From an archaeon (GTDB lineage Archaea; Asgardarchaeota; Heimdallarchaeia; Heimdallarchaeales; Heimdallarchaeaceae), in the NCBI GenBank assembly GCA_030631995.1, contig DAOVKB010000001.1, forward strand, positions 1,136-65,135: DNA of 64,000 nucleotides, read 5' to 3'. Both the position numbers and the translations under genes were made by a program. The notes under the pieces are model-generated. The model was not told where the DNA came from. It ran no database searches and saw only the letters and a list, made by a program, of their open reading frames with translations. Each line of letters starts with the position of its first letter. Within the stretch, counting starts at the first letter, position 1. Shown one piece after another: positions 1-64,000 of this stretch.

Positions 1-2041
1 TTCTTAATTCCACATTAGCTTGGGCATCTGTTATGGAATTTATCCAATCTCTATCCATTTCTTCATCCAAACTAGTGATTATAGTGACTTTAGCTGTAGC
101 AGGAAGTTGTTTTATAGATTCTGTTGGAATATATTCTATTTTAGGTACCATAAGTGTTACTCCTCTCTTAGTATCTTTTACAATTCTAGACACGTGATCT
201 AAAACAGCTTCTAATCCTACAATTGAAGTTGTTTGAACTGGAGGAATTTGCGTTTCACTTGATGTAGCTTCTAAGGTTCTAAAATCGTTTTTCAATTTCA
301 TTGTTGCACTTATTAGATAGTTAGCTGTATCTGTTAATTTTCTTTCTGAATCTTCAATAAACTTAACAGAAGAGTCAACTTCCTCAATCAACTTACCAGA
401 GACAAGCTCCTTACTCTCTCGTATTCCGTTCTTTGAACTATCAATTACATCTCTTGAGATATCCATCGCAGATTCTATTGTTGTTTGAAGATGATTGTTT
501 AAACCAGAAACAACCTCGGAAATGGTTGATTGAAGTAGACTTTGAGATTCATCATATTTTTCATTAAGCTTTGTTTCAGTTTCCTGAGAGAGAAAATCTA
601 ATCTTTGTGCTATTTCACTCCAATTCTCTTTCAAAGATGACGATTCAGCATCAAGATCTTGAACAAGTGTAGTATTTAGTTGAGACGATAATTCTTTGAA
701 TTTGACTAATTGAGCTCGTATACTGTTGACAATCTCTTCTGTTGAAGCGGTAATTTGTTCAATTAAATTCTCCTCAAATCCACTGAAACGTGTTATTGCG
801 TTTTCTTTGACTTCACTTATTTTTTCATTATATTCATTAATTGCAGTAGTATATTTCGCATCTAGTTTTTGAATGAATATATCTCTTTCACTAACTAAAT
901 TGTTCCTCTGACTCTGTTCTTTGTTTTCTAAGTCTGTGAATTTTAGGTTCATACTTTCTCTGATTTGAGAGACTGAGCTTGAAATTGCTTGGTTTTTCTG
1001 CTGCATTATCTCTTCTAATAAACTAACTTTAATTTGTGATACTTTCTCGTTTAAAGCAGAGAGAGATTCCTTAATTTGAAGAGAAAGATCTTCTACTTTG
1101 TTATTCAAAACCATATCAAGGGAATTGCTTAATTCAGTAAGAGAACTTGAAACAGATTCTGAAATACCTTCGATTGTTTGTTCAGTGTCCCTAGTTATTT
1201 CAGTGGAATATCCAACATACTTTTCAGTTTGACTTCTGTTGAATGCTCTTACATCCATTTTTGTTGTATCTATATTTTGTTTAATTTGTGCGATTGTTGA
1301 ATCTATGTCATTTAGGTACTGTTGATTCATTTCATCAAATTTCGGTTTTACTACTTGTGCCGTTGCTGATATTTTATCAATGGATGTTTGAGAATTTTCT
1401 GCTATCTCTGTAGTGAATGTTGTAAGATTCTCCTTGTTTTTTGCTTTAATATTGGAAACAGAAGAATCAATAGAAACTTTGGATTTGTTCAAGCTTTCAA
1501 GGCTATCCGTAAATACGCTCTGCAATGTTGTTTGAACGTTTCTTCTATGATTATCTTGATCAGAGAGTATTTTGGATGAAAAAACTCCTATTTTCTCATC
1601 AATAGCTTCTGTTTGTTGTTGGTTTAAGGTTTGAATTGAAGAAGATGTTTGCGTTAACTTCTGATCTAATTCATCCTCTTTTCTCGATACTGATTCATTT
1701 AAGCTAACTGATAGATTATCTTTCAATTGATTAAACGTTTCTTTCTTTTCTTGGAGAAAAGATGTTGTCTGACCCAGAGTGCTTTTAACATTCTCACTTA
1801 GTTGATCGCTTGTAGTTCCCAAGTAGTCCAATGGGATTTTTCCGTAGTATTTCTTTACATATCCTTCCGAAGCACCAACTGCACCTTTATTCAATAGAGA
1901 ATCTAATGCAACCTTAACCTTTGAAAAATGTAACTTGCTAAACTGTGTTATTTCAAAAGTAGTCAATTGCCCTCCACCTAAAAGAAGTTGGTAAACTTGT
2001 TTTTCTTCAGGATTTAGTTGTAATCTTTCAATAAAAGACAT
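1..2041 (-). CDS. Partial (C-terminus lies off the window) very long coiled-coil protein with an N-terminal TrmB-like winged HTH; paralog of 42016..44325
   Basis: Open frame runs on the minus strand from the ATG at 2041 (MSFIERLQLNPEEKQVYQLLLGGGQLTTFEITQFS...) to the window edge. N-terminal wHTH-like segment, then >600 aa of heptad-like, Q/S/N/E/K-rich sequence with no breaks. Not in the ORF track because it has no stop inside the window. Confidence 0.5.
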   Translation of the reverse strand, partial: MSFIERLQLNPEEKQVYQLLLGGGQLTTFEITQFSKLHFSKVKVALDSLLNKGAVGASEGYVKKYYGKIPLDYLGTTSDQLSENVKSTLGQTTSFLQEKKETFNQLKDNLSVSLNESVSRKEDELDQKLTQTSSSIQTLNQQQTEAIDEKIGVFSSKILSDQDNHRRNVQTTLQSVFTDSLESLNKSKVSIDSSVSNIKAKNKENLTTFTTEIAENSQTSIDKISATAQVVKPKFDEMNQQYLNDIDSTIAQIKQNIDTTKMDVRAFNRSQTEKYVGYSTEITRDTEQTIEGISESVSSSLTELSNSLDMVLNNKVEDLSLQIKESLSALNEKVSQIKVSLLEEIMQQKNQAISSSVSQIRESMNLKFTDLENKEQSQRNNLVSERDIFIQKLDAKYTTAINEYNEKISEVKENAITRFSGFEENLIEQITASTEEIVNSIRAQLVKFKELSSQLNTTLVQDLDAESSSLKENWSEIAQRLDFLSQETETKLNEKYDESQSLLQSTISEVVSGLNNHLQTTIESAMDISRDVIDSSKNGIRESKELVSGKLIEEVDSSVKFIEDSERKLTDTANYLISATMKLKNDFRTLEATSSETQIPPVQTTSIVGLEAVLDHVSRIVKDTKRGVTLMVPKIEYIPTESIKQLPATAKVTIITSLDEEMDRDWINSITDAQANVELR

Positions 2042-2159
2042 TTTTTCACCTATTTATTAATTCAAAATTCTAGGAGGATTTCAAATTATTAACCTTTTGT
2101 AAATAACAGCTCTTTAGCATCTTTAAGAATCTTTTTAACAAACGACAATTAAATCCCAG

Positions 2160-2762
2160 TTGTGGTTATTGATGGTAGACTATGAAATCGTTTCATGGGA
2201 TCAGAGTTACCAGATGACGTTTTACTTATTTGAAAAAATCACTGATGATGAGTTTTTTCCAGATGTAATTGTTGGAATTGCTCGAGGAGGATGGATACCA
2301 GCCAGATTGTTAGCTGATTTTTACGGAAATAAGAGAACAGCGAACATTAAAATCGAATTCTATGATAATACTTCTAGAGTTTCTGATGACCCAATAATCA
2401 CTCAAGAAATTTCAGAGGATGTTGAGAATAAAGTAGTACTTGTAGTAGATGATGTAGCAGATTCAGGAAAAAGTCTAATTGCAGCAGTGGAACATGTAAA
2501 GAACAAGAATCCTAAAGAGATTAGAACAGCAACTTTGTATTATAAAAAACATAGTATTCTCAAACCTGATTACTATATCAGAGAAACTCAATCCTGGGTA
2601 GTTTACCCTTGGGAATATGGTGAATTTGTTGCATATTTGTATAATCAAATGCGAGAGACTATGAATGTGAAAGAAATAAGTAAAAGATTAAAAGATATAG
2701 GAATCCCCCCATCTCTCGTAGAAGCTTATTTTTCTCTAATATTAAAACATGAAAATTATTAA
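2160..2762 (+). CDS. Type I phosphoribosyltransferase (purine PRTase-like)
   Basis: PRPP-binding motif VVLVVDDVADSGKSL; ~200 aa size typical of archaeal purine PRTases. Confidence 0.6.
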   Translation: MWLLMVDYEIVSWDQSYQMTFYLFEKITDDEFFPDVIVGIARGGWIPARLLADFYGNKRTANIKIEFYDNTSRVSDDPIITQEISEDVENKVVLVVDDVADSGKSLIAAVEHVKNKNPKEIRTATLYYKKHSILKPDYYIRETQSWVVYPWEYGEFVAYLYNQMRETMNVKEISKRLKDIGIPPSLVEAYFSLILKHENY

Positions 2763-3096
2763 GAGGAGATTTTCATTGAACAAAGAAAAACCAGAAACTG
2801 ACGCTGAATTGCCTGATGATGTTATAGATAGAGTGAATATAGGTGTCGTTGCAGTTTCCTTAAGTTTATACGAAGAAGGTATGAGTTTAGATGAGCTTAT
2901 TGAAGTAACTGGAATCAGAGAAGCAGATGTCAGAAAAAGCCTTGATTATTTAATGATTAACCGCATGGTTAGAAAGAAATTAAATCAGGAATCATATCAT
3001 GTTTCCAACTTTAAAAAAATGCTTCAATTTCTTTTATCGTCTGGAATGATTTTTCCTCTCGGAGAACAGATTACAAAATCAAAAGACGAGAAATAA
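2749..3096 (+). CDS. Small hypothetical protein, possibly wHTH-like
   Basis: 115-aa ORF overlapping the end of the upstream PRTase by 14 nt (same-strand coupling). No recognisable catalytic motif. Confidence 0.3.
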   Translation: MKIIKRRFSLNKEKPETDAELPDDVIDRVNIGVVAVSLSLYEEGMSLDELIEVTGIREADVRKSLDYLMINRMVRKKLNQESYHVSNFKKMLQFLLSSGMIFPLGEQITKSKDEK

Positions 3097-3100
3097 TATC

Positions 3101-4627
3101 CTATTTTTCCATATATTTCTCTAAAGAAGCCTGAGAACTCTTTTTATTTTTATTCTTACTTTCCGGAATTTTATCTTTCTTTACTTTAGTTTCTTTTTTT
3201 TCCGAAGTAGTAGTTTCTTCTTGTTTCTTTTCTTTCGCAACAGTTTTCTTATCCTTAACTTGTGCTTTTGGTTTCTTAGTTTTACTCTTTTTAATGAAAT
3301 CAAACACAGTCATTTCTGTTTCCTTAGCTTTTGTCATCCATTGTTCAGCCATCTGAACATATTCTACCTCTTTATGTTTCATTATTTCCTTTATTAGCTT
3401 GTTTGAATCATTTGTAAGAAAACTTATGTTCTCTTCATCAAATTGAAGAAAGGCTGCTATCCCTCCAGCCATCTTAGGATCTGAATTGAAAATAATTCTC
3501 AGATATGGATAAATCTCCTTAACAAAAATCCTCTGAGAGCAATGTAAGTACCTAATACTTTTTTTTGCTATGGCATTGATCTTAGCATTCTTACCTCTAA
3601 GTCTCCCCATAAGTGCCCAATATCCAGGGAAGCCAAATTTTGTATATTTGAAAGGAGAGCTTTTGACTAGACCTACGGAGGATATAAATGTAAAGAAATA
3701 TTTGAGAAATTTCCAATCTTGTTTTTTATAACAATGAGATAAATACATATCAGCTTCAGCGATTAACTCGTACATATTGAATAATTCTGTGTTTGTGCTT
3801 GCTTGTTTGTAAGCATGCTCGAAAACATACATCAGTAGTTCTCTATAATCAACATCAAGACCATCTATAGCTCTCTTTGCAGATTGATAATCGTTTGCCT
3901 GGAAAATATTAATTAGAGCTGTATCTAAGCTCTTTTCTTGGTTTCGAGGAGAAAATGTTACTTCTTTGATACCCACAACAGATACACCCTCCAAATCATT
4001 AATAGCAGAACGAGCATCTCCCCCGCTATTCTCTGTTATTGCTAAGAGGATATCCTCACTAACACTCAAATTTTCTTTCTCTTTTATTAGTTTGAGAAGA
4101 GTGAGAATTTCTTCATCTTTCAGACTTTTGAACTCAATTACAAGCATATTTCGTTTTGCAGCTTTTAATGCTGACGCTGAAGGATCGTTTGCCGTACAAA
4201 TAATTGGAGTTCTTGTCGCTTTTACAGCTCTTCCAAGTGCTTGACCTCCTCCCCTATCTGCATTTCCAAATAACCCATCAGCCTCATCTACAAGAATTAG
4301 TTTACGAACTCTTGCACCCTGTAGGACAGTTCCTTCAGTAGATGATTTGCCTACAAGCATCTCTACTGCTTTTTTATTTCTCTTATCGCTCGCATTTACT
4401 TCTACAAACTCATAGTTGTATTTCTTGATTAGGTAGTAAACCACGCTTGTTTTACCTACACCTGCAGGACCAGCTAGCAATACAGCTTTCTTTCTTTGCT
4501 GATTCCATGTCTTTAACCAGTTTTCTAGTTTCCTTACTTCTTCCCTATTACCAACAAAATCCTTGAAAGTTTCAGGACGGTACTTCTCTACCCATGGAAT
4601 AGTTTGGGTTTTACTCTGCATTGCCAT
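3101..4627 (-). CDS. rfcL: Replication factor C large subunit (RfcL), AAA+ clamp loader, with a Lys-rich C-terminal tail ending in a PIP-like motif
   Basis: WVEKYRP...LLAGPAGVGKTS Walker A, LILVDEADG Walker B, SRC-like arginine region. The ORF-track N-terminus (start 4768) is an artefactual read-through; the native start is probably MAMQSK at 4627. The C-terminus has a K/E-rich tail and QASLEKYM, which partially fits Qxx[LIM]xx[FY][FY]. Confidence 0.85.
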   Translation of the reverse strand: MAMQSKTQTIPWVEKYRPETFKDFVGNREEVRKLENWLKTWNQQRKKAVLLAGPAGVGKTSVVYYLIKKYNYEFVEVNASDKRNKKAVEMLVGKSSTEGTVLQGARVRKLILVDEADGLFGNADRGGGQALGRAVKATRTPIICTANDPSASALKAAKRNMLVIEFKSLKDEEILTLLKLIKEKENLSVSEDILLAITENSGGDARSAINDLEGVSVVGIKEVTFSPRNQEKSLDTALINIFQANDYQSAKRAIDGLDVDYRELLMYVFEHAYKQASTNTELFNMYELIAEADMYLSHCYKKQDWKFLKYFFTFISSVGLVKSSPFKYTKFGFPGYWALMGRLRGKNAKINAIAKKSIRYLHCSQRIFVKEIYPYLRIIFNSDPKMAGGIAAFLQFDEENISFLTNDSNKLIKEIMKHKEVEYVQMAEQWMTKAKETEMTVFDFIKKSKTKKPKAQVKDKKTVAKEKKQEETTTSEKKETKVKKDKIPESKNKNKKSSQASLEKYMEK

Positions 4628-4688
4628 TACGTTCAAATACAATTTTTCTATTTCAATATAAAAAATGTGTGTCTGGAGAAATTTATGG

Positions 4689-5297
4689 TTACTCTTCTTC
4701 CTGATCTTTCGATTTTTTTTCTTTTCTGAAGAGCATTTTACCCAAAATTCCCCCCGTAATTCCTCCAACTAATCCTATTATTGGTATGAAGATAAATGAA
4801 CCCAGAACTAATGTTGCTAGAAATGTAACGATGAAAAGTGTGAAACCACTTAAACCTAAAAAGGATAAACCCATTGATGCTGTCATTGTTGCGAATATAA
4901 AATCAAGAAATAAGAAGGATAATATAGAAGACCATGCACCTGATCTAAGTCCTCCTCGAGAGGCTAATCCTCCAGCAAAAGAACCAACTAACCAGATGAA
5001 TATTATAAGGATATACATTCTTGGATTTCCAAATTGATTATCAATACTATACGAAGACAAAATATCTGGTAAAGGAATACCAATTTTCAAGAACATGTTT
5101 ACTACTAGCAGCATGAGTAAAATTACCCAAAAATGACCTCCTGTTCCATGGTCTGCCTTCATATTATCATTTAATGCGATTAATTCTACCATATCTATAG
5201 TTGGCCAAATAATATAAAGTAACAGAACAACAACAGCAGTACATGTAATAAAACCAATAATTGATTTGAAGAATCTCTTAAGGAACATGTAAATCAA
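4689..5297 (-). CDS. Integral membrane protein (multiple TM helices), unknown function
   Basis: Hydrophobic segments throughout. Ends with a KEKKSKDQEEE charged tail. Confidence 0.4.
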   Translation of the reverse strand: MIYMFLKRFFKSIIGFITCTAVVVLLLYIIWPTIDMVELIALNDNMKADHGTGGHFWVILLMLLVVNMFLKIGIPLPDILSSYSIDNQFGNPRMYILIIFIWLVGSFAGGLASRGGLRSGAWSSILSFLFLDFIFATMTASMGLSFLGLSGFTLFIVTFLATLVLGSFIFIPIIGLVGGITGGILGKMLFRKEKKSKDQEEE

Positions 5298-5363
5298 GTA
5301 ATTTTGTCAATGAAACTATTTAGATTTTTGCATTCACATTTTAGTCTTTAATGATCTAATTAA

Positions 5364-6122
5364 TTAGAAAATAATAGATAGACAGGTTAATGATGCCTGA
5401 CATTTCTCGAATTCACTCATATTAAGAGTAATGACTTCGTATCCTGCAGATTTCACCATTTCATGCGTATTGGAGAATCTATTGGACATAACTACTGCAT
5501 CTCCAATCGCTAAACAATTAACAGAATAACTTTCTTCTTTTGGCACAATTAGCAAGCTCAAATTCTTAAGGAGAGGATGATTTCTATATTCCTCTGTTGT
5601 AATCATTGTTTCTTTACCAAGATATTTCATGTAGCTTTTCAAATGAACTATATCAGGATTCGTAATTGTATCAACTTTAACATCCAACCACTCCATCATC
5701 TGATTAACACCATGATTGTTTGTCCGTTGAGTAATTCCGCATATTAATCTGTCAGGTAAATGAATTATATCGCCTCCTTCAATTGTAGCAGGAACAACGG
5801 CTCTTTTTACAGCAAGATGTTGTTTTAATACATCCTCTACATCAACATCTTCCCCTCTTCTACTTTCTTCCCCCATTCGGGTGATCAATGCTCTACTCTG
5901 ATGGACAACAGCATTGTCTTCGACAAAACATGAATCTGGAAAATCATTTTTTATTGGAAGCTCTATTATTTCCAGTCCTAATTCCGATAATGTTTTACAA
6001 TATTTATTGTGTTGTTCTCTGGCTTTATGTATATCTACAGTGTGGTGTAAAGGGTGAGAAGATACGCATTCTTTGTAAGTGTCACTAGGTTTTCTTACTA
6101 AAGCTCTGGTTGGATGTTTCAT
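5364..6122 (-). CDS. Amidinotransferase-superfamily hydrolase (DDAH / arginine deiminase-like)
   Basis: ~250 aa. A cysteine very near the C-terminus (TCLSIIF) is typical of DDAH-type catalytic Cys. Overall pattern resembles dimethylarginine dimethylaminohydrolase. Confidence 0.45.
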   Translation of the reverse strand: MKHPTRALVRKPSDTYKECVSSHPLHHTVDIHKAREQHNKYCKTLSELGLEIIELPIKNDFPDSCFVEDNAVVHQSRALITRMGEESRRGEDVDVEDVLKQHLAVKRAVVPATIEGGDIIHLPDRLICGITQRTNNHGVNQMMEWLDVKVDTITNPDIVHLKSYMKYLGKETMITTEEYRNHPLLKNLSLLIVPKEESYSVNCLAIGDAVVMSNRFSNTHEMVKSAGYEVITLNMSEFEKCQASLTCLSIIF

Positions 6123-7008
6123 TACTATTCATGTAATTCTAAGGGATTGGTTTATATATTTCTCTTTATCAACAAAAAGCATGGTGCTTATTGGTCAGAC
6201 AGTACAAGCGTATGAGGGGCTGGGATGTGAGCATTTAGTTCGATTTGCTAATCTTTTAGGTATAGAATCATGTGAAATTAATCCAAAAGGAACTAGTTTC
6301 AAGAACATTGATAAAATAATAAAAGCACTAGGGAAGATGAAAACAACTTATCATTTACCTGTAGCAGGTATTGAAGGATATGATTTTGCTTATCCTGACA
6401 AAGAGAAAGAGATAGGAGATATAATAAAATTAATCAACAAACATTCTGATGACCTTCATCTCATTCTGGGGGTTTTTCATCCGGTTGAGGAAAGGGGTAA
6501 TTTTGAAACCTTAGTTGAGAATCTAAAACAAGTGAACATAAAACTAGTTGTTGAGAACATTCAGAATTATTCTGATGAAGAGTTTGAAAATCTTTATGTG
6601 CAATTTAAGGATGAACTTGGGGATCAACTAAAAGGATGGCTGTTTGATGTTGCCCACTCTTTTTTGAGGAATGGGCCAGAGGATTATATGAACCTACTTG
6701 ATAAAATGCCTTTTGATGAGCTTGAAGAAATACATTTATCTGATTGTACAAAAAATGAAGATTCACATTATTCCTTTGGAGCTGGTATTATGCCAATCGA
6801 AAATATCCTGCAAGAAATTAAACGAAGAAAGTTCAATAAAATAATAGTGAATGAGATTGATGCGTATCCCAGTGTATGGAGTACGATTGATTCGTATAGA
6901 AAAGTAGCTAAATATTTCAAGAAACCACTTTATGTGAAGGTTTCAACTAGAAAACTACTCATTAAACCTGTGATACAAAGACGACTAAAGAAAGCTAACA
7001 TTGTTTAA
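6079..7008 (+). CDS. Hypothetical protein; start probably downstream (around MVLIGQ, ~6181)
   Basis: 309-aa ORF. Its first ~45 nt overlap the divergent 5364..6122 gene, so the annotated start is likely too far upstream. No confident family assignment. Confidence 0.3.
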   Translation: MSLGFLTKALVGCFITIHVILRDWFIYFSLSTKSMVLIGQTVQAYEGLGCEHLVRFANLLGIESCEINPKGTSFKNIDKIIKALGKMKTTYHLPVAGIEGYDFAYPDKEKEIGDIIKLINKHSDDLHLILGVFHPVEERGNFETLVENLKQVNIKLVVENIQNYSDEEFENLYVQFKDELGDQLKGWLFDVAHSFLRNGPEDYMNLLDKMPFDELEEIHLSDCTKNEDSHYSFGAGIMPIENILQEIKRRKFNKIIVNEIDAYPSVWSTIDSYRKVAKYFKKPLYVKVSTRKLLIKPVIQRRLKKANIV

Positions 7009-7037
7009 ATTGAGAATGAAATAATAATTTCAAAATT

Positions 7038-7319
7038 CTAATCTGTTTCAATTTGATTAATGAGTTGAATTGAAAGATTGATCCATTTTAGATATGAATT
7101 TATTGCTGCCCTTGCTGAAATTGAATCCATTGCATCAATTTTTAATATTAAAACGTTCTCGTGAACTTCTAAACTAGTTATTACTCGGTCATTAGGATTA
7201 TATTTAGATTCTAAATTCAAAGTTTCATATAGTAAATTGCTCATTTTTTCATTTTCCATCTTGAATTCAAAATCAATCTCAAGTCTCTTTATTTTAGAAC
7301 TCTTCATCTTTTTTCGCAC
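7038..7319 (-). CDS. pcc1: KEOPS subunit Pcc1
   Basis: 93 aa. The C-terminal motif DAMDSISARAAINSYLKWINLSI matches the Pcc1 signature (A-D-x-S-x-x-RA-x-x-NSYLRWI). Sits in the usual L37ae/Brix neighbourhood. Confidence 0.7.
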   Translation of the reverse strand: MRKKMKSSKIKRLEIDFEFKMENEKMSNLLYETLNLESKYNPNDRVITSLEVHENVLILKIDAMDSISARAAINSYLKWINLSIQLINQIETD

Positions 7320-7329
7320 TTTTTTACAA

Positions 7330-7902
7330 TTAAATCAATAAATCTTCAGGTTCTCTTGGTATTACTCTTATTTTCAATCTTGGGCCAACTTGTTTATTGA
7401 GACTATTGAGAAATTCAATAAAAATAATCTTTTGTTCTTCGTCAATATAATCTGCGTACACTGTTACATACTCTTTTCCTTTGATTTTCTCAATATTCTC
7501 CTGAGTAATCCCTAACAATCTTCTAATTATATTCTCCTCTTCAGGATTCTTCAAAGAAGAGATTAGCACTGCAAAAGCTGGTTTCCTATTTCTCTGTTTT
7601 TGTTGATATTCTCTTGATAAAGTAATTCCCCTGATTTTAACAGCATAAGGAATTTCTTGTGGTTCTGTCTTCAAATCAAATATTCTCACGAAATTTGGAT
7701 TCCCTTTAACAGAATGAATGATAACAGCTGTTTCAAATCCTCTATTCTTCATCCCAGTGATACACATAAGAAGCTTAGAAGATCCTCTCACAACCCTCTG
7801 AGATTGAGGAACAACGCCTATAATATCATGTACGAATGAACGAGTCTTGTTTGCTGGTGAACGTGAAGTAGTAAATCCAATTCTACTCATATAATCAAAC
7901 AA
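7330..7902 (-). CDS. Brix-domain (Imp4/Brix-like) ribosome biogenesis protein
   Basis: 190 aa. Position directly downstream of L37ae in the conserved archaeal exosome superoperon; sequence is compatible with a Brix fold. Confidence 0.6.
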   Translation of the reverse strand: MFDYMSRIGFTTSRSPANKTRSFVHDIIGVVPQSQRVVRGSSKLLMCITGMKNRGFETAVIIHSVKGNPNFVRIFDLKTEPQEIPYAVKIRGITLSREYQQKQRNRKPAFAVLISSLKNPEEENIIRRLLGITQENIEKIKGKEYVTVYADYIDEEQKIIFIEFLNSLNKQVGPRLKIRVIPREPEDLLI

Positions 7903-7966
7903 AAATTAACCACAATTAAATGTAGGGATTGTAAACTATTTTAAAAATAATAAAAGAAAAGGAGTG

Positions 7967-8257
7967 TTATTCTTCATCCTTTAATCCTTCAGCTATACGT
8001 GTAACTCTACGTGTAATACTTCTTCCAGCACTAGTATTAGGTTCCCAAGCTCCCCCAGTAAGTTTTTCTCCACATTTTGAGCACTCCCAAATACCAAGAC
8101 CAGATCGTTTCAAGGTTCGCATGTAACAAATTGGGCATTTGTAAATTGCTTTACTTTTTTCCTCTATTTCTCTGACTCTTTTTCTTATTGTACTACCATA
8201 ACGAGCACCAAATCGACCGGTGGAACCTACTTTCTTTGTTTTGCCCATTATTCTCAC
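7967..8257 (-). CDS. rpl37ae: Ribosomal protein L37Ae (eL43)
   Basis: C4 zinc ribbon CPICYMRTLKRSGLGIWECSKCGEKLTGGAWEP; basic N-terminus; follows Rrp42. Confidence 0.85.
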   Translation of the reverse strand: MRIMGKTKKVGSTGRFGARYGSTIRKRVREIEEKSKAIYKCPICYMRTLKRSGLGIWECSKCGEKLTGGAWEPNTSAGRSITRRVTRIAEGLKDEE

Positions 8258-8265
8258 CTTTTTTC

Positions 8266-9075
8266 TTACGAAAGCGCTTTCATCAGCTCTTTCCTTAAAG
8301 TTTTCGATACATTCAAAGATTCTTTAATGACAGATAAGAGTTCATCAGTTTTATAGACTCCTGTTGCACCTTTTTGTATAGATACAATTCGGTCTTCTTC
8401 ATCAAATCCTACAGTTACTCTTGCTTCACTAACTCTTTCTTCTTTGAAATTGGCATCAATTATATTATTCTCTCCAATTTTGTATGAGGTTACGGAAATA
8501 GGATAATGATCAATTTTCAAGGGTTCTACTTCTTCTAGGATTTCCACTTCATCATTTTCAAGTATTTTTACTTTGGGAATCTTTGTAGTTGCAAGAGCAG
8601 CTACAGCACCAATTACTGCAGCATCGAATAAATTGCCATCATGATTAAGAATGTAGAAATCTATGAATAGAATCCACACGGATTTTTTTGGTATAACACA
8701 TAATTTAGATAAATCCACACAATGAGATTCTCTAATAGCTCTATCTGTTACACGTGCTAGTTCAATTGCAGCACTACTTGGAGGTCCACTCTCAAAATAG
8801 GGAGAAGCTATTGGTGATAATTCTGCGGTTGTGGTGATAACTCCAGTATCTGGAGTATCAGGGAATGGAGAACCTAATAGTGCCTTTATACCTACAATTA
8901 ATTTAGATCCTCCTAAGTTAACAATTGCAGAACCTTCTGCCTTTTGAACAAGGTTAATTTCAAGTTCAACACTTCGTGCTTGATTGAATTCTCTACCATC
9001 TATTCTTTTCTTTTGTTCCAGTAAGGATTTAATGTAATCTTTTTCAATTTCACTTATAACAAAATCGTCGCCCAT
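8266..9075 (-). CDS. rrp42: Exosome subunit Rrp42 (inactive RNase PH-like)
   Basis: RNase PH fold; translationally abutting rrp41 (ends 9076/9075); conserved operon order rrp4-rrp41-rrp42. Confidence 0.8.
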   Translation of the reverse strand: MGDDFVISEIEKDYIKSLLEQKKRIDGREFNQARSVELEINLVQKAEGSAIVNLGGSKLIVGIKALLGSPFPDTPDTGVITTTAELSPIASPYFESGPPSSAAIELARVTDRAIRESHCVDLSKLCVIPKKSVWILFIDFYILNHDGNLFDAAVIGAVAALATTKIPKVKILENDEVEILEEVEPLKIDHYPISVTSYKIGENNIIDANFKEERVSEARVTVGFDEEDRIVSIQKGATGVYKTDELLSVIKESLNVSKTLRKELMKALS

Positions 9076-9996
9076 TTATTTAGCCTCCTTTTCGTCTTTA
9101 ACCTCGGGTTTGGGTTCTTCCTTAGGTTCAGTTTTAGGTTCCTCTTTGGGTTTAGCTTTGATTTCAGGTTTGGGAGCCACTTTGGGCTCTTCCTTGGGTT
9201 CTTCTTTAACCGCTTTTGGTTTTTCTTCTTTTTTTGTTTCCTTTACATCTACAGACACTTCTGCTCTTATTGCCGCGTATTTGTCTTGTAGTGCTTTCTT
9301 TTGAATATCGTAAATTTCAGTAGCGCCTTTGATTGAAAGCTTTAAACATTCTTCAAATTGCTCAAAAGTAAATACACCATCCAATTGGACTAGTGATATC
9401 TCATCTAGAACTGGGCAATAACCAACTGGTACATCCCCAGAACCCTTTTGATCTTCTATATCATGAAGATCAAGTACAACTTTATCATTAATTAAGCCAC
9501 CAGCTACGGATGCAATCAGCCCCCTCATCGGAATCCCTGCATCAGCAAGTGCTACGGATGCAGCAGTTAGACTTGCACACCTGGTACCTCCATCTGCTTG
9601 TAACACTTGAAGGTAGACATCAATTGTTGTTCTTGGATATTTTTCTGTAAACACTACGGAAGTGAGTGCATTACTAATAATCATTGATATTTCTTTTTCT
9701 CTTCTAGATGGAGCAGGGCTTTTTCTATCATTAACAGAGAAAGTTGACATCCTATAAAAACACTGAATTAATGCTCTATCAGGGAGAGCACGGTGTTTAG
9801 GATGAAGTTCCCTTGGTCCATAAACTGCAGCGATAATAATATTCTTTCCCATGCGGATTTCTGCAGAACCATCCGCATTTTCTAATACTCCTATTTTGAT
9901 ACTTATTGGTCTTAGTTCATCGAAATTTCGACCATCAAGTCTTTTTCCTTTTTCATCTATTAGTTGAACAGTTCCATCTCCTGCCATAAATTTCAC
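9076..9996 (-). CDS. rrp41: Exosome catalytic subunit Rrp41 (RNase PH) with a C-terminal KPEEPK-type low-complexity tail
   Basis: RNase PH core (GSAEIRMGKNIIIAAVYGPRE..., DGGTRCASLTAASVALADAGIPM). C-terminal ~55 aa of K/E/P repeats (KEEPKEEPKVAPKPEIKAKPKEEPKTEPKEEPKPE). Start overlaps the rrp4 stop (9993..9996). Confidence 0.85.
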   Translation of the reverse strand: MKFMAGDGTVQLIDEKGKRLDGRNFDELRPISIKIGVLENADGSAEIRMGKNIIIAAVYGPRELHPKHRALPDRALIQCFYRMSTFSVNDRKSPAPSRREKEISMIISNALTSVVFTEKYPRTTIDVYLQVLQADGGTRCASLTAASVALADAGIPMRGLIASVAGGLINDKVVLDLHDIEDQKGSGDVPVGYCPVLDEISLVQLDGVFTFEQFEECLKLSIKGATEIYDIQKKALQDKYAAIRAEVSVDVKETKKEEKPKAVKEEPKEEPKVAPKPEIKAKPKEEPKTEPKEEPKPEVKDEKEAK

Positions 9997-10694
9997 CTAA
10001 TTTCATTATTATTATTTTCCGATAATAAGTCTCGAATTCTATCGGTTAACCCTTGTGTATGAGCTTCTAATTCTATTTTCTTTATTGATTCTATTGCTTT
10101 CAGTTCGTCTTCTTTCTTCTTACCTTGAATCCAGATTCTTCCATTTTGACCGGTTATAATCTGTGTTCTAGTTAATCTCTTTACCATGTTAATCATTGTA
10201 CCTCTCTTTCCAATTACACGAGGTATATGTGCAGCTTCAATTTCGATAATTCTGCCACCTCTCAATTTTCCAAGTCCTCTTTCATTTGTGATAACTTGGG
10301 GATCTCTAGTTCTATCAAAACTAGCTATTTTGGTAAGAATTATATCACCAACATCGAAGATTCTTCTTGCATCATCTTTTACGGGATCAAATTTCTTTTC
10401 AGTAGCGTTATTTGCTAGTAGTACAGCAATATAAGGGGAACCAATATCAATTAACCAATTTGTTAACCCAACTTCAACTATTTTTCCAATTACTAAATCT
10501 CCGGGTCTAGGAACATATTTTCCTTTCAAGGATTTTACTTGAATAAAATCTCCTTTATCTTGAAAAAGACCGACAACTGTTGAATAATAGAAGTTTCCTC
10601 TTTTTATAATACCCTCGCCACATCGTATAGTTCCCTCAGCTAATATATCACCAGGGATAACTATTGCATGGTTTTCTAATGCTATCTTAGACAT
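9993..10694 (-). CDS. rrp4: Exosome cap subunit Rrp4 (S1 + KH domains)
   Basis: S1 domain followed by a KH GxxG motif (VIGKRGTMINMV); operon position. Confidence 0.85.
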   Translation of the reverse strand: MSKIALENHAIVIPGDILAEGTIRCGEGIIKRGNFYYSTVVGLFQDKGDFIQVKSLKGKYVPRPGDLVIGKIVEVGLTNWLIDIGSPYIAVLLANNATEKKFDPVKDDARRIFDVGDIILTKIASFDRTRDPQVITNERGLGKLRGGRIIEIEAAHIPRVIGKRGTMINMVKRLTRTQIITGQNGRIWIQGKKKEDELKAIESIKKIELEAHTQGLTDRIRDLLSENNNNEIR

Positions 10695-10713
10695 TTTTCT
10701 CGACCTTTAAAGT

Positions 10714-11469
10714 TTATTCTGACAATCTTTCTAACACTTTAACTTGTGCTTTACCTTTTGTACGAGAAGTTATTTGTTCCAAAAAATCTGCTTGTGTTCC
10801 AGAAGGTATTTGAACTAAAACAACCAAACTGCCATCAGATAACCATTCTTCTTGAACTAAATTTCCGGATGAAAGAACGTAACCATATAATGATCCTGTA
10901 AAACTTGGAGGAATTTTCAAGGCTAATTTTACTGATTCAAGCCTGATAGGCATAATTGGTTTAAGCAAATCAATAATTTCTAAAGCCTGTATTTTAATTT
11001 CTTCCTTATAATCAATATTAACTCCCAAATCCATTATTGCTTTATCAATCCTATCTTTAGGTATAGGAGTATTTTCTCTGGGATTAATACAGTGAATATG
11101 AATAAAATTAACAATCTCTGCTCGTTTTTCCTTCAATATTTCATTTCTTTGCTCAGCTGTTAATTGAAGCTGACCATCTTTTAAAATACGCAAAGCAATA
11201 TCTCTTTCACTTGCTTCTTCCCCGAATACAGCTAAAATATCATCTTCAGAAGATCTGTGACCACGAGAAACATTTTCATAAACTTGTAATGTATCAAAAA
11301 TATCATCGGGGTCTATTTCTTCTCCCTGTAAAAATAACCAAGCTGATTCTGGATTAACCAGCAATTCAAACCTTCTTCCATGCGCTTGGTATCGGACAAG
11401 AGACTTACCTTTTAAATCAATTCTTTTGTCTCCGGTAATAGCGCCATGATCTCGTACCATAGCATTCAC
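10714..11469 (-). CDS. sdo1: SBDS/Sdo1 ribosome maturation protein
   Basis: FYSH-domain motifs VRYQAHGRRFELLVNPESAW...IDPDDIFDTLQVYENVSRG...DDILAVFG; heads the exosome operon as in other archaea. Confidence 0.8.
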   Translation of the reverse strand: MNAMVRDHGAITGDKRIDLKGKSLVRYQAHGRRFELLVNPESAWLFLQGEEIDPDDIFDTLQVYENVSRGHRSSEDDILAVFGEEASERDIALRILKDGQLQLTAEQRNEILKEKRAEIVNFIHIHCINPRENTPIPKDRIDKAIMDLGVNIDYKEEIKIQALEIIDLLKPIMPIRLESVKLALKIPPSFTGSLYGYVLSSGNLVQEEWLSDGSLVVLVQIPSGTQADFLEQITSRTKGKAQVKVLERLSE

Positions 11470-11593
11470 ACTTTTGTAAACTTAGTAAATATTGTTCAGT
11501 TTTATTGATAGTTAAAGTGCCAGATTTATAAGACTTTTTAAGTTTGAGATATAGAAATTCTATAGATAATCACAATACTGATGTGGTAAACAA

Positions 11594-12121
11594 ATGAACA
11601 ATATTCTAATTACTGGTTTACCAGGGGTTGGAAAAACTACTCTCATAACTCAAATCTTGAAAGAACTCAAAGTGAGGGCTATTGGATTTGTAACAAAAGA
11701 GCTACGAAAGGAGGGTAGTCGATACGGATTTACTGTTGAAACTTTATCTGGTACAAGCATGCTATTAGCATCAAAAAAAGAAAAATACTGTAAATACAGA
11801 GTGGGAAAATATTGTGTTTATGTGGAAAATGTTGATTCTATAGTTAAGATATTGGAAGAAGAAATCAGAAAGAAATCTTATAGCATGATCGTTATAGATG
11901 AAATTGGTAAAATGGAGTTGTTCTCACCTAATTTTAAGAAGTTTTTATTAAATAGTTTAGAAGAACAAAAAGTATTTGGAACAATCATGATGAGAGATAA
12001 CTCTTTTACTAAGGAAATTAAAACCAGGCCAGATGTAAAACTTTACAACATTGATAGAACAAATCGCGATTGGGTAAAACAAATAATTTCGAGAAAGATT
12101 ATGGATAATCAGAGATTATGA
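11594..12121 (+). CDS. THEP1-family nucleoside-triphosphatase (COG1618-like)
   Basis: ILITGLPGVGKTTL Walker A, VIDEIGKMEL Walker B, ~175 aa. Confidence 0.7.
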   Translation: MNNILITGLPGVGKTTLITQILKELKVRAIGFVTKELRKEGSRYGFTVETLSGTSMLLASKKEKYCKYRVGKYCVYVENVDSIVKILEEEIRKKSYSMIVIDEIGKMELFSPNFKKFLLNSLEEQKVFGTIMMRDNSFTKEIKTRPDVKLYNIDRTNRDWVKQIISRKIMDNQRL

Positions 12122-12145
12122 AAAATCACTTTCTAGCCTTTAGCA

Positions 12146-13051
12146 ATGATTTTATATGCACATAATATAATGGTAAATTGTAGATTCAAGATGTCAAAGA
12201 AAGATGAATTCAAATCACTTGTTGGTTCCATTAACATGGTAAAGAACATGGTTGAAAGCATTGTTTCAGCAGTTCAAGAACGTTTCAAAGATTATGATAA
12301 TGTTGTAGTATCATTAAGGGAGAGATTAGATAAACTAGAAGCTCAATCGGGACAAAGTACATCTACTCAAGCAGTACCAACAGATGCAGCAAATCTAGTT
12401 AACAAAATAGAGCAATTAACAAAAAGAATGGATAGCTTAAATGAACGAATACTGCTCATAGAAGCAACAAAAAGTGTTCATGATGAAACTATAGTTGAAC
12501 CCACAGATGTTCAAGCAATAAAAGATATAGCAGCAGAAGCTCCATCAGCAGTACCTGCACCTGTTCCAACACCAGTACCTGAAGAAGCTGAAGCAATTGC
12601 TGAATTTGAAATTCCGACAGAAGATCCTGAGAAGGATTTAACATCAATCCCCGCACCACCAACACCTGAATCTATTCCAACTCCAAGAGCAGAAATTCCT
12701 TCAGCACCACCAACACAGAAAATTGAGGAAGTAGAACTTCCAAAAGTTGCACCATTTGCTCCTCCTACTGAAATCCCAGCACCACCAGCACCTAAGCCTG
12801 CAACACAAATTACAGAAGATGTTGAAAGAGACGTAAGTCCCATTTCTAAACAGGTAAGTGGAAGCATACCTATGCCTCCTAAAAAAGAAGGGGTCACAGA
12901 TGCAACAGAAATTCAGCCTTCCGTTCTTAAGACTGAAGAAGAAGAAGCCACAGTACCAGAAGAAGGAAAATCAGCAGAGATTTTTGGTGAGGCTGTCAGC
13001 GGTGATAAAGCAGAACTTCTTAAAGCTTTGAAGAAATTAGAAGATCTTTAA
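12146..13051 (+). CDS. Coiled-coil plus proline-rich low-complexity protein
   Basis: N-terminal coiled-coil segment followed by PAPVPTPVPEE...PAPPTPESIPTP...PAPPAPKP repeats. The start may be the internal MSKKDEF. Confidence 0.4.
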   Translation: MILYAHNIMVNCRFKMSKKDEFKSLVGSINMVKNMVESIVSAVQERFKDYDNVVVSLRERLDKLEAQSGQSTSTQAVPTDAANLVNKIEQLTKRMDSLNERILLIEATKSVHDETIVEPTDVQAIKDIAAEAPSAVPAPVPTPVPEEAEAIAEFEIPTEDPEKDLTSIPAPPTPESIPTPRAEIPSAPPTQKIEEVELPKVAPFAPPTEIPAPPAPKPATQITEDVERDVSPISKQVSGSIPMPPKKEGVTDATEIQPSVLKTEEEEATVPEEGKSAEIFGEAVSGDKAELLKALKKLEDL

Positions 13052-13099
13052 AGTTCCAGCAATCGGAAATTTCAAATATGGTTCTCAAAGATTTGCTTA

Positions 13100-14128
13100 A
13101 TGGTTATTTCAATTCCGCCTATTGCGATATATATTATTACATTTTTTATACCTTTGATTCTCACATTCATTGTATTACCTTTTCACATAAGATTTATGCT
13201 AAAGAAAGGAATTTTTGGAATTGATATTCATAAGGAGAGTAAACCGAAAGTTGCAGAAATGGGTGGAGTAATAATTCTCTTATCCATAATTCTTACATCC
13301 ATAGTAGGGATTTTGCTAGTTGATAATAACGTAGATAGACTCAAAATAGGAATATTCTGCATAACAGTATTGATAGCAGGAATCATAGGATTGATTGATG
13401 ATTTAATTAGACTTAGTGCATTACTAAAACCCTTGTTGCTCCTATTAGCATCAGTACCAATTATTGCATCAGGAATGTTTTCACCAGAACCAGTCCTACC
13501 ATTTGTAGGAAAAACAAGATTAACAATAGTCTATTATGTATTGTTGCCTTTTATCATTGCGGTTCCTTCGAATGCAGTAAACATGTTAGATGTCTTCAAT
13601 GGTTCAATGGCATTAGCTACGATTTTAGTACTAGTAGCAGTGTTCTTTGCCAATATGATAATCTTTCGAGGAGGAATCGAAAATCTTGATTTGACTTATG
13701 TATTCATCTTAATGATGATAGCAACTCTAATTGCGTTCTGGTTTTTCAACCGTTATCCAGCTAAAGTTTTTGCAGGAGATACAGGGAGTTTAGCTATTGG
13801 TGCATCACTAGGAGCAATAGCAGTACTTGGACAGCTTGAAGTTGTTGTGATTATCGCTATGATACCTTTTATTATGAATTCTTTCGGCATAATTAGTAGT
13901 GTTAGAGGGTTGATGGAAAGAAGAGAGATGGTGAGACCTACGAAAATGACTCATGATTGGAAAATACAATCCACTGGAGATTCGAAAGCTCCTATCACAC
14001 TTGTGGGTTTGGTTATTCAAAAAGAACCTCTACATGAGAAAGACATTGTTAAAAGTTTCAGTATTCTCACCTTTATAAGTGGGATATTTGCTCTGATAAC
14101 TGCAGTTTTGATTTGGTTGGTGATATAA
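13100..14128 (+). CDS. aglH: Glycosyltransferase family 4 polyprenyl-phosphate HexNAc-1-phosphate transferase (MraY/WecA/AglH-like)
   Basis: Polytopic membrane protein with the conserved VFAGDTGSLAIGASLG motif and IGLIDD / NAVNMLD aspartate motifs of the MraY/WecA family. Confidence 0.75.
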   Translation: MVISIPPIAIYIITFFIPLILTFIVLPFHIRFMLKKGIFGIDIHKESKPKVAEMGGVIILLSIILTSIVGILLVDNNVDRLKIGIFCITVLIAGIIGLIDDLIRLSALLKPLLLLLASVPIIASGMFSPEPVLPFVGKTRLTIVYYVLLPFIIAVPSNAVNMLDVFNGSMALATILVLVAVFFANMIIFRGGIENLDLTYVFILMMIATLIAFWFFNRYPAKVFAGDTGSLAIGASLGAIAVLGQLEVVVIIAMIPFIMNSFGIISSVRGLMERREMVRPTKMTHDWKIQSTGDSKAPITLVGLVIQKEPLHEKDIVKSFSILTFISGIFALITAVLIWLVI

Positions 14129-14406
14129 TGAGATATTATAAAATAACAAATAGAATATCAAAAATCATTGGACTTGAAGCATTTGTGTTTGCATCATTTA
14201 TAGGCATCTGTTTTCTAATTAATGCATTAATTGTTAATATTCCTGCAGTTCCTACCAAGCCAGGTATAAATTTCTTGCTTGCTACTTTAAAAGTAGGATT
14301 GGGTTTGTTGTTTGTGGGGATCTGGTTAGTTATTTGGTATATCATTACTAAGAGACTAATGAAAACGAAAAAGAAAACCAAAAGCGAAAAAAGTAGTGCT
14401 TCATGA
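14113..14406 (+). CDS. Small membrane protein (2 TM helices)
   Basis: 97 aa, two hydrophobic helices, overlaps the aglH end by 16 nt. Confidence 0.3.
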   Translation: MVGDIMRYYKITNRISKIIGLEAFVFASFIGICFLINALIVNIPAVPTKPGINFLLATLKVGLGLLFVGIWLVIWYIITKRLMKTKKKTKSEKSSAS

Positions 14407-14412
14407 ATCGTA

Positions 14413-15069
14413 CTATGATTGAGCTTCTAAAAGGAATAACCTTTTCTTTAGAATATAGAACTTCTTAGCGAATTCAATGCTAGAAATTTCATAATCTTCA
14501 AATTGTTGTTCTATCGCAAAGATTTCACTTTCTACATTTAATATTTCATCTTCAATATGCTTTTGTTTCTCTTGTTGTAATATCTTATTGCTTACTTGGC
14601 TTGGTTTCTTTGCTGATATTTCATTTAATTCCTTCTTTTTTTCTTCGAGAATAATTGTCAATTGTTCCTTTTGTTTTGTCAATGGTGTAAGTTGATTCTG
14701 AGGGTCTATTGCTTCTGCTTTAGCTTTAATCATTCTTGCAGGAACTTTAGAAAACAACCTTATTGTTTCCACAATCACTTGAAAAATATGATAACTTGAT
14801 CTCCATCTAGCAAGCATTCTCATTTCTAGAAAATTGTCATGAGTTAAATTTGGATGTGTTATAGGGGTTATAATTTTCACTTGTGGTGGAGTTTCTGGAA
14901 AAGTATCTGTAAGATAGATTTCAACTTCTACTAATATTTCACCTTCATCTGAAATAGCGGGAACAAAACCCCTCCATTTAGTTAAATCCCCTGCGATTGG
15001 TTCAAATGCATAAGCTCTTTCCATCACAAGACTATATTCTTTTGCTAAGACGCTATCTGGAACTGTCAT
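14413..15069 (-). CDS. UEV-domain (inactive E2 variant) protein with a C-terminal coiled coil: TSG101/Vps23-like ESCRT-I candidate
   Basis: E2-fold signature IYLTDTFPETPPQVKIITPITHPNL matches the TSG101 UEV LWLLDTYPYNPPICFVKPT. The HPN motif is present but no catalytic Cys follows. C-terminal ~90 aa form a predicted coiled coil ending in a steadiness-box-like hydrophobic segment. Confidence 0.6.
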   Translation of the reverse strand: MTVPDSVLAKEYSLVMERAYAFEPIAGDLTKWRGFVPAISDEGEILVEVEIYLTDTFPETPPQVKIITPITHPNLTHDNFLEMRMLARWRSSYHIFQVIVETIRLFSKVPARMIKAKAEAIDPQNQLTPLTKQKEQLTIILEEKKKELNEISAKKPSQVSNKILQQEKQKHIEDEILNVESEIFAIEQQFEDYEISSIEFAKKFYILKKRLFLLEAQS

Positions 15070-15178
15070 AATATCCTAACACCTTTCTTGTAAGTATTTC
15101 ACAGCGTTCTATTTATAGATTCTCTTTTCTATTAAAACAAAATTCAACATCTCTAGATTTTTATATTAACATTTTTCC

Positions 15179-17041
15179 ATGGATTTAATGACTAGAGTTG
15201 CAGTGATAAATCACGATAAATGCAGACCTGATAAATGTGGAAAATTATGCTATAAGGTATGTCCCACTGTCAGAGCTGGTAGAGAAACAATATCATTTGA
15301 GCCCCCTAGTAATAAAGCTGTTATCCATGAACCTCTCTGCGAAGGCGTTGGAATTTGTGTTAAGAAATGCCCTTTTCATTGTATAACTGTAGTCAACTTA
15401 CCTGAAGAGTTAGATAAAGAAGTAACCCATAGATATAGCATTAATGGTTTTAAACTTCATAGATTACCGATGCCAAAATTAGGACGGGTTACAGGATTAG
15501 TTGGACAAAATGGTTCCGGAAAAACAACCACATTGAACATCTTACAAGGGAATTTCTCACCTAATTTGGGTAGGTTTGAACAGCCCCCTGAATGGGAAGA
15601 GATATTAGAGCATTTCAGAGGAAAGGAAATTCAGAACTACTTTGAGAAACTAGCAAACAAAGAATTAAGAATCATCCTAAAACCGCAAAATGTTGATAAA
15701 TTACCAAAAGCTATCAAAGGGAATGTTTCAGATCTTATTAATAAAGTGGATGAAAAAAATCTAAAGAACGAGGTAAAGGAAATTTTTTCCTTGGAAAAGG
15801 TATGGGATAGAGATATCTCAAAACTAAGTGGGGGAGAGTTACAAAGACTAGCAATTGCAGCAACCGTTGTTCGTGAAGCAGATGTATATTTGTTTGATGA
15901 ACCTACAGCTTACTTAGATGTGCAAGAGAGGGTGAAAATTTCACAATATCTTAACGATATGAAATCACCGAATCACACATTAATTGTAGTTGAACATGAT
16001 CTTGCAATGCTTGATTATCTGAGTGATCAGATATTCATCTACTATGGAGCAGCAGGTGTTTATGGTATCGTTAGCCATCCACATGCTGTAAGAGAAGGAA
16101 TCAATGTTTTTCTTGATGGTTATATTCCATCAGAAAACATGCGATTTAGACCACAACCAATCATTTTCAAAAAAACTAGTATGGAAGATAAAGCAATATC
16201 CCATAGACTAGCTCTACGATATGGTGAAATGACAAAAAAATTCAATGGTTTTGAATTGTCTACCAAAGGAGGAGAGCTCTATAAAGGAGAAGTAATAGGC
16301 ATTATTGGACCAAATGGAATTGGAAAAACAACTTTTGTAAAGATGCTTGCAGGTGTTCTTGAACCTACAACAATTTCGGAACCTGTAGAACTTTTAGTTG
16401 AGATAGCTACAAAGAAGGAAGAAGACTCTGAAGAACGAGAAAGAGAAGAGAAAATTGAATCTTTCAAGGTTAGTCACAAACCCCAATATCTATACACTGA
16501 ATCAGAGCAAACAGTAGAGGAATATCTTAGAGAGATAAACCCCGTAATGCTATCAAGTGGTTGGCATAAAACAGAGATAGTTGAACCACTTAAGTTTTCC
16601 AAACTACTTGATTCACAATTAAGGGATCTTTCAGGAGGGGAACTTCAGAAAGTGTCTATAGCTGCTTGTTTGGGTAGAAGGGCTCATCTTTATCTTCTGG
16701 ATGAACCTTCAGCATACATATCATCTGAAGATAGAGTGAATGTTGCGAAAGTAATTAAGAGAGTAGTTTCTCACTATGAAATGCCTGCTTTAGTTGTAGA
16801 GCATGATGTTATGATGCTTAATTTCACTTCAGACAGACTAATTATTTTTGATGGACAACCAAGTGTAAAGGGTCGTAGTAGCTCAATAGGATCGATGCAA
16901 TATGGAATGAATGCTTTTCTTAGAAAAATGGATATAACTTTCAGACAAGATCCACGAACACTCAGACCCAGAGTTAACAAAAAGGACTCTCAACTAGATA
17001 AAAAGCAAAAAGCAGAAGGAAAGTATTTTGTTCCTGCTTAA
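15179..17041 (+). CDS. abcE1: ABCE1 (RNase L inhibitor / Rli1) ribosome recycling factor
   Basis: N-terminal double 4Fe-4S cluster (CRPDKCGKLCYKVCP, CEGVGICVKKCP), then two ABC domains (GQNGSGKTT / GPNGIGKTT Walker A; LSGGELQ signatures). 620 aa. Confidence 0.9.
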   Translation: MDLMTRVAVINHDKCRPDKCGKLCYKVCPTVRAGRETISFEPPSNKAVIHEPLCEGVGICVKKCPFHCITVVNLPEELDKEVTHRYSINGFKLHRLPMPKLGRVTGLVGQNGSGKTTTLNILQGNFSPNLGRFEQPPEWEEILEHFRGKEIQNYFEKLANKELRIILKPQNVDKLPKAIKGNVSDLINKVDEKNLKNEVKEIFSLEKVWDRDISKLSGGELQRLAIAATVVREADVYLFDEPTAYLDVQERVKISQYLNDMKSPNHTLIVVEHDLAMLDYLSDQIFIYYGAAGVYGIVSHPHAVREGINVFLDGYIPSENMRFRPQPIIFKKTSMEDKAISHRLALRYGEMTKKFNGFELSTKGGELYKGEVIGIIGPNGIGKTTFVKMLAGVLEPTTISEPVELLVEIATKKEEDSEEREREEKIESFKVSHKPQYLYTESEQTVEEYLREINPVMLSSGWHKTEIVEPLKFSKLLDSQLRDLSGGELQKVSIAACLGRRAHLYLLDEPSAYISSEDRVNVAKVIKRVVSHYEMPALVVEHDVMMLNFTSDRLIIFDGQPSVKGRSSSIGSMQYGMNAFLRKMDITFRQDPRTLRPRVNKKDSQLDKKQKAEGKYFVPA

Positions 17042-17134
17042 AATACTCTAGTTTGGTTTTGAGCTCGGAATTTTCTTCAACAAAAAAAATTGAATGCAAA
17101 AAATAAAAGAAGTGGAAAATTAAGTTTATCGTAC

Positions 17135-17569
17135 TTAATCTTTCAGATGATTAAACCATTCAGGAAGTCTTAATTCTTCAACTTTAGTTGTGTCTCCAGG
17201 TAGATATGGTTTAATATCAACTACAGGAGTCCCATCAATTGCATCAATTCTATCAATGTAAAGTCGGTTATTTTCTACTTTAATCAGTTTAACTTTTGTC
17301 AATCCTATAGGATTAGGTCTAGAGGGACTCCTACAGGAAAATACTCCTGTTTCTATTTCTTCTCCTAATTTAGGAGGATATGCTAATAACTGTGACCTGT
17401 CTTGAGGATTGTCTCTCATAGAAATCCACCATAAAACAAAGATGTGACTAAAATTCTCAATATGTCTTAAACCAGAAAGATAAGATTGATGAATCTCTAT
17501 AAAACACGCTTCTTGTTCAATTTTTACAGTTCCAATTTGATATATACCAAAAGATGACATAGTAACCAA
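17135..17569 (-). CDS. trmO: TsaA/TrmO (YaeB) family tRNA m6t6A37 methyltransferase
   Basis: Conserved RSPSRPNPIGLT and DGTPVVDIKPY motifs of the YaeB/TsaA family. Confidence 0.75.
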   Translation of the reverse strand: MVTMSSFGIYQIGTVKIEQEACFIEIHQSYLSGLRHIENFSHIFVLWWISMRDNPQDRSQLLAYPPKLGEEIETGVFSCRSPSRPNPIGLTKVKLIKVENNRLYIDRIDAIDGTPVVDIKPYLPGDTTKVEELRLPEWFNHLKD

Positions 17570-17616
17570 AAATCAGTCCGTACAATGGCTTTTGAAGTTT
17601 TCTTTCTGACTTATAA

Positions 17617-18318
17617 TCATTTTACAATAGCATTCTTTTTGAAAAAACTATCAAGTGTTCTTGTCTCTTCAGGCTTTTCCAAAACATCTTCATAGAATTT
17701 CTTCTCAATATCCATATTAGCTTTCTTCATAACATATTTTGGAATGAAACGATGAAACAATCGTGTATTCAATCTCTGCTCTAAAAACTGCGTTTCATAA
17801 TATTGTTCCCAGAGAAAATCACCGTTCTCTAGTAAAAACTCTACAGGTAATCGTTCGGTAAGAGTTTTATCGGTAAATTCACGTATTTGATTTATTAGGA
17901 TTTTTTCATTTTGCTCTTTGAATTCAGGTATGTTTGAGATATCTGTTCTTTCAGTAGCAAGATGATTATCACTTGGAGTGATAACTAGGATGATGAAATT
18001 ACCAAATCTCTTTGCAAGAGATTTCGCTATTAAATGCCCTGTTTTATGTTCAGGGTGACATTTTCCTAGAAGAAGCATTTCAGGTAATGGTTTTAATCTA
18101 ATATAAGCTGACAGTTGATGGATTTCACGCAGAACTGCGTTTGCTCTTCTTTTTATCAGCTTGCCCAATATAGTGCATCCTGTTGTTATCTCATGTGGAC
18201 TTGATTGATATAATTCATTAGCTTTGAGGACAAAATCCTCGGTGGTTTTTATGTGTAAGCAAGCTGCTTGAAAATATTCTTTTGCTGAGCGATCACATAT
18301 AAATGACGTCTTTTTCAC
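17617..18318 (-). CDS. Putative DNA-metabolism protein partnered with the radical SAM enzyme (TIGR03915-like, UDG-like fold)
   Basis: 233 aa. 4-nt overlap with the upstream radical SAM gene (18315..18318); this two-gene arrangement is characteristic of the 'DNA modification/repair radical SAM' pair. Confidence 0.4.
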   Translation of the reverse strand: MKKTSFICDRSAKEYFQAACLHIKTTEDFVLKANELYQSSPHEITTGCTILGKLIKRRANAVLREIHQLSAYIRLKPLPEMLLLGKCHPEHKTGHLIAKSLAKRFGNFIILVITPSDNHLATERTDISNIPEFKEQNEKILINQIREFTDKTLTERLPVEFLLENGDFLWEQYYETQFLEQRLNTRLFHRFIPKYVMKKANMDIEKKFYEDVLEKPEETRTLDSFFKKNAIVK

Positions 18319-19487
18319 TTCCCTATAGTTTTCGTAAAATTATCTAATGTTAGCTGAGTTTTTTCTCCTATTGTAAGAAATGGAAGAGCTCTCTTGAGAA
18401 CAACTCCAATTGACTTTAATTGTTGGGTTTTTGTAATTTTAACTCCTTGATTCTGCAATTTGACAATTCTAGTTGCTGAAAGTTGACCAATTCCTGGAAC
18501 CCTCATTAAATCCATATATTTACAATCATTAATATCAATTGGAAATAAATCGTGATTTCTTCTTGCTAGAGTAATTTTTGGATCTTCCTTCAGTGGAATG
18601 AATCCTTCGTCATTAACTATTGTCATGAGTTCTTTTGAAGTAAATTTATAGATTCTTCGTAACCAATCTATCTGGTAAAGTCTATGTTCTCTTTGAAAGA
18701 ATGAACGAGGAAAAGATTTTTGCTTATTATCTATTGGAAGACAAGTAGAGTAGTATTGTCTTTTGAAATCCCAGTTTGTTGTATAAAATTCAAAGATACT
18801 TTCTAGTAACTCTTTGTCAGTTTCAGATGCAGCCCCTATTACATATTGAGTAGTATATCCTGCTGGAATATGTCCTCGAGATTGAAGATCAGGGAGCCAT
18901 TTTGTTACTCTGAGTATATCATTCTGAAAATCTTTAGTTGAACATGTTTCTGCAAAACGGTTCTTATTTGGAAGTTCAACATTTATACTTACTCTGTCAG
19001 CTAGTTCTGTTATGCGTTTGAGATTATCTAAGTTTATTCCAGGTAAAACCTTAGCATGTATATAGCCATCAAATTTGTATTTCAACCTGAGAAGTTCAAG
19101 TGTTTCATGCATAATTTCCGTTTGACATTCAGCACTTTTTCCTACTCCAGAACTAATAAACAATCCTTCAATATAATTTCTTAAATAAAATCCAATAGTT
19201 AATTGTGCCAATTCCTCTGGATTGAAAGAAGTAGAAACTCTCTTCTTTCCCTTCATGTTTGAAGTTGAATTTACGCAGTAAGCACAATCATGTATACATT
19301 GATTTGTAATCAACACCTTGAGAAGACTAATGCATCGTCCATCTGGAAGGAAGGAATGACAAACTCCGCTTGCAGCTGCTCGACCTATTGAACCAGGAGT
19401 ATGAGCCCTTGGAGAAGCTGTTGACGCGCATAAGTCGTATTTAGCTGCTTCTCCCAATATGCGAAGTTTTTCTAGTATACTAGGCAC
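18315..19487 (-). CDS. Radical SAM protein with C-terminal helix-hairpin-helix (putative DNA modification/repair radical SAM family)
   Basis: CIHDCAYC (Cx3Cx2C) radical SAM motif. C-terminal HhH-like MRVPGIGQLSATRIVKLQNQG. ~390 aa. Confidence 0.7.
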   Translation of the reverse strand: MPSILEKLRILGEAAKYDLCASTASPRAHTPGSIGRAAASGVCHSFLPDGRCISLLKVLITNQCIHDCAYCVNSTSNMKGKKRVSTSFNPEELAQLTIGFYLRNYIEGLFISSGVGKSAECQTEIMHETLELLRLKYKFDGYIHAKVLPGINLDNLKRITELADRVSINVELPNKNRFAETCSTKDFQNDILRVTKWLPDLQSRGHIPAGYTTQYVIGAASETDKELLESIFEFYTTNWDFKRQYYSTCLPIDNKQKSFPRSFFQREHRLYQIDWLRRIYKFTSKELMTIVNDEGFIPLKEDPKITLARRNHDLFPIDINDCKYMDLMRVPGIGQLSATRIVKLQNQGVKITKTQQLKSIGVVLKRALPFLTIGEKTQLTLDNFTKTIGK

Positions 19488-19650
19488 TTAAACTCAATAA
19501 TAATGGTGTTCTTGATATAAAAACCAATCAAAAAACTCTCGGAAGAATTTTCAATATGGTTTCTTCCTTGAAAAACAACAAAATAGGAAATTTTAAAACT
19601 AATACTTTGTTTGGGAGATTAACCAACGAGATGTCGAAAGGAATCGTTAG

Positions 19651-20289
19651 GTGATTAAGATGACAAAAAGTATGTATAGATATATTGGAGAGTTTTGGAG
19701 GAATCGCAATTCTCCTGAGTTTAAAGCTTTGATGAGAGAGAGAATCATTCAGTGGAGAAGAGAGGGGGCTATTGAACGAGTTGAGAGACCCACACGACTT
19801 GATAGAGCTCGAGCCCTTGGATACAGAGCCAAACAAGGCTATGTAGTTGTTCGTGCTCGTGTCCGAAGAGGTGGAAGGAGAAAACAAAGACCAGTAAGAG
19901 GAAGAAAATCTAGAAATCTTGGTGTGAGAAAAATAACTCCTAAGAAGAGCATCAAGTTGATTGCAGAGGAAAGAGTTGCTCGTAAGTACAGTAACTTGGA
20001 AGTTCTGAATTCTTATTGGGTTGGTCAAGATGGAAGAAGTAAATTCTTCGAAATTATACTCATAGATCCACAGCATCCAGTAATCGCAAAAGATCCTAGA
20101 ACAAGCTGGGTTTCTATTAAAGAGTATAGAGGAGATGATGTTTTCTATTTGAAGAATCCTATACATAGAGGTAGAGTACACAGAAGTTTGACAAGTTCAG
20201 GTAGAAAAGCAAGAGGTCTCCGTAACAGAGGGTTTGGAGCAGAGAAAAATAGGCCTTCACTAAGAAGACACAAACGTAGAGGAAACTAG
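19651..20289 (+). CDS. rpl15e: Ribosomal protein L15e
   Basis: Characteristic KSMYRYIGEFWR...LGYRAKQGYVVVRARVRRGGRRK sequence. The antisense ORF 19528..20181 is spurious. Confidence 0.9.
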   Translation: MIKMTKSMYRYIGEFWRNRNSPEFKALMRERIIQWRREGAIERVERPTRLDRARALGYRAKQGYVVVRARVRRGGRRKQRPVRGRKSRNLGVRKITPKKSIKLIAEERVARKYSNLEVLNSYWVGQDGRSKFFEIILIDPQHPVIAKDPRTSWVSIKEYRGDDVFYLKNPIHRGRVHRSLTSSGRKARGLRNRGFGAEKNRPSLRRHKRRGN

Positions 20290-20325
20290 TTTTTCTTCTT
20301 TTTTCTATTCTCAAGAGGTTGTAGG

Positions 20326-20778
20326 ATGGATATAACAATTACCAAACTTGTGATTAGTTTTTCTGTACATGCTACTGAAGATTTTGAAAAAAACATGGAA
20401 TCATTAAGTAATATTATTCCAAATGAAATCTTAGAACAAATGGAAGTTAACATTGATGAGCTTGAAGGAGGGTATCAGAATCCAATTGATTTTGTTAATA
20501 TCTCTTTTACTAAAGCTAACACTATTGAAAAAATTCTTAGAAATTTTTCATCTATCATCCCCAATGAAGAAAAAACAAAGTTAGGGATTGAATTTGATGA
20601 AAGATTCGATCATAAGAATAACATGTTCTTCATCAGATTAGATAAAGAAGAGCTCTTTCATGGTAAGGTTTCAATAACATCTGCAGCCAATATTATAAAA
20701 TTAGCAATGAAGATGAGAGCTTTTACTAAAGGTGTCAATTTCAAGGAATTTCTAATTGATAAAAATATACTAAATTAG
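20326..20778 (+). CDS. UPF0201/DUF54-family small protein (predicted RNA-binding/exosome-associated)
   Basis: 150 aa with N-terminal HATEDxEK motif reminiscent of UPF0201 proteins; commonly found next to rpl15e in archaea. Confidence 0.4.
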   Translation: MDITITKLVISFSVHATEDFEKNMESLSNIIPNEILEQMEVNIDELEGGYQNPIDFVNISFTKANTIEKILRNFSSIIPNEEKTKLGIEFDERFDHKNNMFFIRLDKEELFHGKVSITSAANIIKLAMKMRAFTKGVNFKEFLIDKNILN

Positions 20779-20940
20779 AAACACAATGTTTCCACTATCT
20801 TATGACAGAAAGTTTTTAAGTTGGGAAGGGCTAAAAAGAGTAGTTACATGAGGAATAAGGATGGATCGCGAAATTCGCTAATAAAGAGACTCTTTTAAAA
20901 TACCATCATAGCGTGCCTCATCAAGTTAGTAACAAAAATT

Positions 20941-23900
20941 TTGGAGTATATTATTTTGGAAAATAAGAATCAAATATTTGAATCTGTTAAGGCATTGCCT
21001 GTTTTTACAGAAGAAGAAGAAAAGATATTAGAATTCTGGGAAAAGAAGAAGATCTTTGAGAAAGTTAGAAAACTACGACAAGAAGGACCTCTTTTCAGAT
21101 GGTTAGAAGGTCCCCCAACAGCAAATGGTCTTCCCCATATCGGTCATGCTTTGACACGAGCTATCAAAGATGTTTTCTTGCGACACAAATCAATGCATGG
21201 ATATAACATTGTTCCATGGATAGCAGGATGGGATTGTCATGGACTTCCTGTTGAACTAGAAGTCGAAAAAGAATTAGGTTTCAGTGATAAATCCCAAATA
21301 GAGGAATATGGAATAGTCAAATTCAATGAAGCTTGTAGAAAATCTGTATTCAAATATGTTAAAGAATGGCATGATATGTCCAAGAGAATTGGTTTCTGGC
21401 TTGATCTTGACAACCCTTACGTTACTATGGAAGAAGATTACGTGGAGAGCGTATGGTGGTCTTTGAAAGAGATATACAATAAAGGATTGATATATTTAGG
21501 TTACAAAGTCGTTCCCTATTGTCCAAGATGCGGAACACCATTATCACAAGCAGAAGTTGGACAGGGAATGATGGAAACTACAGATCCTTCAGTACATGTG
21601 AAATTTAAGTCATTAGATTTCGAGGACACATATTATTTAGCATGGACAACTACTCCATGGACTTTGATATCAAATGTTTGTTTGACTCTACATCCAGATG
21701 TAGATTATGTTCATGTGGAATATAATGGAGAGAAACTCATCTTAGCTGAAACTATAGCAGAAAATTTATTAGGTGATTATATAGTGCTTCAAAGATTTAA
21801 AGGAAAAGATCTTGAATACAATAAATACGAACAACTATTCCCTTATATTGTTCCTAAAGAAGAAGCTTTTTACGTAGCTCTTGCAAATTATGTGACCACA
21901 GAAGAAGGTACAGGTATAGTTCATTCAGCTCCTGCTTTTGGAGAAGATGATGCAGAAATAGGAAAGAAATATGGACTTCCTGCAATGAACCCAGTTCTAG
22001 AAGACGGTACCTTCTCCGAAGAGATTACAGATTTTTCAGGTTTGTTCGTTAAAAAAGCAGACACCAAAATTATGAAAAATCTTGAAGAGAGAGGATTACT
22101 ATTCAAGAAAGGTACTTACAAGCACATTTACCCCTTCTGCTATCGATGTGATGGTCCTTTGCTTTATTATTCAACTGAAACCTGGTTCATAGAAATGTCT
22201 AAAATGAGAGAACAGCTAGTCGCAAATAATAATCAGATACGCTGGCAACCTGTTCATCTTAAAGAAGGAAGGTTCGGTAATTTCATAAAAGAGGCTAGAG
22301 ATTGGGCTCTCTCAAGAAACAGGTTTTGGGGAACTCCATTACCAATCTGGATATGTGAAAATGGGCATAGAACAGTAGTTGGTAGTTTAGAGGAACTAAA
22401 AACTCTGTATGGAAAACCGTTGCCTGATGATTTCAGTTTACATATACCGTGGGTAGATAAAATAAAATTCAAATGTTCAGAATGCGAGGAAATAAGTAAA
22501 CGAGTTCCTTATGTTGTTGACTGCTGGTATGATGCAGGAAGCGCACCGTTTGCTCAATATCATTATCCATTTGAGAATAAAGAATTATTCAATGAACACT
22601 TCCCCTATGATTTCATAACCGAAGCTATTGATCAAACACGTGGTTGGTTCTACACTCTACTTGCTATAAGTACAGTTCTGTTTGATAAACCAGCTTACAA
22701 GAGCTGTTTGTCTATGGGGCATACACTTGATGAGAAAGGCAAGAAAATGAGTAAAAGTAAGGGAAATGTTATCTTTGCTAATGACGTTATCCCAGAATAT
22801 GGAGCAGATGCAGTACGATGGTTCCTTTTTTCATATCCTACATGGAACAGTATACGAGTAGATGCAAACCAGATATACGAAACAATGAAGAAGTTCATAC
22901 TAACTCTTTGGAATAGTTATAGTTTCTTTGTTTCTAATTCGAATGTGGATCAGTTCAATAAAGAAACTTTCTACGTCCCACTAAAAGATAGACCAGAGCT
23001 CGATAAATGGCTGATAAGTGAAGTAAACTATCTGATAGTAGCAATAAATGAAGCTCTTGAAAATATGACAGTACATATAGCAGTTGAAGCTTTTGAAAAG
23101 TTTGTAATAGATAAATTCAGCAACTGGTATTTGCGTCAATCTCGTCGTCGATTTTGGAAAGATGATCTAGATTTAGATAAGAAATCTGCTTATATAACAA
23201 CCTATGAGGTTTTGGTGACAATGTCAAAAATACTTGCACCATTTTTACCATTCATATCGGAACAATTATTCCAGAATCTCGTGAAAAGATTGAATCCAGA
23301 TGAACCTGAAAGTGTTCATTTGTGTTTGTACCCTTCATTTAACAAAAAGCAAACCGATTCAGAATTATCCAAAGATATGAATGCCGTACTATCACTCGTA
23401 ACTACTGGAAGAAGTATCAGATCAGCTGCAAATATAAAACTAAGACAACCTCTGTCAGAGCTAGTTATAATAGCTCCAATTGGTAAGGAAAAATTGATAG
23501 AGAAATACAACGATGTGCTCAAAGAAGAACTTAATATCAAGAAAGTTTCTTTGCAAGAGACTTCAGATGAACTTGTTAAATATCAAATAACTCCCAATTT
23601 CAAGGTTCTAGCACCTAAAGTAAAATCAGAGATTAACGAAATCAGAACGCAGTTAAGTCAGTTGGATGCGCAAACCGCAAGCGATTATGTTAAACTGTTA
23701 TCAGAAGGAAAAGATGTCACTTTGAACATTGATGATAAGAAATATACGTTGACACCAGAAGATGTTAATTACAAAATAGAGGTTCTTGAAGGATTTACTG
23801 GAGAAGAATCAGAAGGATATCTCCTTCTATTTAATACAACAATAACTGAAGAACTAAAACGAGAAGGTTATGTGAGAGATATTGTTCGACGTATTCAGAC

Positions 23901-24114
23901 AATGAGAAAAGAGTTGGATCTCGAATATACACAAAACATACAATTAACAATCAAAGCTGATGAATTCGGATCTGATGCACTTGAAGAGTTCAGGGATTTC
24001 ATAATGAGTGAAACACTAAGTACTGAGCTTAGAGAAGAAAAACCAACCGAAGGTCATGTTAAAGAATGGGAATTTGATGGATATAAAGTTTCAATAGGCA
24101 TTGTGCCTATATAG
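20941..24114 (+). CDS. ileS: Isoleucyl-tRNA synthetase
   Basis: Class I HIGH (PHIGHALT) and KMSKS (KMSKSKGN) motifs; IleRS-specific WTTTPWTL; editing domain; ~1057 aa. The start appears to be a TTG at 20941, since no in-frame ATG precedes the conserved N-terminus. Confidence 0.9.
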   Translation: MEYIILENKNQIFESVKALPVFTEEEEKILEFWEKKKIFEKVRKLRQEGPLFRWLEGPPTANGLPHIGHALTRAIKDVFLRHKSMHGYNIVPWIAGWDCHGLPVELEVEKELGFSDKSQIEEYGIVKFNEACRKSVFKYVKEWHDMSKRIGFWLDLDNPYVTMEEDYVESVWWSLKEIYNKGLIYLGYKVVPYCPRCGTPLSQAEVGQGMMETTDPSVHVKFKSLDFEDTYYLAWTTTPWTLISNVCLTLHPDVDYVHVEYNGEKLILAETIAENLLGDYIVLQRFKGKDLEYNKYEQLFPYIVPKEEAFYVALANYVTTEEGTGIVHSAPAFGEDDAEIGKKYGLPAMNPVLEDGTFSEEITDFSGLFVKKADTKIMKNLEERGLLFKKGTYKHIYPFCYRCDGPLLYYSTETWFIEMSKMREQLVANNNQIRWQPVHLKEGRFGNFIKEARDWALSRNRFWGTPLPIWICENGHRTVVGSLEELKTLYGKPLPDDFSLHIPWVDKIKFKCSECEEISKRVPYVVDCWYDAGSAPFAQYHYPFENKELFNEHFPYDFITEAIDQTRGWFYTLLAISTVLFDKPAYKSCLSMGHTLDEKGKKMSKSKGNVIFANDVIPEYGADAVRWFLFSYPTWNSIRVDANQIYETMKKFILTLWNSYSFFVSNSNVDQFNKETFYVPLKDRPELDKWLISEVNYLIVAINEALENMTVHIAVEAFEKFVIDKFSNWYLRQSRRRFWKDDLDLDKKSAYITTYEVLVTMSKILAPFLPFISEQLFQNLVKRLNPDEPESVHLCLYPSFNKKQTDSELSKDMNAVLSLVTTGRSIRSAANIKLRQPLSELVIIAPIGKEKLIEKYNDVLKEELNIKKVSLQETSDELVKYQITPNFKVLAPKVKSEINEIRTQLSQLDAQTASDYVKLLSEGKDVTLNIDDKKYTLTPEDVNYKIEVLEGFTGEESEGYLLLFNTTITEELKREGYVRDIVRRIQTMRKELDLEYTQNIQLTIKADEFGSDALEEFRDFIMSETLSTELREEKPTEGHVKEWEFDGYKVSIGIVPI

Positions 24115-24195
24115 CTTTTTCCTTTTGAAACGAATATTGATATTTCACATCTCTTAAACGGTAACAGATAAAAACTGAAAAATTTAATATTAAAT

Positions 24196-24252
24196 GGCGA
24201 TGATTTAACCGTCCCAGACTGACATTGTGATGTTCTCACGACGAAATGAGCC
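24196..24252 (+). ncRNA. Candidate C/D box sRNA (57 nt)
   Basis: Layout: GGC-[GAUGA]-15 nt-[CUGA]-5 nt-[UGAUGU]-12 nt-[AUGA]-GCC. The 3-bp terminal stem GGC/GCC flanks box C/D-like elements. D' is canonical; C' has one mismatch; the D box is AUGA rather than CUGA. Found by eye only. Confidence 0.2.
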
Positions 24253-24350
24253 AAAATCTTTACAAAAAATTCTACGAATCATTAACTCTTATTTTCTATT
24301 CTACACACTTTGATGTAAAATCTTAATTACTAACTGATTCAATAAATATT

Positions 24351-25916
24351 GTGAGTAATAAAGAAACTGAACATATTGAAGTCCTATATCATCAACCTGG
24401 ACATCTTAAAGGTGTTGTAAGAATAGAAGAGGTAGAAGACTACATTTTTACGGGTGGGAAAGATGGGAGAATTTGTATTTGGGACTCTAATCTCAATGAA
24501 GAAATAGGATGTATATACGCTCACAAATTCTCAATTAATGATATTCAGAAACTAAATGATGAAGAGATTTTGGTCACCGCTTCCAATGCTTTAGAACTAA
24601 AGCTTTGGTCTCTAAAGGATTTCTCGTTGATTTTTTCTAAAAGAGCACATTCTTCGGCAATCATAGGGGCAAAACCTTGGAAGAACTATGTTATTAGTGC
24701 AAGTAGGGATCATATGCTTAAGAAATGGAAATTCAAGAACGGTAAATTGTTAGAAGAGATACGAATAAAAATTCCAGGCATGGAGAGATTCTTTCTTTGT
24801 GATGATTTAATTATAATTACAGATCAATATGGATTAATTTCTATTCTTAAAGCAGAAGATTTTTCCAAATTCAAACACAATGCAATAGTCAAGAAGAAAC
24901 TGATTAGAGCAATAAAAAAAGCTAGTAAATACATTAAAGATTTTGCGAACCAAGATCCCCATACTATCCTTTTTAATATGGCTAGAAGGTATGGGATTCC
25001 TTCAACTGTTTGTACTACAAATGATGATTTCTTCATCTTGGGACATCAATTCGGTTTAGTATCTTTCTGGAGAAAGGATAATGGAAAATTATCTGAAATT
25101 TTCTTTCTTCATAGCAAACACATAACTGGGGTTGAGTTTCATGAAAATAAACTAATCACAATTTCCTTAGATTCTACAGTTGTGATTTCAGATATAGAAA
25201 CTGGGTCGCCTATTAAGGTATTAAAACTCCCATCTCGTCCTTTATCGTTAAAGCAATCAACTGATGGATTATTAATTATAGGTACGGAATCAGGGGAGAT
25301 TGTATCTCTTAATCATAAGCTTGAGATTATTAAAACACTACCGAAAATAATACCAATCTCAGGTTCTTGTGTAGCACCAGATTTTCTTGCAGTAGCCTTC
25401 AGTAATGGTGAAATTCAATTATTAGATAATACTGATCTAAAGAATGTCATTAAGAGGAAGATTCACAATAAAACTCCCCTTTCTATTAATTACTATGAGA
25501 ATCGTTTAATAACTATAGGTGAGGATAAACAGATCTATTTTCTAGATAAAAATCTAAATGTAACAAAAACAATTCAATTATCGGTGAAACCTGTTAAACC
25601 GATGCAAGCAAGGCACTATATAACAATAAATTCAAACCATGTTCTGGATCTGAACAAAGATGAAATAATAAGGGGGGAGATATCTAAAGAAACGAGGAAA
25701 GAATTAGAAGATGAGGATTTTCCTAAACATATATATCAAAATGGAGACCTTTCAATTCTAATTAATCAACAAGGTTTGAATGAAACAGAGAATAGTAAAT
25801 TGTTGGAATTTTATAGTAGGGAGGTTTTGCAATCTTTTAGAAGATTAATGGAAGCAAGCAGAAATGCAGAATATAAAAAAGTAACAGAATTTACAGTGTT
25901 ACGATCAGAGAACTAA
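24351..25916 (+). CDS. WD40-repeat beta-propeller protein
   Basis: Repeated ~40-aa units with GH...WD-like dipeptides (ICIWD, KLWSL, SFWRK). 521 aa. Confidence 0.7.
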   Translation: MSNKETEHIEVLYHQPGHLKGVVRIEEVEDYIFTGGKDGRICIWDSNLNEEIGCIYAHKFSINDIQKLNDEEILVTASNALELKLWSLKDFSLIFSKRAHSSAIIGAKPWKNYVISASRDHMLKKWKFKNGKLLEEIRIKIPGMERFFLCDDLIIITDQYGLISILKAEDFSKFKHNAIVKKKLIRAIKKASKYIKDFANQDPHTILFNMARRYGIPSTVCTTNDDFFILGHQFGLVSFWRKDNGKLSEIFFLHSKHITGVEFHENKLITISLDSTVVISDIETGSPIKVLKLPSRPLSLKQSTDGLLIIGTESGEIVSLNHKLEIIKTLPKIIPISGSCVAPDFLAVAFSNGEIQLLDNTDLKNVIKRKIHNKTPLSINYYENRLITIGEDKQIYFLDKNLNVTKTIQLSVKPVKPMQARHYITINSNHVLDLNKDEIIRGEISKETRKELEDEDFPKHIYQNGDLSILINQQGLNETENSKLLEFYSREVLQSFRRLMEASRNAEYKKVTEFTVLRSEN

Positions 25917-25961
25917 GAAAATATTAAGAGAACAAAGATGGGTTTGATTTTTAACAGTAAC

Positions 25962-26462
25962 TTATTTTTTAAGATATTTGTCAAATATTACATCAGGAGT
26001 ATCTAACCAACCTGAACGCAGAATTGGATCTGAATAATCTTCAACAAAAACAACTCTTTTTATTCCCACATTTATGATAGCCATTGTACAACTGCTGCAG
26101 GGTCTTGTTGTGGTATAAAGAGTAGTACCTTCAGGATTAAAACCAGCTGTAGCTGCCTGCAAAATTGCATTTAATTCCGCATGTACTGCAGGACACAACT
26201 CATTTTTTTCACCAGATTCTAAATAGAGTTTTGCACAATCTGCTTTTGTACAATGCTTTATACCTCTTGGAACCCCATTATATCCTGTTGAAACAATTTG
26301 CCGCTTATCATTAACTAAAACCGCACCAACTTGCCTTTTTATACAAGGTGATCTTGTTTTTACAATCTCTGCAACTTGAATGAAATAACTATCCCAAGAA
26401 GGTCTTTGTACATCATTAATATTATTAGAGTCTTCTTTATTTATCATTCTAAAAGAGAACAC
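25962..26462 (-). CDS. dCMP deaminase (cytidine/deoxycytidylate deaminase family)
   Basis: Zinc-binding HAELNAI and PCSSC motifs; 166 aa. Confidence 0.8.
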   Translation of the reverse strand: MFSFRMINKEDSNNINDVQRPSWDSYFIQVAEIVKTRSPCIKRQVGAVLVNDKRQIVSTGYNGVPRGIKHCTKADCAKLYLESGEKNELCPAVHAELNAILQAATAGFNPEGTTLYTTTRPCSSCTMAIINVGIKRVVFVEDYSDPILRSGWLDTPDVIFDKYLKK

Positions 26463-26471
26463 AGTTATTAT

Positions 26472-26822
26472 TTAATCAACATTATGGTTAGAACTACTAA
26501 GTGCTGAAGCGTATTTTTTAGCCTTATTAATTAAACCTGTTACGAATAAGGGAAGGATCAAGATTTCTGTACCATCAATTTCTGTAATCATTGCTAGGGA
26601 TATCATCATATAAGACAGAGATTTACTGCTACAACGAACTAAGCCTATTCTTTTCTCAACATCATAATCTTCAAAGAATAATCCAGCGTCAGTTGTACCA
26701 TCTAGACCAAACAATCTTTGATACATTGACCAGATATTTCTCTTCAAATCCACAATTTCGGTTTTTGTGTCATCGGGGAGGATTTTAAAAACCACATATC
26801 TATCTCTATCAATGGTAACCAT
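26472..26822 (-). CDS. RNase P protein subunit Pop5 (Rpp14-like)
   Basis: ~116 aa. N-terminal RYVVFKI segment like the Pop5 RYIAFE segment; adjacent to and translationally coupled with the Rpp30 candidate. Confidence 0.55.
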   Translation of the reverse strand: MVTIDRDRYVVFKILPDDTKTEIVDLKRNIWSMYQRLFGLDGTTDAGLFFEDYDVEKRIGLVRCSSKSLSYMMISLAMITEIDGTEILILPLFVTGLINKAKKYASALSSSNHNVD

Positions 26823-27670
26823 TATCCAGAAACCTCCTTAACTCCTTCAAAGACGTAATTTTCATGTAGCTTTACTGTATTATCTACTAAAGAGGACAAT
26901 TGATAATCAAACACTGCAAATTTAGATTTGTTGAAAGGCACTCCTAACAATTCACCAATATATCTAAGCTGTTTACCTGATCTCATTTGTAAAGGAGTCT
27001 GAGGGCACATAGTAAAGATGAATGGTACGTTGTAAGATAATAATAATTTCATAATTTTCTTACCAGTTCTGACTATACTACTAAAATCCTTATTAGTATC
27101 AGAAAAAAGTAGGGGGGATAGAATAATTTCAAAACATTTACTGTTTTGTTTTACCAGAGAGCATAGAGCATTATCTATGATAGAAGGTTTTCCTTGTAAG
27201 TCTATACTTATGTAATCTAGTCTTCTATCGTGAGCAACCCATTTCAATAAATCTCTATTATCACTATTAACTGAAATAATCTCATACTGCCCTCTGTTCT
27301 TAGAAAGAGCACGCATCAATTCATCCTTTGTTGATTCAGATAACGTTTTTCTAGTAGCTACAATTATTGAATTATTTTCTTCTGCTATCAGAAATTTGTT
27401 GAATCCCTCTTTGATTTTCTCATTGCTAATATGTTCATTCTTGAGTTGCTTATAGACAAAACTTGGAGAAAAAACATTGTACGGGCGTCCTTCTATATTC
27501 TTTATCATTGTATTTCTTTCACTAATTGTAATATTTTCGAAAAACAAAATTGACACTGACAATAGATTAGCTATTTCACAGAAGGTTTCTATTGAACTTG
27601 TTTGATCTATGGAGATAAAATTCTCACTAGAAGAAGAAGTACTAAAAGAAAAATTCTTGTCCTTCTGCAT
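26822..27670 (-). CDS. RNase P protein subunit Rpp30
   Basis: C-terminal half shares ILSPLLFSD / TMCPQTP...GELLG with the Rpp30 TIM-barrel region (compare the archaeal SLRPLLYSN segment). The rpp30-pop5 pairing is conserved in archaea. Confidence 0.55.
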   Translation of the reverse strand: MQKDKNFSFSTSSSSENFISIDQTSSIETFCEIANLLSVSILFFENITISERNTMIKNIEGRPYNVFSPSFVYKQLKNEHISNEKIKEGFNKFLIAEENNSIIVATRKTLSESTKDELMRALSKNRGQYEIISVNSDNRDLLKWVAHDRRLDYISIDLQGKPSIIDNALCSLVKQNSKCFEIILSPLLFSDTNKDFSSIVRTGKKIMKLLLSYNVPFIFTMCPQTPLQMRSGKQLRYIGELLGVPFNKSKFAVFDYQLSSLVDNTVKLHENYVFEGVKEVSG

Positions 27671-27896
27671 CTTTTCTCCTCTTTAAACAACAAAATTGTT
27701 TATTCCGCTCTTCAAAAACTTTCTCTCTTTGTAGTTTTTTGCATAAGAATCATATTTAACAAAAAACATTAAATATGTTATTTCTGACAGTGCATAAAAT
27801 CTAAAAGCCAAAAATTAATAAACTGCTCGACATAACACTCCTTCGTCACTGTTTAAACGTGGAAAAGAAGTAAAATTATCGCGGAGAAGAAAAATA

Positions 27897-28382
27897 ATGA
27901 GCTTATATGAGACAATTTGGAAAAATGAAAGGAATCGAACGCTTCTAATTACATCAGTTGTATCGATAACTTGTTTGATTTTTGCTATTTTATTTGCTAG
28001 TATAGATCAAGCAAGTGCTCCGGAATGGATTAAAGGATTTTATCCTGACTTAAATAGTGAAGATTTACCTTATAAAGCAGGATTGACAATTATTGAGTTT
28101 CTTCTAATATCTGGTTTTTATTTCTTCTTTCTTATTGCGATAGCAACTTATAGTGAAATCAGAGCTAAACTTCCTTCTTGGGGAACAATAGTAATCAGTG
28201 CAGTTATTTCCTTGTTAATAACATGGTTCGTAACCTCAATACATCCTGCAGGCCCTGCTTTACCCACAAATTTTACTTCAGGAATGCAATGGACTGTATT
28301 TGGTGTATTGGTAGCTGTGATTATTCTTTCAGCAGTGTATATCTTCTTTACTGAATCACCAGATGAAGAACAAAGTAATTAG
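27897..28382 (+). CDS. Membrane protein, unknown function
   Basis: Four predicted TM helices. Confidence 0.35.
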   Translation: MSLYETIWKNERNRTLLITSVVSITCLIFAILFASIDQASAPEWIKGFYPDLNSEDLPYKAGLTIIEFLLISGFYFFFLIAIATYSEIRAKLPSWGTIVISAVISLLITWFVTSIHPAGPALPTNFTSGMQWTVFGVLVAVIILSAVYIFFTESPDEEQSN

Positions 28383-28409
28383 GGTAAAATTTAATTTTCC
28401 TAAAAATAA

Positions 28410-28832
28410 CTATGAAGAAGCAACCTCAGTTATCAATTCTTCAAGAGTTTTGCTTCCTTCTTTTGCAACTTTCATATTAATTTGATAGGATACTTCTGAG
28501 ATTATGTTTCCTCTAACTGATTTCTTAACTCGTCTTCCCTTTCGTGGAACGCGATAACCAGTTCCACCTTTGAGGAGGTATTTTCTTCTTCCAGAACCTT
28601 CGATACTTGCTCTGTGCGGAAAACCGTCTGTATCACTTCCACCAGTAATGATTAGCTCATAATTTGGTAATCCTATAAGATCTCCATCAACCTTTGCTCC
28701 GATTTGTAAACCAATTAAAGAGTTTGCTTGAGCTTCTCTAACTATTTTTGTGTGACACTTTCCGTTTTTATCTCCAATATTAAGTTTAAATTCTAGTTGC
28801 CTTGAATCTCTTGACATTTTGATATTCCTCAA
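28410..28832 (-). CDS. rps6e: Ribosomal protein S6e
   Basis: GGSDTDGFPHR (GGxDKQGFPM-type) motif and overall S6e pattern. Confidence 0.85.
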   Translation of the reverse strand: MRNIKMSRDSRQLEFKLNIGDKNGKCHTKIVREAQANSLIGLQIGAKVDGDLIGLPNYELIITGGSDTDGFPHRASIEGSGRRKYLLKGGTGYRVPRKGRRVKKSVRGNIISEVSYQINMKVAKEGSKTLEELITEVASS

Positions 28833-29008
28833 TAACTTGCTTTATACTACAACTAATAGTATCGAATAATTATTATCCAAGTATTATGTTTTTAACGGTT
28901 TTTATCTTTAACAAATTATTTTCAAGAGAAACTGGCATAATTATGTAAAAAAAATCATTTTTTAGAGAAAATTTAGTCTGAATTTTGCATTTAGAATATT
29001 CAGCCAAG

Positions 29009-29016
29009 TTTAAATA
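29009..29016 (+). promoter_or_regulatory. TATA-box-like element upstream of tfb
   Basis: tttaaata, ~45 nt upstream of the tfb ATG. A second A/T box (ttaaaata, ~29034) lies closer. Archaeal BRE/TATA spacing cannot be fixed without a mapped TSS. Confidence 0.25.
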
Positions 29017-29057
29017 TGTGATAGTTAAAATATAGTCCAGACTGATTCGGTGTATGT

Positions 29058-30005
29058 ATGACTCCTGAGCCAATTAATGTTACTAGCAGTTTAGAACCGT
29101 CACTTCCTCGATGCCCCGATTGCAATTCTACAAAACTAACTTTTGATTCCTCTAGAGGAGAAATAAGTTGTGGAAATTGTGGGTTAGTTGTAGAGGATTC
29201 TTATATTGATCAAACTGCTGAATGGAGAGCATATTCAAAGGATCAACACGTCAAAAGAGCAAGAACAGGAACACCAAAAAACCTTCTTAGTTACGATCAT
29301 TATGGTACCCTTATCGATTATTCAAACAAAGATATCTATGGCAACTCTCTCTCACCAGAGAAAGCTAGCCAAATGTTTCGATTGAGAACACTACAAAGAA
29401 GAGCAGTGCTTCAATATGGAACAGAAAGAAATCTTTTAAGAGCTTTGAATGAGATTAAGAGAATTAGTAGCCAATTAAATTTAACAGTGAAGGTTAGAGA
29501 AACAGCAGCAATGATTTATCGTAAGATTTTGAAAACTGGATTAGTGAGAGGGAGATCAACAGAAGCATTGGTTTCTGCAGCACTTTATTTATCATGTAGA
29601 TTACATAAACATCCAGCAAGTCTTGATGATGTTGCAGATAAAACTCGCTTAACCAAAAAGAAATTAGCAAAAAATTTCAGGTTGCTATTAAAACACTTGG
29701 ATTTGAAAATGCCACTAGCAAGTCCAGAAAGCAGTATTGCTAAATTTGCTTCAATATTGAATTTTTCGCCAAAAGTTCTATCAGATGCTCAGAATATTTT
29801 AGCTTTAGCAAAAGCAGCAAAAATAACAGTTGGAAAAAATCCTAACTCACTTGCAGCAGCTGCTTTGTATATTTCAGCCTTACAAAACAAAATTAAATGC
29901 CCACAAAATGAAATTGCTAAAACGTGTCAAATCACTGAAGTCACTCTACGGAATAGATACAAAGAATTCATACGAGTTCTAAAACTAAGAGTAAATATTT
30001 TGTAA
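29058..30005 (+). CDS. tfb: Transcription initiation factor TFB (TFIIB homolog)
   Basis: N-terminal Zn ribbon CPDCNS...CGNCG, B-reader/linker, two cyclin-fold repeats; 315 aa. Confidence 0.9.
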   Translation: MTPEPINVTSSLEPSLPRCPDCNSTKLTFDSSRGEISCGNCGLVVEDSYIDQTAEWRAYSKDQHVKRARTGTPKNLLSYDHYGTLIDYSNKDIYGNSLSPEKASQMFRLRTLQRRAVLQYGTERNLLRALNEIKRISSQLNLTVKVRETAAMIYRKILKTGLVRGRSTEALVSAALYLSCRLHKHPASLDDVADKTRLTKKKLAKNFRLLLKHLDLKMPLASPESSIAKFASILNFSPKVLSDAQNILALAKAAKITVGKNPNSLAAAALYISALQNKIKCPQNEIAKTCQITEVTLRNRYKEFIRVLKLRVNIL

Positions 30006-30416
30006 TCAATAATTGAGAACTTTTATTATAGCTACATCTTTTACTTCAGCAATAGATTCTAAGATATCCTTTATATCATCAATTTCTTTGGTCAAATCCT
30101 TTTCTTGCAGAAAGCCTTCCCAGAAACATCTATTCTCAACTAAACATAGACCTGTACTGTAAATAACCTTGGCAGCGAACTCCGAAATTTTTGTCATAAT
30201 TTTCGCAACTATTTCAGGAGTTAAAGGATAAATTTGAATACTAAGTTTGTAAGCATCGGAAATTACAGGAAAGAAGTATACAGCTCGAGCATTCATGGAA
30301 TATATGCTTAGTATGCTATTTGATTTAGTCATTTCAGAGAGTGCAGCAATGACAGTATCAGAAATTTTGACATCATCTGCAGTTTTGTATATTGAAGAAT
30401 GGGTCAGTTCTTCCAT
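30006..30416 (-). CDS. Hypothetical protein (136 aa), unassigned small alpha/beta domain
   Basis: No recognisable motif; might be Roadblock/ACT-like but I cannot support that. Confidence 0.25.
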   Translation of the reverse strand: MEELTHSSIYKTADDVKISDTVIAALSEMTKSNSILSIYSMNARAVYFFPVISDAYKLSIQIYPLTPEIVAKIMTKISEFAAKVIYSTGLCLVENRCFWEGFLQEKDLTKEIDDIKDILESIAEVKDVAIIKVLNY

Positions 30417-30545
30417 AATATATTCACCTAAGTAGGTTTTACAATTGAGTAATATTACTATTAATTACTTACATTTGACTATATTGTATTAGCATTTAAC
30501 TCTTTCCTCAATTGAAGTCAATAGAGAAAGCGAAAGAGTCTAATA

Positions 30546-31136
30546 ATGAGAAGTACAACAAATAATAGAATGGAATTATTTTTTGTAACACATAACGAAG
30601 CAAAATACAAAGAGGCAAAACAAATTGGTCTAGAGTATAATCTTAAGATAAACTGGATTAATATAGAATATGAAGAAAACCAGGAGGACGACATTGAAAA
30701 GATTGCACTATTTAGTTGCAACAGCTTAATCAAAAAAAATCCTGAAATAAAAGCAAAGAATTTCTTTCTTGAGGATGCGGGATTGTTTATAGATGCATTT
30801 AATGGATTTCCAGGCCCTTATTCTTCTTATGTTTTCCAAAAAATCGGTAATAAAGGAATATTAACCTTGATGAAGAAGAAAGAAAATAGAAAAGCAAGAT
30901 TCAAATCTGTTGCCGCATTATATTATGAAGGAGAGATTACACTCCACCATGGAGTTACTGAAGGAGAAATAGTATGTGAAGAGAAGGGGGGAGAAGGATT
31001 TGGATTCGATCCTATTTTCCAGCCAATTTCAAGCCATCAAACCTTTGCGGAGATGTCTCTCAAAACCAAGAATTTATATTCCCACCGTCAAAAGTCACTT
31101 CGAGAGTTATTCATCTCAAAAACCACCTTCGCTTAA
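30546..31136 (+). CDS. Non-canonical purine NTP pyrophosphatase (Ham1/ITPase, RdgB)
   Basis: FVTHNEAKYKE...FLEDAGLFIDAFNGFPGPYSSY...GFGFDPIFQP motifs. Confidence 0.8.
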   Translation: MRSTTNNRMELFFVTHNEAKYKEAKQIGLEYNLKINWINIEYEENQEDDIEKIALFSCNSLIKKNPEIKAKNFFLEDAGLFIDAFNGFPGPYSSYVFQKIGNKGILTLMKKKENRKARFKSVAALYYEGEITLHHGVTEGEIVCEEKGGEGFGFDPIFQPISSHQTFAEMSLKTKNLYSHRQKSLRELFISKTTFA

Positions 31137-31157
31137 AAATCAAACACGGTGAAATAG

Positions 31158-31610
31158 ATGGCAAGGATGCATGCAAGGAAAAGAGGAAAAGCTAGTTCAA
31201 CAAGACCTTATAGAAGCCAAGCACCCGAATGGTTATCCCATGATAAAAAATTCGTTAGTAAAAAAGTAGAAGAATTACGAAGGCAAGGGCAAACAGCTGC
31301 CATGATAGGAGTAATTCTTCGAGACCAATACGGAGTACCTAATGTAAAAGAAGTTTTAGGAACTAAAATGGCTACAATAGTTGATGATCTCAATTTAAGT
31401 CCAAAGTATCCTGAGGATTTAGTAAATTTAGTAAAAAGAGCTAGTAATCTTAGAAAACATCTTGAAGATAATAGGAAAGATTTACACAGCAAAAGAGGAT
31501 TACAACTCATTGAATCAAAAATACGAAGGTTGGTCAAATATTATAAGAAGAAAGGTATTTTTGCACCTGATTGGAAGTATGATCCACAAAAAGCTGGATT
31601 ACTACTCTAA
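31158..31610 (+). CDS. rps15: Ribosomal protein S15 (uS15 / S13e)
   Basis: MARMHARKRGKASSTRPY N-terminus typical of the archaeal/eukaryotic S13e N-domain, plus the S15 C-domain. Confidence 0.85.
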   Translation: MARMHARKRGKASSTRPYRSQAPEWLSHDKKFVSKKVEELRRQGQTAAMIGVILRDQYGVPNVKEVLGTKMATIVDDLNLSPKYPEDLVNLVKRASNLRKHLEDNRKDLHSKRGLQLIESKIRRLVKYYKKKGIFAPDWKYDPQKAGLLL

Positions 31611-31666
31611 GATGCGATATTTTTTTATCCTTCATATCCTATTTTTATTGGAAATAGTGAAAACTA

Positions 31667-33169
31667 ATGCCACCTATAGATATCCCTTTTGAGAAATATC
31701 AATCATTAAAAGATAAAGCGAAAGAAATCGCAGATATTTTACAAAACCTAAATAGAAATGTTGTTGTTATAGCAAGAGGAACTCCAGATGATTTATGTGC
31801 AACAGGTATTTTGTTAAAGAATCTGCGTAATTTGGATATTGGAGCTCATTCTTTATTTGTCGATGAGACAACTAATCTAGAAAGAAAGATTAAAAATTTT
31901 GATTATTCAGCCTATTTCTTCATAGGTTGTAATATTGAAGATATTCCAGAATTAGTTATAAAAGAAGAAAAAAACATCATTGTTATTGTAAATCAAGAAC
32001 TAACTTTTTCAAAAGAAATGGAAAGAAGAAAAGAAAATGTAAGTTATTTAAATTTAGAAGAGTTAGAAATTCCATTGGGATTGGTTTCAAATGCAGGACT
32101 TGTTTATTTTGTTTCAGCAAACATAGATGATGATTATCCAAAATATGCAGGGTTAGCAATAATTGGTGGATTATCTAAGAAACAAGTCAACCCAAAAAAT
32201 CAGGAGTTAATAGGTTTGAATAAGATAATCCTAGAAGAAGGAAGGGAGAAACAATACTTGGACATATCGAAGGGAACTAGAATCTCGGGAAGAGAGAGTC
32301 AACCAATCCATTTAGCGCTTAAGTATTCAATAAATCCTTATTTCCCAGGACTCACGGGTAATGAAAGTGCTTGCACATCCTTCGTTTCACGATTAGGAAT
32401 ACCAATGAGAGATCAAGAGGACAATTGGAGAACAATAGCATCTCTGTCCTCAAAGGAAACAAAGAAACTCAACGATGGTTTGATATCTTTGCTCATGGAA
32501 AATAACAATCACCCTCTTTCCGATATTCATAAACTCATTGGACCAATCTATACACTAACTCAAGAAACAAAGAAGAATCAAACAAGAAATGCAGAAGAAT
32601 TCTTACGGCTCTTGGATGGTGCATGTAACCTCAAATTATATGGTTTGGCTTTGGGAGTTGTATTAGGGGATAGAACTAAATTATTTGATAAATTAAATCG
32701 GAGACTAAGCGATTACCATGGCAAAGCTACTCAAGCAATTGAAATAATAGCAAAGGAACCAGAAAAAATCGAAGAAAGAAAGAATTATCGGTTTCTTGAT
32801 GGAAGCAATGTTTTCGAAAATAGAACAGCAAAACAGGTTATAGATGCCTTGGTTGAAAGTGGCATAATGCCAATAGATAAACCAATAATTGTTCTCTTGA
32901 AAGTGGGAAAGAAGATTCATCTACATGTTAGGGAATCACCAATAAACATCCAAAAAGGCCATCTTATTTATCATGCATTTGAGAAGTTAAAACAAGAAGA
33001 TATTTTGTTAGATCACAAGGGAGAATTGGAAACATTTGAAGTTGTTCTGGATGAAAATAAATTAAGCTCAGTATTCGAGAGTATTGTAAAATCTCTTGAG
33101 TATTATGAGAAAGGTGAAACAAAGGACTCAGAAGAGGAAAATGAAAAGAGTAAAGAAAAGAAGAAGTAG
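31667..33169 (+). CDS. RecJ/Cdc45-like (GAN-like) protein, possibly catalytically inactive DHH-family member
   Basis: 500 aa immediately downstream of rps15, the conserved position of the archaeal RecJ/Cdc45 homolog. I cannot find intact DHH/DxD motifs, so it may be a non-catalytic Cdc45-like form. C-terminal K/E-rich tail. Confidence 0.35.
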   Translation: MPPIDIPFEKYQSLKDKAKEIADILQNLNRNVVVIARGTPDDLCATGILLKNLRNLDIGAHSLFVDETTNLERKIKNFDYSAYFFIGCNIEDIPELVIKEEKNIIVIVNQELTFSKEMERRKENVSYLNLEELEIPLGLVSNAGLVYFVSANIDDDYPKYAGLAIIGGLSKKQVNPKNQELIGLNKIILEEGREKQYLDISKGTRISGRESQPIHLALKYSINPYFPGLTGNESACTSFVSRLGIPMRDQEDNWRTIASLSSKETKKLNDGLISLLMENNNHPLSDIHKLIGPIYTLTQETKKNQTRNAEEFLRLLDGACNLKLYGLALGVVLGDRTKLFDKLNRRLSDYHGKATQAIEIIAKEPEKIEERKNYRFLDGSNVFENRTAKQVIDALVESGIMPIDKPIIVLLKVGKKIHLHVRESPINIQKGHLIYHAFEKLKQEDILLDHKGELETFEVVLDENKLSSVFESIVKSLEYYEKGETKDSEEENEKSKEKKK

Positions 33170-33175
33170 TACATT

Positions 33176-33433
33176 ATGACATTCTTATCAAAAAAAATCA
33201 AATTTGTAATTGAGTGCCTTGATAATGAACTAGCTCGAATTATTAAAGAAACCCTCGAGCCTGAAAACAAATTATTAGGAGAAAAAACAAAGATAAAAAC
33301 AGTCACAGATAAGAATAGTGTCATAATCGAAATTCAATCATCAGCAAGCATATCTTCACTTAGACACACAATTGATGATATTGTACATACAGTAGCTACC
33401 ATAGAGGGAGTATATAAATCAGTAAATAATTAA
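33176..33433 (+). CDS. Second Pcc1-family protein (Pcc1 paralog, 'Pcc2'-like KEOPS subunit)
   Basis: 85 aa. Same topology as Pcc1, with C-terminal SSASISSLRHTIDDIVHTV aligning to the A-D-S-x-x-LRA-x-x-NS-x-LR motif (diverged). Confidence 0.4.
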   Translation: MTFLSKKIKFVIECLDNELARIIKETLEPENKLLGEKTKIKTVTDKNSVIIEIQSSASISSLRHTIDDIVHTVATIEGVYKSVNN

Positions 33434-33506
33434 AAATTAACATATTAATCATAATGTTTAAAATCAAAAGAAATGAGAAGAGAACAACATCATAGAGGTT
33501 ATATCA

Positions 33507-34136
33507 TTGTCATCTCGGAGACCAAGTCGAAAAACAAAAGGAAAAGTTGTTGACAAATGGAAAGAAAAATCATGGTATGAAGTAATTGCCCCTAGCTACA
33601 TTACAGATAAACCACTTGGAGAAACACCTGCTAGCGAGCCTGAAAAATTATTCGGAAGAGTTATTGAAATGGCTAAAATGGGTGTAGTAGAAGATTTGTA
33701 TCATGATATCAATCTAAAAGTAAGATTTAAAATTACCAAAGTCGAAGGTAATGTTTGTAGAACTGAGTTTGTTGGGCATGAAGTAGCTAAAGAACAGATC
33801 AGGTCACAAATAAGAAGAAATAGATCAAAGGTTGAAGCAATTCAAAATGTAGTTACAAAAGATAAAGCAAGACTAAGAGTTTCATCCATTGTAATCACCC
33901 CTATTAGATGTGGTGCAAGCACTCAAAAAGACGTCAGAAAATCCATAGAAGACATTGTTAGAGAAATCGCTAAAGAGCAAAAATTTGTGGATTTTGCTAA
34001 GAATATGGTAAACGGTTCTATTTCTTCAGAACTTAAGAAAGCAGTAGGTAAAATTTATCCTATAGTTTTAGTAGAAGTTAGAAAAAGCAAAGTATTAGTT
34101 TTACCTGATACTAAAGGAGCTACTGCAGCTTCCTAA
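33507..34136 (+). CDS. rps3ae: Ribosomal protein S3Ae (eS1)
   Basis: KWKEKSWYEVIAP start and overall S3Ae pattern; 209 aa. Confidence 0.85.
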   Translation: MSSRRPSRKTKGKVVDKWKEKSWYEVIAPSYITDKPLGETPASEPEKLFGRVIEMAKMGVVEDLYHDINLKVRFKITKVEGNVCRTEFVGHEVAKEQIRSQIRRNRSKVEAIQNVVTKDKARLRVSSIVITPIRCGASTQKDVRKSIEDIVREIAKEQKFVDFAKNMVNGSISSELKKAVGKIYPIVLVEVRKSKVLVLPDTKGATAAS

Positions 34137-34161
34137 CTTTCTTTTTAAGAAAATTTACAAG

Positions 34162-35361
34162 CTATTTTACAGCGGCTACAATTCTAATTACATCGTTATT
34201 TTGTACTTCGTAATCTGCACCAATTCTTCTCCCTGAAGGAGCAAGTTGTCCATGAATGAAATTTTTTGCAAAATCTGTGTGGATTTTTGCAGCTAACTCT
34301 ATAGTAGTCGTTCCTTTAGGAACAAGAAATGCATCCGGTAGAACATTTTCTGACTTATCTGTGAATTTAGTTATATCTTCAACAGGATAAACAACAATCA
34401 TATCTAGTAGAGTGAAGACAACATGAGATAATACCTCTTGAACACCAGTAGAACCATACTTGACAAGTAAATCCGTCTTAATCTTTTGAATTAAAGACTC
34501 TTTCTTATCTCCTAATTTTTCTCTATCTATTATCTCGAAATCTGAATCCCCTAGAGAATATGAAATGGTTTTATTTTCTTGTTCGTTTCTCAGAAAAACC
34601 TCAGCAAGTGCAGAAATTGGAAAGACACCTGAGGGTATCTTCTCTTTCATATTTAAATAATTTTTATGAGAATCCGGTTGGTCAATCTTATTTGCTACTA
34701 TAATAATTGGTTTAGATTTATTCCTAATATTAGTAACTAACTCTGGTAATTTTTCATCCCATGTTGAAGCATCGTTATCTACCATTCCTACTTCTCTAAT
34801 TGATTCTTCAATGTGGTGTTTTTTTATAGCTAATCCTGTTAGCTTATCGTATAATAGATTTGAAAACATTAGCTTTTCAGCTGATGCTTTCTTTTTCATA
34901 GTTTCATAATCTCTCTTTATAATTGCTAAAATCCAAGCATTAATTTCCTCTTCTAAGAACTTCACATCATCTAGTGGATCCCAAGAACCCTTATCAACAA
35001 CATTTCCTTCAGCGTCTAATGAACCACTCGCGTCAACTACGTGTATAAGAACATCTGCTTGTCGAAGATCATCCAGAAATTTATTTCCCAATCCTCTTCC
35101 TTCAGAAGCCCCAGGCACCAGTCCCGCGACATCTAAGAATTGGATTGGTAGGAATCTTATACCATCTTCGCACAATGAGTTTTTGGGATCATCTGTAACA
35201 CCAAGTTCCTTACACACACATGGACTACGAACATAAGCTGTACCTCGATTTGGTTCAATTGTTGTAAATGGATAATCCCCTACTTTTGCATTAACCATAG
35301 TAAGAGCATTAAGAAAAGTGCTTTTACCGCAACTAGGTTTACCTACTATTCCAATTAACAT
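34162..35361 (-). CDS. Obg-family P-loop GTPase with C-terminal TGS domain (YchF/OLA1- or DRG-like)
   Basis: G1 GKPSCGKSTFLNALT, G3 DVAGLV, G4 NKID. Helical insertion between G3 and G4 as in YchF. C-terminal TGS-like beta-grasp (GADYEVQNNDVIRIV). Confidence 0.6.
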   Translation of the reverse strand: MLIGIVGKPSCGKSTFLNALTMVNAKVGDYPFTTIEPNRGTAYVRSPCVCKELGVTDDPKNSLCEDGIRFLPIQFLDVAGLVPGASEGRGLGNKFLDDLRQADVLIHVVDASGSLDAEGNVVDKGSWDPLDDVKFLEEEINAWILAIIKRDYETMKKKASAEKLMFSNLLYDKLTGLAIKKHHIEESIREVGMVDNDASTWDEKLPELVTNIRNKSKPIIIVANKIDQPDSHKNYLNMKEKIPSGVFPISALAEVFLRNEQENKTISYSLGDSDFEIIDREKLGDKKESLIQKIKTDLLVKYGSTGVQEVLSHVVFTLLDMIVVYPVEDITKFTDKSENVLPDAFLVPKGTTTIELAAKIHTDFAKNFIHGQLAPSGRRIGADYEVQNNDVIRIVAAVK

Positions 35362-35470
35362 TATTCTTTTTTTAGATTATTGGAATAAAGGTTTTTTGTA
35401 TAATTTGCCTTTTTTATAAGAATATTTACTAGAACTCAATCCTTTTTAGTTGTTATTCTTCAGTTGAGTT

Positions 35471-35827
35471 ATGGAAGAAAAAGAAAAAGAATCGAGAGAA
35501 TCTGAAATAAAGGAGGAAGAATTCGGAGATCATTTTCCAGTTCTTTCTAGAGAGATTAAGGAAGGCGAAAAAAATATTTCAGAGAGTGAGATGCGCACAG
35601 TTTCTGGTTCCAAAAAAGATAGAAGATTTCAAGGTTATACTCCAGGTGTTGTAGATTTCCTATGCCGTTGTGAAACTGAAGAGGAAGCAATGGAAATTAT
35701 AGAGTATATGCTAAAGAAGGGAGATTTGACAGAAGAATATGCAAATATGTTAAAAAATCAATTAAAAGAAAAAGGACTGGAATTCTTTGGAGAGCACAGA
35801 AATCCAGGTTACTATGAAAAAGCGTAA
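35471..35827 (+). CDS. Hypothetical acidic small protein
   Basis: 118 aa, E/K-rich N-terminus, conserved-looking C-terminal half; no family assigned. Confidence 0.3.
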   Translation: MEEKEKESRESEIKEEEFGDHFPVLSREIKEGEKNISESEMRTVSGSKKDRRFQGYTPGVVDFLCRCETEEEAMEIIEYMLKKGDLTEEYANMLKNQLKEKGLEFFGEHRNPGYYEKA

Positions 35828-35853
35828 TTTTTTAAGCTAAACACAATCTCAAA

Positions 35854-37077
35854 TTACTTATCTTCTTCTTCCATCTTATAAGCAATCTCACCATTTATGA
35901 ATACCATTTTGTTTTCTGCATAGAAGTCTTCAATTGGGTGATTTGTCCAAATTACTATGTCAGCATCCTTTCCAGCTTCAAGACTACCTAATCTATCTCC
36001 TACACCAATCATCTCAGCAGCATTAGTGGTAATTGCTTTTAGAGCTTCATTAATTGGTAAACCCTCTTTAGCAGCCATACATGGAAGTATTTGAAAATGA
36101 CGTAATCGAGTAAAAGAATCGCTTTGAATAGAGATTCTTACGCCAGCTTTCCATAGTTTAAATGGAGTTTCAAAGGTTATGTTTCTTAATTCAACTTTTT
36201 CCATTCCAACTAAGGACGGTCCAAGTGAACAAGGAATATCTTTCTTTGCAATGTAATCAGCTATTTTATGACCTTCAGTAGCATGTACTAACATAAGATT
36301 ATAACCAAATTCCTCTTTAAAACGAATAGCAGTGACTATATCATTAGCTTGGTGGCAATGCATATTTAGAGGAATTTCATTTTTCAATACTTTCAGAATT
36401 ACTTCTTTTTTTAGATCTCTATCGGGTTCTGCTGGCATCTTATCGAGTTCACCAGTTTCTTCAGTCTGTTTCTTCTTCTTTTCATACTCTACCCATTTTT
36501 TAGCATAATTTTGTGCATCAATGAAAGCTTGACGGAACACAGCACCAGTACCCATTCTAGTGGAAGGCAATTTCTTATCTGAGCCATAAACTCTTTTTGG
36601 ATTTTCTCCAAGAGCGGATTTAAGAGATGAAGGTTCTTTGACAATTAAGTCATCTATAATTTTGCTTTTACACCAAGTTTTGATAATAACATTGGTTCCA
36701 CCAATGACATTTCCTGAACCAGGACCAGTTTGAATTGTAGTAACACCACCAATTCTAGCTTCTTCAAGAGCAGGGGTTTCAGGATTAATAGCATCTATGC
36801 TCCTCACTTGCGCAGTATTTGGATCAGTCATCTCGTTCCCATCAAAACCTGCCCAACCAACGGTTCCATCCCAGAGCCCTTGGTGAGTATGAGTGTCTAT
36901 AAAACCAGGTAAAACATAATTATTACTAGCATCTATTATTTCATAACCTTCAGGAGTTTCCTTTCCTTCCAAAACAGCTTCAATTTTACCGTTATTAATC
37001 AGGATAGTTCCTTCTTCAATAACTTTTTCGTCTTTATTTACGGTATAAATTTTACCGCCTACAACTGCGAATTTCAT
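35854..37077 (-). CDS. Amidohydrolase-superfamily metal-dependent hydrolase
   Basis: N-terminal composite beta-sandwich, FIDTHTHQ HxH metal motif and downstream His/Asp residues; 407 aa. Confidence 0.6.
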   Translation of the reverse strand: MKFAVVGGKIYTVNKDEKVIEEGTILINNGKIEAVLEGKETPEGYEIIDASNNYVLPGFIDTHTHQGLWDGTVGWAGFDGNEMTDPNTAQVRSIDAINPETPALEEARIGGVTTIQTGPGSGNVIGGTNVIIKTWCKSKIIDDLIVKEPSSLKSALGENPKRVYGSDKKLPSTRMGTGAVFRQAFIDAQNYAKKWVEYEKKKKQTEETGELDKMPAEPDRDLKKEVILKVLKNEIPLNMHCHQANDIVTAIRFKEEFGYNLMLVHATEGHKIADYIAKKDIPCSLGPSLVGMEKVELRNITFETPFKLWKAGVRISIQSDSFTRLRHFQILPCMAAKEGLPINEALKAITTNAAEMIGVGDRLGSLEAGKDADIVIWTNHPIEDFYAENKMVFINGEIAYKMEEEDK

Positions 37078-37214
37078 CTTAATTTAGCTCCTTCAAGGAA
37101 TTTTTAAACTGATTCCTCTGGATGTGTAATCAGAATATCTATTGTAAATTTACTTATCCTCTTTAAGAGTAGAGTTTAAAAATCAAATTATCTGTAAACT
37201 TTCAGTGAATAATT

Positions 37215-37547
37215 ATGAGCACAAATCTAGTTGAAAAGCTAAAGAAATTTGGTAAAGACATGAGTGAATGGGAAAAAATGCGTACAAGTGTTTCAGGTGT
37301 TTCCATTGTTAAACTTCCATCGAAAGGTGAAGACTTGAATTTTGGATTAGAACTCAATCCAGTTAATGAAGAAGGATTTCCGATGAAGAAAAAAGGCATA
37401 TATATTACATCAATTAATCAGTGGGAAGCGTTTAAGGAATTGTTCGATAGTCCTAAAGCTCTTGATCTTATAACAACTATTACAGAACTGAAAAGAGAAA
37501 AGGCAACAGGTACCTCAGAGCAACCAAAAGAAGTTTTTGAATTATAA
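37215..37547 (+). CDS. Hypothetical protein
   Basis: 110 aa; no motif recognised. Confidence 0.25.
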   Translation: MSTNLVEKLKKFGKDMSEWEKMRTSVSGVSIVKLPSKGEDLNFGLELNPVNEEGFPMKKKGIYITSINQWEAFKELFDSPKALDLITTITELKREKATGTSEQPKEVFEL

Positions 37548-37567
37548 ATAGTAAAAGGTGAAAAACA

Positions 37568-38869
37568 GTGAAAGCAATTCTCCTTGCAGCTGGTGAGGGT
37601 TTAAGGCTAAGACCATTAACTGAAACTATCCCTAAACCGTTACTTAAGGTGTTAGGAGAACCTATACTTAAAAGATCCATTGTTGGGTTGAATAAGTACG
37701 GTATTGAGAATTTTATTATAATAACTAATTATCTGGAAGAACAGATAAAAGAGTATATTGGGGAAGAATTCCCAAACCTAAATATTGAATTTATTCACCA
37801 GGTAGAGATAAAAGGAACTGCAAATGCACTATTACTTGCTAAGAGCAAAATCGAAGAGGAGTTCTTAATAGCTGTAAATGGAGATTGTATCTATTCAGAT
37901 TCTTTAATTCAGAAAACTGTTGATGCCGCACAAAAAGGGATTATTTCAATTGGCGGTAAGTTTACAAAAGAAATTGCAAAATATGGTGCAATATTAACAG
38001 ACGAAAATAATGTTCCCGTGAAAATGATTGAAAAACCTTTGAAAGAAGAAATTAAGGAAGGTTTTGCTAACATAGGAATCTACTCACTAAGTAATGAAAT
38101 TTTTAGAATTATTGAACTGATGGAAAAAGACAATTCTGTATCACCGAGAGGTGAATACGAAATACCAGATGCTGTAAATGGTCTTTTTGAGACGAAAAAA
38201 TACAACTCACAACTTATACAACTTCAAGAAAATGATTACTGGTTTGATATTGGATGTCCTTGGAATTTACTAGATGCAAATGAAACCTTATTATCATTTT
38301 GTAAAGATGAAAGAGAGGGTACGATAGAAGACGGAGTTACTTTGAAAGGCACAATAATAATTAAAAAAGATGCTATCATTAGGAGTGGAGTATACATTGA
38401 AGGTCCTGTTTTTATCGATGAAGGTGCTGACATTGGTCCCAATTGCTATATTCGTAAATTCTCATATTTAGGTAAAAAATCAAGAATAGGAAATGGTTGC
38501 GAAATCAAAAACTCCATTATTGAAGATAATACTCATGCTGCCCATCTGTCTTATATTGGTGACTCCATTATTGGTTCCAATTGCAATTTTGGAGCAGGAA
38601 CAATTACAGCTAATCTTCGATTGGATAAAAAAACCATTCCCGTAAAAATTAAGGGAAACAAAGAAGATAGCAAGAAAAAAAAATTGGGAGCTATTGTAGG
38701 GGAAAGAGTAGAAACTGGAATTGGAGCATTATTAATGCCAGGAATTAAAATTGGAAGCGATTCCTGGATTGGTGCAGGTACAATAGTTGATGAAGATATT
38801 CCATCGGAATCGATCTATTTTGGTTCACAGAAGTATTCTCTAAGAAGGAAAAGAAAAAATGTTAATTAA
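37568..38869 (+). CDS. Sugar-1-phosphate nucleotidylyltransferase with C-terminal left-handed beta-helix (GlmU-like bifunctional NTP-transferase/acyltransferase)
   Basis: N-terminal LLAAGEGLRLRPLTETIPKPLL NTP-transferase motif; C-terminal hexapeptide repeats (IGPNCYI..., IGNGCEI..., IGSNCNF...). Confidence 0.7.
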   Translation: MKAILLAAGEGLRLRPLTETIPKPLLKVLGEPILKRSIVGLNKYGIENFIIITNYLEEQIKEYIGEEFPNLNIEFIHQVEIKGTANALLLAKSKIEEEFLIAVNGDCIYSDSLIQKTVDAAQKGIISIGGKFTKEIAKYGAILTDENNVPVKMIEKPLKEEIKEGFANIGIYSLSNEIFRIIELMEKDNSVSPRGEYEIPDAVNGLFETKKYNSQLIQLQENDYWFDIGCPWNLLDANETLLSFCKDEREGTIEDGVTLKGTIIIKKDAIIRSGVYIEGPVFIDEGADIGPNCYIRKFSYLGKKSRIGNGCEIKNSIIEDNTHAAHLSYIGDSIIGSNCNFGAGTITANLRLDKKTIPVKIKGNKEDSKKKKLGAIVGERVETGIGALLMPGIKIGSDSWIGAGTIVDEDIPSESIYFGSQKYSLRRKRKNVN

Positions 38870-40481
38870 GGAACAGAATGTTATTAAAAAAGACTGGTCT
38901 CCAGAGAAAATCAAAATTGGATTAATCTATCCAAACACATACAGAGTGGCTATGACCAGTTTAGGTGTTCAATTACTGTATTTCCTATTTAATAAGCATG
39001 ACAGCTTTTTATGTGAGCGTATTTTCAAACCTTTAGACCGTAAAATCCCACCTTATTCACTAGAGAGTCAAAGAAAAATTTCCGATTTTGATATTTTAGC
39101 AATCTCATGTCAATTTGAGCACGATTATCTATCAGCAATAGAACTTCTACATAGGGGAGGAATCAATGCAGATGTCAGGAAGAGAACTAAAAACGATCCA
39201 TTGATTATGATGGGGGGGCCATCTCCTACAGCAAATCCATTTCCGGTTTTATTCTTACCAGATATTTTCTTTCTTGGTGATATTGAACCGGTTTATGCAG
39301 AATTATTCCAAGCTTTTGAGAACAAACTAAAAAAGAAAATACTTGAAGCAATTGCATCAGTAAACGGTATTATGGGATTAGAATCTCATTACAATGAAGA
39401 AGGAGAATGGATAGGTGAAAAAATCGAAAGTGTAAAACTCAAAAACATTTCAGACTCATATTACCCGATAAAACAGATAATTCCAGAAAATGTCAAAGGG
39501 ACCAAGAATGAACCAATCTTTGGAAAAGCATTTTATCTTGAAACAGACAGAGGGTGTTCAGAAAGATGTTTATTTTGTTTTACTGGTCATTGTCGTTTCC
39601 CACGAGCAGCTAGAAGTTTTGAAGCACTTACTAAAATTATAGATCAATCTGAAGAAGTAAACAATTTTGAGAAAGTAGTTATTTATGGAAGTGCAGTTGC
39701 TCAATCAGGTAAATTGGATGAGCTAATTGAATACATAGTTTCCAAAGGTTACGAGGTATCTTGTTCTTCCATTCGTGCTGACTATCTAACAGAAGAATTG
39801 ATTGCTGCTCTTCAGAAAGGAAAACAGAGAACTATAGCTTTAGCTCCTGAAACGGGTGATGAAACCCTTCGTTATGCACTAAATAAAAAAATATCAGATG
39901 AAACTATTTTTTCTGCTGCAAAATTAGCCTGGGATAAAGGATTCAGACAACTGAAAATGTATATGATATATGGTTTCCCGTGTGAAAAGGAAGAAGTTAA
40001 GCAAAAAACATACAACTTTGTGAAATCATTAAGGGAACAATACTTTCCTACTGGCAAAATATCTTTGTCCATGAATCAGTTTATTACAAAAGCTCATACT
40101 CCTTTACAATTTTCGAGAATGGACGGTATAGATGAATCAAAAGATAAACAGAAGTGGTATAGAAAAAATATCTATCAACTAAAGAATATCGAATTGTCTT
40201 TATACGATCCCAACTGGGCAATAGTTCAGCGTATTTTATCTATGCGGAACCAAACTTATTTTTCCATCATACATAAGATTGGACAGATAGGAAATACTAT
40301 AGGAAACTGGAAGAAAGCATTAAAAAATGAAAACAAATCATTTGTAGATGAAGCTACTTGGCGTTATAAAGCAGATGAGAATCTACCATGGGATAAAATA
40401 ATCCACAAGCTGGATAAAAAGTTTCTAATAACAGCCTATGAAAAATACTGCGATGCTATGAATTGTCAGGAAGGTTACTAA
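38859..40481 (+). CDS. B12-binding-domain radical SAM enzyme
   Basis: N-terminal B12-binding-like Rossmann region; CSERCLFC (Cx3Cx2C) radical SAM motif. Starts 11 nt inside the upstream NTP-transferase gene (translational coupling). Confidence 0.7.
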   Translation: MLIKEQNVIKKDWSPEKIKIGLIYPNTYRVAMTSLGVQLLYFLFNKHDSFLCERIFKPLDRKIPPYSLESQRKISDFDILAISCQFEHDYLSAIELLHRGGINADVRKRTKNDPLIMMGGPSPTANPFPVLFLPDIFFLGDIEPVYAELFQAFENKLKKKILEAIASVNGIMGLESHYNEEGEWIGEKIESVKLKNISDSYYPIKQIIPENVKGTKNEPIFGKAFYLETDRGCSERCLFCFTGHCRFPRAARSFEALTKIIDQSEEVNNFEKVVIYGSAVAQSGKLDELIEYIVSKGYEVSCSSIRADYLTEELIAALQKGKQRTIALAPETGDETLRYALNKKISDETIFSAAKLAWDKGFRQLKMYMIYGFPCEKEEVKQKTYNFVKSLREQYFPTGKISLSMNQFITKAHTPLQFSRMDGIDESKDKQKWYRKNIYQLKNIELSLYDPNWAIVQRILSMRNQTYFSIIHKIGQIGNTIGNWKKALKNENKSFVDEATWRYKADENLPWDKIIHKLDKKFLITAYEKYCDAMNCQEGY

Positions 40482-40518
40482 GTAGAGAGTAAATCTTTTA
40501 TGATTTCACATTCTAATT

Positions 40519-41196
40519 TTGTTTGAAGAGAGAGTCTATATGAAAGTTGAATTTCCTGAAGATTTATCTGATGCAAGAGAATTTCAGAAAAGGATAGCTG
40601 AAAAAGCGGTAATTAGAGACAGTTTGAAGAAAATCTCAAAAGTTGGAGCATTAGATGTTGCGTATAAGGGAAAACAAGGTTATGTCGCAGGTATTATTTT
40701 TGATGTAGAAAAGAAAGAAGTAATCGAAAAGAGAACACTAAAAGATGATATAGCTTTTCCATACATCCCTACGTTCTTGTTTCTAAGGGAGGTTCCATTC
40801 TTTCTTAAAATCTTACCGAAATTTAGTAATATGCCTGATTTGTTCTTAATAGACGGTCACGGAATTGCCCACCCTTACTTTGCTGGATCTGCAACCATCT
40901 TTGGTGTTCTTGCTAATAAACCTGCAATTGGCGTGGCTAAGAAACCATTAAGATATTTCAGTTATATGCCATCGAAAAATGAAAATACAAAATACATCAA
41001 GGTTAAGGAAAGGGATGTTGGAATCCAATATAGATCAAATGAAAAATGGAACCCAATCTACATCTCACCTGGAAACAAAATATCTATCCAATCCTCTTTC
41101 AGAATAGTAAAGCAAATAATGTCTTCCAGATATAAAATTCCAATTCCCTTGCATTTAGCACATTTAGCAGCCGCGGAATCCAAATCTCTTCTCTAA
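40519..41196 (+). CDS. nfi: Endonuclease V (deoxyinosine 3' endonuclease)
   Basis: DVAYKG...YVAG, FPYIPTFLFLREVP, IDGHGIAHPYFAGSATIFG motifs of EndoV. Confidence 0.8.
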   Translation: MFEERVYMKVEFPEDLSDAREFQKRIAEKAVIRDSLKKISKVGALDVAYKGKQGYVAGIIFDVEKKEVIEKRTLKDDIAFPYIPTFLFLREVPFFLKILPKFSNMPDLFLIDGHGIAHPYFAGSATIFGVLANKPAIGVAKKPLRYFSYMPSKNENTKYIKVKERDVGIQYRSNEKWNPIYISPGNKISIQSSFRIVKQIMSSRYKIPIPLHLAHLAAAESKSLL

Positions 41197-41684
41197 AATC
41201 CACTTTTCTCTTAACGAATTATGCTCTGTTAATACATAATTCTACTATAACGAATAATATCAGCAATAAAATAAAAGTAGTATATTTCAATAAATATTCG
41301 GTTTTTTAATGGATTTGATATTCAATTTTTTGAATCTTCACTCACCTTTAGATACATAGATTGCATCTTTACAGTTGTATTTAGTCCTTGAAATTGCTTG
41401 TCAACGTAATAGATACTATTTTTAAGATGCTTCTACTGTCTAAACTTTCCAAAATTAAGTAAGTGACATAAGCTCTCAAAATAAGATTTTTAGCGGTTAT
41501 AGAAGAAAAGTGCAATTTTTTAAACACTGATGGAAGTTTCAGATTTTTTTTTGTATTTTATGCTTGTGACTTAAAATTGTGATAGATATAACCAATAAAA
41601 CAATATATGAGCTATTATTTTCTGAGTAGATTTTAAATAGATTTAAAAAGAGATTGCTTCGATTTTTAAACAACCTTTAAGGAA

Positions 41685-41939
41685 TTGATATATGTGGCAG
41701 TAGCACTTGAAAATCCGAAATTGAGGCAAGAGCTTTTATCTGATTTACCTCCAAGCGCGATTACAATTTATAAGATAGTTATTGGAAATGGTCCAATCAC
41801 TAGCAGAGAAATTGTCGAAATGTGCAGTTTAGCACCAAGAACTGTTCGTCATGGATTAAAACTTTTAGTAAGAGCTGGTTTAATTCAAAAACTTCCACAT
41901 CTTTTAGATATGAGATCCTGCAAATTCTACGTTGATTAA
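41685..41939 (+). CDS. Small winged-HTH protein (putative transcriptional regulator)
   Basis: 84 aa; PITSREIVEMCSLAPRTVRHGLKLLVRAGLIQK is wHTH-like. The ORF-track start is a TTG; the true start is uncertain. Confidence 0.4.
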   Translation: MIYVAVALENPKLRQELLSDLPPSAITIYKIVIGNGPITSREIVEMCSLAPRTVRHGLKLLVRAGLIQKLPHLLDMRSCKFYVD

Positions 41940-42015
41940 TCAATGAGGAAAACGTGTTTTCCAACTAGTTTCTATTGATTTTTGTTAAAAAAAGAAGTAA
42001 ATGAAGTGAGTGGAT

Positions 42016-44325
42016 TTATACTTCTACATCACTGGAGTGAAATAGAACATCTCTATTTATTGCAGCTTTGAATAATTGCAATAGAAGATCATTTGTTGTT
42101 CTAACAGCAATTGGAACTTCATCAGTAGAAAGAAATGCGAAAATGGCTTCTTGATTACCATCAAGAATTCCACAGTAAACATCTTTCTTTTCATAATGTT
42201 TTAACTTCAAACCTGTGAATCTTTCTGATAAAGGTCTAAGCAGTGTTTGGTGTTTACTTTTATCAAACGATGAGACCAAAGTTATTCGTTGAGCTTTAGT
42301 ATATTGCATCATTTCTTTTAATAACTCTTCATCAACATCAGGAGTAACCAAAAGCAACTCAAATTTAGAACGCATTGCAATATCAGTAACACTTGCTTTA
42401 ATAGCCTCTTCTCCAACAATTATTGATGTGTTATGCTGACCATCGAAGGAATAAGTAGAAGCCGATTTATCTATTTGTCTTAACTCATCTTCTCTAGTAT
42501 TTATGACCTGATAGAATGTCATTGCCTTTTCCATTAATGAATCGAGTTGAGTTACTAAAATTTCATCTACATCCTTGATTACGGCAGCTACTTGTGATAC
42601 TAGAGTATTAATTTGAATTTCTTCCCCTTCAGTAACTTGTTTGATAATTTGATTTTTATTCTCTTCTTTGTAATCCTTCAAGTTCTGTTTTGTATCAGTT
42701 AATTCTTGAGCAAAAGCTTCTTTTTTCGTATTCACTTGCTCATTAAAACTAGTAACAGAAGATTGTAGCTTTTCTTTTAAATCCAAAGCCATTTTTTCAG
42801 AATCTTGTTTTGATTTGTTTAGTTCCTTTATAACATTTGATTGCAACTTTGCTATCACTTGAAATTGATCATTTGCATAGATCTTAACTTCCTTTGTTGC
42901 TTGTTCTTTCATTGCTGTTAATTGCTCTTCTGTTGTTTGTTTCAATTCTTGAGTTACCTGTGAGCATGAATCATACGAAGATCTAGCATATGCTTCAGTT
43001 TGGTTTTGAAGTAAATCCAATAAATCGCTTGGAAGTAAATCGATTTGTTCTAATGTAGCATCTATAAGCTGATTCTTCTTTGTTCTTATTGTAGTTTCAC
43101 CATCAAGTTGGAAATGATCTAGCTGTGATCTGATTTCATCTCTGACTTCATTCAGTGCTAGAACGTGTTGATCGATTAATTGCAGACCACTTTCATTGAG
43201 ATCATTTGCTAAATTTCTAACTGTATCTCTTGCATCTATCAAGGGTGATTCAATTTGCTTCCTTGCCTTTCCTAATTTTAGAACAGCTGAAGAGTCAATG
43301 CTATTAATAGCCTCAGCAATCTTCGAGGACAAGAAATTTGTTTGTCTGTCTATCTGTTCAACACTTCTACGTAATTCTTGGGTTTGTTTTATTTGCTCAG
43401 AGAAAAGATTATTCACGTCTTGTGATAATGCATCAACAATCTTCTTTGATTCATTAATCCAACCCGAATAGGCTTCTTGCCAAACTTTGTTGTAGTTATC
43501 AGAAAAAGATTCTTGGATTTCTGAAATTTTACCTACTAACTCTTTTAGCTCCACATCTATCTCTGGTGCAAGTTTATCTAAGAACTCATGATGATTATCA
43601 GTGTGAGCATCAAGCCCGTTACTAATAATTTTTTTCAGATTGTCGAATGTTTCTTTTGTTTTCCCATCTATTGAGTTTAGTAGCTGCTCACTTTGCTGAT
43701 TTGCTGTGTGATGAAACTGCTTAATGAAAGCGTTAAGCTCTTGAATGTAGGTTTCCAATTGTGTGGAAAATACTAATGGTTGATCCATAATTCTTGTTAA
43801 ATAGCCCTCAACCTCTGCTCGGATTCCTTCAACAAATTCCGAAGCTGAAATCTCTGTTGTATCTGTGAAATCCATATAATTTTGGTATAGAGAATCAACT
43901 ACCTGTTTGATTAGACCACTAACCACGTGGATATCGAAAACAGTTCCTTCACCTGTGAGTTCAAGTGTCCCTCCAAATTTCTCCTTTTTCTCTTTGTATT
44001 CCTCTTTTGCACCTTTAAGAGAGGTAATAACTGCATCTAGAGAGTATAAACCATCCTTTTCAACAACAATGTATTCTTTTAGAAACGGAAGTATTCCAAA
44101 ATAAACAGGAGTTCTCCCTATAGTTTTCTTTAGGAAGCCTAATTCTTCTAAATTCTTAACTGATTGAATGAGTGTAAGAGGATCTAATCCAGTTACGACC
44201 AATAATTCCCCTATTGTAACTTTTCCAAGACCCAATGTAGCAGAATATACTTTGATGTCTGTTTCATTGAATCCTATTCGAGTTAATAATGGAGGAAGAA
44301 TATCAATTTTTGACATTTTATTCAT
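42016..44325 (-). CDS. Large (769 aa) N-terminal wHTH plus long coiled-coil protein with a C-terminal globular domain
   Basis: N-terminal TrmB-like wHTH (DIKVYSATLGLGKVTIGELLVVTGLDPLTLIQSVKNLEELGFLKK). ~450 aa of Q/E/K/S-rich heptad-like sequence. ~150-aa C-terminal domain of unknown fold. Architecture parallels the partial gene at 1..2041. Confidence 0.5.
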   Translation of the reverse strand: MNKMSKIDILPPLLTRIGFNETDIKVYSATLGLGKVTIGELLVVTGLDPLTLIQSVKNLEELGFLKKTIGRTPVYFGILPFLKEYIVVEKDGLYSLDAVITSLKGAKEEYKEKKEKFGGTLELTGEGTVFDIHVVSGLIKQVVDSLYQNYMDFTDTTEISASEFVEGIRAEVEGYLTRIMDQPLVFSTQLETYIQELNAFIKQFHHTANQQSEQLLNSIDGKTKETFDNLKKIISNGLDAHTDNHHEFLDKLAPEIDVELKELVGKISEIQESFSDNYNKVWQEAYSGWINESKKIVDALSQDVNNLFSEQIKQTQELRRSVEQIDRQTNFLSSKIAEAINSIDSSAVLKLGKARKQIESPLIDARDTVRNLANDLNESGLQLIDQHVLALNEVRDEIRSQLDHFQLDGETTIRTKKNQLIDATLEQIDLLPSDLLDLLQNQTEAYARSSYDSCSQVTQELKQTTEEQLTAMKEQATKEVKIYANDQFQVIAKLQSNVIKELNKSKQDSEKMALDLKEKLQSSVTSFNEQVNTKKEAFAQELTDTKQNLKDYKEENKNQIIKQVTEGEEIQINTLVSQVAAVIKDVDEILVTQLDSLMEKAMTFYQVINTREDELRQIDKSASTYSFDGQHNTSIIVGEEAIKASVTDIAMRSKFELLLVTPDVDEELLKEMMQYTKAQRITLVSSFDKSKHQTLLRPLSERFTGLKLKHYEKKDVYCGILDGNQEAIFAFLSTDEVPIAVRTTNDLLLQLFKAAINRDVLFHSSDVEV

Positions 44326-44446
44326 CCTATAATTCTATTCGATATTACTAGTTTATAGTTTCCTACATAAATTTTATTGCATTAATAAGTTAATTTGATT
44401 TGCTTAAAAATCATATACAAAAGGCAATATGAAAATAATGCGAAAA

Positions 44447-45121
44447 TTATTCTTCTGAAACACCAAATTTAGGGCAATATTCTGAAACAAAGCAATTTAA
44501 GCATCGAGGTTTTAGAGCTTTACAGATTTCTCTTCCGTGAGATATTAATAGATGAGTAATTCTTCCCCATTTTTCTGTTGGTATTATTTGCATCAAGTCT
44601 TGCTCAATTTTTATTGGATTTTTATTCTTTGTCCATCCCAAACGATACGAGATGCGTTTGACATGTGTGTCAACAGCTATACCTTCATGAATTTCAAACC
44701 AATCATTCAAAAGTACATTCGCTGTTTTTCTACCTATACCAGGTAATTGAGTTAACTCTTTAATGGAAGTAGGAACTACGGAGTTATGTTCATCGATCAG
44801 TTTTTGAGACATATCCTTGATAAATTTAGCTTTGTTCTTGTAAAGACCAACCTTTGCGATTGCTTTTTCAATTTCATCTAGGGTAGCAGATGCGAGATCT
44901 CGGGGAGAAGGATAGCAAGAGAATAAATCTTTAGTTATTGAATTAACTTGCTTATCTGTGCTTTGAGCACTTAAGATTGTAGCTACCAGTAGCTGATAAG
45001 GAGATGCATAGTTAGCTAAGCCCCCTTTAAACTTAGGATAATGATTTTCCAAAAAATTTAGAATTATCTGATTCTTTCTATTTGATACATTACTCATTAA
45101 AGTTGGTGACTTTGAGCTCAT
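44447..45121 (-). CDS. nth: Endonuclease III (Nth) with [4Fe-4S] cluster
   Basis: HhH-GPD region (LPGIGRKTANVLL). C-terminal Cx6Cx2Cx5C cluster (CKALKPRCLNCFVSEYC). Confidence 0.85.
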   Translation of the reverse strand: MSSKSPTLMSNVSNRKNQIILNFLENHYPKFKGGLANYASPYQLLVATILSAQSTDKQVNSITKDLFSCYPSPRDLASATLDEIEKAIAKVGLYKNKAKFIKDMSQKLIDEHNSVVPTSIKELTQLPGIGRKTANVLLNDWFEIHEGIAVDTHVKRISYRLGWTKNKNPIKIEQDLMQIIPTEKWGRITHLLISHGREICKALKPRCLNCFVSEYCPKFGVSEE

Positions 45122-45338
45122 TTTATACTTTTTGAAGAAAGAGTTCGAATAATAGACAGTTTTGTTTTAGTTCAAGTGTAGTATCTCTAATAAGATTCAT
45201 ATGGTTCTCATTTGATCTACCAGGGATTGATATTTTTGTTTTACCAGAGTAAAATATATGCATGTTCCTTTTGTTCTTTATTTATCTAATGACATAAATA
45301 AAAGCGAGATAGGATTAACACAATATATTTAAAGCAAA

Positions 45339-45956
45339 TTGAACAATGGATTGTATAGAAAAAAGGACAGTGATAGGGGAAAGGCTATGGCTGCAGGACA
45401 AAGAAAAATATTTAAAATTACACTACTGGGAGACGGTGCAGTAGGGAAGACAAGTCTAAGGAAAACATATCTGGGAGAGGGATTTAAAGATGGATATTCC
45501 ATGACAATTGGAGCTGATTTCGCTGTTAAGCGACTACGTATCGATGACCAAGATTTTGTTGCCCAAATTTGGGATCTTGCAGGTCAACAGAGATTCTCAG
45601 CTGTTCGTGAAGTTTATTACCGTGGAACTTCTGGTTGCCTCTTAGTTTTTGATATCTCTCGTCGATCCAGTTTTGAAAACATTCCTTCTTGGATTGCTGA
45701 GCTTCTTAAAAATAACAGTAATCGTGTTGTTCCTATCGTTCTCATTGGTAATAAATCCGATTTAAGGTCTACAGCTAAAGATCCAATCATGCGTGAACAA
45801 GCTGAAGAATATGCTCGCTCTCTTTCTGGTTGGTCTGGTTTTACTGTTCCATATATTGAAACTTCTGCTAAAACTGGAGAAAATGTTGATGAGGCTTTCA
45901 AGACCTTATTGAAAAATATCGTTTTATTCTATGAGAAGCTTTATGCGCAACAATAA
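45339..45956 (+). CDS. Ras-superfamily small GTPase, Rab-like
   Basis: G1 GDGAVGKTS, switch I TIGADF (Rab TIGxDF), G3 WDLAGQQ (WDTAGQE), G4 GNKSDL, G5 ETSAK. The start is probably the internal MAAGQRK. Confidence 0.75.
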   Translation: MNNGLYRKKDSDRGKAMAAGQRKIFKITLLGDGAVGKTSLRKTYLGEGFKDGYSMTIGADFAVKRLRIDDQDFVAQIWDLAGQQRFSAVREVYYRGTSGCLLVFDISRRSSFENIPSWIAELLKNNSNRVVPIVLIGNKSDLRSTAKDPIMREQAEEYARSLSGWSGFTVPYIETSAKTGENVDEAFKTLLKNIVLFYEKLYAQQ

Positions 45957-45971
45957 ACAATTTAGCTTCTT

Positions 45972-46784
45972 TTACTCTTCATTTTTCGCTATCTTTACAT
46001 TCATGGTATCTTCATTAAATGCTGGATGTAAAGAAACAGTTTCATCTTCATTTACTTGTAGTATTTTCATTTGTTCTAGCTCCAGTATATATTTCCTAGT
46101 TTGAGATAATGATACTCCCAGAACAAAAGAAAGTTGTATAGGCGCTATAACTCCCATCCTTCTAAGTAAACTTATAATATTGAATCTTGGATCGGTTGTC
46201 ACTAATCTCTCAAATACTTCTTTTTGGTTTTCCCACAATTTTCTTTCAACATTGATTTCTCCCATTTTATCTTTAAGTTCTTTTTTTTCTGCTTCAATCG
46301 CTACTAGTTGATCTGATAATTCGTAAATTAGTGATTCTCTTTCATCTAAAAGAAGTTTTAACATCTCCTTTTCTCTCTCCCAATCTGGAGTTTCTATGGA
46401 TCCATCAACACTTTTCACATTTGGAGTCTCCATAAACTCTCTCACTTCTTCTGAGAGAGTTCGATCTCTTTGTGATGTAACAGACATCATACTTGAGAGG
46501 AAATTAAATAATCTAAAAAATTCCGATTTCATTTCCGATATTATTTGTTCAGAGGAGTTTTCTAATAACTCGTTAACATACTCAAGCGCGGGTGAAAGCT
46601 CTAGTGTCGAGGTTTTCTTCTTATTGAGAGATTGGAAAATTCCCTTGCTTTCTTTTTGAGTAGATCTAAAATTGTCTTTGATTTCTTTTACTTCTTTAGA
46701 TAGTTTTGATATCTCATCTGCTATTTCTTGAAATTCTTCAGGTTCCTCTGTTCCATTCTCCTCTCTTTCTTCCATTGTTATCAA
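45972..46784 (-). CDS. Acidic coiled-coil protein with C-terminal winged HTH
   Basis: 270 aa. Acidic N-terminus, central coiled coil, C-terminal wHTH-like segment (FNIISLLRRMGVIAPIQLSFVLGVSLSQTRKYILELEQMKIL). Its start abuts the stop of the upstream gene (46784/46785). Confidence 0.4.
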   Translation of the reverse strand: MITMEEREENGTEEPEEFQEIADEISKLSKEVKEIKDNFRSTQKESKGIFQSLNKKKTSTLELSPALEYVNELLENSSEQIISEMKSEFFRLFNFLSSMMSVTSQRDRTLSEEVREFMETPNVKSVDGSIETPDWEREKEMLKLLLDERESLIYELSDQLVAIEAEKKELKDKMGEINVERKLWENQKEVFERLVTTDPRFNIISLLRRMGVIAPIQLSFVLGVSLSQTRKYILELEQMKILQVNEDETVSLHPAFNEDTMNVKIAKNEE

Positions 46785-47621
46785 CTATATTTTTGCTGTT
46801 GATTCTATTTTGAAACCTTCTGCTTCTGAAGGAGATATCTCCAAGTTTTCACTAATGTAAGCTACACCCATCAGTTTTGTTATTGCAAAATTATCCCTGA
46901 TTCTGCTTCCTACTGTAGTTCTAGAGAAGTAGAAAATTCCTTGAGCTGCATTCATGATGATTCTTTCCGCAACTGGATCAAGAATACCTTGTGGTAACAA
47001 GAAGAAATGAATACCTTCTATTTGTTCAAAAGACATAATCGAGTCCTTTAGAAAGGTTATAAGTGCATTAGAATCTTCATCTAATCGATCTTCTTTCATC
47101 CATAAGAGATCATCAAAAACACTGAAGCATTTCTTTTTTTGTGTTTTCTTTACATGGAGCATTCTCTCAATTACTTTTTTTACATATGTTTTGCGTCGAA
47201 CTTCAATCTTACCTAATTTGAGTGCTGAAGCCATAGCTGAACTTGATAAATCAAACATATTCTCGAAATACCAGTTTTTGCCTTCAAAAGGTTTAACATC
47301 CCATGCATATGCTTGAAAAGATCGCAAAACGTGGTTATATGGTCGCCCACTGTGTACATAGAAAATGATATTATCTTCAGATTGTTGAGCCCAATTCAAT
47401 AAAATTCTTTGAACAAACAGAGTAGGAATTACTGTATCAGATGGATAACTAACTAAAATAATGGACCCTTTGGGTAGCCCTCTTCGATTCGATAGCTCCA
47501 TACCAAGCTTTTGATCAAGTGATCGTATTCCAGTTAATATTAGTTCTCCTCTTGAATCTACAGTAGGCTCTTTTTTCCCTATTCTGTCAATTCCTCCTTT
47601 TGAAGCATCTGAATCCATCAA
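46785..47621 (-). CDS. RecA-fold KaiC/RadA-like domain protein with degenerate Walker A (probable pseudo-ATPase)
   Basis: GIRSLDQKLGMELSNRRGLPKGSIILVSYPSDTVIPTLFVQRIL mirrors the KaiC/RadA LDxxLGGGLPxGSxxLIxGxPGTGKTxFxxQFL block. The P-loop glycines and lysine are replaced (YPSDTVIPT). Confidence 0.35.
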   Translation of the reverse strand: MMDSDASKGGIDRIGKKEPTVDSRGELILTGIRSLDQKLGMELSNRRGLPKGSIILVSYPSDTVIPTLFVQRILLNWAQQSEDNIIFYVHSGRPYNHVLRSFQAYAWDVKPFEGKNWYFENMFDLSSSAMASALKLGKIEVRRKTYVKKVIERMLHVKKTQKKKCFSVFDDLLWMKEDRLDEDSNALITFLKDSIMSFEQIEGIHFFLLPQGILDPVAERIIMNAAQGIFYFSRTTVGSRIRDNFAITKLMGVAYISENLEISPSEAEGFKIESTAKI

Positions 47622-47646
47622 ACATTCCTCAATATTAAATGATTCT

Positions 47647-48165
47647 TTAAAATTGTTCTAGTTCCCGCAATGCAAGTTCTAAATCGGAAATAAACTCATC
47701 CTGTACTTTCTTTTCTTCAACTACAACAGGTTGTTGTGCAGGTATTGGTTGAACTTCTGGAGGAGGTACAGGTTTAGCTTCCACATCTAATATATTCCTT
47801 ACTTTTTCTGCGGCAATTTTCATGGTTCTTCTTACCATTCCAAGTGCAACTCCAGTATCAGTAATAAGGCATAATACTGTACTACCACAGCTTGCAACTA
47901 ATATTAACCCCTCTTGAAACTCAGATATGATAATATCTAGCTCTGCTAACCCAACATTTTGACCCTGCTGTTCACTAGCTAAATATACTGCACTAGCGAT
48001 AGCGCCTAAGGCTTCTGTCTCGAATTCATCAAAAGCAAATCGAGAAGAATAAGCTAGTGTTAATCCTGTTTTATCTGCTAATATAACATGATTGATATTA
48101 GCATCACTTGTTATAATTTCATGTAGAATTGTATTTATCTGGTCAGCACCATACAAACAAATCAC
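47647..48165 (-). CDS. Roadblock/LC7 (MglB-like) domain protein with Pro-rich linker and C-terminal helix
   Basis: N-terminal ~120 aa fit the Roadblock pattern (VILADKTGLTLAYS...LGAIASAVYLASEQ...LILVASCGSTVLCLITD); then PVPPPEVQPIPAQQPVV and an amphipathic C-terminal helix. Confidence 0.6.
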   Translation of the reverse strand: MICLYGADQINTILHEIITSDANINHVILADKTGLTLAYSSRFAFDEFETEALGAIASAVYLASEQQGQNVGLAELDIIISEFQEGLILVASCGSTVLCLITDTGVALGMVRRTMKIAAEKVRNILDVEAKPVPPPEVQPIPAQQPVVVEEKKVQDEFISDLELALRELEQF

Positions 48166-48288
48166 CGAGTACGATTTGAAGTCTCTATATGTCTAATTTG
48201 TGCTTACACTATTTAAAGATTTCAACATTGGTATATGCAATTTTTCGATGCAAGGAACTTTTTTAAATTACATCAATAATTTGGATTT

Positions 48289-48975
48289 ATGGTAAAAGTT
48301 ATCTTTCCTGTAATTATCTTAAATTTTAAAAACTATATTCAATCGTTAGGAGAAAATGGTTTAAAGCTAGCGAAGATCGCTGAAAAAGTCGCAAAAGAAA
48401 CTAGTACAGAGATTATTGTTTGTCCTCAAACTACAGATATTAGACTAATATCAAAATCTGTAGAAATACCAGTCTTTTCTCAACATGTTGATGCTAATGA
48501 ACCCGGTAGCTTCACAGGGAACAACTTGATTGAAGCTGTTATCGAAAGCGGAGCTTCTGGAACGCTTGTTAATCATTCAGAGCATAGATTAACCTTGGAC
48601 AAAATTGAAGGAATAATTAAGCGTGCAAAGAATCTAGATTTCATGACTTGTGTTTGCTCAAACAATCTTCAAGTTAGTCGAGCTGTAGCAGCGTTATCTC
48701 CAGAAGCTTGTGCAATGGAACCTCCAGAATTAATTGGAAGTGGTGTATCTGTTACAACAAAACCAGAATTAATACAAAAAACAATAGCAGCTATACTTGA
48801 GACGAATCCAAGTGTAAAACCTCTGGTTGGTGCGGGTGTTTCAACTGCAGAAGATGTTTCAGAAGCTATAAAACTTGGTTCGAAAGGAGTATTGTTAGCT
48901 TCTGGATTTGTTAAATCAAAAGAACCGCAGAAAGTTTTATTTGAAATGGCAAACGCTCTTTTGAGAAATAATTAG
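48289..48975 (+). CDS. tpiA: Triosephosphate isomerase (archaeal short form)
   Basis: ~228 aa; NHSEHRL catalytic His region, EPPELIGSG (Glu) and C-terminal phosphate-binding GAGVST/LASGF loops. Confidence 0.8.
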   Translation: MVKVIFPVIILNFKNYIQSLGENGLKLAKIAEKVAKETSTEIIVCPQTTDIRLISKSVEIPVFSQHVDANEPGSFTGNNLIEAVIESGASGTLVNHSEHRLTLDKIEGIIKRAKNLDFMTCVCSNNLQVSRAVAALSPEACAMEPPELIGSGVSVTTKPELIQKTIAAILETNPSVKPLVGAGVSTAEDVSEAIKLGSKGVLLASGFVKSKEPQKVLFEMANALLRNN

Positions 48976-49000
48976 AGGAAGAGATTTATTAAAGAAAATT

Positions 49001-49534
49001 CTACTCAAGTTTCTTCCACATATTTTTTTCTGCCTGTTTAATTTGAGTCAAGATCCCAGCTTCTTCCATCTTCTCCAAGGTTTTGATGAATCCTTCCTTC
49101 GATAAAGGAGGATTTCCTTGTTTCAATGCTGCAAATTGACATGAAGCAAAAATAGCATCTTCGTACATGAATTTTGCAGATCCAAAAGATTCTAAAATTA
49201 GGTCTTGGTTAGGTATATCTTGATCTATCGCTTTTGCTTTAGGTGCAGCTTGTGGCTCTGCTTTAGGTGCAGCTTGTGACTCTGCTTTAGGTGCAGCTTG
49301 TGACTCTGCTTTGGGAGCAACTTTTTCTTCCTTCCCTGTTTTTGAAATTATTTGTTCCGCTATCAAATCACTTAAGCTTTTTCCCTCAGTTTTTTCTCCA
49401 AATCCATATAATTCAGCTAACCAATATGAAGCATGTGAAATAAAAACTTCTACAGATTCAAAATTACCTTCGTCAACTAATTCTTGGAGATAGTCTAAAA
49501 GACCTTCTGGTATGTTTATTTCAAGAGTTTTCAT
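49001..49534 (-). CDS. Hypothetical protein with (AAPKAESQ)n octapeptide tandem repeats
   Basis: Structured N-terminal ~50 aa, central repeats APKAESQAAPKAESQAAPKAEPQAAPKA, C-terminal ~70-aa domain. Confidence 0.4.
   Translation of the reverse strand: MKTLEINIPEGLLDYLQELVDEGNFESVEVFISHASYWLAELYGFGEKTEGKSLSDLIAEQIISKTGKEEKVAPKAESQAAPKAESQAAPKAEPQAAPKAKAIDQDIPNQDLILESFGSAKFMYEDAIFASCQFAALKQGNPPLSKEGFIKTLEKMEEAGILTQIKQAEKNMWKKLE
49236..49313. repeat. 24-bp direct tandem repeat x3.3 (coding; AAPKAESQ repeats)
   Basis: gctttaggtgcagcttgtg[g/a]ctct repeated head-to-tail three times plus a partial copy. Confidence 0.8.
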
Positions 49535-49732
49535 CCGTATAACTCCTTTATTCTAATTACTAAATAAAAGAGATACATTTAATATTTGTGATAATTTTTT
49601 TTCAGATTAACGGCGTCCTATAAGGTTTTCTATCCTATGTGTTGACACATCTAAGCCGTCTCAATCAGTCATTCGCCAAAAGAGAAGTAGCAAATATTTA
49701 GTTAAATTTTTCTATTGTGAGATGTTAAAAAA

Positions 49733-49903
49733 TTAAGTTGATGCTTTTCGTCCTCTTTTATATGTAGTAAAACCACATTTACCACAAGTTTGACGATCTT
49801 TGTGTTCAGCCATATATACCGAATCTCCACAGCGTTCGCATACCTTCTTTTTTCTCACAATCTTGCCATCTTTGATTTCGTATCTTTTATGTACAGAACT
49901 CAT
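49733..49903 (-). CDS. rps27ae: Ribosomal protein S27ae (eS31) zinc-ribbon protein; missed by the ORF track (<60 aa)
   Basis: Manual translation of the minus strand gives MSSVHKRYEIKDGKIVRKKKVCERCGDSVYMAEHKDRQTCGKCGFTTYKRGRKAST*. C4 zinc ribbon (CxxC...CxxC). Directly downstream of rps24e as in other archaea. Confidence 0.7.
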   Translation of the reverse strand: MSSVHKRYEIKDGKIVRKKKVCERCGDSVYMAEHKDRQTCGKCGFTTYKRGRKAST

Positions 49904-49915
49904 TTTCTCACCAAG

Positions 49916-50218
49916 TTACTCTTGTTTTTCTTCTTTTCCTATCCCAGATCGTTTGAGTAAATATTCTCTTTCGACAGCTTTTGCCCTTTCAGCACTTTCG
50001 TAAGCATGAACTAGAGCTGTGCTTACTCCCATACCATATTTTGCTTCCAATTTAATCAGAACTACTTGATTTCTTTCTTTATTTAATAAAGCTGATATTC
50101 TATTTAGAAAATCATCTCGTTTTGGAACAGCTTCCCCATGGTGTTCTACTTGAACTTCAATTTCTGTTCTATCCAGTAGCTTATTTTCAGTTTTCTTAAC
50201 TATATCAATTTTCATCAA
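49916..50218 (-). CDS. rps24e: Ribosomal protein S24e
   Basis: KKTENKLLDRTEIEVQVEHHGEAVPKRDD... typical S24e; 100 aa. Confidence 0.85.
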   Translation of the reverse strand: MMKIDIVKKTENKLLDRTEIEVQVEHHGEAVPKRDDFLNRISALLNKERNQVVLIKLEAKYGMGVSTALVHAYESAERAKAVEREYLLKRSGIGKEEKQE

Positions 50219-50756
50219 CTTTCACCATTCTAAGTAGTAGTTGTTTTACTTTTTGCTTCATTTTTTTAGTGACCGTCACTAATACTACACCTTCATTAGG
50301 TTGCCCATATAAGACTTTTGAATTGTAAGGTGCTTCTAATATCGCTGGTAGCACCAGCAAATCCTCTTCTCCTGTTATTTTTATAATGATTTTGTTTTCA
50401 TCCTTTTTTAATGCAAAACTAATTTTGTTCCAGGCTGCTTGTGTAATCGATTCTGCGGGATTCTCTGCTACTTCTTGCTCGAAAAGAGAATAATCTTGTT
50501 TCTCTATTTTTTTTCTCTGTACTTGTTCATCAATTATTGCTAAATCTGGAACAATAGATCCGTTTAGAAGAGTTTCAGTAATCACATCACCTACAGTTAT
50601 TATCTTTGGTATCGATTCATCTTTGGATATCTGATGAATGATAGTTTCAATATCTTTTTTTTCGCAAAAAAGTTCATCTAAAGGTTTTTTGAAATGTTTT
50701 CTTTGATCTTCAGGCAGAACATAATTCTTATTGCCTTCAAAACCCAAATTTTTCAC
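50205..50756 (-). CDS. DUF359 / GTP-dependent dephospho-CoA kinase (archaeal DPCK)
   Basis: VGDVITETLL...PDLAIIDEQ...NPAESI...GEEDLLVLPAIL...VLYGQPNEGVVLV motifs; conserved position between spt4 and rps24e. Confidence 0.65.
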   Translation of the reverse strand: MKNLGFEGNKNYVLPEDQRKHFKKPLDELFCEKKDIETIIHQISKDESIPKIITVGDVITETLLNGSIVPDLAIIDEQVQRKKIEKQDYSLFEQEVAENPAESITQAAWNKISFALKKDENKIIIKITGEEDLLVLPAILEAPYNSKVLYGQPNEGVVLVTVTKKMKQKVKQLLLRMVKVDEN

Positions 50757-50941
50757 CGAACGCGTAGAGCATAATGGCCCTTATTGCTTATTTTCATTCT
50801 TTTTGCTACATCGCTGTTTTCTGGATTTAAAATAAAAACTTCACCAGTATATTCAGAAGACAAATCTTGTGTTTTGCAGTTTGGACACATATTAGCTGTT
50901 TTTTCTACAATAAGATGACAAATTTTACAAGCTTTTGACAT
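50753..50941 (-). CDS. spt4: Transcription elongation factor Spt4 (RpoE'')
   Basis: 62 aa; MSKACKICHLI...CPNCKT zinc ribbon and C-terminal GHYALRV. Confidence 0.75.
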   Translation of the reverse strand: MSKACKICHLIVEKTANMCPNCKTQDLSSEYTGEVFILNPENSDVAKRMKISNKGHYALRVR

Positions 50942-51516
50942 TAGGATGCCTCCTTCGCTGAAGTTTTAGATTTACTAAGATCATCTTTCCATTCATCTAT
51001 CCATTCAAAAGCACCCAAAGAATTCTGACGCATGGTTAACCCAACTCTTATTGCAGATTTGCCAATACTGACAGCGATTACTCTTGCACGAACTCGTGTA
51101 TTCACAAGTAAATCTCGCTTGGATTTATCTCCTCTTAAAACGGCATTCTTAGGGATATATCTGAAGTAATCGTCAGCTATTTGAGAAACGTGACAAAGTG
51201 CGTCTATTGTACCTATCCTAATGAAAGCACCAAAATCAACACATTCCACTACTTCTCCTGTTACTACTTCACCTATCTCAGGAAGATAACATAATAATTC
51301 AAAATCTGTTTCATAATAGGCACCACCATCCCCCGAGATTAGTTTTCCCTGATAGATTTTGTTAATATCAGTAACAGCGACGATGAAACCTAAATCTGGA
51401 TCGATTTTCCCCTCGAAACTCTGTCTAGCGATTTCTGCTAGAACTTGGGAAAGATTTTCATCAAATTTGTTGGGTGGAACCCTTAATGTATCCCTAACTT
51501 TTACTGTATAATACAC
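50941..51516 (-). CDS. rpo7: RNA polymerase subunit Rpo7 (RpoE')
   Basis: MYYTVKVRDTLRVPPNKF N-terminus, S1-like C-domain; leads the rpo7-spt4-DUF359-S24e-S27ae cluster. Confidence 0.8.
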   Translation of the reverse strand: MYYTVKVRDTLRVPPNKFDENLSQVLAEIARQSFEGKIDPDLGFIVAVTDINKIYQGKLISGDGGAYYETDFELLCYLPEIGEVVTGEVVECVDFGAFIRIGTIDALCHVSQIADDYFRYIPKNAVLRGDKSKRDLLVNTRVRARVIAVSIGKSAIRVGLTMRQNSLGAFEWIDEWKDDLSKSKTSAKEAS

Positions 51517-51775
51517 GATGATATCATCTCACAAATTTCTACATTGCTGGTTCTGTCCTATTATTTTTAAACATACTTATAGCAAATATTTTCTAAATAT
51601 CTTAGGAGATAGGAACGATTTCAATGTTTTCAAATTACAGCATTTAGTAAATCAGCTGAACACAAAGTTCTTGAGACATGAAAAAACTCAATAAATTATT
51701 ATTAATAAAGGAACTTAAAAACCTCATAGTAAGAACACTTACATAGTCAGTATTATTATTCGTAGATGAGAGATA

Positions 51776-53089
51776 ATGAGTGAAAAAAAGCCCTCTGCAG
51801 TAGAGGAAAAAACATCTTCAACTGAAAAAAGTAAAAAAACCACAGAAGATAATATTATTCGTCAACCTGTTGTCAATATTGGAACAATTGGACATGTTGA
51901 TAATGGAAAATCAACATTAGTACAAGCACTAACAGGAAAGTTTCCTGATGATCATTCTGAGGAATTAAAAAGAGGAATTTCTATCAGACTTGGATACGCT
52001 GACACTGAATTCCGTAAATGTCCTAAATGTCCAGAACCTGAAGCATATACCATAGAGAAAACATGTCAAAAATGTGGTACACCTTCAGAATATCTTAGGA
52101 GGGTTTCATTTGTTGATTGTCCAGGACACGAAGTTTTAATGGCAACTCTACTCTCGGGTGCAACTTTAATGAATGGTGCAATACTTCTGATTGCAGCAAA
52201 TTCTAGATGTCCCCAGCCACAAACAAGAGAGCATCTTGCAGCAATGGAGATTTTGAAAATCCCTAATATCGTAATAGCTCAGAACAAGATTGAACTCGTA
52301 ACAGAAGAAGAAGCTAAAAGGAATTATAAAGAGATACAGGATTTCATTAAAGGTACTATTGCAGAAAATGCACCCATTGTACCGATTAGTGCTATGCATA
52401 AAGCTAATTTAGATGTTTTAATTTGTGAGATAGAAAAAAATATTCCAACACCTGAATTTGATAAAGAAAGTCCCTTAGAAATGCATGTTGCTAGATCTTT
52501 TGACATAAATAGACCAGGTACTAAACCTGATAAGTTGAAAGGAGGAGCCTTGGGTGGTACAATTATCAGAGGGCAAATAAATGTGGGTGATGAGATTGAG
52601 ATTGTTCCTGGTGTCTCTATAAAAAAAGGGAATAAAACAGTCTATTCACCAATTACAACAAAAGCTGTTAGTATATCGATAGGTGAACAAGGACTTGTAA
52701 AAAGTGCTCATTCTGGAGGATTAGTAGGATTAGGAACAGAATTAGATCCTTCATTAGTTAAAGCAGATAAAATGTCAGGTAATATAATTACAACACCAGG
52801 AAATGCACCGCCTATCAGAATCGATCTTGATCTCTCTGTTCATCTAATGGAACATGTTGTAGGTTCAGAAGAGATAACAAAGGTTCAACCTTTAGCTCAA
52901 GGAGAGACATTGATGTTGAATGTTGGCACAGCTAAAACAGCAGGTGTCATTACAGAGATCAGAGGGGGAAAGGCAAAGATAAGATTAAGTCGAGAAGTAG
53001 CAGCACCTACAAATAGTAAAATCGCCATATCTAGGAAGATTGCAGGTAGATTCCGTTTAATAGGAGTCGGTGAAATCTTAGAAAATTAA
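51776..53089 (+). CDS. eif2g: Translation initiation factor aIF2 gamma subunit
   Basis: GHVDNGKST G1, zinc knuckle CPKCPEPEAYTIEKTCQKCG, NKIE(L) G4. Extra K/S/E-rich ~25-aa N-terminal extension. Confidence 0.9.
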   Translation: MSEKKPSAVEEKTSSTEKSKKTTEDNIIRQPVVNIGTIGHVDNGKSTLVQALTGKFPDDHSEELKRGISIRLGYADTEFRKCPKCPEPEAYTIEKTCQKCGTPSEYLRRVSFVDCPGHEVLMATLLSGATLMNGAILLIAANSRCPQPQTREHLAAMEILKIPNIVIAQNKIELVTEEEAKRNYKEIQDFIKGTIAENAPIVPISAMHKANLDVLICEIEKNIPTPEFDKESPLEMHVARSFDINRPGTKPDKLKGGALGGTIIRGQINVGDEIEIVPGVSIKKGNKTVYSPITTKAVSISIGEQGLVKSAHSGGLVGLGTELDPSLVKADKMSGNIITTPGNAPPIRIDLDLSVHLMEHVVGSEEITKVQPLAQGETLMLNVGTAKTAGVITEIRGGKAKIRLSREVAAPTNSKIAISRKIAGRFRLIGVGEILEN

Positions 53090-53090
53090 A

Positions 53091-53495
53091 ATGAGGTTTT
53101 GCATGTTAGTTATACTTGATTCTAGCATGTTAATGCTACCTTTAGAAAAGAAAATTAATATTTCTCTCGAGTTAGAAAGAATTCTTCTCATTTCTTTTGA
53201 AATAGTTGTTCCTAAAATTGTTATTTGTGAGCTGGAAAGAATTATGCACGAGGCCTCTCCTTCTACACAAAAAAAAGCGAAACTTGCTTTAGAACTGGCA
53301 AATATATATAGAATTTTGGATTCTAATACAGATGGGCTAGCTGATGATGAAATTGAGAGGTTAGCCATTGAAAACAATTCTATTGTAGCTACCAACGATT
53401 CAGAATTGCGATTAAAACTTAGAGAAAAGGGAATTGCAGTTGTTGCACTACATGGAAAGAATAAACTAGCTTTATTTGGTTACATAAATGGTTAA
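53091..53495 (+). CDS. PIN-domain protein (predicted RNA nuclease)
   Basis: Acidic triad positions ILDSS (D), ICELE (E), ATNDSE (D). Starts 2 nt after the eif2g stop. Confidence 0.6.
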   Translation: MRFCMLVILDSSMLMLPLEKKINISLELERILLISFEIVVPKIVICELERIMHEASPSTQKKAKLALELANIYRILDSNTDGLADDEIERLAIENNSIVATNDSELRLKLREKGIAVVALHGKNKLALFGYING

Positions 53496-53634
53496 TTTAC
53501 TAGTAGATAGTTAGTTGGAAAATGAGGTTATAGCAATAATTTTAATTATACTATAATAACCAATTCTATGCTAGTTATCAGAAATGATAATCAATTGCAT
53601 AAATATCTATTACAAAGATAAAAAGGTCATCTGA

Positions 53635-54198
53635 ATGGAAATAAAAAAACTCTTTCCTGAAATAGAAGAAATAGGAAATGAAGAACTGAAAATAGAAATA
53701 ATTAGAGCTCTTGAAAAAGCGATTAATAAAGGGGGATGGAAAGAAGAAGATCTTCATTTGATTCCTTTTACATTATTAATTCCTGAATTAATGGGGAAAA
53801 ATTCAATTCCAAAAATATCTATAATCATGCATATTCGAGCGGTAACACAAATGTGTTTAGCTACATATGAGAGATACGAGATGCTCGGATTAGGAGATAA
53901 GTTAAATAAAGATGAGTTAATTGCTGGCGGTTTACTACATGATGTTGGTAAATTCATTGAGTATGAAAGGGATGAAACAGGAAAAATCATTCAAACTAAG
54001 GAAGGAAAATACATTCGTCATCCTGCAATGGGATTGGAACTAGTCTCTGAATTTGATTTACCTCTCATTGTACGTCAAGCCATAGTTTTTCACAGCAAAG
54101 AAGGAGATAAAATTCCCAGATTGACAGAAGTAGAAATTATTCATCGTTGTGATTTTCTTTGTTTTGCTCCAGTTAAACAAATATTCGAAGATAAATAA
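53635..54198 (+). CDS. HD-domain phosphohydrolase
   Basis: H...HD motif (GGLLHDVGK) and downstream His/Asp residues. Confidence 0.7.
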   Translation: MEIKKLFPEIEEIGNEELKIEIIRALEKAINKGGWKEEDLHLIPFTLLIPELMGKNSIPKISIIMHIRAVTQMCLATYERYEMLGLGDKLNKDELIAGGLLHDVGKFIEYERDETGKIIQTKEGKYIRHPAMGLELVSEFDLPLIVRQAIVFHSKEGDKIPRLTEVEIIHRCDFLCFAPVKQIFEDK

Positions 54199-54212
54199 GA
54201 AAGGTGTAGATC

Positions 54213-55349
54213 ATGAGTAAGAGATATAAAATTGCAGTACTCCCTGGAGATGGGATAGGAAAAGATGTTACAGATGCAGCAATGAAGGTTCTTGACGCTG
54301 TAGGATTTAGTGAAATAGTAGAATATACTTGGGGAGATATAGGTTGGGAATTCTGGAAAACAGAAGGTAATCCATTACCTGATAGAACGATTGGGTTGTT
54401 AAAACGATCAGATTGTTGTCTATTTTCTGCTATTACTTCAAAACCCAAAGAAGAAGCTCAAAAAGAATTAGCTCCGGAATTACAAGGAAAAGGATTAGTT
54501 TATTCCAGTCCAATAGTAAAACTAAGACAATTGTTCGATTTGTATGTCAATTTACGTCCATGTAAAGCTTATCCTGGTAATCCTCTAAATTTTAGAGATG
54601 ACTTAGATCTTGTAGTTTTTCGTGAGAATACTGAAGGTCTATATGTTGGTATAGAATTCCATCCAGTTCCTGAAGATGTGATGAAAACTTTAGTTGATAA
54701 TCATCCAAAAGCTGCTCGTTTTGCAGAAACAAACCTAGACGATATTGCTATTTCCACACGAATTTTCACCAGAAAAGGTGTAAGAAGAATTCTTAAGGCT
54801 AGTATGGATTATGCAAAAGAGTTTGATTATCCTACTGTGACTGTAGTTGAAAAACCCAATGTAATCAGAGAAACAAGCGGTTTGATGATACGTGAAGCTC
54901 GAAAGCTAATCAATGAATACGAAGGAAAAGAACTTTGGGAAACAAATATAGATGCAATGTGTATGTGGTTGGTTAAAAATCCACAAAATTATGGTGTTTT
55001 AGTTGCCTCCAATATGTTTGGTGATATTGTTTCTGATTTATGTGCTCAACTAGTTGGTGGTCTTGGTTTTGCTTGTTCAGGTAATATTGGAGACAATTTT
55101 GCAGTATTTGAACCCAGCCATGGCTCCGCTCCAAAATATGTAGGTATGAATAAAGTCAATCCTATTGCTCAAATTTTATCAGCAAAGATGATGCTCGATT
55201 GGCTTGGAGAAAAAGAGATGGCCACCAAAGTTGAAGATGCAATAATAGTTGTTATTGCAGAAGGAAAGGTTAGAACATATGATATGGGAGGATCTTCCAC
55301 AACTTCAGAGATGGTAGAGGAAATCTGTGAGAAACTGTTAAACACTTAG
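54213..55349 (+). CDS. Beta-decarboxylating dehydrogenase (3-isopropylmalate / isocitrate / homoisocitrate dehydrogenase family)
   Basis: IAVLPGDGIGKDV N-terminal motif, LYVNLRP, NMFGDIVSD substrate/metal motifs. 378 aa with an internal ~45-aa insertion. Confidence 0.75.
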   Translation: MSKRYKIAVLPGDGIGKDVTDAAMKVLDAVGFSEIVEYTWGDIGWEFWKTEGNPLPDRTIGLLKRSDCCLFSAITSKPKEEAQKELAPELQGKGLVYSSPIVKLRQLFDLYVNLRPCKAYPGNPLNFRDDLDLVVFRENTEGLYVGIEFHPVPEDVMKTLVDNHPKAARFAETNLDDIAISTRIFTRKGVRRILKASMDYAKEFDYPTVTVVEKPNVIRETSGLMIREARKLINEYEGKELWETNIDAMCMWLVKNPQNYGVLVASNMFGDIVSDLCAQLVGGLGFACSGNIGDNFAVFEPSHGSAPKYVGMNKVNPIAQILSAKMMLDWLGEKEMATKVEDAIIVVIAEGKVRTYDMGGSSTTSEMVEEICEKLLNT

Positions 55350-55433
55350 CCAGAGAATAATAAACAATTGCAGAATTGCTTGAATGTAAAAAGGAGAAAT
55401 CATATAGAGATAGCCTTATTACCATCTTTCTAA

Positions 55434-56717
55434 TTGGTGAAATTGAGCGAAATGAAGGCCTTCACATTTATAGAGAAGATAGTTAAATCCCATGCTAATG
55501 TGGCAGAAAAGGAGATTTATCCGGGTAATATTATATGGGTCAATCTTGATCTCGTAACTGCAAGAGATTACGCAGGACCTCAAGTTATAGATCTATTTCA
55601 AGAAAATTACCTAGATGCTCAAACTTTCGATAATGAAAAAATCATTTTTACCCCTGACTGTTATCCCTATGGTAATGACCCCAAGCATGCAATAGATCAA
55701 GAAAAAATAAGAGTATTCGCTAAAAAACACAATATTCGTGTCACCGATTTAGGATCGGGTATTGGTTCTCATCTTCTGTTTCGTAGAGGATTTTCAAAAC
55801 CTGGTGACATAGCTTTTGGAGCTGATAGTCATTATAACATTCTAGGGGCCTTAGGAATTCTTGGGCAGGGAGCAGGAGATGTAATGCTTGCTTTTGCAAT
55901 GAAAACAGGTAAATCTTGGATTAAGATTCCAGAAACGGTAAAAATTGAGTTAAAAGGAGAATACAATTGGCCAACAACTTCAAAAGATTTAGCGTTGTAT
56001 ATCCTAAAACAACTGCATGATTATGGCATCACAGGGCAAGCTGTAGAGTTTTATGGAGATATAATCTCAAAACTAAGCATCGAGGATCGTATAACTCTGT
56101 GCTCATTAATCACTGAAGCTTCAGGATCGATAGGGTTTATTCCTCCCGACGAAGTAACGGCAGAATTCTACAGACAACAAAATATTGAGATAGAATTATT
56201 ATCAGCAGATGAAAATGCAAATTATGTTTCTGAACTTACAATTGATATTCAAGATTTAGGACTATATATTGCATGCCCTCCTCATCCACATAATGTAAAG
56301 CCAATTGAAGAGGTTTTAGGAACGCCAATTAATTCAATAGTAATAGGATCTTGCACAAATGGAACGGCAGCAGATATTCGGGAAGCAGCAAAAATTTTAA
56401 AGAATCAAAAAATTAGTCCTGAAGTACGATTAGGAATAGTTCCAGCAACTCGCGAAGATTTTGTTTTTGCACATAAAGAAAACACCATGACAGCAATTCT
56501 CGATGCGGGAGGTAATTTCTTTGGAGCTGGTTGCTCAACATGTGCCAAAGGACAATATGGTTTAACGGGAGGAGAAACAGCAGTTACTATGACAACAGGT
56601 AACCGTAATACACAGGGAAAAATCGGTCCTGCTGATGTTTATCTAGCTAGTCCTATCGTGGCAGCATCAACAGCAATTGAAGGAAAAATTGCTCTACCTA
56701 AAAAAAGAGATGATTAA
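55434..56717 (+). CDS. Aconitase-family dehydratase large subunit (LeuC/HacA-like)
   Basis: Three cluster cysteines in SCTNG / GCSTCAKGQ-type context; 427 aa as in archaeal LeuC/HacA. Confidence 0.8.
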   Translation: MVKLSEMKAFTFIEKIVKSHANVAEKEIYPGNIIWVNLDLVTARDYAGPQVIDLFQENYLDAQTFDNEKIIFTPDCYPYGNDPKHAIDQEKIRVFAKKHNIRVTDLGSGIGSHLLFRRGFSKPGDIAFGADSHYNILGALGILGQGAGDVMLAFAMKTGKSWIKIPETVKIELKGEYNWPTTSKDLALYILKQLHDYGITGQAVEFYGDIISKLSIEDRITLCSLITEASGSIGFIPPDEVTAEFYRQQNIEIELLSADENANYVSELTIDIQDLGLYIACPPHPHNVKPIEEVLGTPINSIVIGSCTNGTAADIREAAKILKNQKISPEVRLGIVPATREDFVFAHKENTMTAILDAGGNFFGAGCSTCAKGQYGLTGGETAVTMTTGNRNTQGKIGPADVYLASPIVAASTAIEGKIALPKKRDD

Positions 56718-57224
56718 ATGGGTGTAGAAAAAATAAGTGGAAAGGCAAAATTAGTAAAAGTTGATGATATTGATACAGATCAAATTTTCCATCAATCCCT
56801 ATTAACTATACACGATCCACAAGAAATCAAGCCACATATTTTTGGTAATTTGGTAGGTTATGAGAATTTTGCGAAGGAGAATCATGAAAACAAGATTCTA
56901 GTTGTTGGGAAAAATTTTGGAAAGGGCTCTACTAGACAACAGGCTGTAACTGGTTTTCTTGCACATAAAATCAAAGCCATCATTGGTGAGTCTTTTGGTC
57001 CGATTTACTATAGTAATGCTGTAAATTCAGGATTGTTACTTGTTGAAGTTCCTGGTATTTTCGAATTCTTAATTGATGATTTTGATGTTTTAGAAATTGA
57101 TGTTGAGAAATCTACAATCTTGAATGTTGACAAGGGAAGCGAGATAAAATGCATTCCAATTCCAAAACCTGCTTTGGATATTATGGAGGCAGGGGGGTTA
57201 TTGAAATTAGGGGACAAGATGTGA
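56718..57224 (+). CDS. Aconitase-family dehydratase small subunit (LeuD/HacB-like)
   Basis: 168 aa; GKNFGKGSTRQQA (GxNFGCGSSRE-type) swivel-domain motif; starts 1 nt after the large-subunit stop. Confidence 0.8.
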   Translation: MGVEKISGKAKLVKVDDIDTDQIFHQSLLTIHDPQEIKPHIFGNLVGYENFAKENHENKILVVGKNFGKGSTRQQAVTGFLAHKIKAIIGESFGPIYYSNAVNSGLLLVEVPGIFEFLIDDFDVLEIDVEKSTILNVDKGSEIKCIPIPKPALDIMEAGGLLKLGDKM

Positions 57225-57233
57225 GGGTATGAA

Positions 57234-59087
57234 ATGACTGGCAAGACTTATTCAGAAAAATTGTTTTCAATCAAAACTAAACAATCTGTAAGTGCGGGAG
57301 ACATAGTTTTTGCAGAACCGGACCTAATCTTATCCCACGATAATTCTGCATCTATTTACAAAACATTCCAAAAAATGGGTGGTACAAAAATCAAATATCC
57401 TAATCGTTTGGTTATTGTTCTAGATCATGATTCCCCTCCAACTAGTGTTACTATTGCTAACGATCATAAGACCATTAGAGAACTAGTAAAGAATCAAAAC
57501 ATTACAAATTATTATGATGAAGGGGTGGGGATATGTCATCAACTTATGTCAAATCACGCACTACCAAATATGCTCATTGTAGGTTCCGATTCCCATACTT
57601 GTACAAGTGGAGCTTTTACAGCATTTTCAGCAGGAATTGACAGAACTGAAACTGCAGGATTATGGTTAACAGGTAAAACATGGTTCAGAGTACCTGAAAC
57701 AATAAAAATTGAATTAGAAGGAGAACTTCCACCTGGTGTTTACGCAAAAGATATTGCTTTATACATCATGAATGCTATTGGTGCCGCCGGAGCATTATAC
57801 AAAAGTATAGAATTCCATGGAGAAGGAGTAAAAAACCTAAGTATCTCTGAACGCATGACACTAGCTAATTTAGCTTCAGAAATGGGAGCTAAAACAGCAA
57901 TTTTTCCACCTGATGTAATGCTAGTTGATTGGTTAAAAAAGAAACACAGTGACAAGGACATTATTGCAGAAGATGATCTATTTTGGTCAGATGATAATGC
58001 TATTTTTAGTCAAAATTTTACTGTTACTCTTGGCAAGTTAGAACCTCTTATTGCGATTCCTCATCAAGTAGATAATGCTCAATTTATTAGTGATGTTGGT
58101 GATATATTCATTCATCAAGCTTTTCTTGGTACTTGTACAAACGCTCGATTAGATGATTTGAATATTGCAGCATCAGTATTGAAGGGTAAAAGAGTAAAAG
58201 AGGGGGTTGTCTTCCTCGTAGCACCAGCTTCTCAGGAAATTTATCTTAAAGCTATGGAGAATGACATTATTCAAACACTAGTTAAAGCAGGAGCTACAAT
58301 TCTTTCATGCAGCTGTGGTCCATGTTTAGGGAAGGGACAAGGAATTCCTGCAGATGGATGGAACATAATATCAACTGCAAATAGAAATTTTCTGGGAAGA
58401 ATGGGTAACAAAAATTCTTCAATATATTTAGCATCTCCTGCTACTGTAGCAGCATCTGCAATTGCAGGTAAAATAGTGGATCCTAGAGAATACCTTTCAA
58501 TAAAAATCATAGATACAGAAAAGCAAATAGAGCTCCAACCAAGAGCTTTGGAAGCAAAAATCCTTGTGATTACATCTGAAGATGATAGGAATAACCAAAA
58601 TATTTGGAATTATAGTGACATAAACGATTTTAATACAGATCAAATGTTTGCTGGAGGTTTAACCTATGACATAAAATCATCGGATGGCGAGAAAATAGTA
58701 CCTCATTTGTTCAAGGGTCTAGATGAGACTTTTGCGATGAGAGTTAAAAAGGGAGATATTGTTATTGGAGGAGAAAATTTTGGATGTGGTTCTTCAAGAG
58801 AACATCCTGCAGTAGGATTAGCAACCGCAGGTGTAAAAGCTGTCATTGTTAAATCAGTCTCAAGAATTTTCTATAGATCTGCTATTAATCAGGGATTACC
58901 AATCATTGTACATCCAGAACTTGTAGACAATTTTGATGAAAATGAATCAATATCTATCGATTTGGAAAATGGAAGAATAACTAATGGAGAACGTGTATTC
59001 CTCTTCCCCAAACTACCAGAAGAACTTCTTGATATTTTTAATGCAGGAGGTTTAATCAAACACTATCAAAAACAACATTCAGAATAG
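57234..59087 (+). CDS. Fused aconitase-family dehydratase (LeuC-like large domain plus LeuD-like swivel domain in one 617-aa chain)
   Basis: N-terminal ~420 aa with CTNARL / SCSCGPCLGKGQG cluster motifs; C-terminal GENFGCGSSREHPAVGL small-subunit motif. Confidence 0.7.
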   Translation: MTGKTYSEKLFSIKTKQSVSAGDIVFAEPDLILSHDNSASIYKTFQKMGGTKIKYPNRLVIVLDHDSPPTSVTIANDHKTIRELVKNQNITNYYDEGVGICHQLMSNHALPNMLIVGSDSHTCTSGAFTAFSAGIDRTETAGLWLTGKTWFRVPETIKIELEGELPPGVYAKDIALYIMNAIGAAGALYKSIEFHGEGVKNLSISERMTLANLASEMGAKTAIFPPDVMLVDWLKKKHSDKDIIAEDDLFWSDDNAIFSQNFTVTLGKLEPLIAIPHQVDNAQFISDVGDIFIHQAFLGTCTNARLDDLNIAASVLKGKRVKEGVVFLVAPASQEIYLKAMENDIIQTLVKAGATILSCSCGPCLGKGQGIPADGWNIISTANRNFLGRMGNKNSSIYLASPATVAASAIAGKIVDPREYLSIKIIDTEKQIELQPRALEAKILVITSEDDRNNQNIWNYSDINDFNTDQMFAGGLTYDIKSSDGEKIVPHLFKGLDETFAMRVKKGDIVIGGENFGCGSSREHPAVGLATAGVKAVIVKSVSRIFYRSAINQGLPIIVHPELVDNFDENESISIDLENGRITNGERVFLFPKLPEELLDIFNAGGLIKHYQKQHSE

Positions 59088-59097
59088 AGGGAAAAAA

Positions 59098-60405
59098 ATG
59101 AGATTATATGAATATGAAGCTAAACAGATTTTTGAGAAATTTGGATTAATAATTCCAAAGCAAATTGCAATAGTTAAAGATATTGAGCAGTTAAATGATC
59201 TTTCAATATCCTTTCCAATAATGATCAAAGCGATGGTATTGATAGGTGGTCGAGGTAAAGTGGGAGGGATTAAAAAGGCAAAAAATATTGATGAGACAAA
59301 GACGATTATTAGTGAAATGCTCAAACTCTCAATTCATGGTTACTCAATAGAAAAAATACTGCTAGAAGAAGCTGTCAATATCTCAAGTGAGATTTATTTA
59401 TCAATTACTACTGATCCAGCAACCTTTGATATTGTAATAGTAGCTTCAGCAAGCGGTGGAGTGGACATAGAAGAAGTTGCTAGACAAAATCCTGAAAAAA
59501 TTTGGAAAAGGACAATTCTGGAAAATGTAAAAGAATTACCAGGTGCTATAGCTGATGAAGCAGTAGAATTTTTGGTGAAGAGTGAATCAAATTTAATAGG
59601 ATCGGAGAATCAACTAAAAGTAGCAATTCAATCTCTTTATTCAGCTTTTCAAACTGCGGAAGCGAAAATATGTGAGATAAATCCTCTAATTGTTGCAGAG
59701 GATGAGAGAATTATTGCTGCAGATGCAAAAGTAGTACTTGATGACAATAGTTTGTATAGACAAGAGCCTTTATTGAAATCTATTGGAATAGATCCAAGAA
59801 GTAAAAGACATGATATTTCAGAACAAACATTTTTTGAGGATAAGGCTTACAGAATAGGCTTTCCATATTTAGATTTACTTGATGAGCCTGAGGAATTTGT
59901 AAAAGAAGAAGATAAACTTTATGTTGGTTTGGTTCCTGGAGGAGCAGGTTATGGTATTTTTTCTATTGATGAGGTTGTTAATGTAGGGAACCGCTATTTT
60001 AACGGTAAAGCTGTGCCAATAAATTTCATGGATAGTGGAGGTGGTCCATCATTCAGCAAAGTAGCAGATATGTTTCATTTACTTATGGATCATCCTGCCA
60101 CCGATTTAATAATTACAAGTCGATTTGGAGGAATTTCCAGCTGTGACATATTTATTCGTGGTTTAATAATGTCATTAAGAGATCGATACACAAAAAGGAA
60201 ACGGATGATTCCCGTCTTCGGTAGAATGGTTGGAACTGATTTAGCTGCAGCTCGTGAGTATTTTGAAAAAGCTAAAAGGGAGACACCAGAACCATTAAAG
60301 GATTTACACATTGTTGTGGGGAACCAGAAAATCATGGCAGATGTCATAAAAGATGGCATAGAATATGGTTTCAAAATAAAGAGTCAAGAGGGAGTAACTA
60401 GGTGA
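59098..60405 (+). CDS. aclB: ATP-citrate lyase beta subunit (SucC-like ATP-grasp; AclB) or closely related citryl-CoA synthetase large subunit
   Basis: MRLYEYEAKQIF ATP-grasp N-terminus like SucC. 435 aa (longer than SCS-beta). Immediately followed, with a 4-nt overlap, by a CoA-ligase-alpha plus citrate-synthase-like fusion. Confidence 0.55.
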   Translation: MRLYEYEAKQIFEKFGLIIPKQIAIVKDIEQLNDLSISFPIMIKAMVLIGGRGKVGGIKKAKNIDETKTIISEMLKLSIHGYSIEKILLEEAVNISSEIYLSITTDPATFDIVIVASASGGVDIEEVARQNPEKIWKRTILENVKELPGAIADEAVEFLVKSESNLIGSENQLKVAIQSLYSAFQTAEAKICEINPLIVAEDERIIAADAKVVLDDNSLYRQEPLLKSIGIDPRSKRHDISEQTFFEDKAYRIGFPYLDLLDEPEEFVKEEDKLYVGLVPGGAGYGIFSIDEVVNVGNRYFNGKAVPINFMDSGGGPSFSKVADMFHLLMDHPATDLIITSRFGGISSCDIFIRGLIMSLRDRYTKRKRMIPVFGRMVGTDLAAAREYFEKAKRETPEPLKDLHIVVGNQKIMADVIKDGIEYGFKIKSQEGVTR

Positions 60406-62555
60406 GAACTATGGCAAAAGGAATGCTAAATTCAGATCAAGGTTTACTTTATTATTTAATTAAAGAAGTCAGACCAGAGCTAGCAAATCAAATCACTAAA
60501 ACAAAAACAATTGAAACCATGATTGTAGGTCTCGGAAGACAAGGAACTAGACATGCACAACTCATGATGGAATATGGAACTAATGTTACCTGTGGTGTAG
60601 CTCCTGGTAGAGGGGGAACAAAAGTTCATGAAACTATACCTGTTTATAATTCAGCACAAGAAGCAATTAATAATCACTCAGATATTGCAATCGCTAGCAT
60701 ATGGAGACATTATTCCACTGCTAAAGATGCAACAATTGAGGTGATAAAGTCAGGGATTCCTATTGTTGTTCTAATCTCTGAATTTATTCCATTGAAAGAT
60801 GTGAGAGATATTCTAGTTGAAGCTAGAAAGCACAAAACGATTCTATTTGGTGGAAACACACCAGGAATAATTTTCCCACCAGAAGGAATAAAAGTTGGCA
60901 TGCTTCCAGATATTTTTCAAGCACAAATTATTGGAGAAGAAGTGGGAGCAAAAGGTGTAACAATTTTATCTCGAAGCGGGGCAATTCTCTATCATATGTC
61001 AGATGCATTAGCTAGTGCAGGTATTGCACAAAATGGTGTATTAGGGATAGGAGGAGATGGTGCAATAGGGGCCAGATTTGTAGATCTTGTTTCGTTGGTA
61101 ATGAAATATGAGGAGACAGATTTAGTAGTAGTTGCAGGAGAAATAGGAGGGATGCAAGAAGAATTGCTTGCACAAGACATGATAGCTCACCCTGAGAAAT
61201 ATCCCAAACCATTAGTTGCATTAATTTCAGGAGCTAATGCTCCAGAAGGGAAAACAATGGGACATGCAGGAGCAGTAATATCTCCAGGCCAGAATTATGG
61301 TACTTTTATTTCAAAAAAAGAGATATTAGAAAAAGCAGGAGCTACAGTAGTTAATCATCAAAGAGATTTAATCGAAGCTGTAAAATCCAAGTTAAATAAA
61401 ACCTACTTTGAAATTGAAGATTATTATAATAGAATGCGTAAAAAATGGGATGCTAAATCACCTGAACCCACCTGGGGAACATTAATTACTAATGTTATGC
61501 CCAATAATTTAATTATCCGAGGATATCCTTTGCAAGAGATTATCTCAAGGAAGGGACTACTTGAGACAGCTTATTTACTAAATAATGGTGAATTTCCTGT
61601 TGAGCAAATTGCAGAGCTAGAGAATCTTGCATTAAAAGCTCTAAAGGACGAATTACATACTGGTTATAACATCCTCAATGAAACAGATGTTGCAAAAGTA
61701 ATAGGTACTTTTTTGCTACTTGATGATAATCTATCAAGCTTTGCGCAAGAAGTTAATGATGGTTCCAAAGTAGTAGCATACGCACTTGGAAGGGTATTGA
61801 AATATCTTACCAAATTCTTCAATAACGACGATAAAATCATTAATTTACTGAAAGAGGATGTTTCATTTTCAGAATTAATTTACTTAGGTTTAGTAGGTGA
61901 AATACCTTCTGATGTGTCGAAAATTAAATTGCTCGAAGCGATAATCACAGCTTGTGTAGATCATGGAGTCACACCACCTTCTGCACAAGCAACTCGTATT
62001 TTAGCATCGACACGTGCAAATTATGAAGTGGCCCTTTCAGCTGGTACCCAAGCTATTACAGATATTCATGGTGGTGCAGGTCAAAAAGCAGCAGAATTTT
62101 TCTTATCAGTTGTTAAGAGTGCTAAAGAAAACAGTAAAGATCTTAATGAAACCACTTTTGAATCAATCCGAGAGACAATCAAAGCTGGAAGAAGGATTGA
62201 AGGATTAGGGCATCGCATCCATACACAAGACCCTAGAAGAGATGTCCTTTGGGAACTTTCTGAAAAAGCTGGTTATGCAAAAGAATGTGTTTCTGTTTCA
62301 AAATTGGTTACTGATGCGTTCTATAGAGTTAGAGGAATGAATTTACCTATCAATGTGGATGGGGTTATTGGCGCGATTATAGCTGACATGGGCATCGATC
62401 CTAAACTAGCCAAGGCGGTCTTTGTCTTTGGAAGAATTGCAGGATTAACAGCACATTATTATGAAGAAATCAATACTCAATCCCAGATGAGAAGACTTGC
62501 TTTCGATAGAGCGGTATATAAAGGACCTTCCATTCGTGAAGTTCTTGAGGATTAA
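60402..62555 (+). CDS. aclA: ATP-citrate lyase alpha subunit (SucD-like CoA-binding/phosphohistidine domain fused to citrate-synthase-like citryl-CoA lyase domain; AclA)
   Basis: CoA-binding Rossmann region (IVGLGRQGTRHAQ), phosphohistidine loop MGHAGAVIS, C-terminal citrate-synthase-family motifs (DIHGGAGQ; GLGHRIHTQDPRR). 717 aa. Confidence 0.6.
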   Translation: MRTMAKGMLNSDQGLLYYLIKEVRPELANQITKTKTIETMIVGLGRQGTRHAQLMMEYGTNVTCGVAPGRGGTKVHETIPVYNSAQEAINNHSDIAIASIWRHYSTAKDATIEVIKSGIPIVVLISEFIPLKDVRDILVEARKHKTILFGGNTPGIIFPPEGIKVGMLPDIFQAQIIGEEVGAKGVTILSRSGAILYHMSDALASAGIAQNGVLGIGGDGAIGARFVDLVSLVMKYEETDLVVVAGEIGGMQEELLAQDMIAHPEKYPKPLVALISGANAPEGKTMGHAGAVISPGQNYGTFISKKEILEKAGATVVNHQRDLIEAVKSKLNKTYFEIEDYYNRMRKKWDAKSPEPTWGTLITNVMPNNLIIRGYPLQEIISRKGLLETAYLLNNGEFPVEQIAELENLALKALKDELHTGYNILNETDVAKVIGTFLLLDDNLSSFAQEVNDGSKVVAYALGRVLKYLTKFFNNDDKIINLLKEDVSFSELIYLGLVGEIPSDVSKIKLLEAIITACVDHGVTPPSAQATRILASTRANYEVALSAGTQAITDIHGGAGQKAAEFFLSVVKSAKENSKDLNETTFESIRETIKAGRRIEGLGHRIHTQDPRRDVLWELSEKAGYAKECVSVSKLVTDAFYRVRGMNLPINVDGVIGAIIADMGIDPKLAKAVFVFGRIAGLTAHYYEEINTQSQMRRLAFDRAVYKGPSIREVLED

Positions 62556-62614
62556 ATCTATGCTCAACAAAACGAACGCTTAATCTTTCTTAGCAATAAT
62601 AGAAATGTGAGAAT

Positions 62615-63406
62615 ATGAAGGATTTGGCTTTTGAAATAATAGGAAATATACTTATAATAAGAGAAGCTGCTGATAAAAAAACGCTCAAAGAATTCGCAAA
62701 AGAAAAGATGATTAAACACTCTTATATTAATACAGTAGTTGTCCAAACCTCAAAAGTTCAGGGACAAGAACGTAGAAGAAATCTTAAACATTTAATGGGA
62801 GAGAATACTTTTGCTACAATCTATAAAGAACATGGAAACTCATTTTATGTTGATTTAGAGAAAGCATTCTTCTCACCGCGTTTAAGTTTTGAAAGACAGA
62901 GAATTGCAAATTTAGTAAAGAAAAATGAAAAAATTCTAAATTTCTTCTCAGGAGTAGGTCCTTTCGGGATTACCATCGCATCTAAGCAAATTGATTGTGA
63001 GGTTCATAGTATTGAAATCAATGAATTTGCGTATCAATATTTATGTAAGAATATAGAACTCAATAAATGCCAAGATAGAGTTTTTCCATACCTAGGAGAT
63101 GCTTTTGAAATCGTTTCTAGGAAATTCCCAAATCAAGTAAACAGGATACTTTTACCATTGCCTTTAGAAGCTGAAAGAGCTCTACCTTTAGCTTTCAATT
63201 CGTTAAAGCAAGGAAGGGGATACATTCACTGGCAGCTTACAGAAAAAATTCTTTCAGAGGACACAATAAGTGATATAGTAGAGAGTAGATTAGATAGAAT
63301 AACTCCAGAAGAGATATCACATAAAGCATCTATAGATAATATAAGAATAATCAGATGGTTAGCCCCAAGAATCGCTCATATTGCAATAGATTTACATTTC
63401 TTGTAA
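62615..63406 (+). CDS. Trm5/Taw2 (Met-10+ like) class I SAM-dependent tRNA methyltransferase / aminocarboxypropyltransferase
   Basis: NFFSGVGPFGITIAS SAM-binding motif I and LPLP motif characteristic of the Met-10+ family; 263 aa favours Taw2/Trm5b-like. Confidence 0.6.
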   Translation: MKDLAFEIIGNILIIREAADKKTLKEFAKEKMIKHSYINTVVVQTSKVQGQERRRNLKHLMGENTFATIYKEHGNSFYVDLEKAFFSPRLSFERQRIANLVKKNEKILNFFSGVGPFGITIASKQIDCEVHSIEINEFAYQYLCKNIELNKCQDRVFPYLGDAFEIVSRKFPNQVNRILLPLPLEAERALPLAFNSLKQGRGYIHWQLTEKILSEDTISDIVESRLDRITPEEISHKASIDNIRIIRWLAPRIAHIAIDLHFL

Positions 63407-63826
63407 TTCAAAAGAACTAACATAATCTCCCACATCTTCTAGTAAATCATATTGATTCTCACAAGTAATTATTACTTCATTCGTTTTGTTAATTTCTTTT
63501 GCTAGTGAAATAAAATCTTCAATTCCTAACCAACTATCAAATAGTAAGTCAAAATTAACCAGAAGGCAAATTTCATTATCTAATTCCCTCAATTCCCTTT
63601 TAATTTCATCTAAAAGATTCTTTGTTTCTTCTCTTGAGAAAATCTGAATGGGTATTTCACTTTTCTGTTTTAGATCATTAACCCATGGAAAAGAATCGTT
63701 AATGATATACACTCTTGCTTTTCTTGAATGTCCTAAAGCTCTAATAATAACCCCAAGACCTGCTTGAAAAGCTTCTAATCTATTTCCATAGTAAAAATGA
63801 ATAAGGGAAGTCATTGTTACATCCAT
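63392..63826 (-). CDS. CobA/BtuR-like (ATP:corrinoid adenosyltransferase fold) protein lacking the P-loop
   Basis: FYYGN...RALGHSRKARVYII and C-terminal LLVNFDLL...EVIITCEN segments parallel CobA (VFTGNGKGKTTAAFG...RAVGHGKNVGVVQF; MVVLDEL...TVIITGR). The GKGKTT Walker A is replaced by RLEAFQ. 144 aa. Confidence 0.3.
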   Translation of the reverse strand: MDVTMTSLIHFYYGNRLEAFQAGLGVIIRALGHSRKARVYIINDSFPWVNDLKQKSEIPIQIFSREETKNLLDEIKRELRELDNEICLLVNFDLLFDSWLGIEDFISLAKEINKTNEVIITCENQYDLLEDVGDYVSSFELQEM

Positions 63827-63840
63827 TTGTTTCTGTGTAA

Positions 63841-64000
63841 TTAACTAGGTAATTTGTCAAGATAGCGTTTATAACCATCAAGTGTATCTTCAATACGTAA
63901 CATGTGACGTTCAGCTTTTATCCTTAATTCGTGCCACTCTTCTTCATCTATTTTCTCAGTAGTTAATGCTTCTTCCAATTGATGAATTCTCTCAATTGCT
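63841..64000 (-). CDS. Partial gene (C-terminal 53 aa only; N-terminus off window), helical/coiled-coil
   Basis: Minus-strand frame open to the window edge, ending ...HELRIKAERHMLRIEDTLDGYKRYLDKLPS* with the stop at 63841..63843. Confidence 0.3.
   Translation of the reverse strand, partial: AIERIHQLEEALTTEKIDEEEWHELRIKAERHMLRIEDTLDGYKRYLDKLPS

Follow-up and report, generated by a model that had tools for sequence, protein, structure and literature searches.

Among the eukaryote-signature machines with a history reaching back to Asgard archaea is ESCRT-I, and no known group is more closely related to eukaryotes than Heimdallarchaeia. A gene located outside any ESCRT cluster on an archaeal DNA stretch of 64,000 nucleotides, hereafter called the window, raises the question of whether it encodes an ESCRT-I subunit. 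A reading based on the letters alone, referred to here as the sequence-only reading, had described its product as a TSG101/Vps23-like protein from an Asgard archaeon, composed of an inactive E2 variant, a coiled coil, and a steadiness-box-like end. The Asgard origin was correct: the source organism belongs to Heimdallarchaeaceae, and the nearest genome was that of MAG RS_9_76 (97%).

The gene is complete and occupies positions 14413..15069 of the minus strand, exactly as had been called, with 218 codons beginning with ATG and followed by a stop codon. The close homologues of its product (n=36) were each about 218 aa long, and the gene was undisrupted, encoding 218–223 aa, in the 27 species-level genomes recovered (27 genome loci). 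The dN/dS ratio was about 0.1 (range, 0.06–0.17), with similar values for the N- and C-terminal halves. The undisrupted copies and the dN/dS range exclude a chance ORF and show that the gene is real and selected, with strong purifying selection acting on both halves of the protein.

The neighborhood of the gene was also conserved. On one side, the ribosome-recycling ATPase ABCE1/RLI (15179..17041, plus strand; NF009945, 813.9 bits, and synteny) is transcribed divergently. On the other side, a convergent conserved block (12146..14406, plus strand), supported by Pfam and by tblastn synteny over loci L001–L032, spans a coiled-coil/Pro-rich protein (12146..13051; ortholog alignment and synteny), an AglH-like GT4 glycosyltransferase (13100..14128; Pfam), and a 97-aa membrane ORF (14113..14406; tblastn synteny), all on the plus strand. 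The order ABCE1, UEV gene, membrane ORF, and GT4 was kept across 27 species genomes. The divergent pair of ABCE1 and the UEV gene was present in 25 of 28 distinct related loci, three of the 25 having additional DNA between both genes, and the remaining three loci had no upstream sequence; the pairing persisted down to 49–51% identity. By tblastn, including the UEV-Vps28 fusion described below as a query, no ESCRT or ubiquitin genes were detected in the whole 64-kb window, and no Vps28, ESCRT-II, or ubiquitin genes were found within ±10 kb in related Heimdallarchaeaceae loci. The placement of the gene between the AglH-like gene and ABCE1, outside an ESCRT/ubiquitin cluster, had been recognized in the sequence-only reading and applies to the related loci as well.

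Residues 1–113 (14731..15069, minus strand) form a catalytically inactive UBC/E2-fold domain of the UEV type, as indicated by Pfam, AlphaFold, Foldseek, and phmmer searches of the PDB. In the AlphaFold model of the 218-aa protein (pLDDT 81.9), this domain consists of a helix (5–18), four strands, and a crossover helix (95–108), which is the only helix following the sheet; both C-terminal helices of full E2s are missing, as they are in TSG101/Vps23-type UEV domains. The protein matched Pfam UQ_con (PF00179) with 38.9 bits (E 8e-10; gathering cutoff 27). Its match to Pfam UEV (PF05743), the model proposed earlier as a check, was 14.2 bits and did not reach the cutoff of 27, and 32 of 43 relatives matched this model at E <= 1 (best 2.9e-10). 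Foldseek superposed the domain on solved E2s at about 2.5 Å over 105–115 residues, and on UbcH5, Rad6, and Ubc13 with rmsd values of 2.1–3 Å over 105–116 columns and a probability of 1.00. The best phmmer matches in the PDB were active E2s and Mms2/UEV1, with Mms2/UEV2 at E about 3e-4, and Mms2 (1JAT_B) was rank 15 in the Foldseek search. TSG101 was absent from the top 50–60 PDB matches of the domain in both the sequence and the fold searches. Ordinary E2s and Mms2 are thus closer matches to the domain than TSG101 is. The E2-fold core recognized in the sequence-only reading is therefore upheld by profile and structure, and its quoted signature stretch IYLTDTFPETPPQVKIITPITHPN corresponds to residues 51–74, but the close alignment to the TSG101 UEV was overstated. 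An RWD domain, named there as a possible alternative, was rejected because the matches, seen in 8 of 43 relatives, were marginal (best E 0.0057).

The HPN motif (His72-Pro73-Asn74; 14848..14856, minus strand), read from the sequence, was invariant within the close family, and among 63 relatives the three residues were present in 53, 53, and 34 sequences, respectively. Alignment to the Ubc13 and UBE2A chains placed Glu82 (14824..14826, minus strand), eight residues after HPN, where E2 enzymes have their catalytic Cys. The retention of HPN and the loss of this Cys agree with the earlier description, and the protein contains no Cys anywhere. In the 63 relatives, the catalytic column was occupied by S, N, D, R, E, A, T, and others, never by Cys, and no Cys occurred within 4 positions of it (0/63). 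Without a Cys in the protein, the E2-fold domain is unable to take up ubiquitin as a thioester. The N-terminal domain is a UEV in the broad sense, that is, an E2 fold minus the catalytic Cys, and close homologues carry the NCBI name 'ubiquitin-conjugating enzyme E2 variant'.

After the E2 domain, the AlphaFold model contains three helices (123–153, 161–191, and 197–217), the last two of which form a hairpin with pLDDT values of 94–97. The helices 123–153 and 161–191 both qualified as coiled-coil stalk in the model. The first of them (14611..14703, minus strand) is the predicted stalk, and its residues Q133, L137, K144, and L148 were invariant in the close family. In a tblastn alignment, residues 8–182 of the UEV-Vps28 fusion matched residues 5–192 of the 218-aa protein with 35% identity (E 1e-27), and judging from this alignment the stalks of the two proteins are homologous.

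The steadiness box holds the eukaryotic ESCRT-I headpiece together. In the 218-aa protein, residues 161–218 (14416..14589, minus strand) were assigned to a helical hairpin of this type on the basis of hhalign, Foldseek, and the AlphaFold model. The hairpin has an acidic helix (171–192; 8 Asp/Glu and no Lys/Arg), a DYEIS turn, and a basic helix (197–217; 5 Lys/Arg), and an acidic-then-basic charge pattern is how Lu et al. 2023 describe the steadiness box. The Vps23-core check suggested earlier gave no direct match: neither the whole protein nor its C-terminal half matched Pfam Vps23_core (PF09454) or Mod_r at E <= 1, and Vps23_core was matched by 10 of 43 relatives (best 1.4e-6). The C-terminal profile of the family was then aligned by hhalign to nine Asgard regions that match Pfam Vps23_core, giving probabilities of 94.6–95.7% at E 1e-8. 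The hhalign score was 42.8, compared with 11.2 ± 2.4 (maximum 20) for 200 column shuffles and 13.4 for the reversed target. The Asgard Vps23_core profile in turn found the yeast Vps23 core 2F66_A (E 9.5e-5) and TSG101 6VME_B (E 0.0076) in the PDB. With the hairpin model as the Foldseek query, the top two matches were 2F66_A and 2F6M_C (rmsd 0.6–0.8 Å, probability 0.99), followed by 2P22_A, 6VME chains, and 2CAZ, with yeast Vps23 at ranks 1, 2, and 4; the E-values were weak (0.4–6), as is typical of any short helical hairpin. These results show that the C-terminal hairpin is a steadiness-box homologue, and the coiled coil and steadiness-box-like end of the sequence-only reading are both borne out.

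The connection with eukaryotic sequences was indirect. When PDB sequences were searched by HMM, the family profile did not find ESCRT-I chains, and the C-terminal profiles returned coiled-coil noise, namely uL29/L35 (E 0.12) and designed coiled coils, whereas canonical Asgard boxes, used as a positive control in the same kind of search, did detect ESCRT-I. Taken alone, the searches with the C-terminal profiles carry no information. Comparison of the family profile with the single yeast Vps23 core sequence was not significant (P 0.19), and therefore the link to eukaryotic proteins is transitive and structural; direct sequence similarity to eukaryotic proteins is not claimed. The domain order nevertheless matches that of TSG101/Vps23, namely an inactive E2 variant, a coiled-coil stalk, and a steadiness-box hairpin, and the hairpin model superposes at 0.6–0.8 Å on yeast Vps23 and the human headpiece 6VME chains, in which chain B is TSG101. 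Each of the three parts of the Vps23-type ESCRT-I architecture is thus supported. Compared with TSG101, the UEV domain keeps HPN and an E2-like loop spacing and scores under the PF05743 cutoff, and the protein has a much shorter stalk and neither a Pro-rich linker nor PTAP. UEV domains of the TSG101/Vps23 type bind ubiquitin non-covalently at its Ile44 patch, and that of TSG101 also has a P(S/T)AP-binding groove. Like Mms2/UEV1 (UBE2V1/2), which are Ubc13 cofactors, the 218-aa protein has an E2 variant devoid of the Cys, comparable in core size and lacking the last two E2 helices; Mms2/UEV1 have no HPN, stalk, or hairpin, and the 218-aa protein has 105 extra residues of stalk and hairpin.

The same genomes encode a paralogue, the UEV-stalk-Vps28 fusion HeimAB125_14070 (OLS31938.1), which shares the UEV domain and stalk at the 35% identity given above and sits beside the family in the UEV-domain tree; it differs in being about 470 aa long with a full Vps28 domain. 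The fusion and the 218-aa type were co-encoded in at least five MAGs (locus-tag prefixes GOP50, H7644, H7645, H7641, and AB_125), and for GOP50 both were present in one assembly, GCA_021399395.1. The ESCRT-I partner whose genome-wide absence would, according to the sequence-only reading, weaken the ESCRT interpretation is therefore present in these MAGs. In the one assembly examined, the cluster of the fusion contained Vps22, Vps25, Vps4, two Snf7 genes, ubiquitin, and E1. An ORF of 101 aa lies downstream of the fusion, and HeimAB125_14240 is a Heimdall ubiquitin. At this one locus the fusion adjoins ubiquitin/E1/ESCRT genes, whereas the gene of the 218-aa protein adjoins ABCE1. Ubiquitin binding by the UEV domain of the fusion and self-dimerization of the fusion have been shown experimentally, as have ubiquitin binding by Odin Vps23 and a measured complex of 2 Vps23 : 1 Vps28 in Odinarchaeota (Hatano et al. 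2022, PMC9192718). Lu et al. 2023 likewise found that Asgard UEV domains bind ubiquitin and that Vps23 binds Vps28. The experimentally supported ESCRT-I subunit of this lineage is accordingly the HeimAB125_14070 fusion, and the 218-aa protein is its out-of-cluster paralogue.

Other Asgard UEV-Vps23 proteins (asCOG005829/007313) resemble the 218-aa protein in a three-part architecture that could be aligned end to end and in a homologous steadiness box. The family profile matched the Odinarchaeia Vps23 P0047 (E 1.6e-37) and P0056 from the Lokiarchaeota MAG EU551 (E 6.4e-33), both over the full length. The proteins of Odinarchaeia, EU551, and Kariarchaeaceae are longer (236–307 aa), and most match Pfam Vps23_core directly. 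The three Kari-type genes examined (P0107, P0243, and P0237) lie in ESCRT operons, each directly upstream of and overlapping Vps28, which is followed by Vps22, with Vps25, Vps4, and Snf7 further downstream but not all in every locus; the gene of the shorter 218-aa protein lies by ABCE1 instead. The operon-encoded Vps23 proteins of Kariarchaeaceae-type genomes are distant full-length relatives of the 218-aa protein.

An exact look-up identified HeimAB125_11700 (OLS32161.1) of Candidatus Heimdallarchaeota archaeon AB_125, a species other than the source, as the orthologue. It is likewise 218 aa long, has 69% identity and no Cys at the catalytic position, and is located in the same neighborhood of ABCE1, UEV gene, membrane ORF, and GT4. 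In Hatano et al. 2022 (PMC9192718), AB_125 has two Cys-less E2-like (UEV) candidates, and HeimAB125_11700 is one of them; the modelling there covered the E2-like part, and residues from 91 onward were discarded because of low confidence. The assignment of the stalk and steadiness box for this type is new relative to that study. The 218-aa protein is probably a member of UEV_X (Lu et al. 2023), judging from the description of this group (Lu et al. 2023/2024), which gives OLS29001.1 as an example and Gerd-, Heimdall-, and Kariarchaeia as the distribution. UEV_X proteins are described as short UEVs of ~205–220 aa with a conserved helical segment at ~170–210, found in matching Asgard classes and away from the ubiquitin cluster. 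The 218-aa type agrees with this description in its length, in the taxa that carry it, in where its conserved segment lies, and in occurring alongside canonical Vps23 or the fusion, and short relatives (P0045–P0060 and others) carry the C-terminal signature of the 218-aa protein and coexist with canonical Vps23. The difference lies in the C-terminal segment, which Lu et al. assign as GvpG-like and which was a steadiness box in the present tests. The protein type is already catalogued in the literature and in NCBI annotation and is not a new discovery; what has been achieved, as it stands, is its correct identification.

Taken together, it is fairly probable that the gene encodes a Vps23-like ESCRT-I paralogue, and by analogy with its characterized relatives the 218-aa protein is probably an additional ubiquitin-binding ESCRT-I subunit. 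The true stalk and steadiness box, the strong purifying selection, the presence in 27 genomes, and the fusion in at least five MAGs make it a candidate for an ESCRT-I subunit that has been missing so far. Its dead E2 domain would bind ubiquitin non-covalently, as has been demonstrated by experiment for the fusion and for the Vps23 proteins of Odin and Hel. By means of its stalk and hairpin, the protein may dimerize or pair with the fusion, whose hairpin and stalk are of the Vps28 type. The resulting complex would have at least two ubiquitin-binding heads and one Vps28 C-terminal domain recruiting ESCRT-II, and would mirror, by analogy, the 2 Vps23 : 1 Vps28 complex of Odinarchaeota. The adjacency to ABCE1 would then reflect family-level synteny and probably constitutive expression, with no functional link. 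Counting against the ESCRT-I reading, there is no ESCRT/ubiquitin neighbor in Heimdallarchaeaceae and no direct Pfam Vps23_core/Mod_r match, and PxxP is missing: between the stalk and the box, where PxxP is an autoinhibition element in Lu et al., the 218-aa protein has no such motif, the only prolines in that region being P123, P129, and P156. The fusion, moreover, dimerizes alone (Hatano et al. 2022, PMC9192718) and therefore does not require a partner, which also counts against this reading.

The position of the gene also fits a different role, in which the protein is a stand-alone ubiquitin(-like) receptor outside ESCRT that self-associates via its coiled coil and hairpin, for example in translation or ribosome quality control. 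The 218-aa type is always away from the ESCRT/ubiquitin cluster, it is paired head-to-head with ABCE1 in nearly all loci of 27 species genomes, a related short group in Kari-type genomes is also located amid housekeeping genes (RNA polymerase A'' and S12), and the coexisting canonical Vps23 or fusion means that the 218-aa type is not needed to provide the Vps23 function. However, the ABCE1 linkage is confined to Heimdallarchaeaceae and may be no more than inherited gene order, the match of the stalk to ribosomal protein uL29 was insignificant (E 0.12), and steadiness boxes are known solely as elements of ESCRT-I/CdvA-type assembly (Makarova et al. 2024, PMC10936438). We regard this receptor role as unlikely, though worth keeping in view. 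A functional link to ABCE1 itself is retained as a minor rival at most; the pairing, missing for the Kari-type short group, is read as inherited synteny. The proximity of the domain to E2s and Mms2/UEV1 rather than TSG101 (phmmer ~3e-4; 1JAT_B at rank 15), the retained HPN, and the two Cys-bearing E2s encoded by AB_125, 07740 and 09840 (Hatano et al. 2022, PMC9192718), would instead suit a cofactor of the Mms2/UEV1 type, which pairs with an active E2 and positions the acceptor ubiquitin, the coiled coil being merely an oligomerization handle. This is very improbable, as Mms2/UEV1 proteins have neither stalk nor steadiness box, the closest profile relatives were Asgard Vps23 proteins and fusions and not Mms2-like proteins, and no active E2 gene was found nearby in the 64-kb window or the related loci.

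Two further readings concern single domains. The GvpG-like (PF05120) assignment of the C-terminal region, put forward for UEV_X by Lu et al. 2023 (HHpred 65%), was reflected in weak matches in 5 of 43 and 5 of 26 relatives (best E 0.039–0.059) and in P0046 (E 0.18). The 218-aa protein itself had no GvpG match, matches to Mod_r and Vps23_core were commoner and of much greater strength (best 2.1e-5 and 1.4e-6, respectively), a Vps23 core was indicated by the fold search as well as by hhalign with its controls, and no gas-vesicle genes were found nearby; the GvpG assignment was rejected for its few and weak matches and has scarcely any likelihood left. An active E2 with a non-canonical catalytic residue would account for UQ_con being the best Pfam match, above its cutoff, and for the retained HPN. 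The sequence rules it out for practical purposes: the protein contains no Cys that could align at the catalytic position, and the catalytic column varies so freely that there is no conserved nucleophile there.

Vps37 is currently described as missing from Asgard archaea. Eukaryotic Vps37 has no UEV domain, and its Mod_r region (PF07200) resembles the 218-aa protein in the layout of stalk and steadiness box. It is conceivable, but distinctly doubtful, that the short UEV-stalk-box family is a separate third subunit of a heteromeric heimdallarchaeial ESCRT-I, an archaeal counterpart and possibly an antecedent of Vps37; its partner would be the operon-encoded Vps23/Vps28 in Kariarchaeaceae or the Vps23-Vps28 fusion in Heimdallarchaeaceae. 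In at least two family-level lineages, members of the short family occur alongside a canonical copy, and the C-terminal halves match Mod_r far more often than Vps23_core, the reverse of canonical Asgard Vps23. Mod_r was the most common Pfam match of the C-terminal halves of the non-canonical family (13/26, best E 2.1e-5). Against this, the 218-aa protein had no Mod_r match, every Mod_r match of the relatives was under the cutoff of 30.1 bits where a score was shown, and the longer Mod_r model may merely suit a short stalk better. The family profile did not match human VPS37B significantly (P 0.0043), and the canonical Asgard profile matched it better than the short-family profile, which also counts against a Vps37 counterpart. 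The published ESCRT-I of Heimdallarchaeaceae is the UEV-Vps28 fusion, and the second Cys-less E2-like protein has so far been left aside. If the 218-aa protein assembles with the fusion, archaeal ESCRT-I would share its heteromeric make-up with the eukaryotic complex, a point relevant to the divergence of Vps23 and Vps37.

Two features of the flanking DNA were also analyzed. A PSAP motif (residue 185) in the Pro-rich neighbor was considered as a UEV ligand and rejected as a composition effect. P[ST]AP was present in 14 of 26 orthologues of this neighbor compared with ~10% in shuffles, but permutations of the motif with identical composition were just as frequent, and the alignment showed no column conservation. 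The divergent intergenic region shared by the UEV gene and ABCE1 (15070..15178) is 109 bp long and AT-rich. A sigma-70 promoter/terminator scan gave nothing beyond chance, its models being bacterial and not relevant to archaea. By eye, TATA-like TATAAATA (minus strand, near 15110–15120) and TTTTATATT (near 15159–15168) were spotted, and from these letters the region may contain promoter elements.

Residues 47-108 of the 218-aa product of the UEV gene (14413..15069, minus strand; a 218-codon ORF with an ATG start) matched the Pfam model UQ_con with 38.9 bits (E 8e-10; cutoff 27), and the TSG101-type UEV model scored 14.2 bits, under its cutoff. The best PDB sequence matches obtained with phmmer were active E2s and Mms2/UEV1 (E about 1e-4 to 1e-3), and TSG101 was absent from the 60 best. 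In the phmmer alignments to E2s, Glu82 was aligned with the catalytic Cys column (HPN-LTHDNFL-E), and no cysteine was present anywhere in the protein. Among 63 aligned relatives, this column contained S, N, D, R, E, A, T, and other residues, never Cys, and none of the 63 had a Cys within four positions of it. The N-terminal domain is therefore an E2 variant, nearer in sequence to ordinary E2s than to TSG101; the E2-variant identity proposed by the sequence-only reading stood, but its statement that the domain aligns closely to TSG101 was overstated. A full-length AlphaFold model built on 27 family members (mean pLDDT 81.9) comprised an E2 part with helix 5-18, strands 22-25, 28-40, 43-52, and 63-66, and crossover helix 95-108, followed by three long helices (residues 123-153, 161-191, and 197-217). 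As in UEV domains, the E2 part lacks the two helices with which full E2s end. The PDB matches of this model in Foldseek were E2 enzymes (rmsd 2.1-3 A over about 105-116 columns, probability 1.00), with Mms2 at rank 15 and no TSG101 chain in the top 50.

The last 50 residues were the most conserved region of the family. An acidic helix at residues 171-192 (eight Asp/Glu, no Lys/Arg) is joined by a DYEIS turn to a basic helix at 197-217 (five Lys/Arg), and this order of charges is the steadiness-box pattern according to Lu et al. (2023). The window protein itself gave no Pfam match at E <= 1 to Vps23_core, Mod_r, or GvpG. An exhaustive profile search recovered 592 relatives (76 at E <= 1e-10), and longer relatives (264-473 aa) matched Vps23_core, as exemplified by P0053 (31.8 bits) and P0061 (29.1 bits), both over the cutoff; the VPS28 model was matched by P0061 over the cutoff and by P0069 weakly. 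These longer relatives are the UEV-Vps23 proteins and UEV-Vps28 fusions already known from Asgard archaea. An alignment of nine Vps23_core regions from them served as the target profile. It is a valid ESCRT-I probe, retrieving from the PDB the yeast Vps23 core structures (2F66_A, E 9.5e-5; also 2CAZ and 2P22) and human TSG101 (6VME_B, E 0.0076), as well as Vps28 weakly. The family C-terminal profile matched this target in hhalign with a probability of 94.6%, P 6.8e-8, and a score of 42.8, compared with 11.2 +/- 2.4 (max 20) for 200 column-shuffled targets and 13.4 for the reversed target. A wider profile containing only non-canonical members matched it at 95.7% and E 1e-8, in a gapless alignment over 53 columns corresponding to residues 166-218.

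The AlphaFold model of residues 118-218 had a pLDDT of 86, with 94-97 in the hairpin. When it was searched against 350,542 PDB chains with Foldseek, the yeast Vps23 core chains 2F66_A and 2F6M_C ranked first and second (rmsd 0.6-0.8 A, probability 0.99) and 2P22_A, the yeast Vps23/STP22 chain of the ESCRT-I core, ranked fourth; chains from 6VME (human ESCRT-I headpiece; chain B is TSG101) and 2CAZ (yeast core) recurred throughout the remaining top 50. The E-values (0.4-6) were weak, which is expected of a hairpin of 50 residues. Plain HMM searches of the family profiles against PDB sequences gave no significant eukaryotic match, and a comparison with one yeast sequence was not significant (P 0.19), so the proposed link to eukaryotic Vps23 rests on a transitive sequence chain and an independent match of the predicted fold. 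The window protein joins a dead E2 fold to a stalk and a steadiness-box hairpin, and its earlier identification as a TSG101/Vps23-like UEV protein was correct. Stalk residues 131-174 (nt ~14548..14679) also gave weak, non-significant matches to eukaryotic uL29/L35 (E 0.12-0.7), of note only for the ABCE1 neighbor and judged to be coiled-coil noise.

All 36 close homologues were about 218 aa long and bore names of Heimdallarchaeota or Heimdallarchaeaceae MAGs, and several were annotated by NCBI as 'ubiquitin-conjugating enzyme E2 variant'. In a scan of one genome per species, 27 loci carried the UEV gene, with record titles naming Heimdallarchaeota or Heimdallarchaeum (23), 'Thorarchaeota' (1), 'Promethearchaeati' (1), or 'uncultured archaeon' (2). 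Among them are AB_125 and the complete Ca. Heimdallarchaeum endolithica PR6 genome, and MAG RS_9_76 was nearest (97%). The gene is under strong purifying selection, with dN/dS of 0.06-0.17 against orthologues and constraint on both halves. Exact look-up identified the AB_125 copy as HeimAB125_11700 (OLS32161.1), one of two Cys-less E2-like candidates of AB_125 in Hatano et al. (2022, PMC9192718), who modelled only its E2-like part, dropped everything from residue 91 on because of low confidence, and left it untested. In the literature searched, no mention of it was found beyond that paper and its preprint. The 'Candidatus Thorarchaeota archaeon' contig (L008, JBHLQZ010000011.1) has a Heimdallarchaeaceae-type gene (74% identity) in full Heimdallarchaeaceae synteny and is probably mislabelled or mis-binned.

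Two proteins named Vps23, P0047 from an Odinarchaeia MAG and P0056 (EU551_01160) from a Lokiarchaeota MAG, matched the family profile over their full length (E 1.6e-37 and 6.4e-33, respectively); the UEV-Vps23 of the latter MAG was drawn as the canonical Lokiarchaeotal example by Hatano et al. More distant full-length relatives (22-28% identity), P0107 and P0243 from Kariarchaeaceae and P0237, each lie directly upstream of, and overlap, Vps28, followed by Vps22/EAP30 and, further downstream, by Vps25, Vps4, and Snf7 genes, except that L034 has only a Vps4_C fragment and no Snf7 was seen in L035. In these Kariarchaeaceae-type operons, the Vps23 and Vps28 ORFs (10001-10747 and 10704-11333 in L033, 8640-9359 and 9316-9936 in L034, 9587-10345 and 10299-10931 in L035) overlap by about 44-47 nt, and therefore a single frameshift or small deletion could have given rise to the Heimdallarchaeaceae UEV-stalk-Vps28 fusion.

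This fusion, of about 470 aa, holds the position of operon-type Vps23 in Heimdallarchaeaceae, and 49 were found, including HeimAB125_14070. Hatano et al. (2022, PMC9192718) showed that it dimerises and binds ubiquitin. Over the UEV domain and stalk it is 35% identical (E 1e-27) to the window protein, which is its paralogue. Against a background of 27 species genomes with a window-family gene, this gene and the fusion co-occur in at least five MAGs: GOP50 (GCA_021399395.1, contigs 115 and 7; GOP50_08620 and GOP50_01080, respectively), H7644 (H7644_14225 and H7644_11350), H7645 (H7645_03510 and H7645_08755), H7641 (H7641_14580 and H7641_02095), and AB_125 (HeimAB125_11700 and HeimAB125_14070). 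Where examined (L004), the fusion is accompanied by a full ubiquitin/ESCRT cluster, with ubiquitin and a ThiF-type E1 on one side and a 101-aa ORF, Vps22, Vps25, Vps4, and two Snf7 genes on the other. The 101-aa helical ORF (6388-6693, plus strand), located between the fusion and Vps22 and having no Pfam match, could be a free-standing ESCRT-I/II adaptor.

In Kariarchaeaceae and other Heimdallarchaeota MAGs, a short family of 205-217-aa proteins (P0045-P0060 and others) carries the C-terminal signature NELWALEDxYDxLEIDGxEFxKKFLxLQKRYYLI, matching NELFAIEQQFEDYEISSxEFAKKYFxLKKRLYLL of the window family. It clusters with the window family and the fusions in a neighbor-joining UEV-domain tree, which is only indicative at such divergence, and occurs alongside operon-type Vps23 (IH840_05120 with IH840_17435; P0054 and P0107 from one sample). 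At the two loci examined, P0054 and P0045 adjoin RNA polymerase A'' and S12, and neither ESCRT genes nor ABCE1 lie beside them. The A'' gene by P0054 (L036 12015-14582, minus strand) carries an intein (PF14890).

In the window, the UEV gene is flanked by a GT4 glycosyltransferase and a small membrane ORF to one side and by ABCE1/RLI (813.9 bits to NF009945) to the other. No ubiquitin, E1, Vps28, Vps22, Vps25, Vps4, or Snf7 homologue was found within the whole window, confirming that the gene stands outside an ESCRT/ubiquitin cluster. The order ABCE1 (divergent), UEV gene, 97-aa membrane ORF (convergent), GT4, and a coiled-coil/Pro-rich protein was found at essentially all sufficiently long Heimdallarchaeaceae loci and was kept down to 49-51% identity of the UEV protein. 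We read the ABCE1/UEV/GT4 arrangement as family-level inherited gene order and not as functional coupling, because the related short family has other neighbors in Kari-type genomes.

The short family fits the published description of UEV_X, which is known from Gerd-, Heimdall-, and Kariarchaeia (example OLS29001.1) and consists of a UEV domain and a segment 170-210 assigned to PF05120 with 65% HHpred probability (Lu et al. 2023). In the C-terminal halves, GvpG matches were few and weak (5/26, best E 0.059), which makes a GvpG-like tail very improbable, and Mod_r, the Vps37 stalk-plus-box model, was the commonest family (13/26, best E 2.1e-5); in the broader relative set, the best E was 1.4e-6 for Vps23_core and 3.1e-5 for Mod_r. 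We assign the conserved C-terminal segment to the steadiness box, not to GvpG. That the window family is a Vps37-like third ESCRT-I subunit seems unlikely, since its Mod_r matches were all under the cutoff and the canonical Asgard profile matched human VPS37B better (P 9e-5) than the window family did (P 0.0043).

We consider it probable that the window protein acts as a ubiquitin-binding E2 variant in an ESCRT-I-like complex. The E2 variant would bind ubiquitin non-covalently, by analogy with the paralogous fusion and with Odin and Hel relatives, and the protein may use its stalk and hairpin to associate with itself or to pair with the fusion's Vps28-type hairpin. A complex formed in this way would carry a single Vps28 C-terminal domain alongside several heads that bind ubiquitin, and would be comparable to the complex of Odinarchaeota, in which a 2:1 ratio of Vps23 to Vps28 has been measured. 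It is distinctly less probable that the protein is a ubiquitin receptor independent of ESCRT, perhaps connected with translation via the adjacent ABCE1, and a role as an Mms2-like E2 cofactor is more doubtful still; an active E2 is refuted by the absence of Cys. Proteins of this type are already recorded in the literature and NCBI annotation. Added to these records here are the assignment of the C-terminal segment to the steadiness box rather than to GvpG, the orthology to HeimAB125_11700, the co-occurrence with the fusion, the conserved synteny, and a specific testable hypothesis.

The 97-aa membrane ORF (14113..14406, plus strand) contains stretches predicted to span the membrane, shares 16 nt with the end of the GT4 gene, and stops 6 nt before the stop codon of the convergent UEV gene. 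It is kept in all related loci at 45-90% identity and is therefore a real gene. The coiled-coil/Pro-rich ORF (12146..13051, plus strand; Met16, near nt 12191, is probably the true start) is conserved in at least 24 Heimdallarchaeaceae loci, two genes away from the UEV gene. The N-terminal coiled coil of its product is strongly conserved and the C-terminal helix 'SAELFGEAVSGDKAELLKALKKLEDL' nearly invariant; the other two parts are a variable Pro-rich linker and a conserved motif 'ERDVSPISKEVSGxIPxPP'. No Pfam family exceeded its cutoff (DUF7310, E 0.0026), and the PSAP motif of this protein was discarded after testing, as an effect of composition. Elsewhere in the window lies a gene for an Arf-family small GTPase (~45339..45956, plus strand), one of the 'eukaryotic signature' GTPases typical of Asgard archaea; it shows 38% identity (E 2e-33) to an Arf-like GTPase whose gene is located a few genes away from ubiquitin in the L004 ESCRT cluster.

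Follow-up and report, generated by a model that had tools for sequence, protein, structure and literature searches.

TrmBL2-like proteins with hendecad rods of about 530 residues in an Asgard archaeon: candidates for fixed-length molecular spacers

Two genes in a 64,000-nucleotide stretch of Heimdallarchaeal DNA (the window) encode proteins that resemble TrmBL2, with the helix that links the two end domains replaced by a hendecad coiled-coil rod of about 530 residues. We suggest, with confidence that stops a little short of even, that these rods would pair antiparallel about their own midpoints and act as bivalent spacers or tethers of fixed length, a reading that combines sequence periodicity, structural models and analogy with the TrmB family.

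Results

Two genes share a tripartite architecture

The first gene (A) was located on the minus strand at 42016..44325, where the ORF list gives a maximal reading frame of 769 aa, and the second (B) on the minus strand at 1..2041, where translation gives 680 visible codons before the C-terminus is cut by the window edge; both reading frames had been reported at these positions in an earlier note on this DNA. The true start of A is probably at 44316, which would yield a protein of 766 aa, because its orthologs begin with MSKIDILPP, corresponding to codon 4 of the ORF. Twenty such orthologs, of 762-767 aa and 48-93% identity, were found in MAGs of Heimdallarchaeota, the group to which the window also belongs. 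Full-length B is 747 aa long and is represented by a database protein of 100% identity (P0021). A genome scan with the B family returned B orthologs only, from 25 GTDB species, with one per genome and nearly all of exactly 747 codons.

In both proteins a TrmB-type winged helix-turn-helix (wHTH) is followed by the rod and then by a PLD-like domain. The wHTH of A comprises residues 14-80 (44086..44286, minus strand; coordinates checked by translation) and was delimited by PF01978 and the family profile. The rod comprises residues 81-623 (543 aa; 42457..44085, minus strand), as judged from its spectral power at 11/3, its constant register and the helices predicted by AF2, and the PLD-fold domain comprises residues 628-769 (42019..42444, minus strand), as assigned by AF2 and Foldseek. 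The corresponding parts of B are a wHTH at residues 3-70 (1832..2035, minus strand; E 8e-28 with the family N-domain HMM), a rod of 530 aa at residues 71-600 (242..1831, minus strand) and the first 80 residues of the PLD-like domain (2..241, minus strand), the remainder of which lies outside the window. This last segment aligns with the C-domain of A, and the family C-domain HMM matched B with an E of 2.3e-25. The C-terminal globular domain that had been attributed to A is therefore present, but is not a trait of A alone.

The similarity of the two genes was poorly visible to BLASTP, which returned a single weak, C-terminal match (E 0.005), but was recovered by profile comparison: hhalign aligned full-length A and B with a probability of 93% (E 3.3e-7), and when the end domains were compared separately, E was 1e-4 for the N-domain pair and 3.3e-4 for the C-domain pair, which aligned collinearly. 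Domain HMMs built from A only and from B only both matched intermediate sequences, which links the two genes. By these profile comparisons, A and B are distant paralogs in one superfamily. A specific similarity between the two rods was sought separately and rejected (hhalign probability 6%).

The N-terminal domain is of TrmB type

PF01978 scored above its cut-off of 25.6 bits in both proteins (B, 28.3 bits; first 100 aa of A, 27.5 bits), and was matched by all of the 38 family N-domains tested. When a profile of 38 family N-domains was compared with PDB sequences, the best matches were TrmBL2 (1.2e-13) and TrmB (6.9e-13), with an alignment that extended beyond the wing and covered the beginning of helix alpha-5. 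The earlier note had proposed a TrmB-like wHTH from sequence inspection, and these scores bear it out. Its further description of the proteins as anchored to DNA was an assumption: the TrmB DNA-contact residues Tyr50 and Asp51 are not conserved in the family, their columns being variable and often acidic (Ile/Gln in A, Lys/Val in B), and the family N-domains are slightly acidic on average (mean net charge -1.6). Because the contact positions are variable or often acidic, and because the N-domains and rods are net negative, DNA binding by the N-domain of A and B may have been lost. MreA, an accepted member of the TrmB family, likewise lacks the Tyr (PMC4158304).

The C-terminal domain is predicted to adopt an inactive PLD fold

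The C-domain of about 145 residues was modelled for A by AF2 from a 55-sequence family alignment (pLDDT 94.7, pTM 0.88). Foldseek matched this model to TrmBL2 (~4e-8, TM 0.61-0.68), to TrmB (2f5t; 3.9e-7, TM 0.71, rmsd 2.7 Å over 144 columns) and to FAM83A (2.5e-8), and also to the nucleases Nuc, NucT and Zucchini. The catalytic HxK(x)4D (HKD) motif is absent and no His or Lys is conserved in the 55-sequence alignment, in which the only invariant residue is a Glu in 'RDxEE' and one Pro is nearly invariant. The domain, as modelled, is a catalytically dead PLD fold of the TrmB type. Its identity comes from fold comparison alone, because the sequence searches gave no significant match, whether A and B were compared with PF11495, their isolated C-domains with Pfam, or C-domain profiles with PDB sequences. 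A homolog search started from the C-domain alignment yielded just 5 fragments. Short family members matched PF11495 only at positions 2-136 of 233, with 15-20 bits (cut-off 22.2). The second EBD subdomain, with the sugar-binding residues G320 and E326, is absent, as both chains stop about 145 residues beyond the end of the rod.

With TrmBL2 and TrmB among the best fold matches of the C-domain, A and B can be classed as TrmBL2-like proteins whose linker helix is enormously lengthened. They share with TrmBL2 (TK0471 / PF0496; PDB 5bpd, 5box, 5bpi, 5bqt) a wHTH of the TrmB type, a helix that follows the wing immediately and a PLD-like C-domain that lacks the sugar-binding subdomain. They differ in that TrmBL2 has 264 aa and a short linker helix, whereas the linker here is about 530 residues long (~1,700 in relatives) and has hendecad periodicity; in that the DNA-contact Tyr50 is not conserved in A and B, which are putative DNA binders; and in phyletic range, the TrmBL2 proteins characterised so far coming from Thermococcales, whereas all named members of the present family are Asgard. 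TrmBL2 has been described as a protein of the nucleoid without sequence specificity (PMC4158304, PMC11840125). The sugar-sensing regulator TrmB (P. furiosus / T. litoralis; PDB 3qph, 2f5t) shares with A and B the PF01978 wHTH, the fold of the first effector subdomain and an amphipathic helix after the wHTH, whereas A and B are without its second, beta-barrel subdomain that binds sugar, have no significant PF11495 match and carry the giant rod. In the TrmB dimer the amphipathic helix, alpha-5, pairs antiparallel through F81/I91' and F84/L88' (PMC4158304), and it is this short pairing helix, of about 30 residues in TrmB, that the rod replaces.

The rods are predicted hendecad coiled coils in a single register

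The centre of both proteins had been read as heptad sequence. Spectral power at a period of 11/3 (3.667) reached 9.16 in A and 9.55 in B, compared with shuffle maxima of 2.24 and 2.07, respectively (200 shuffles, in which the spectrum maximum averages 1.3 ± 0.26), and power at the heptad period of 3.5 was 0.18 in A and 0.02 in B. The proposed long rod is therefore helical and periodic far beyond chance, but its repeat is not the heptad. The peak is sharp (3.66-3.68) and holds its phase to within about 50 degrees across some 500 residues, so that one unbroken a-d-e-h hendecad register of about 45 repeats runs along each rod. Between 52 and 55% of the a, d, e and h positions are hydrophobic, compared with 15-17% elsewhere (55% and 17% in A), and the resulting stripe is narrow and composed of large L/I/V/F residues; the rods have a net charge of about -30 and contain less than 1% Pro. 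Mutual information with APC correction, computed for 54 B-family sequences, recovered helical covariation at i+3 / i+4, and a low-confidence AF2 model of full-length A (pLDDT 62) contains helices at 81-120, 132-180, 182-347, 351-428, 432-567 and 573-623. If fully extended, each rod would measure about 80 nm.

The rods also contain conserved blocks with invariant residues, and in both A and B the rod ends and centre are conserved (the central block of A is 305-410). The phase-locked hendecad, the conserved blocks and the lack of indels contradict the possibility, allowed for in the earlier note, that the centre is merely low-complexity sequence.

The same 3.67 period and a-d-e-h core are seen in the hendecad coiled coils of the A/V-ATPase peripheral stalk (E-G), the F-ATPase b subunit, tetrabrachion RHCC and MOM1 CMM2. 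Known hendecad coiled coils span tens to about 120 residues; they have no sequence homology to A and B, and the rods of this superfamily, with 45 to about 150 consecutive hendecads and no stutter, would to our knowledge be among the longest uninterrupted examples. The account of MOM1 CMM2 indicates that hendecads are able to form antiparallel homodimers (PMC3276543).

Rod length is conserved and its rare changes are central

No indel was found in residues 1-646 of the B family (54 distinct sequences), and within subfamilies rod length is kept without indels at 32-50% identity, apart from rare changes at the midpoint. In the A family, rod indels are confined to residues 342-361 (SIDSSAVLKLGKARKQIESP; 43243..43302, minus strand), with the midpoint at 352; this is the sole rod site at which ortholog lengths differ, one ortholog being shorter by 11 aa and two by 3 aa plus 1 aa. 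In the subfamily of 1,089 aa a deletion of 22 aa likewise falls at the middle of the rod. Recent tandem duplication was seen once, in P0086, as 3 x 11 aa at relative position 0.52. The symmetry argument is supported by only three to four midpoint events. AF2 breaks the helix of A at 348-350, inside the conserved central block, and Gly352 and Pro361 are conserved among A orthologs. Across 85 family members there was no general enrichment of Gly or Pro at rod midpoints, although Pro was slightly in excess immediately ahead of the centre. Mirror scans of conservation, hydropathy, side-chain volume and charge over all pairing sums S gave no peak at the midpoint, and neither did APC-corrected mutual information summed about the midpoint in the 54 B-family sequences.

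Because rod length is invariant, and because its rare changes are central and preserve phase (11, 22 or ~4 residues), antiparallel pairing of the rod about its own midpoint appears the most likely arrangement. The pairing could be that of a homodimer like the one made by TrmB alpha-5, which would place a wHTH and a PLD-like head at each end; less generally, the rod could form a hairpin. As a weaker inference, the particle would be rigid and bivalent and would serve as a fixed-length spacer or tether, holding two DNA segments (non-specifically, as TrmBL2 does) or two protein partners at a set distance, and the conserved central ~100 residues would be a family-specific docking site. By analogy, such a spacer or tether would possibly function on the nucleoid.

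Discussion

Alternative interpretations of the rod

The rods might instead be cytoskeletal elements of the intermediate-filament type, in which parallel dimers or higher bundles would assemble into filaments, with the wHTH and PLD-like domains as head and tail modules for assembly or interaction, possibly giving a nucleoid-associated scaffold. Filament-forming proteins show the strict conservation of rod length, without indels at 32-50% identity, that is seen here; both rod ends are conserved, and a rod length that reaches about 1,700 residues looks structural rather than regulatory. The head-rod-tail layout, invariant rod length and conserved rod ends recall intermediate filaments and lamins (the latter also in a possible link to DNA) as well as FilP, Scy and crescentin, and FilP and Scy, which form filaments in bacteria, also have non-heptad periodicity. 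However, A and B have no sequence or fold relationship to any of these proteins, filaments are conjectural here, and the rods of intermediate filaments are heptad-based parallel dimers. In-register parallel chains would also accept length changes anywhere, whereas those observed cluster at the rod centre, and the homologous helix of TrmB pairs antiparallel. We consider filament formation unlikely, although it merits serious attention.

A rather doubtful alternative is that each chain folds back on itself as an intramolecular hairpin, as in SMC, Rad50 or chemoreceptors, so that both end domains would lie at one end of a stalk of about 40 nm whose conserved apex would bind a partner. The AF2 break in A falls at the exact midpoint and leaves arms of 81-347 and 351-623, the Foldseek matches of the full-length model include chemoreceptor and Rad50 hairpins, and the conserved Gly352/Pro361, the conserved central block and the restriction of A indels to the midpoint would all suit an apex. 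SMC, Rad50, MukB and chemoreceptors similarly have arms of strictly conserved length, which varies solely where the arm folds back or at the point of symmetry, and a conserved central 'tip'. Against a hairpin, the midpoints of B and of most subfamilies are ordinary helical sequence without a helix-breaking apex and Gly/Pro are not generally enriched there; the midpoint changes preserve phase, which a free loop would not need; and AF2 monomer models tend to fold back long amphipathic helices, the full-length model being in any case one of pLDDT 62. A and B also differ from SMC, Rad50 and MukB in the lack of a zinc hook and in being based on hendecads rather than heptads, and no Pfam matches to an SMC-type Walker A/B ABC-ATPase head, hinge or hook were found in either protein.

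It is highly improbable that the rods are lipid- or membrane-binding amphipathic helices of the apolipoprotein, perilipin or LEA type, built from 11/22-mer repeats, rather than coiled coils. PF01442 (Apolipoprotein) matched A and B below threshold (23.6 and 38.2 bits; cut-off 90) and a 1,907-aa relative, P0181, above it (93.2 bits), giant members show a 22-residue autocorrelation, and when PDB sequences were searched with full-length A and with the profile of the A family, nothing but noise of the apolipoprotein type (apoA-I, apoA-IV, apoE) was returned. With the apolipoproteins A-I, A-IV and E, A and B share amphipathic helical repeats of 11/22 residues and these weak profile matches, but the hydrophobic seam of A and B is narrow (a, d, e, h) and made of large residues, the Lys-flanked class-A charge pattern is missing from their acidic rods, Pro is scarce and does not punctuate 22-mers, the Pfam scores of A and B are far under the cut-off, and their end domains come from a DNA-binding family. 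The apolipoprotein similarity is a periodicity artefact and not homology.

Least probable is the reading of A and B as conventional TrmB transcription factors that respond to an effector and have a low-complexity linker: the PF01978 domain is present and JGI labels several members as TrmB regulators, but the second subdomain, which binds sugar in TrmB, is missing, the DNA-contact Tyr/Asp are not conserved, and the centre is a phase-locked, indel-free hendecad with conserved blocks. The missing subdomain, and the place of the chromatin protein TrmBL2 among the nearest structural relatives, support the earlier view that these are unlikely to be ordinary transcription factors. Taken as a whole, the observation with which this work began was partly confirmed and its interpretation partly supported.

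An Asgard superfamily of rods

The superfamily comprises 327 cluster representatives (50% identity) that share the tripartite layout and a period of 3.64-3.68, and whose rods form a continuum of lengths from 33 to about 1,700 residues. All organism-named members are Asgard (30 representatives looked up), in agreement with the expansion suggested in the earlier note, and the expansion appears so far to be confined to Asgard-labelled genomes. The family is apparently undescribed in the literature searched (TrmB, coiled-coil, Asgard and hendecad topics), in which no description of it was found.

Asgard archaea are the closest prokaryotic relatives of eukaryotes, and how they arrange their genome and the interior of the cell is an outstanding question. 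Here the domains of an archaeal chromatin protein that is already known have given rise to a superfamily, seemingly with several paralogs per genome. Fixed-length bivalent rods with TrmBL2-type heads would be concrete candidates for nucleoid organisers or cytoskeletal elements, and rods whose length has been constant over deep divergence could be used to study the mechanics of non-heptad coiled coils and molecular rulers. A bolder extension of the antiparallel spacer, and by analogy a long shot, is an Asgard-specific nucleoid skeleton of rigid rods of set length with a predicted TrmBL2-derived DNA-binding head at each end. If this were true, rods of about 80 nm (A and B) and up to about 250 nm (relatives in Loki/Promethearchaeota) would, alone or as a lattice, space chromosomal segments or tie the nucleoid to other structures; paralogs with different rod lengths would be different molecular rulers, and the whole, in a prokaryotic lineage ancestral to eukaryotes, would correspond in function to lamins or to nuclear matrix and tether proteins.

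Neighbouring genes and annotation

A small stand-alone wHTH gene (84 aa; 41685..41939, plus strand; HTH_24, 24.9 bits) is convergent with A and matched the family N-domain HMM with an E of 8.6e-9 in a search within the window. Homologs of 81-86 aa lie downstream of the A ortholog in all four of the other loci examined; the small gene is thus a conserved neighbour of A, and a functional link is uncertain. A Ras-like GTPase is linked to A in four of five loci, but this is weak evidence of a functional link because the whole region is syntenic. The gene neighbourhoods examined gave no clear functional clue.

A third gene, at 45972..46784, had been proposed as a shorter relative and proved to belong to a different family. 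Comparison with A and B by hhalign gave a probability below 3%, and homology was rejected. The gene product has a period of about 3.54 and no signal at 11/3, its C-terminal wHTH stays under the Pfam threshold, and the gene sits in a Roadblock / KaiC-like operon.

Several annotations attached to superfamily members are misleading, among them 'sugar-specific transcriptional regulator TrmB' (the JGI label of several members), 'ATP synthase subunit b' (JGI labels one family fragment 'ATP synthase subunit b/b''), 'Apolipoprotein domain' and 'hypothetical protein'.

Architecture and relatedness of A and B

A and B are TrmBL2-type proteins in which the linker helix is a hendecad rod of ~530 residues. 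Gene A is an ORF of 769 aa (42016..44325) and gene B (1..2041) shows 680 codons, its C-terminus lying beyond the window; both ORFs are present as an earlier note had listed them, with the correction that both are on the minus strand. The complete B product has 747 aa, judging by a 100% identical database protein (P0021). The 20 A orthologs in the database are 762-767 aa long, and since all of them begin with MSKIDILPP, A probably starts at the fourth ORF codon, at 44316, three codons inside the maximal ORF, which opens at 44325. The matches to A and B came from Heimdallarchaeota / Heimdallarchaeaceae MAGs; the G+C content of the window is 31-37%.

The two proteins were compared directly and through their orthologs. 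BLASTP returned a single, C-terminal match (A 633-709 / B 604-680, 21% identity, E 0.005), and profile-profile comparison of the ortholog alignments returned a probability of 93% (E 3.3e-7, ~300 columns). By domain, the N-domains matched at E 1.1e-4 and the C-domains at E 3.3e-4, and nothing specific was shared by the rods in profile comparison (probability 6%). HMMs of the A family alone and HMMs of the B family alone both matched end domains in a large number of third-party proteins; P0183, for example, was found by A models at 7e-20 and 4e-21 and by B models at 1e-6 and 8e-10. A and B are distant paralogs rather than recent duplicates.

The end domains

The N-domains belong with TrmB. Against a gathering score of 25.6 for PF01978 (TrmB), B scored 28.3 bits, the first 100 residues of A 27.5 bits and A as a whole protein 23.4 bits. 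When a profile of 38 family N-domains was searched against PDB sequences, TrmBL2 (E 1.2e-13) and TrmB (6.9e-13) ranked first, the next genuine wHTH appeared at ~1e-5, and the alignment ran on beyond the wing to cover the beginning of TrmB helix alpha-5. The motif E..VY..LL..G.LT..E, initially read from the window alone, equals the family consensus of these domains. Tyr50 and Asp51 have been singled out in DNA contact by TrmB (PMC4158304). Because the columns aligned with these residues are variable and often acidic (Ile/Gln in A, Lys/Val in B), and because the mean net charge of the family N-domains is -1.6, DNA binding by these domains is possible rather than established.

The C-terminal globular domain that had been recognized in A has a PLD-like fold, and the BLASTP match shows that B also carries it, truncated by the window edge. 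A model of A 623-769, predicted with an alignment of 55 family C-domains, had a pLDDT of 94.7, a pTM of 0.88 and the fold beta-alpha-beta-alpha-beta-alpha-beta4-alpha. A Foldseek search of this model against the PDB returned the PLD-like pseudo-enzyme FAM83A (E 2.5e-8), four TrmBL2 entries (~4e-8, TM 0.61-0.68) and the TrmB effector domain 2f5t (3.9e-7, TM 0.71, rmsd 2.7 Å over 144 columns), followed by full-length TrmB (3qph), with the PLD nucleases Nuc, NucT and Zucchini lower in the list. No His or Lys is conserved in the alignment of 55 sequences, in which the sole invariant residue is a Glu in the 'RDxEE' strand; the HKD catalytic motif is therefore absent. Three short members (255, 361 and 450 aa) gave consistent sub-threshold matches to PF11495 (Regulator_TrmB), spanning only positions 2-136 of its 233. 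From this restricted span and the Foldseek matches to TrmB and TrmBL2 it follows that the C-domain is subdomain one of the TrmB effector domain and that the second, sugar-binding one is missing, an arrangement shared with TrmBL2.

The central rod is built of hendecads

The centre of both proteins had been described as heptad-based, which is incorrect; nor is it of low complexity. For A 101-620 and for B 86-600, the spectrum of hydrophobic residues shows one sharp peak only, at 3.66-3.68 residues, and the power at exactly 11/3 is 9.16 in A and 9.55 in B, against 0.18 and 0.02 at 3.5. Over 200 shuffles, the highest power anywhere in the spectrum was 1.3 +/- 0.26 on average and 2.24 at most. Set out 11 residues to a row, each sequence keeps a single register for ~45 rows, and the 11/3 phase drifts by less than one residue across A 133-627 and B 67-605; the rods therefore contain no stutters or skips. 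The core is the classical hendecad a-d-e-h, with 52-55% L/I/V/M/F/Y/W compared with 15-17% at other positions. S/T/N/Q make up 30-38% of the rod, its net charge is -28 to -32, and Pro is nearly absent. AF2 on the A-family alignment modeled residues 81-623 as six long helices, the longest of 166 residues, albeit at low confidence (mean pLDDT 62), and mutual information among 54 B-family sequences showed the i+3 and i+4 couplings expected for a helix.

Matches of the rods to apolipoproteins in Pfam and the PDB were weak and far under threshold, and the rods lack both Pro punctuation and the class-A charge pattern; the matches reflect a common 11/22-residue periodicity.

A superfamily with fixed rod lengths

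A and B belong to a large superfamily, so far Asgard-only, in which rod length is very varied yet fixed per subfamily. When 1.84 billion cluster representatives were searched with the B-family profile (hmmsearch), 327 proteins matched at E <= 1e-3, 94 of them at <= 1e-10. Among the best 150, essentially every protein that is full-length has an N-terminal wHTH, a PLD-like domain at the extreme C-terminus and a centre in which the dominant hydrophobic period is 3.64-3.68. The spacing between the end domains runs from 33 residues in a TrmBL2-sized protein of 255 aa, through values such as 141, 230 and 425 and clusters near 525, 585, 690, 755, 870, 1,085, 1,200 and 1,260, to 1,692 in a protein of 1,907 aa. 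In giant members, such as P0181 (1,907 aa, Promethearchaeota) and P0179 (1,307 aa), similarity along the rod peaks at multiples of 22 residues. The Pfam Apolipoprotein gathering score is exceeded by P0181 (93.2 vs 90), which automatic annotation would mislabel.

Thirty representatives were looked up, about one third being metagenome proteins without a name; all members with an organism name were Asgard (Heimdallarchaeota, Kariarchaeaceae, Hodarchaeales, Njordarchaeia, Baldrarchaeia, Lokiarchaeota, Promethearchaeota, Thorarchaeota and Jordarchaeales), and the superfamily is likely absent elsewhere. B has one ortholog per species in 25 GTDB species, and within the window only A and B carry the domains of the family. 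Public annotations of members read 'hypothetical', 'helix-turn-helix domain-containing' or 'sugar-specific transcriptional regulator TrmB', and one fragment is labeled 'ATP synthase subunit b'. Literature searches on TrmB/TrmBL2, Asgard coiled-coil proteins and hendecad coiled coils found no description of the architecture, which joins the TrmB family to a hendecad coiled coil.

Length changes fall at the rod midpoint

Among 54 distinct B-family sequences, with identities down to ~37-50%, there were no indels in residues 1-646; all length differences were either alternative starts or located in loops of the C-domain. Likewise, no rod indels were seen between representatives of the ~750-aa and ~1,000-aa groups (32-45% identity). 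In the A family, where rod identity falls to 42%, indels within the rod were limited to -11 at residues 342-352 in P0015, and -3 at 346-348 plus -1 at 361 in two Heimdallarchaeum species; these sit at the midpoint of the rod (352), exactly at the AF2 helix break (348-350). The ~1,089-aa group has one real length difference, the deletion of 22 residues (517-538); its rod midpoint is 514. The sole recent tandem duplication among the best 150 representatives, three exact copies of the 11-aa SMISNFQSETT in the Hodarchaeota relative P0086, occupies residues 378-410 (relative rod position 0.52) and seems to capture, in progress, the growth of a rod through hendecad duplication. Treating the A-family indels, the 22-residue deletion and the P0086 duplication as independent, the chance of three cases each within ~3% of the centre was estimated here at the order of 1e-4. 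The best-conserved parts of the A and B rods are the two ends and a block of ~100 residues at the centre.

Length changes that occur only at the centre and keep the phase (11, 22 and 3+1) would be expected if the rod halves pair with each other about a central dyad, in an antiparallel homodimer or a hairpin; we infer this topology from the length changes, and hydropathy, volume, charge and mutual information gave no signal of mirror symmetry about the midpoint. In TrmB the alpha-5 helices pair antiparallel, through F81/I91' and F84/L88' (PMC4158304), and for this reason an elongated antiparallel dimer is the most economical model. Such a dimer would place a wHTH and PLD-like head at each end, the two being ~80 nm apart in A and B if every residue adds 0.15 nm. 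TrmBL2 is a non-specific nucleoid protein that coats DNA, makes it stiffer and stalls SMC (PMC4158304, PMC11840125), and by analogy A and B might act as fixed-length spacers or tethers, a suggestion weaker than that of the topology. The main rival to this role is a possible filament-forming, intermediate-filament-like one. In a hairpin, one head would instead stand on a 40 nm stalk. Gly352, Pro361 and the AF2 helix break make this possible for A. It is not the general form: around the midpoint, the sequence of B and of most subfamilies is that of a normal helix, with no enrichment of Gly/Pro.

The third gene closes a Roadblock / KaiC-like operon

The gene at 45972..46784 (minus strand) had been proposed as a shorter relative of A and B with a coiled coil followed by a wHTH. 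Its helical part was borne out, as a heptad-like region with a best period of ~3.54 and no 11/3 signal. The strongly conserved C-terminal segment is plausibly a winged helix, with sub-threshold Pfam matches (HTH_24, E 0.095 in the window copy and 1e-3 in one ortholog). The kinship was ruled out, as comparison with the A and B profiles gave a probability below 3% and the family HMMs gave no match; the gene belongs to another family.

It is the last of a three-gene minus-strand operon with a Roadblock/LC7 gene (47647..48165) and a KaiC-like gene (46785..47621; PF06745 25.4 bits in an ortholog), whose product apparently lacks an intact Walker A. Convergent with the operon is a gene for a Ras-family small GTPase (45339..45956, plus strand, E 2e-49). 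The cluster (45339..48165) is kept in at least three other Heimdallarchaeaceae genomes and has the appearance of an Asgard regulatory module of the small-GTPase / Roadblock type.

Neighborhood of A and B

Between the GTPase gene and A lies an endonuclease III/Nth gene (44447..45121, minus strand, HhH-GPD plus FeS motif); on the other side of A are a convergent gene for an 84-aa stand-alone wHTH (41685..41939, plus strand, Pfam HTH_24) and an endonuclease V gene (40519..41196, plus strand, E 1e-49). A orthologs in three other genomes are surrounded by the same gene set, and in Ca. Heimdallarchaeum endolithica the GTPase gene is directly upstream of the A ortholog on the same strand. Synteny spans the whole A region, including TIM, Spt4 and ribosomal protein genes. 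The two DNA-repair genes that flank A are also near it in other loci, which probably reflects this synteny and not function; in a fifth locus the gene upstream of the A ortholog encodes endonuclease V. The neighbors of B are housekeeping genes (phosphoribosyltransferase, RFC-like AAA protein, ferredoxin and Dna2-like helicase). With the A region syntenic throughout and B among housekeeping genes, the gene context offers no firm functional clue.

Alone among the neighbors of A, the small convergent wHTH recurs at every one of the five loci: an 81-86 aa homolog lies downstream of the A ortholog in 4/4 other loci, also where other genes lie upstream. It matches the family N-domain HMM at E 8.6e-9 and could partner A or regulate it.

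On a metagenomic contig with an A ortholog (L030), a gene (8264..8731) a few kb away encodes a ubiquitin-conjugating enzyme (UQ_con), which is a typical eukaryotic-signature protein in genomes of Asgard archaea. Further large ORFs in the window include one of 1,057 aa at 20941..24114 (plus strand) and one of 717 aa at 60402..62555.

Follow-up and report, generated by a model that had tools for sequence, protein, structure and literature searches.

A Roadblock, inactivated KaiC-like, and coiled-coil protein operon of Heimdall-group archaea, with a Rab-like GTPase as candidate partner

The characterized Roadblock, MglB, and LAMTOR proteins have small GTPases as their main targets. MglB uses its C-terminal helix to bind MglA and to drive nucleotide exchange (PMC6785124). 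The actinobacterial conservon (CvnA-D; MfpB-E) unites a small GTPase, an ATP-binding-fold protein, a Roadblock protein that serves as GAP, and the HTH-fold CvnC/MfpC, which was shown to be a GEF (PMC11343762). An operon described from Asgard archaea joins a LAMTOR1-like Roadblock protein and a Rab-like GTPase to a DENN-domain protein (Liu et al., bioRxiv 10.1101/2020.10.19.343400). As for KaiC, PMC5847659 proposes KaiC-like proteins, inactivated ones included, as archaeal signaling hubs, and reports, after Makarova, Galperin & Koonin 2017, that inactivated KaiC domains are recognized in archaeal signaling proteins. Here, we analyze positions 45339-48165 of a 64,000-nt stretch of archaeal DNA (GCA_030631995.1 DAOVKB010000001.1:1136-65135; hereafter, the window), where a first-pass annotation had noted what looked like an undescribed GTPase regulatory or signaling module, with Roadblock, inactivated KaiC-like, and coiled-coil proteins beside a small GTPase; the literature that we searched gave no description of the Roadblock, KaiC-like, and coiled-coil combination.

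Gene layout and protein families

All four ORFs were located where the first-pass annotation had placed them, and its family assignments were borne out by profile, structure, and alignment evidence. Three of the genes (the trio) are collinear on the minus strand in the order Roadblock, KaiC-like, coiled-coil, separated by 25 nt and by 0-9 nt, and they form one conserved operon; the GTPase gene on the plus strand is convergent with it, the stop codons lying 15 nt apart. The tight packing originally described stands, but the exact abutment of stop and start at 46784/46785 probably does not: orthologs place the start of the coiled-coil gene probably at the ATG at 46775, which turns the abutment into a 9-nt gap, very tight even so. 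Orthologs also point to the ATG at 47618 as the likely KaiC-like start, with GAGG just before it as the Shine-Dalgarno sequence of the second gene, and a TTG at 48156 is a possible start of the Roadblock gene. A BRE/TATA-like element, TTGAAATCTTTAAATA (48210..48225, minus strand), precedes the Roadblock gene by ~45 nt, within the intergenic region that separates this gene from the divergent TIM gene. It is unique in the window and conserved in the upstream-region alignment, it recurs before the Roadblock gene of L069, where the upstream gene is different, and we consider it a putative promoter for the three-gene operon. A separate TATA-like element near 45324-45335, conserved among orthologs, and a GGGG Shine-Dalgarno sequence precede the GTPase gene; alignment of the upstream regions revealed no operator-like motif common to the operon and GTPase promoters.

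The first gene of the operon (47647..48165, minus strand) encodes a 172-aa Roadblock/LC7 protein of the MglB/LAMTOR2-like kind. Its match to Pfam Robl_LC7 (PF03259; 32.9 bits, cut-off 23, E = 5.3e-8) is shared by all listed homologs but the two shortest; it also has a weak Pfam match to MAPKK1_Int/LAMTOR3 and falls short of the NCBIfam MglB equivalog NF052242 (22.5 bits, cut-off 200). The AF2 model contains helices at residues 3-20, 50-66, and 108-128 and strands at 24-31, 36-41, 78-83, 86-92, and 96-102, giving the alpha-beta-beta-alpha-beta-beta-beta-alpha topology of the Roadblock fold over a domain of about residues 3-128. The best Foldseek matches, at probability 1.0, are MK-D1 Roadblock3 (9jue), LAMTOR2, MglB (1j3w, 3t1s, and 6izw among the matches), and Thor-RB. 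Pfam, AF2, and Foldseek agree on the Roadblock protein initially proposed, and its Pro-rich linker and C-terminal helix are borne out as well. The linker (residues 129-153) is variable and is disordered or of low confidence in the model, and the acidic helix DEFISDLELALRELEQF occupies about residues 154-172 (154-170 in AF2); this tail, with a pI of 4.05, is kept in 25 of 26 homologs at identities down to 46%.

The second gene (46785..47621, minus strand) encodes a KaiC/RecA-fold protein of 277-278 aa, which we call iKaiC for its inactivated state. A Pfam scan of the window copy gave no match at E <= 1; KaiC (PF06745) is matched by 12 of 20 orthologs (best 2.5e-9), and a PDB profile search returned PH0284 weakly, at 0.014. 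Foldseek searches with the AF2 model (pLDDT 76.6) retrieved KaiC CI/CII, FlaH (4yds), PH0284 (2dr3), and SSO2452 (2w0m), with E about 1e-11 and probability 1.0. As the reference for motif loss we used an intact KaiC of the same clade (from L008), which has GPAGAGKST in the Walker A columns. At this site iKaiC reads SYPSDTVIPT, the in-register Gly, Lys, and Thr all being gone; the acidic pair after strand 2 is replaced (FDE to HSG/HSS), and the K-x-R-G motif lacks its Arg (KMRG to KLMG). We take the FDE pair to be the catalytic Glu pair and the KMRG Arg to be the Arg finger of KaiC. The Walker B Asp is retained and invariant, FDD aligning with the Asp of VIDS. The degenerate Walker A noted in the first pass is thus accompanied by further losses, and since the alignment shows no retained P-loop, iKaiC is not an ordinary KaiC paralog. 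Judged by these motifs, it is very probably catalytically dead. Among the 20 orthologs, 63 alignment columns are invariant, and the sequences point to strong purifying selection despite the motif losses. The family is very narrow and restricted to Heimdall-group archaea: only two of 1.84 billion cluster representatives searched stand for full-length members.

The third gene (45972..46784, minus strand) encodes an acidic protein of 267-270 aa (pI 4.7) whose matches are of the coiled-coil type. A C-terminal winged helix-turn-helix is probable at about residues 195-260, where family matches are consistent and all sub-threshold: HTH_24 in 8 of 12 family members (best 1.2e-3), as well as HVO_A0114, MarR, and TFIIE_alpha. 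HVO_A0114 matches a paralog at 7.4e-6, and a PDB search gave eS25 at 6e-4; DUF742 is not listed among the family matches. Because this winged-helix region has a pI of 5.3 and so lacks basic character, DNA binding, which had been part of the original description, is doubtful; the acidic coiled coil holds, and the winged helix-turn-helix is retained as probable. This protein evolves fastest in the cluster, with a tree length of 4.64 versus 0.91 for the Roadblock protein.

The GTPase (45387..45956, plus strand; 189 aa) begins, according to its orthologs, at the ATG at 45387 (MAAGQRK), later than the mechanical ORF start at 45339. It matches Pfam Ras (PF00071) at 2.3e-49 (167.5 bits, cut-off 21.6), and its translation carries the G1-G5 motifs GDGAVGKT, TIGADF, WDLAGQQ, NKSD, and SAK. 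Its closest solved structure is Thorarchaeota Rab (7ezb, 9.4e-40), followed by Rab7/Ypt7, Rab11, Rab2, and Rab1; by this ranking it is nearest Rab, not Ras, Rho, Arf, or MglA, in keeping with the Rab-type motifs recognized at the outset. The C-terminus (...LFYEKLYAQQ) is cysteine-free and has no Cys prenylation motif, and we therefore call the protein Rab-like rather than a eukaryotic Rab proper. It is 89-100% identical across Heimdallarchaeaceae, reflecting extremely slow evolution.

Conservation of the trio and position of the GTPase gene

Other assemblies contain the genes of the cluster at about 60 further loci, and hence they do not adjoin by chance. The order and spacing of the trio are kept in about 45 Heimdallarchaeaceae loci and also in L001, L036, L046, L050-L052, and L054, where the trio proteins show 43-52% identity and the upstream gene is RLI, not TIM; the operon also occurs, between different flanks, in Kariarchaeaceae-like lineages. 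In L069, the whole trio is inverted with respect to the GTPase. The arrangement is not obligate, since the iKaiC gene stands alone in L008, L038, and L053 and the coiled-coil gene is absent from L035, L006, and L067; in L045, the iKaiC gene is separated from the Roadblock gene. Evolutionary rates of the Roadblock and coiled-coil proteins covary with r = 0.72-0.82, compared with 0.05-0.53 for housekeeping controls. It is likely that the trio constitutes a functional unit.

The position of the GTPase is different. Wherever the flank of a Heimdallarchaeaceae locus is long enough, an ortholog lies <1.5 kb from the trio. Four arrangements occur, for which local inversions or deletions can account; in L069 it is co-directional and immediately upstream of the Roadblock gene. 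The whole region is syntenic in this family, however, running through p177, TIM, trio, GTPase, endonuclease III, and a 769-aa protein. No GTPase ortholog was found near the trio outside Heimdallarchaeaceae (L046 has only a 38% paralog, L050 none), and two sampled relatives (76% and 64% identity) sit in unrelated contexts. Thus, conservation of the proposed four-gene neighborhood extends beyond one family for the trio, whereas adjacency of the GTPase is confined to Heimdallarchaeaceae. The GTPase covaries in rate with the trio at r = 0.3-0.59, no more strongly than the housekeeping controls do. With a promoter of its own on the opposite strand, adjacency in one family, a syntenic region, and no excess covariation, the GTPase is only weakly linked to the module in which the first-pass annotation had included it. 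The Roadblock and coiled-coil proteins (pI 4.3 and 4.7) do differ in charge from the GTPase and iKaiC (pI 9.4 and 8.8), an apparent complementarity that we count in favor of a module, and the Rab-like GTPase is a plausible candidate partner of the trio.

Proposed function and competing explanations

Our preferred reading, held at slightly less than even confidence, is that the operon encodes a signaling or regulatory complex specific to Heimdall-group archaea, with the neighboring GTPase as the leading candidate switch. In such a complex, iKaiC would act as a scaffold or adaptor and might form a ring; KaiC-family proteins form rings. The Roadblock protein would face an NTPase as a dimer and, by analogy with MglB, LAMTOR, and CvnB, bind the switch face of a small GTPase, acting on it in a GAP- or GEF-like manner, while its tethered acidic C-terminal helix could provide a second, allosteric contact. 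The coiled-coil/winged-helix protein may be an output or co-regulator, possibly binding DNA; alternatively, it may itself act on the GTPase, like the HTH-fold CvnC/MfpC of the actinobacterial conservon. In Heimdallarchaeaceae, the switch controlled by the Roadblock subunit would most plausibly be the adjacent, extremely slowly evolving Rab-like GTPase. We give an even chance that this subunit acts on a small GTPase; that the GTPase in question is the Rab-like neighbor is a more tentative proposal.

The trio might instead work independently of any GTPase, as a regulatory module resembling the archaeal KaiC hubs, the Roadblock protein being an input or sensor, iKaiC an adaptor, the coiled-coil/winged-helix protein a transcription factor, and the GTPase merely syntenic, a reading that we consider possible but on the unlikely side. 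It accommodates the retention of the trio without a GTPase ortholog in Kariarchaeaceae-like and other lineages, the unrelated contexts of the two GTPase relatives, and the lack of GTPase-specific rate covariation. It also fits L008, where a paralog of the coiled-coil/winged-helix protein (HVO_A0114 plus DUF7491) adjoins the intact KaiC. Pairing of a KaiC-like protein with a transcription regulator is a recognized archaeal theme (PMC5847659), to which CirA/CsmR also belong, and archaeal response regulators can carry Roadblock-like output domains (NitrOD3; PMC5847659). On the other hand, this reading leaves aside the usual small-GTPase targets of Roadblock proteins and the MglB-style acidic C-terminal helix, a transcription factor is at odds with a winged-helix region that is not basic, and across four rearrangements, the co-directional position in L069 among them, the GTPase ortholog has remained less than 1.5 kb away.

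Three further explanations dispense with signaling of this kind or with a common function. Paralogs with a RecA fold but no catalytic activity are well known to assist recombinases, and iKaiC could be a RadA/Rad55-type mediator paralog without ATPase, placing the cluster in DNA repair or replication with endonuclease III and a DNA-binding coiled-coil protein: NCBI names one ortholog a "RAD55 family ATPase," endonuclease III adjoins the cluster in Heimdallarchaeaceae, and stand-alone members adjoin the RFC small subunit and RPA (L008) or Orc1/Cdc6 (L038). We regard this as improbable, as the structural neighbors are KaiC, FlaH, and PH0284, not RadA/Rad51, no endonuclease III adjacency was seen beyond one family, the neighbors across lineages are general housekeeping genes (RLI, TIM, ribosomal proteins), and we know of no precedent for a Roadblock partner in recombination. 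Still more improbable is that four unrelated genes merely share a slowly rearranging housekeeping region; the synteny of the whole region across Heimdallarchaeaceae and the company of RLI and TIM in other lineages would suit this, yet the order, strand, and near-zero spacing of the trio persist at about 45% identity while the flanks change, the trio has been inverted as a unit (L069), and the Roadblock and coiled-coil rates covary above controls. We give hardly any weight to regulation of a type IV pilus or archaellum-like structure with iKaiC as a FlaH/ArlH-like component. The polarity of Myxococcus pili is indeed under MglA/MglB control, FlaH is one of the best structural hits for iKaiC, a distant relative (P0057) that likewise has no Walker A Lys is found next to a pilus locus (T2SSE, T2SSF, prepilin peptidase), and archaeal pilus loci are reported to include both KaiC-family ATPases and Roadblock proteins (arCOG02603; PMC4858521). 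However, pilus or archaellum genes are absent from the 64-kb window, and none turned up among the gene calls inspected at other trio-bearing loci. Furthermore, FlaH binds ATP, whereas iKaiC has no P-loop.

Comparison with described systems

Set against described systems, the preferred reading of a trio-based complex with a candidate GTPase switch draws on several of them. The Roadblock fold matches MglB, a small GTPase gene lies next door as in MglA/MglB of Myxococcus and Thermus, and the Roadblock domain, disordered linker, and acidic C-terminal helix recall M. xanthus MglB. Unlike in those systems, the GTPase is Rab-like, with the catalytic Gln in DxxGQ, not MglA-type, and is convergent, not co-transcribed; MglAB systems lack the inactivated KaiC and coiled-coil partners found here. 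Eukaryotic Ragulator-Rag, in which LAMTOR2/3 Roadblock heterodimers scaffold Rag GTPases, resembles the locus in that LAMTOR2 is among the best structural matches and in the notion of Roadblock proteins as a GTPase platform, but the locus has neither a Rag-type GTPase with a C-terminal Roadblock nor a LAMTOR1-like tether, and no sign of membrane association. In the operon of Liu et al., too, proteins of the Roadblock superfamily and the Rab-like GTPases are encoded together; here, the GTPase gene does not run in the operon's direction, the partners are a coiled-coil/winged-helix protein and an inactivated KaiC, and Pfam matched neither DENN nor longin among the proteins from 42016 to 49534, in which the cluster departs from the DENN-containing operon.

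The archaeal KaiC-like hubs, such as ArlH/FlaH and CirA, share with iKaiC a single-domain KaiC fold, and KaiC-like/winged-helix pairing is known among them. The degeneration of iKaiC is extreme by comparison, with the entire P-loop, acidic pair, and Arg gone, and its family is confined to Heimdall-group archaea. In the literature searched, the Makarova 2017 paper lying outside it, no Roadblock partner of a KaiC-like protein is described.

The actinobacterial conservon has a parallel set of parts, a Roadblock GAP with an HTH-fold protein, a GTPase, and an ATP-binding-fold protein. Its fourth component is a membrane histidine-kinase-like protein, whereas iKaiC is a soluble, inactivated KaiC fold; the GTPase here is of another family and on the opposite strand, and the host is archaeal. 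No kinase domain was matched by Pfam in the cluster or flanking genes, and with DUF742, the domain of CvnC, unlisted as well, the locus is not a conservon (CvnA-D). Nevertheless, it might be a conservon-like archaeal G-protein system, in which an inactivated KaiC ring would take the place of the kinase-like part, with a dimeric Roadblock GAP bearing an MglB-like tethered helix, a coiled-coil/winged-helix exchange factor or effector, and the ultra-conserved Rab-like protein as switch. We consider this reading unlikely; if true, regulators could be assigned for the first time to a Rab-like GTPase of Asgard archaea, the archaeal group closest to eukaryotes. The cluster is a variation on known themes, those of the Roadblock protein as an NTPase regulator and of KaiC-like proteins as signaling hubs.

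Organization and conservation of the three-gene locus

All four genes of the locus lie where the first-pass annotation had placed them, as confirmed by an ORF listing: a Roadblock protein (47647..48165), an apparently inactivated KaiC/RecA-fold protein (iKaiC; 46785..47621), and a coiled-coil/winged-helix protein (45972..46784) are encoded on the minus strand, and a Rab-like small GTPase is encoded convergently on the plus strand. The gaps within the trio of minus-strand genes are 25 nt (Roadblock/iKaiC) and 0-9 nt (iKaiC/coiled-coil), the likely ATG of iKaiC is preceded by GAGG, and the region upstream of the Roadblock gene holds one conserved BRE/TATA-like element, TTGAAATCTTTAAATA (48210-48225). 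At the other end, 15 nt separate the stop codon of the coiled-coil gene from that of the convergent GTPase gene (45954-45974); unless termination is very tight, the two transcripts probably overlap at their 3' ends.

We surveyed ~60 loci with a family member, drawn from one genome per GTDB species, JGI metagenomes, and exact-protein look-ups. The order in Heimdallarchaeaceae is p177> TIM< Roadblock> iKaiC> coiled-coil> GTPase< EndoIII> CC769>, where p177 and CC769 are neighbor proteins of 177 and 769 aa, TIM is triosephosphate isomerase, and EndoIII is endonuclease III. Distant lineages (the Kariarchaeaceae-like lineage LC_2 and loci L050-L052, L001, and L036) keep the same trio order and spacing, but after RLI/ABCE1 instead of TIM, and the trio proteins of these RLI-flanked loci are 43-52% identical to those of the window. 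RLI lies downstream of the trio in L054, and the L069 trio is turned around as one block with respect to the GTPase. Of the four-gene neighborhood whose conservation the first-pass annotation proposed to check, the trio is conserved in Heimdallarchaeaceae and into distant lineages, whereas the GTPase ortholog is nearby only in Heimdallarchaeaceae, none being found near the trio outside this family among the loci examined.

Rate covariation was estimated by a rough method (23 taxa, six genes, NNLS branch lengths per gene on a common neighbor-joining tree), giving r = 0.72-0.82 for the Roadblock and coiled-coil proteins, 0.51-0.62 for iKaiC and the coiled-coil protein, and -0.08 to 0.53 for control pairs with TIM or EndoIII; these values support the pairing of the Roadblock and coiled-coil proteins and do not single out the GTPase. 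Based on the spacing, the order conserved across lineages, the block inversion, and the rate covariation, the trio is probably a functional unit. It is not an obligate one: the iKaiC gene occurs by itself in L008, L038, and L053, and in L045 it is on the opposite strand from the Roadblock gene, 2.5 kb away, and the coiled-coil gene is absent in L035, L006, and L067.

The window, from a Heimdallarchaeaceae genome, has a G+C content of ~33%, and the close homologs all come from Heimdallarchaeota MAGs. Profile scans identify the remaining genes as housekeeping (RFC large subunit, exosome subunits, SBDS, RLI, IleRS, TFB, S3Ae, Obg-like GTPase, endonuclease V, ribosomal proteins S24e and S27ae, Spt4, RpoE, eIF2-gamma, and the metabolic enzymes isocitrate dehydrogenase, aconitases, and ATP-citrate lyase) and detect no pilus, archaellum, kinase, DENN, or longin genes in the window. 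The metabolic run at 54213-62555 (+), which comprises isocitrate dehydrogenase, two aconitase-family enzymes, and both subunits of an ATP-citrate-lyase-like enzyme (ATP-grasp_2 / CoA ligase / citrate synthase domains), would fit a segment of a reverse TCA cycle. A 218-aa protein at 14413-15069 (-) carries a ubiquitin-conjugating enzyme domain (E2, UQ_con; 8.2e-10), an Asgard "eukaryotic signature" gene. The 177-aa protein (49001-49534, -), conserved beside TIM and without a family match, contains two small helical domains separated by ~3.5 tandem copies of the Ala/Pro/Lys-rich unit APKAESQA. The 769-aa protein (42016-44325, -) combines a TrmB-like N-terminal winged helix with long apolipoprotein-like helical repeats; it occurs near the trio in both Heimdallarchaeaceae (after EndoIII) and Kariarchaeaceae-like contigs (before RLI), with counterparts at L046 1507-3519, L050 610-2622, and L051 234-2249.

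Features of the three encoded proteins

The Roadblock protein scores above the Pfam Robl_LC7 cut-off, and its AlphaFold2 model (26 homologs) shows the canonical alpha-beta-beta-alpha-beta-beta-beta-alpha fold at residues 3-128, after which come a linker modeled with low confidence (129-153) and the terminal helix (154-170). Foldseek neighbors include Asgard Roadblock3 (9jue), LAMTOR2, Thermus and Myxococcus MglB, Thor-RB, and a Streptomyces Roadblock protein. These results bear out both the MglB-like Roadblock/LC7 assignment and the architecture of Pro-rich linker plus C-terminal helix that had been read from the sequence. Homologs differ in the length and composition of the linker, whereas the terminal helix, (D/E)EF(I/L)SDL(E/Q)xAL(R/K)ELExF, is essentially invariant down to 46% identity, Kariarchaeaceae included. 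M. xanthus MglB has the same architecture of Roadblock domain, linker, and acidic C-terminal helix, and its helix binds an MglA pocket remote from the active site and stimulates nucleotide exchange (PMC6785124).

The window copy of iKaiC has no Pfam match; however, 12 of 20 orthologs match KaiC (PF06745), and its AlphaFold2 model (pLDDT 76.6) matches KaiC CI/CII, FlaH, PH0284, and SSO2452 at E ~1e-11. Alignment with the intact KaiC-like ATPase of a related genome (L008) reveals SYPSDTVIPT in place of the Walker A GPAGAGKST, HSG in place of the acidic pair after strand 2 (FDE), and KLMG in place of KMRG, while the Walker B Asp (VIDS in the intact protein) is kept as FDD. The RecA-fold protein with degenerate Walker A described in the first-pass annotation is therefore recovered, and it is not an ordinary KaiC paralog with an intact P-loop. 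Given the loss of Walker A, the acidic pair, and the K-M-R-G Arg, these motifs make it very probable that iKaiC is a pseudo-ATPase. Even so, 63 alignment columns are invariant among 20 orthologs, a mark of strong constraint. A Ser-rich loop at residues ~124-146, SSSAMASALKLGKIEVRRKTY, is highly conserved (SSH.ASSSKIGKIDIKRKTY in distant orthologs) and predicted to be disordered (pLDDT < 50); it could be a putative binding or phosphorylation site.

Only two full-length iKaiC-family clusters emerged when 1.84 billion cluster representatives were searched exhaustively with a profile. The next-scoring proteins are distant KaiC relatives in which the glycine-rich loop is retained and Phe, Tyr, or Ile replaces the Walker A Lys, so that loss of function appears graded, with the Heimdall family at the extreme. 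Such replacements (GEPGSGF and similar) recur in a wider single-domain PF06745 set (proteins P0057-P0078; loci L007 and L041-L043). Most of these distant relatives are encoded singly, and the neighborhoods inspected contain no Roadblock partner; two members of the set have an amidohydrolase gene next downstream, and one lies beside a type IV pilus locus. A pilus or archaellum link, considered on account of this last relative, was rejected, as no such genes occur in the window. iKaiC-family members that stand alone, and more distant relatives, also adjoin replication genes, namely RFC small subunit and RPA (L008 5001-6801), Orc1/Cdc6 (L038 306-2528), and an RFC-lid AAA protein (L042 5001-7512), which may be coincidence within housekeeping regions.

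The coiled-coil protein is acidic (pI 4.7), with coiled-coil-type matches to myosin rod, Vipp1, and SMC, and ends in a conserved ~65-residue domain, TDPR[FY]xII..L....I...QLSFVLG.S..Q...Y..EL. Thus, its earlier description as an acidic coiled coil stands, while the terminal winged helix is seen as a consistent but sub-threshold likeness to HTH_24 (8 of 12 members), MarR, HVO_A0114, TFIIE-alpha, and eS25. The DNA binding ascribed to it is doubtful and not safe to assume, because this domain has a pI of 5.3 and is not basic. Homology to CvnC/DUF742 was rejected, since the isolated C-terminal domain gave no listed DUF742 match even at E <= 10.

Relation of the GTPase to the trio

ORF 45339..45956 (+) encodes a complete small GTPase (Pfam Ras, 2.3e-49) with all of G1-G5 present (GDGAVGKT, TIGADF, WDLAGQQ, NKSD, SAK), in agreement with the earlier Ras-superfamily assignment. 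Its closest solved relative is Thorarchaeota Rab 7ezb (9.4e-40), followed by Rab7/Ypt7, Rab11, Rab2, and Rab1; lacking a C-terminal cysteine, it is Rab-like, not a Rab. Because all orthologs start M-[AG]-x-[GS]-QRKIFK, we assign the true start to the ATG at 45387 (189 aa). The GTPase evolves ~ten times more slowly than TIM, with a total tree length of 0.24 vs. 2.54 for TIM and 3.29 for EndoIII (23 Heimdallarchaeaceae), and is still 92-93% identical where TIM falls to ~62%.

Small GTPases are the main targets of characterized Roadblock proteins, which favors a link, as does the resemblance of the Roadblock tail to that of MglB. The pI values also fit, with acidic Roadblock (4.3) and coiled-coil (4.7) proteins beside basic GTPase (9.4) and iKaiC (8.8). 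Furthermore, wherever a Heimdallarchaeaceae locus has sufficient flanking sequence, an ortholog (89-100% identity) lies <=1.5 kb from the trio, in one of four arrangements: convergent with the trio, the common one; EndoIII< GTPase>, in two closed Heimdallarchaeum genomes and in L064 as far as the contig reaches; directly after iKaiC with the coiled-coil gene absent (L035); and co-directional, immediately upstream of the Roadblock gene (L069). On the other hand, these arrangements can be explained by local inversion or deletion, the GTPase occupies the opposite strand with its own promoter and Shine-Dalgarno, and the whole block is equally syntenic, including the obviously unrelated TIM and EndoIII. 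Between the GTPase and the trio, rate covariation (r = 0.3-0.59) is no higher than in the control pairs. The only small GTPase near the trio in LC_2 is 38% identical and lies two genes downstream; in L050, which is related to LC_2, no small GTPase paralog lies near the trio. Independent GTPase-Roadblock adjacency in other lineages was discarded, as the 64% (LC_2) and 76% GTPase relatives occur in unrelated contexts; a common operator for the GTPase and operon promoters was likewise discarded, the aligned orthologous upstream regions containing only TATA-like elements. On balance, we regard this GTPase as a tentative candidate for the target of the Roadblock protein.

The main alternative is that the trio acts independently of the GTPase as a "KaiC hub" module. 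KaiC-like regulators work with transcription factors in Haloferax, and in L008 (8735-10602) a coiled-coil/winged-helix paralog, with a Pfam DUF7491 coiled coil and HVO_A0114, immediately precedes the KaiC-like ATPase with intact Walker A, a pair that suggests a recurrent coiled-coil-wHTH/KaiC theme. Set against the MglB-like tail and the proximity of the GTPase, this alternative seems to us rather unlikely.

Proposed mechanism and comparison with known systems

We propose that the trio proteins would assemble into a complex on a non-catalytic KaiC-fold scaffold, with the Roadblock dimer as the putative NTPase-facing part. By analogy with MglB, this dimer would most likely regulate a small GTPase through its Roadblock face and tethered acidic helix, and the coiled-coil/winged-helix protein may serve as output or co-regulator. 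CvnC/MfpC has an HTH fold yet acts as a GEF for the conservon GTPase (PMC11343762); thus, an HTH-fold protein in such an operon need not bind DNA.

It is already established that Roadblock proteins regulate NTPases and that KaiC-like domains, inactivated ones included, take part in archaeal signaling. We found no description of an operon combining Roadblock, dead-KaiC, and coiled-coil genes in the literature searched, which did not extend to the key 2017 KaiC-hub paper, and within those bounds the module remains undescribed, as first supposed. iKaiC would be a clear example of the KaiC fold kept as a non-catalytic subunit, which bears on the idea of KaiC-like proteins as general archaeal signaling hubs. 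Should the link to the GTPase not hold, the trio would still stand as a moderately interesting regulatory operon confined to its lineage; the main value of the locus is as one concrete, testable pairing of a Roadblock protein with an MglB-style tail and a Rab-like GTPase in Heimdallarchaeia, the archaeal group closest to eukaryotes. Asgard genomes carry small GTPases and Roadblock or longin proteins by the dozen, and these lie generally outside operons, as Tran et al. noted for MK-D1 (PMC10933270), so genome layout cannot match GTPases to regulators. Liu et al. likewise found most such genes without conserved neighborhoods, and described a different Asgard operon, which joins a LAMTOR1-like Roadblock protein to a Rab-like GTPase and a DENN protein (bioRxiv 10.1101/2020.10.19.343400).
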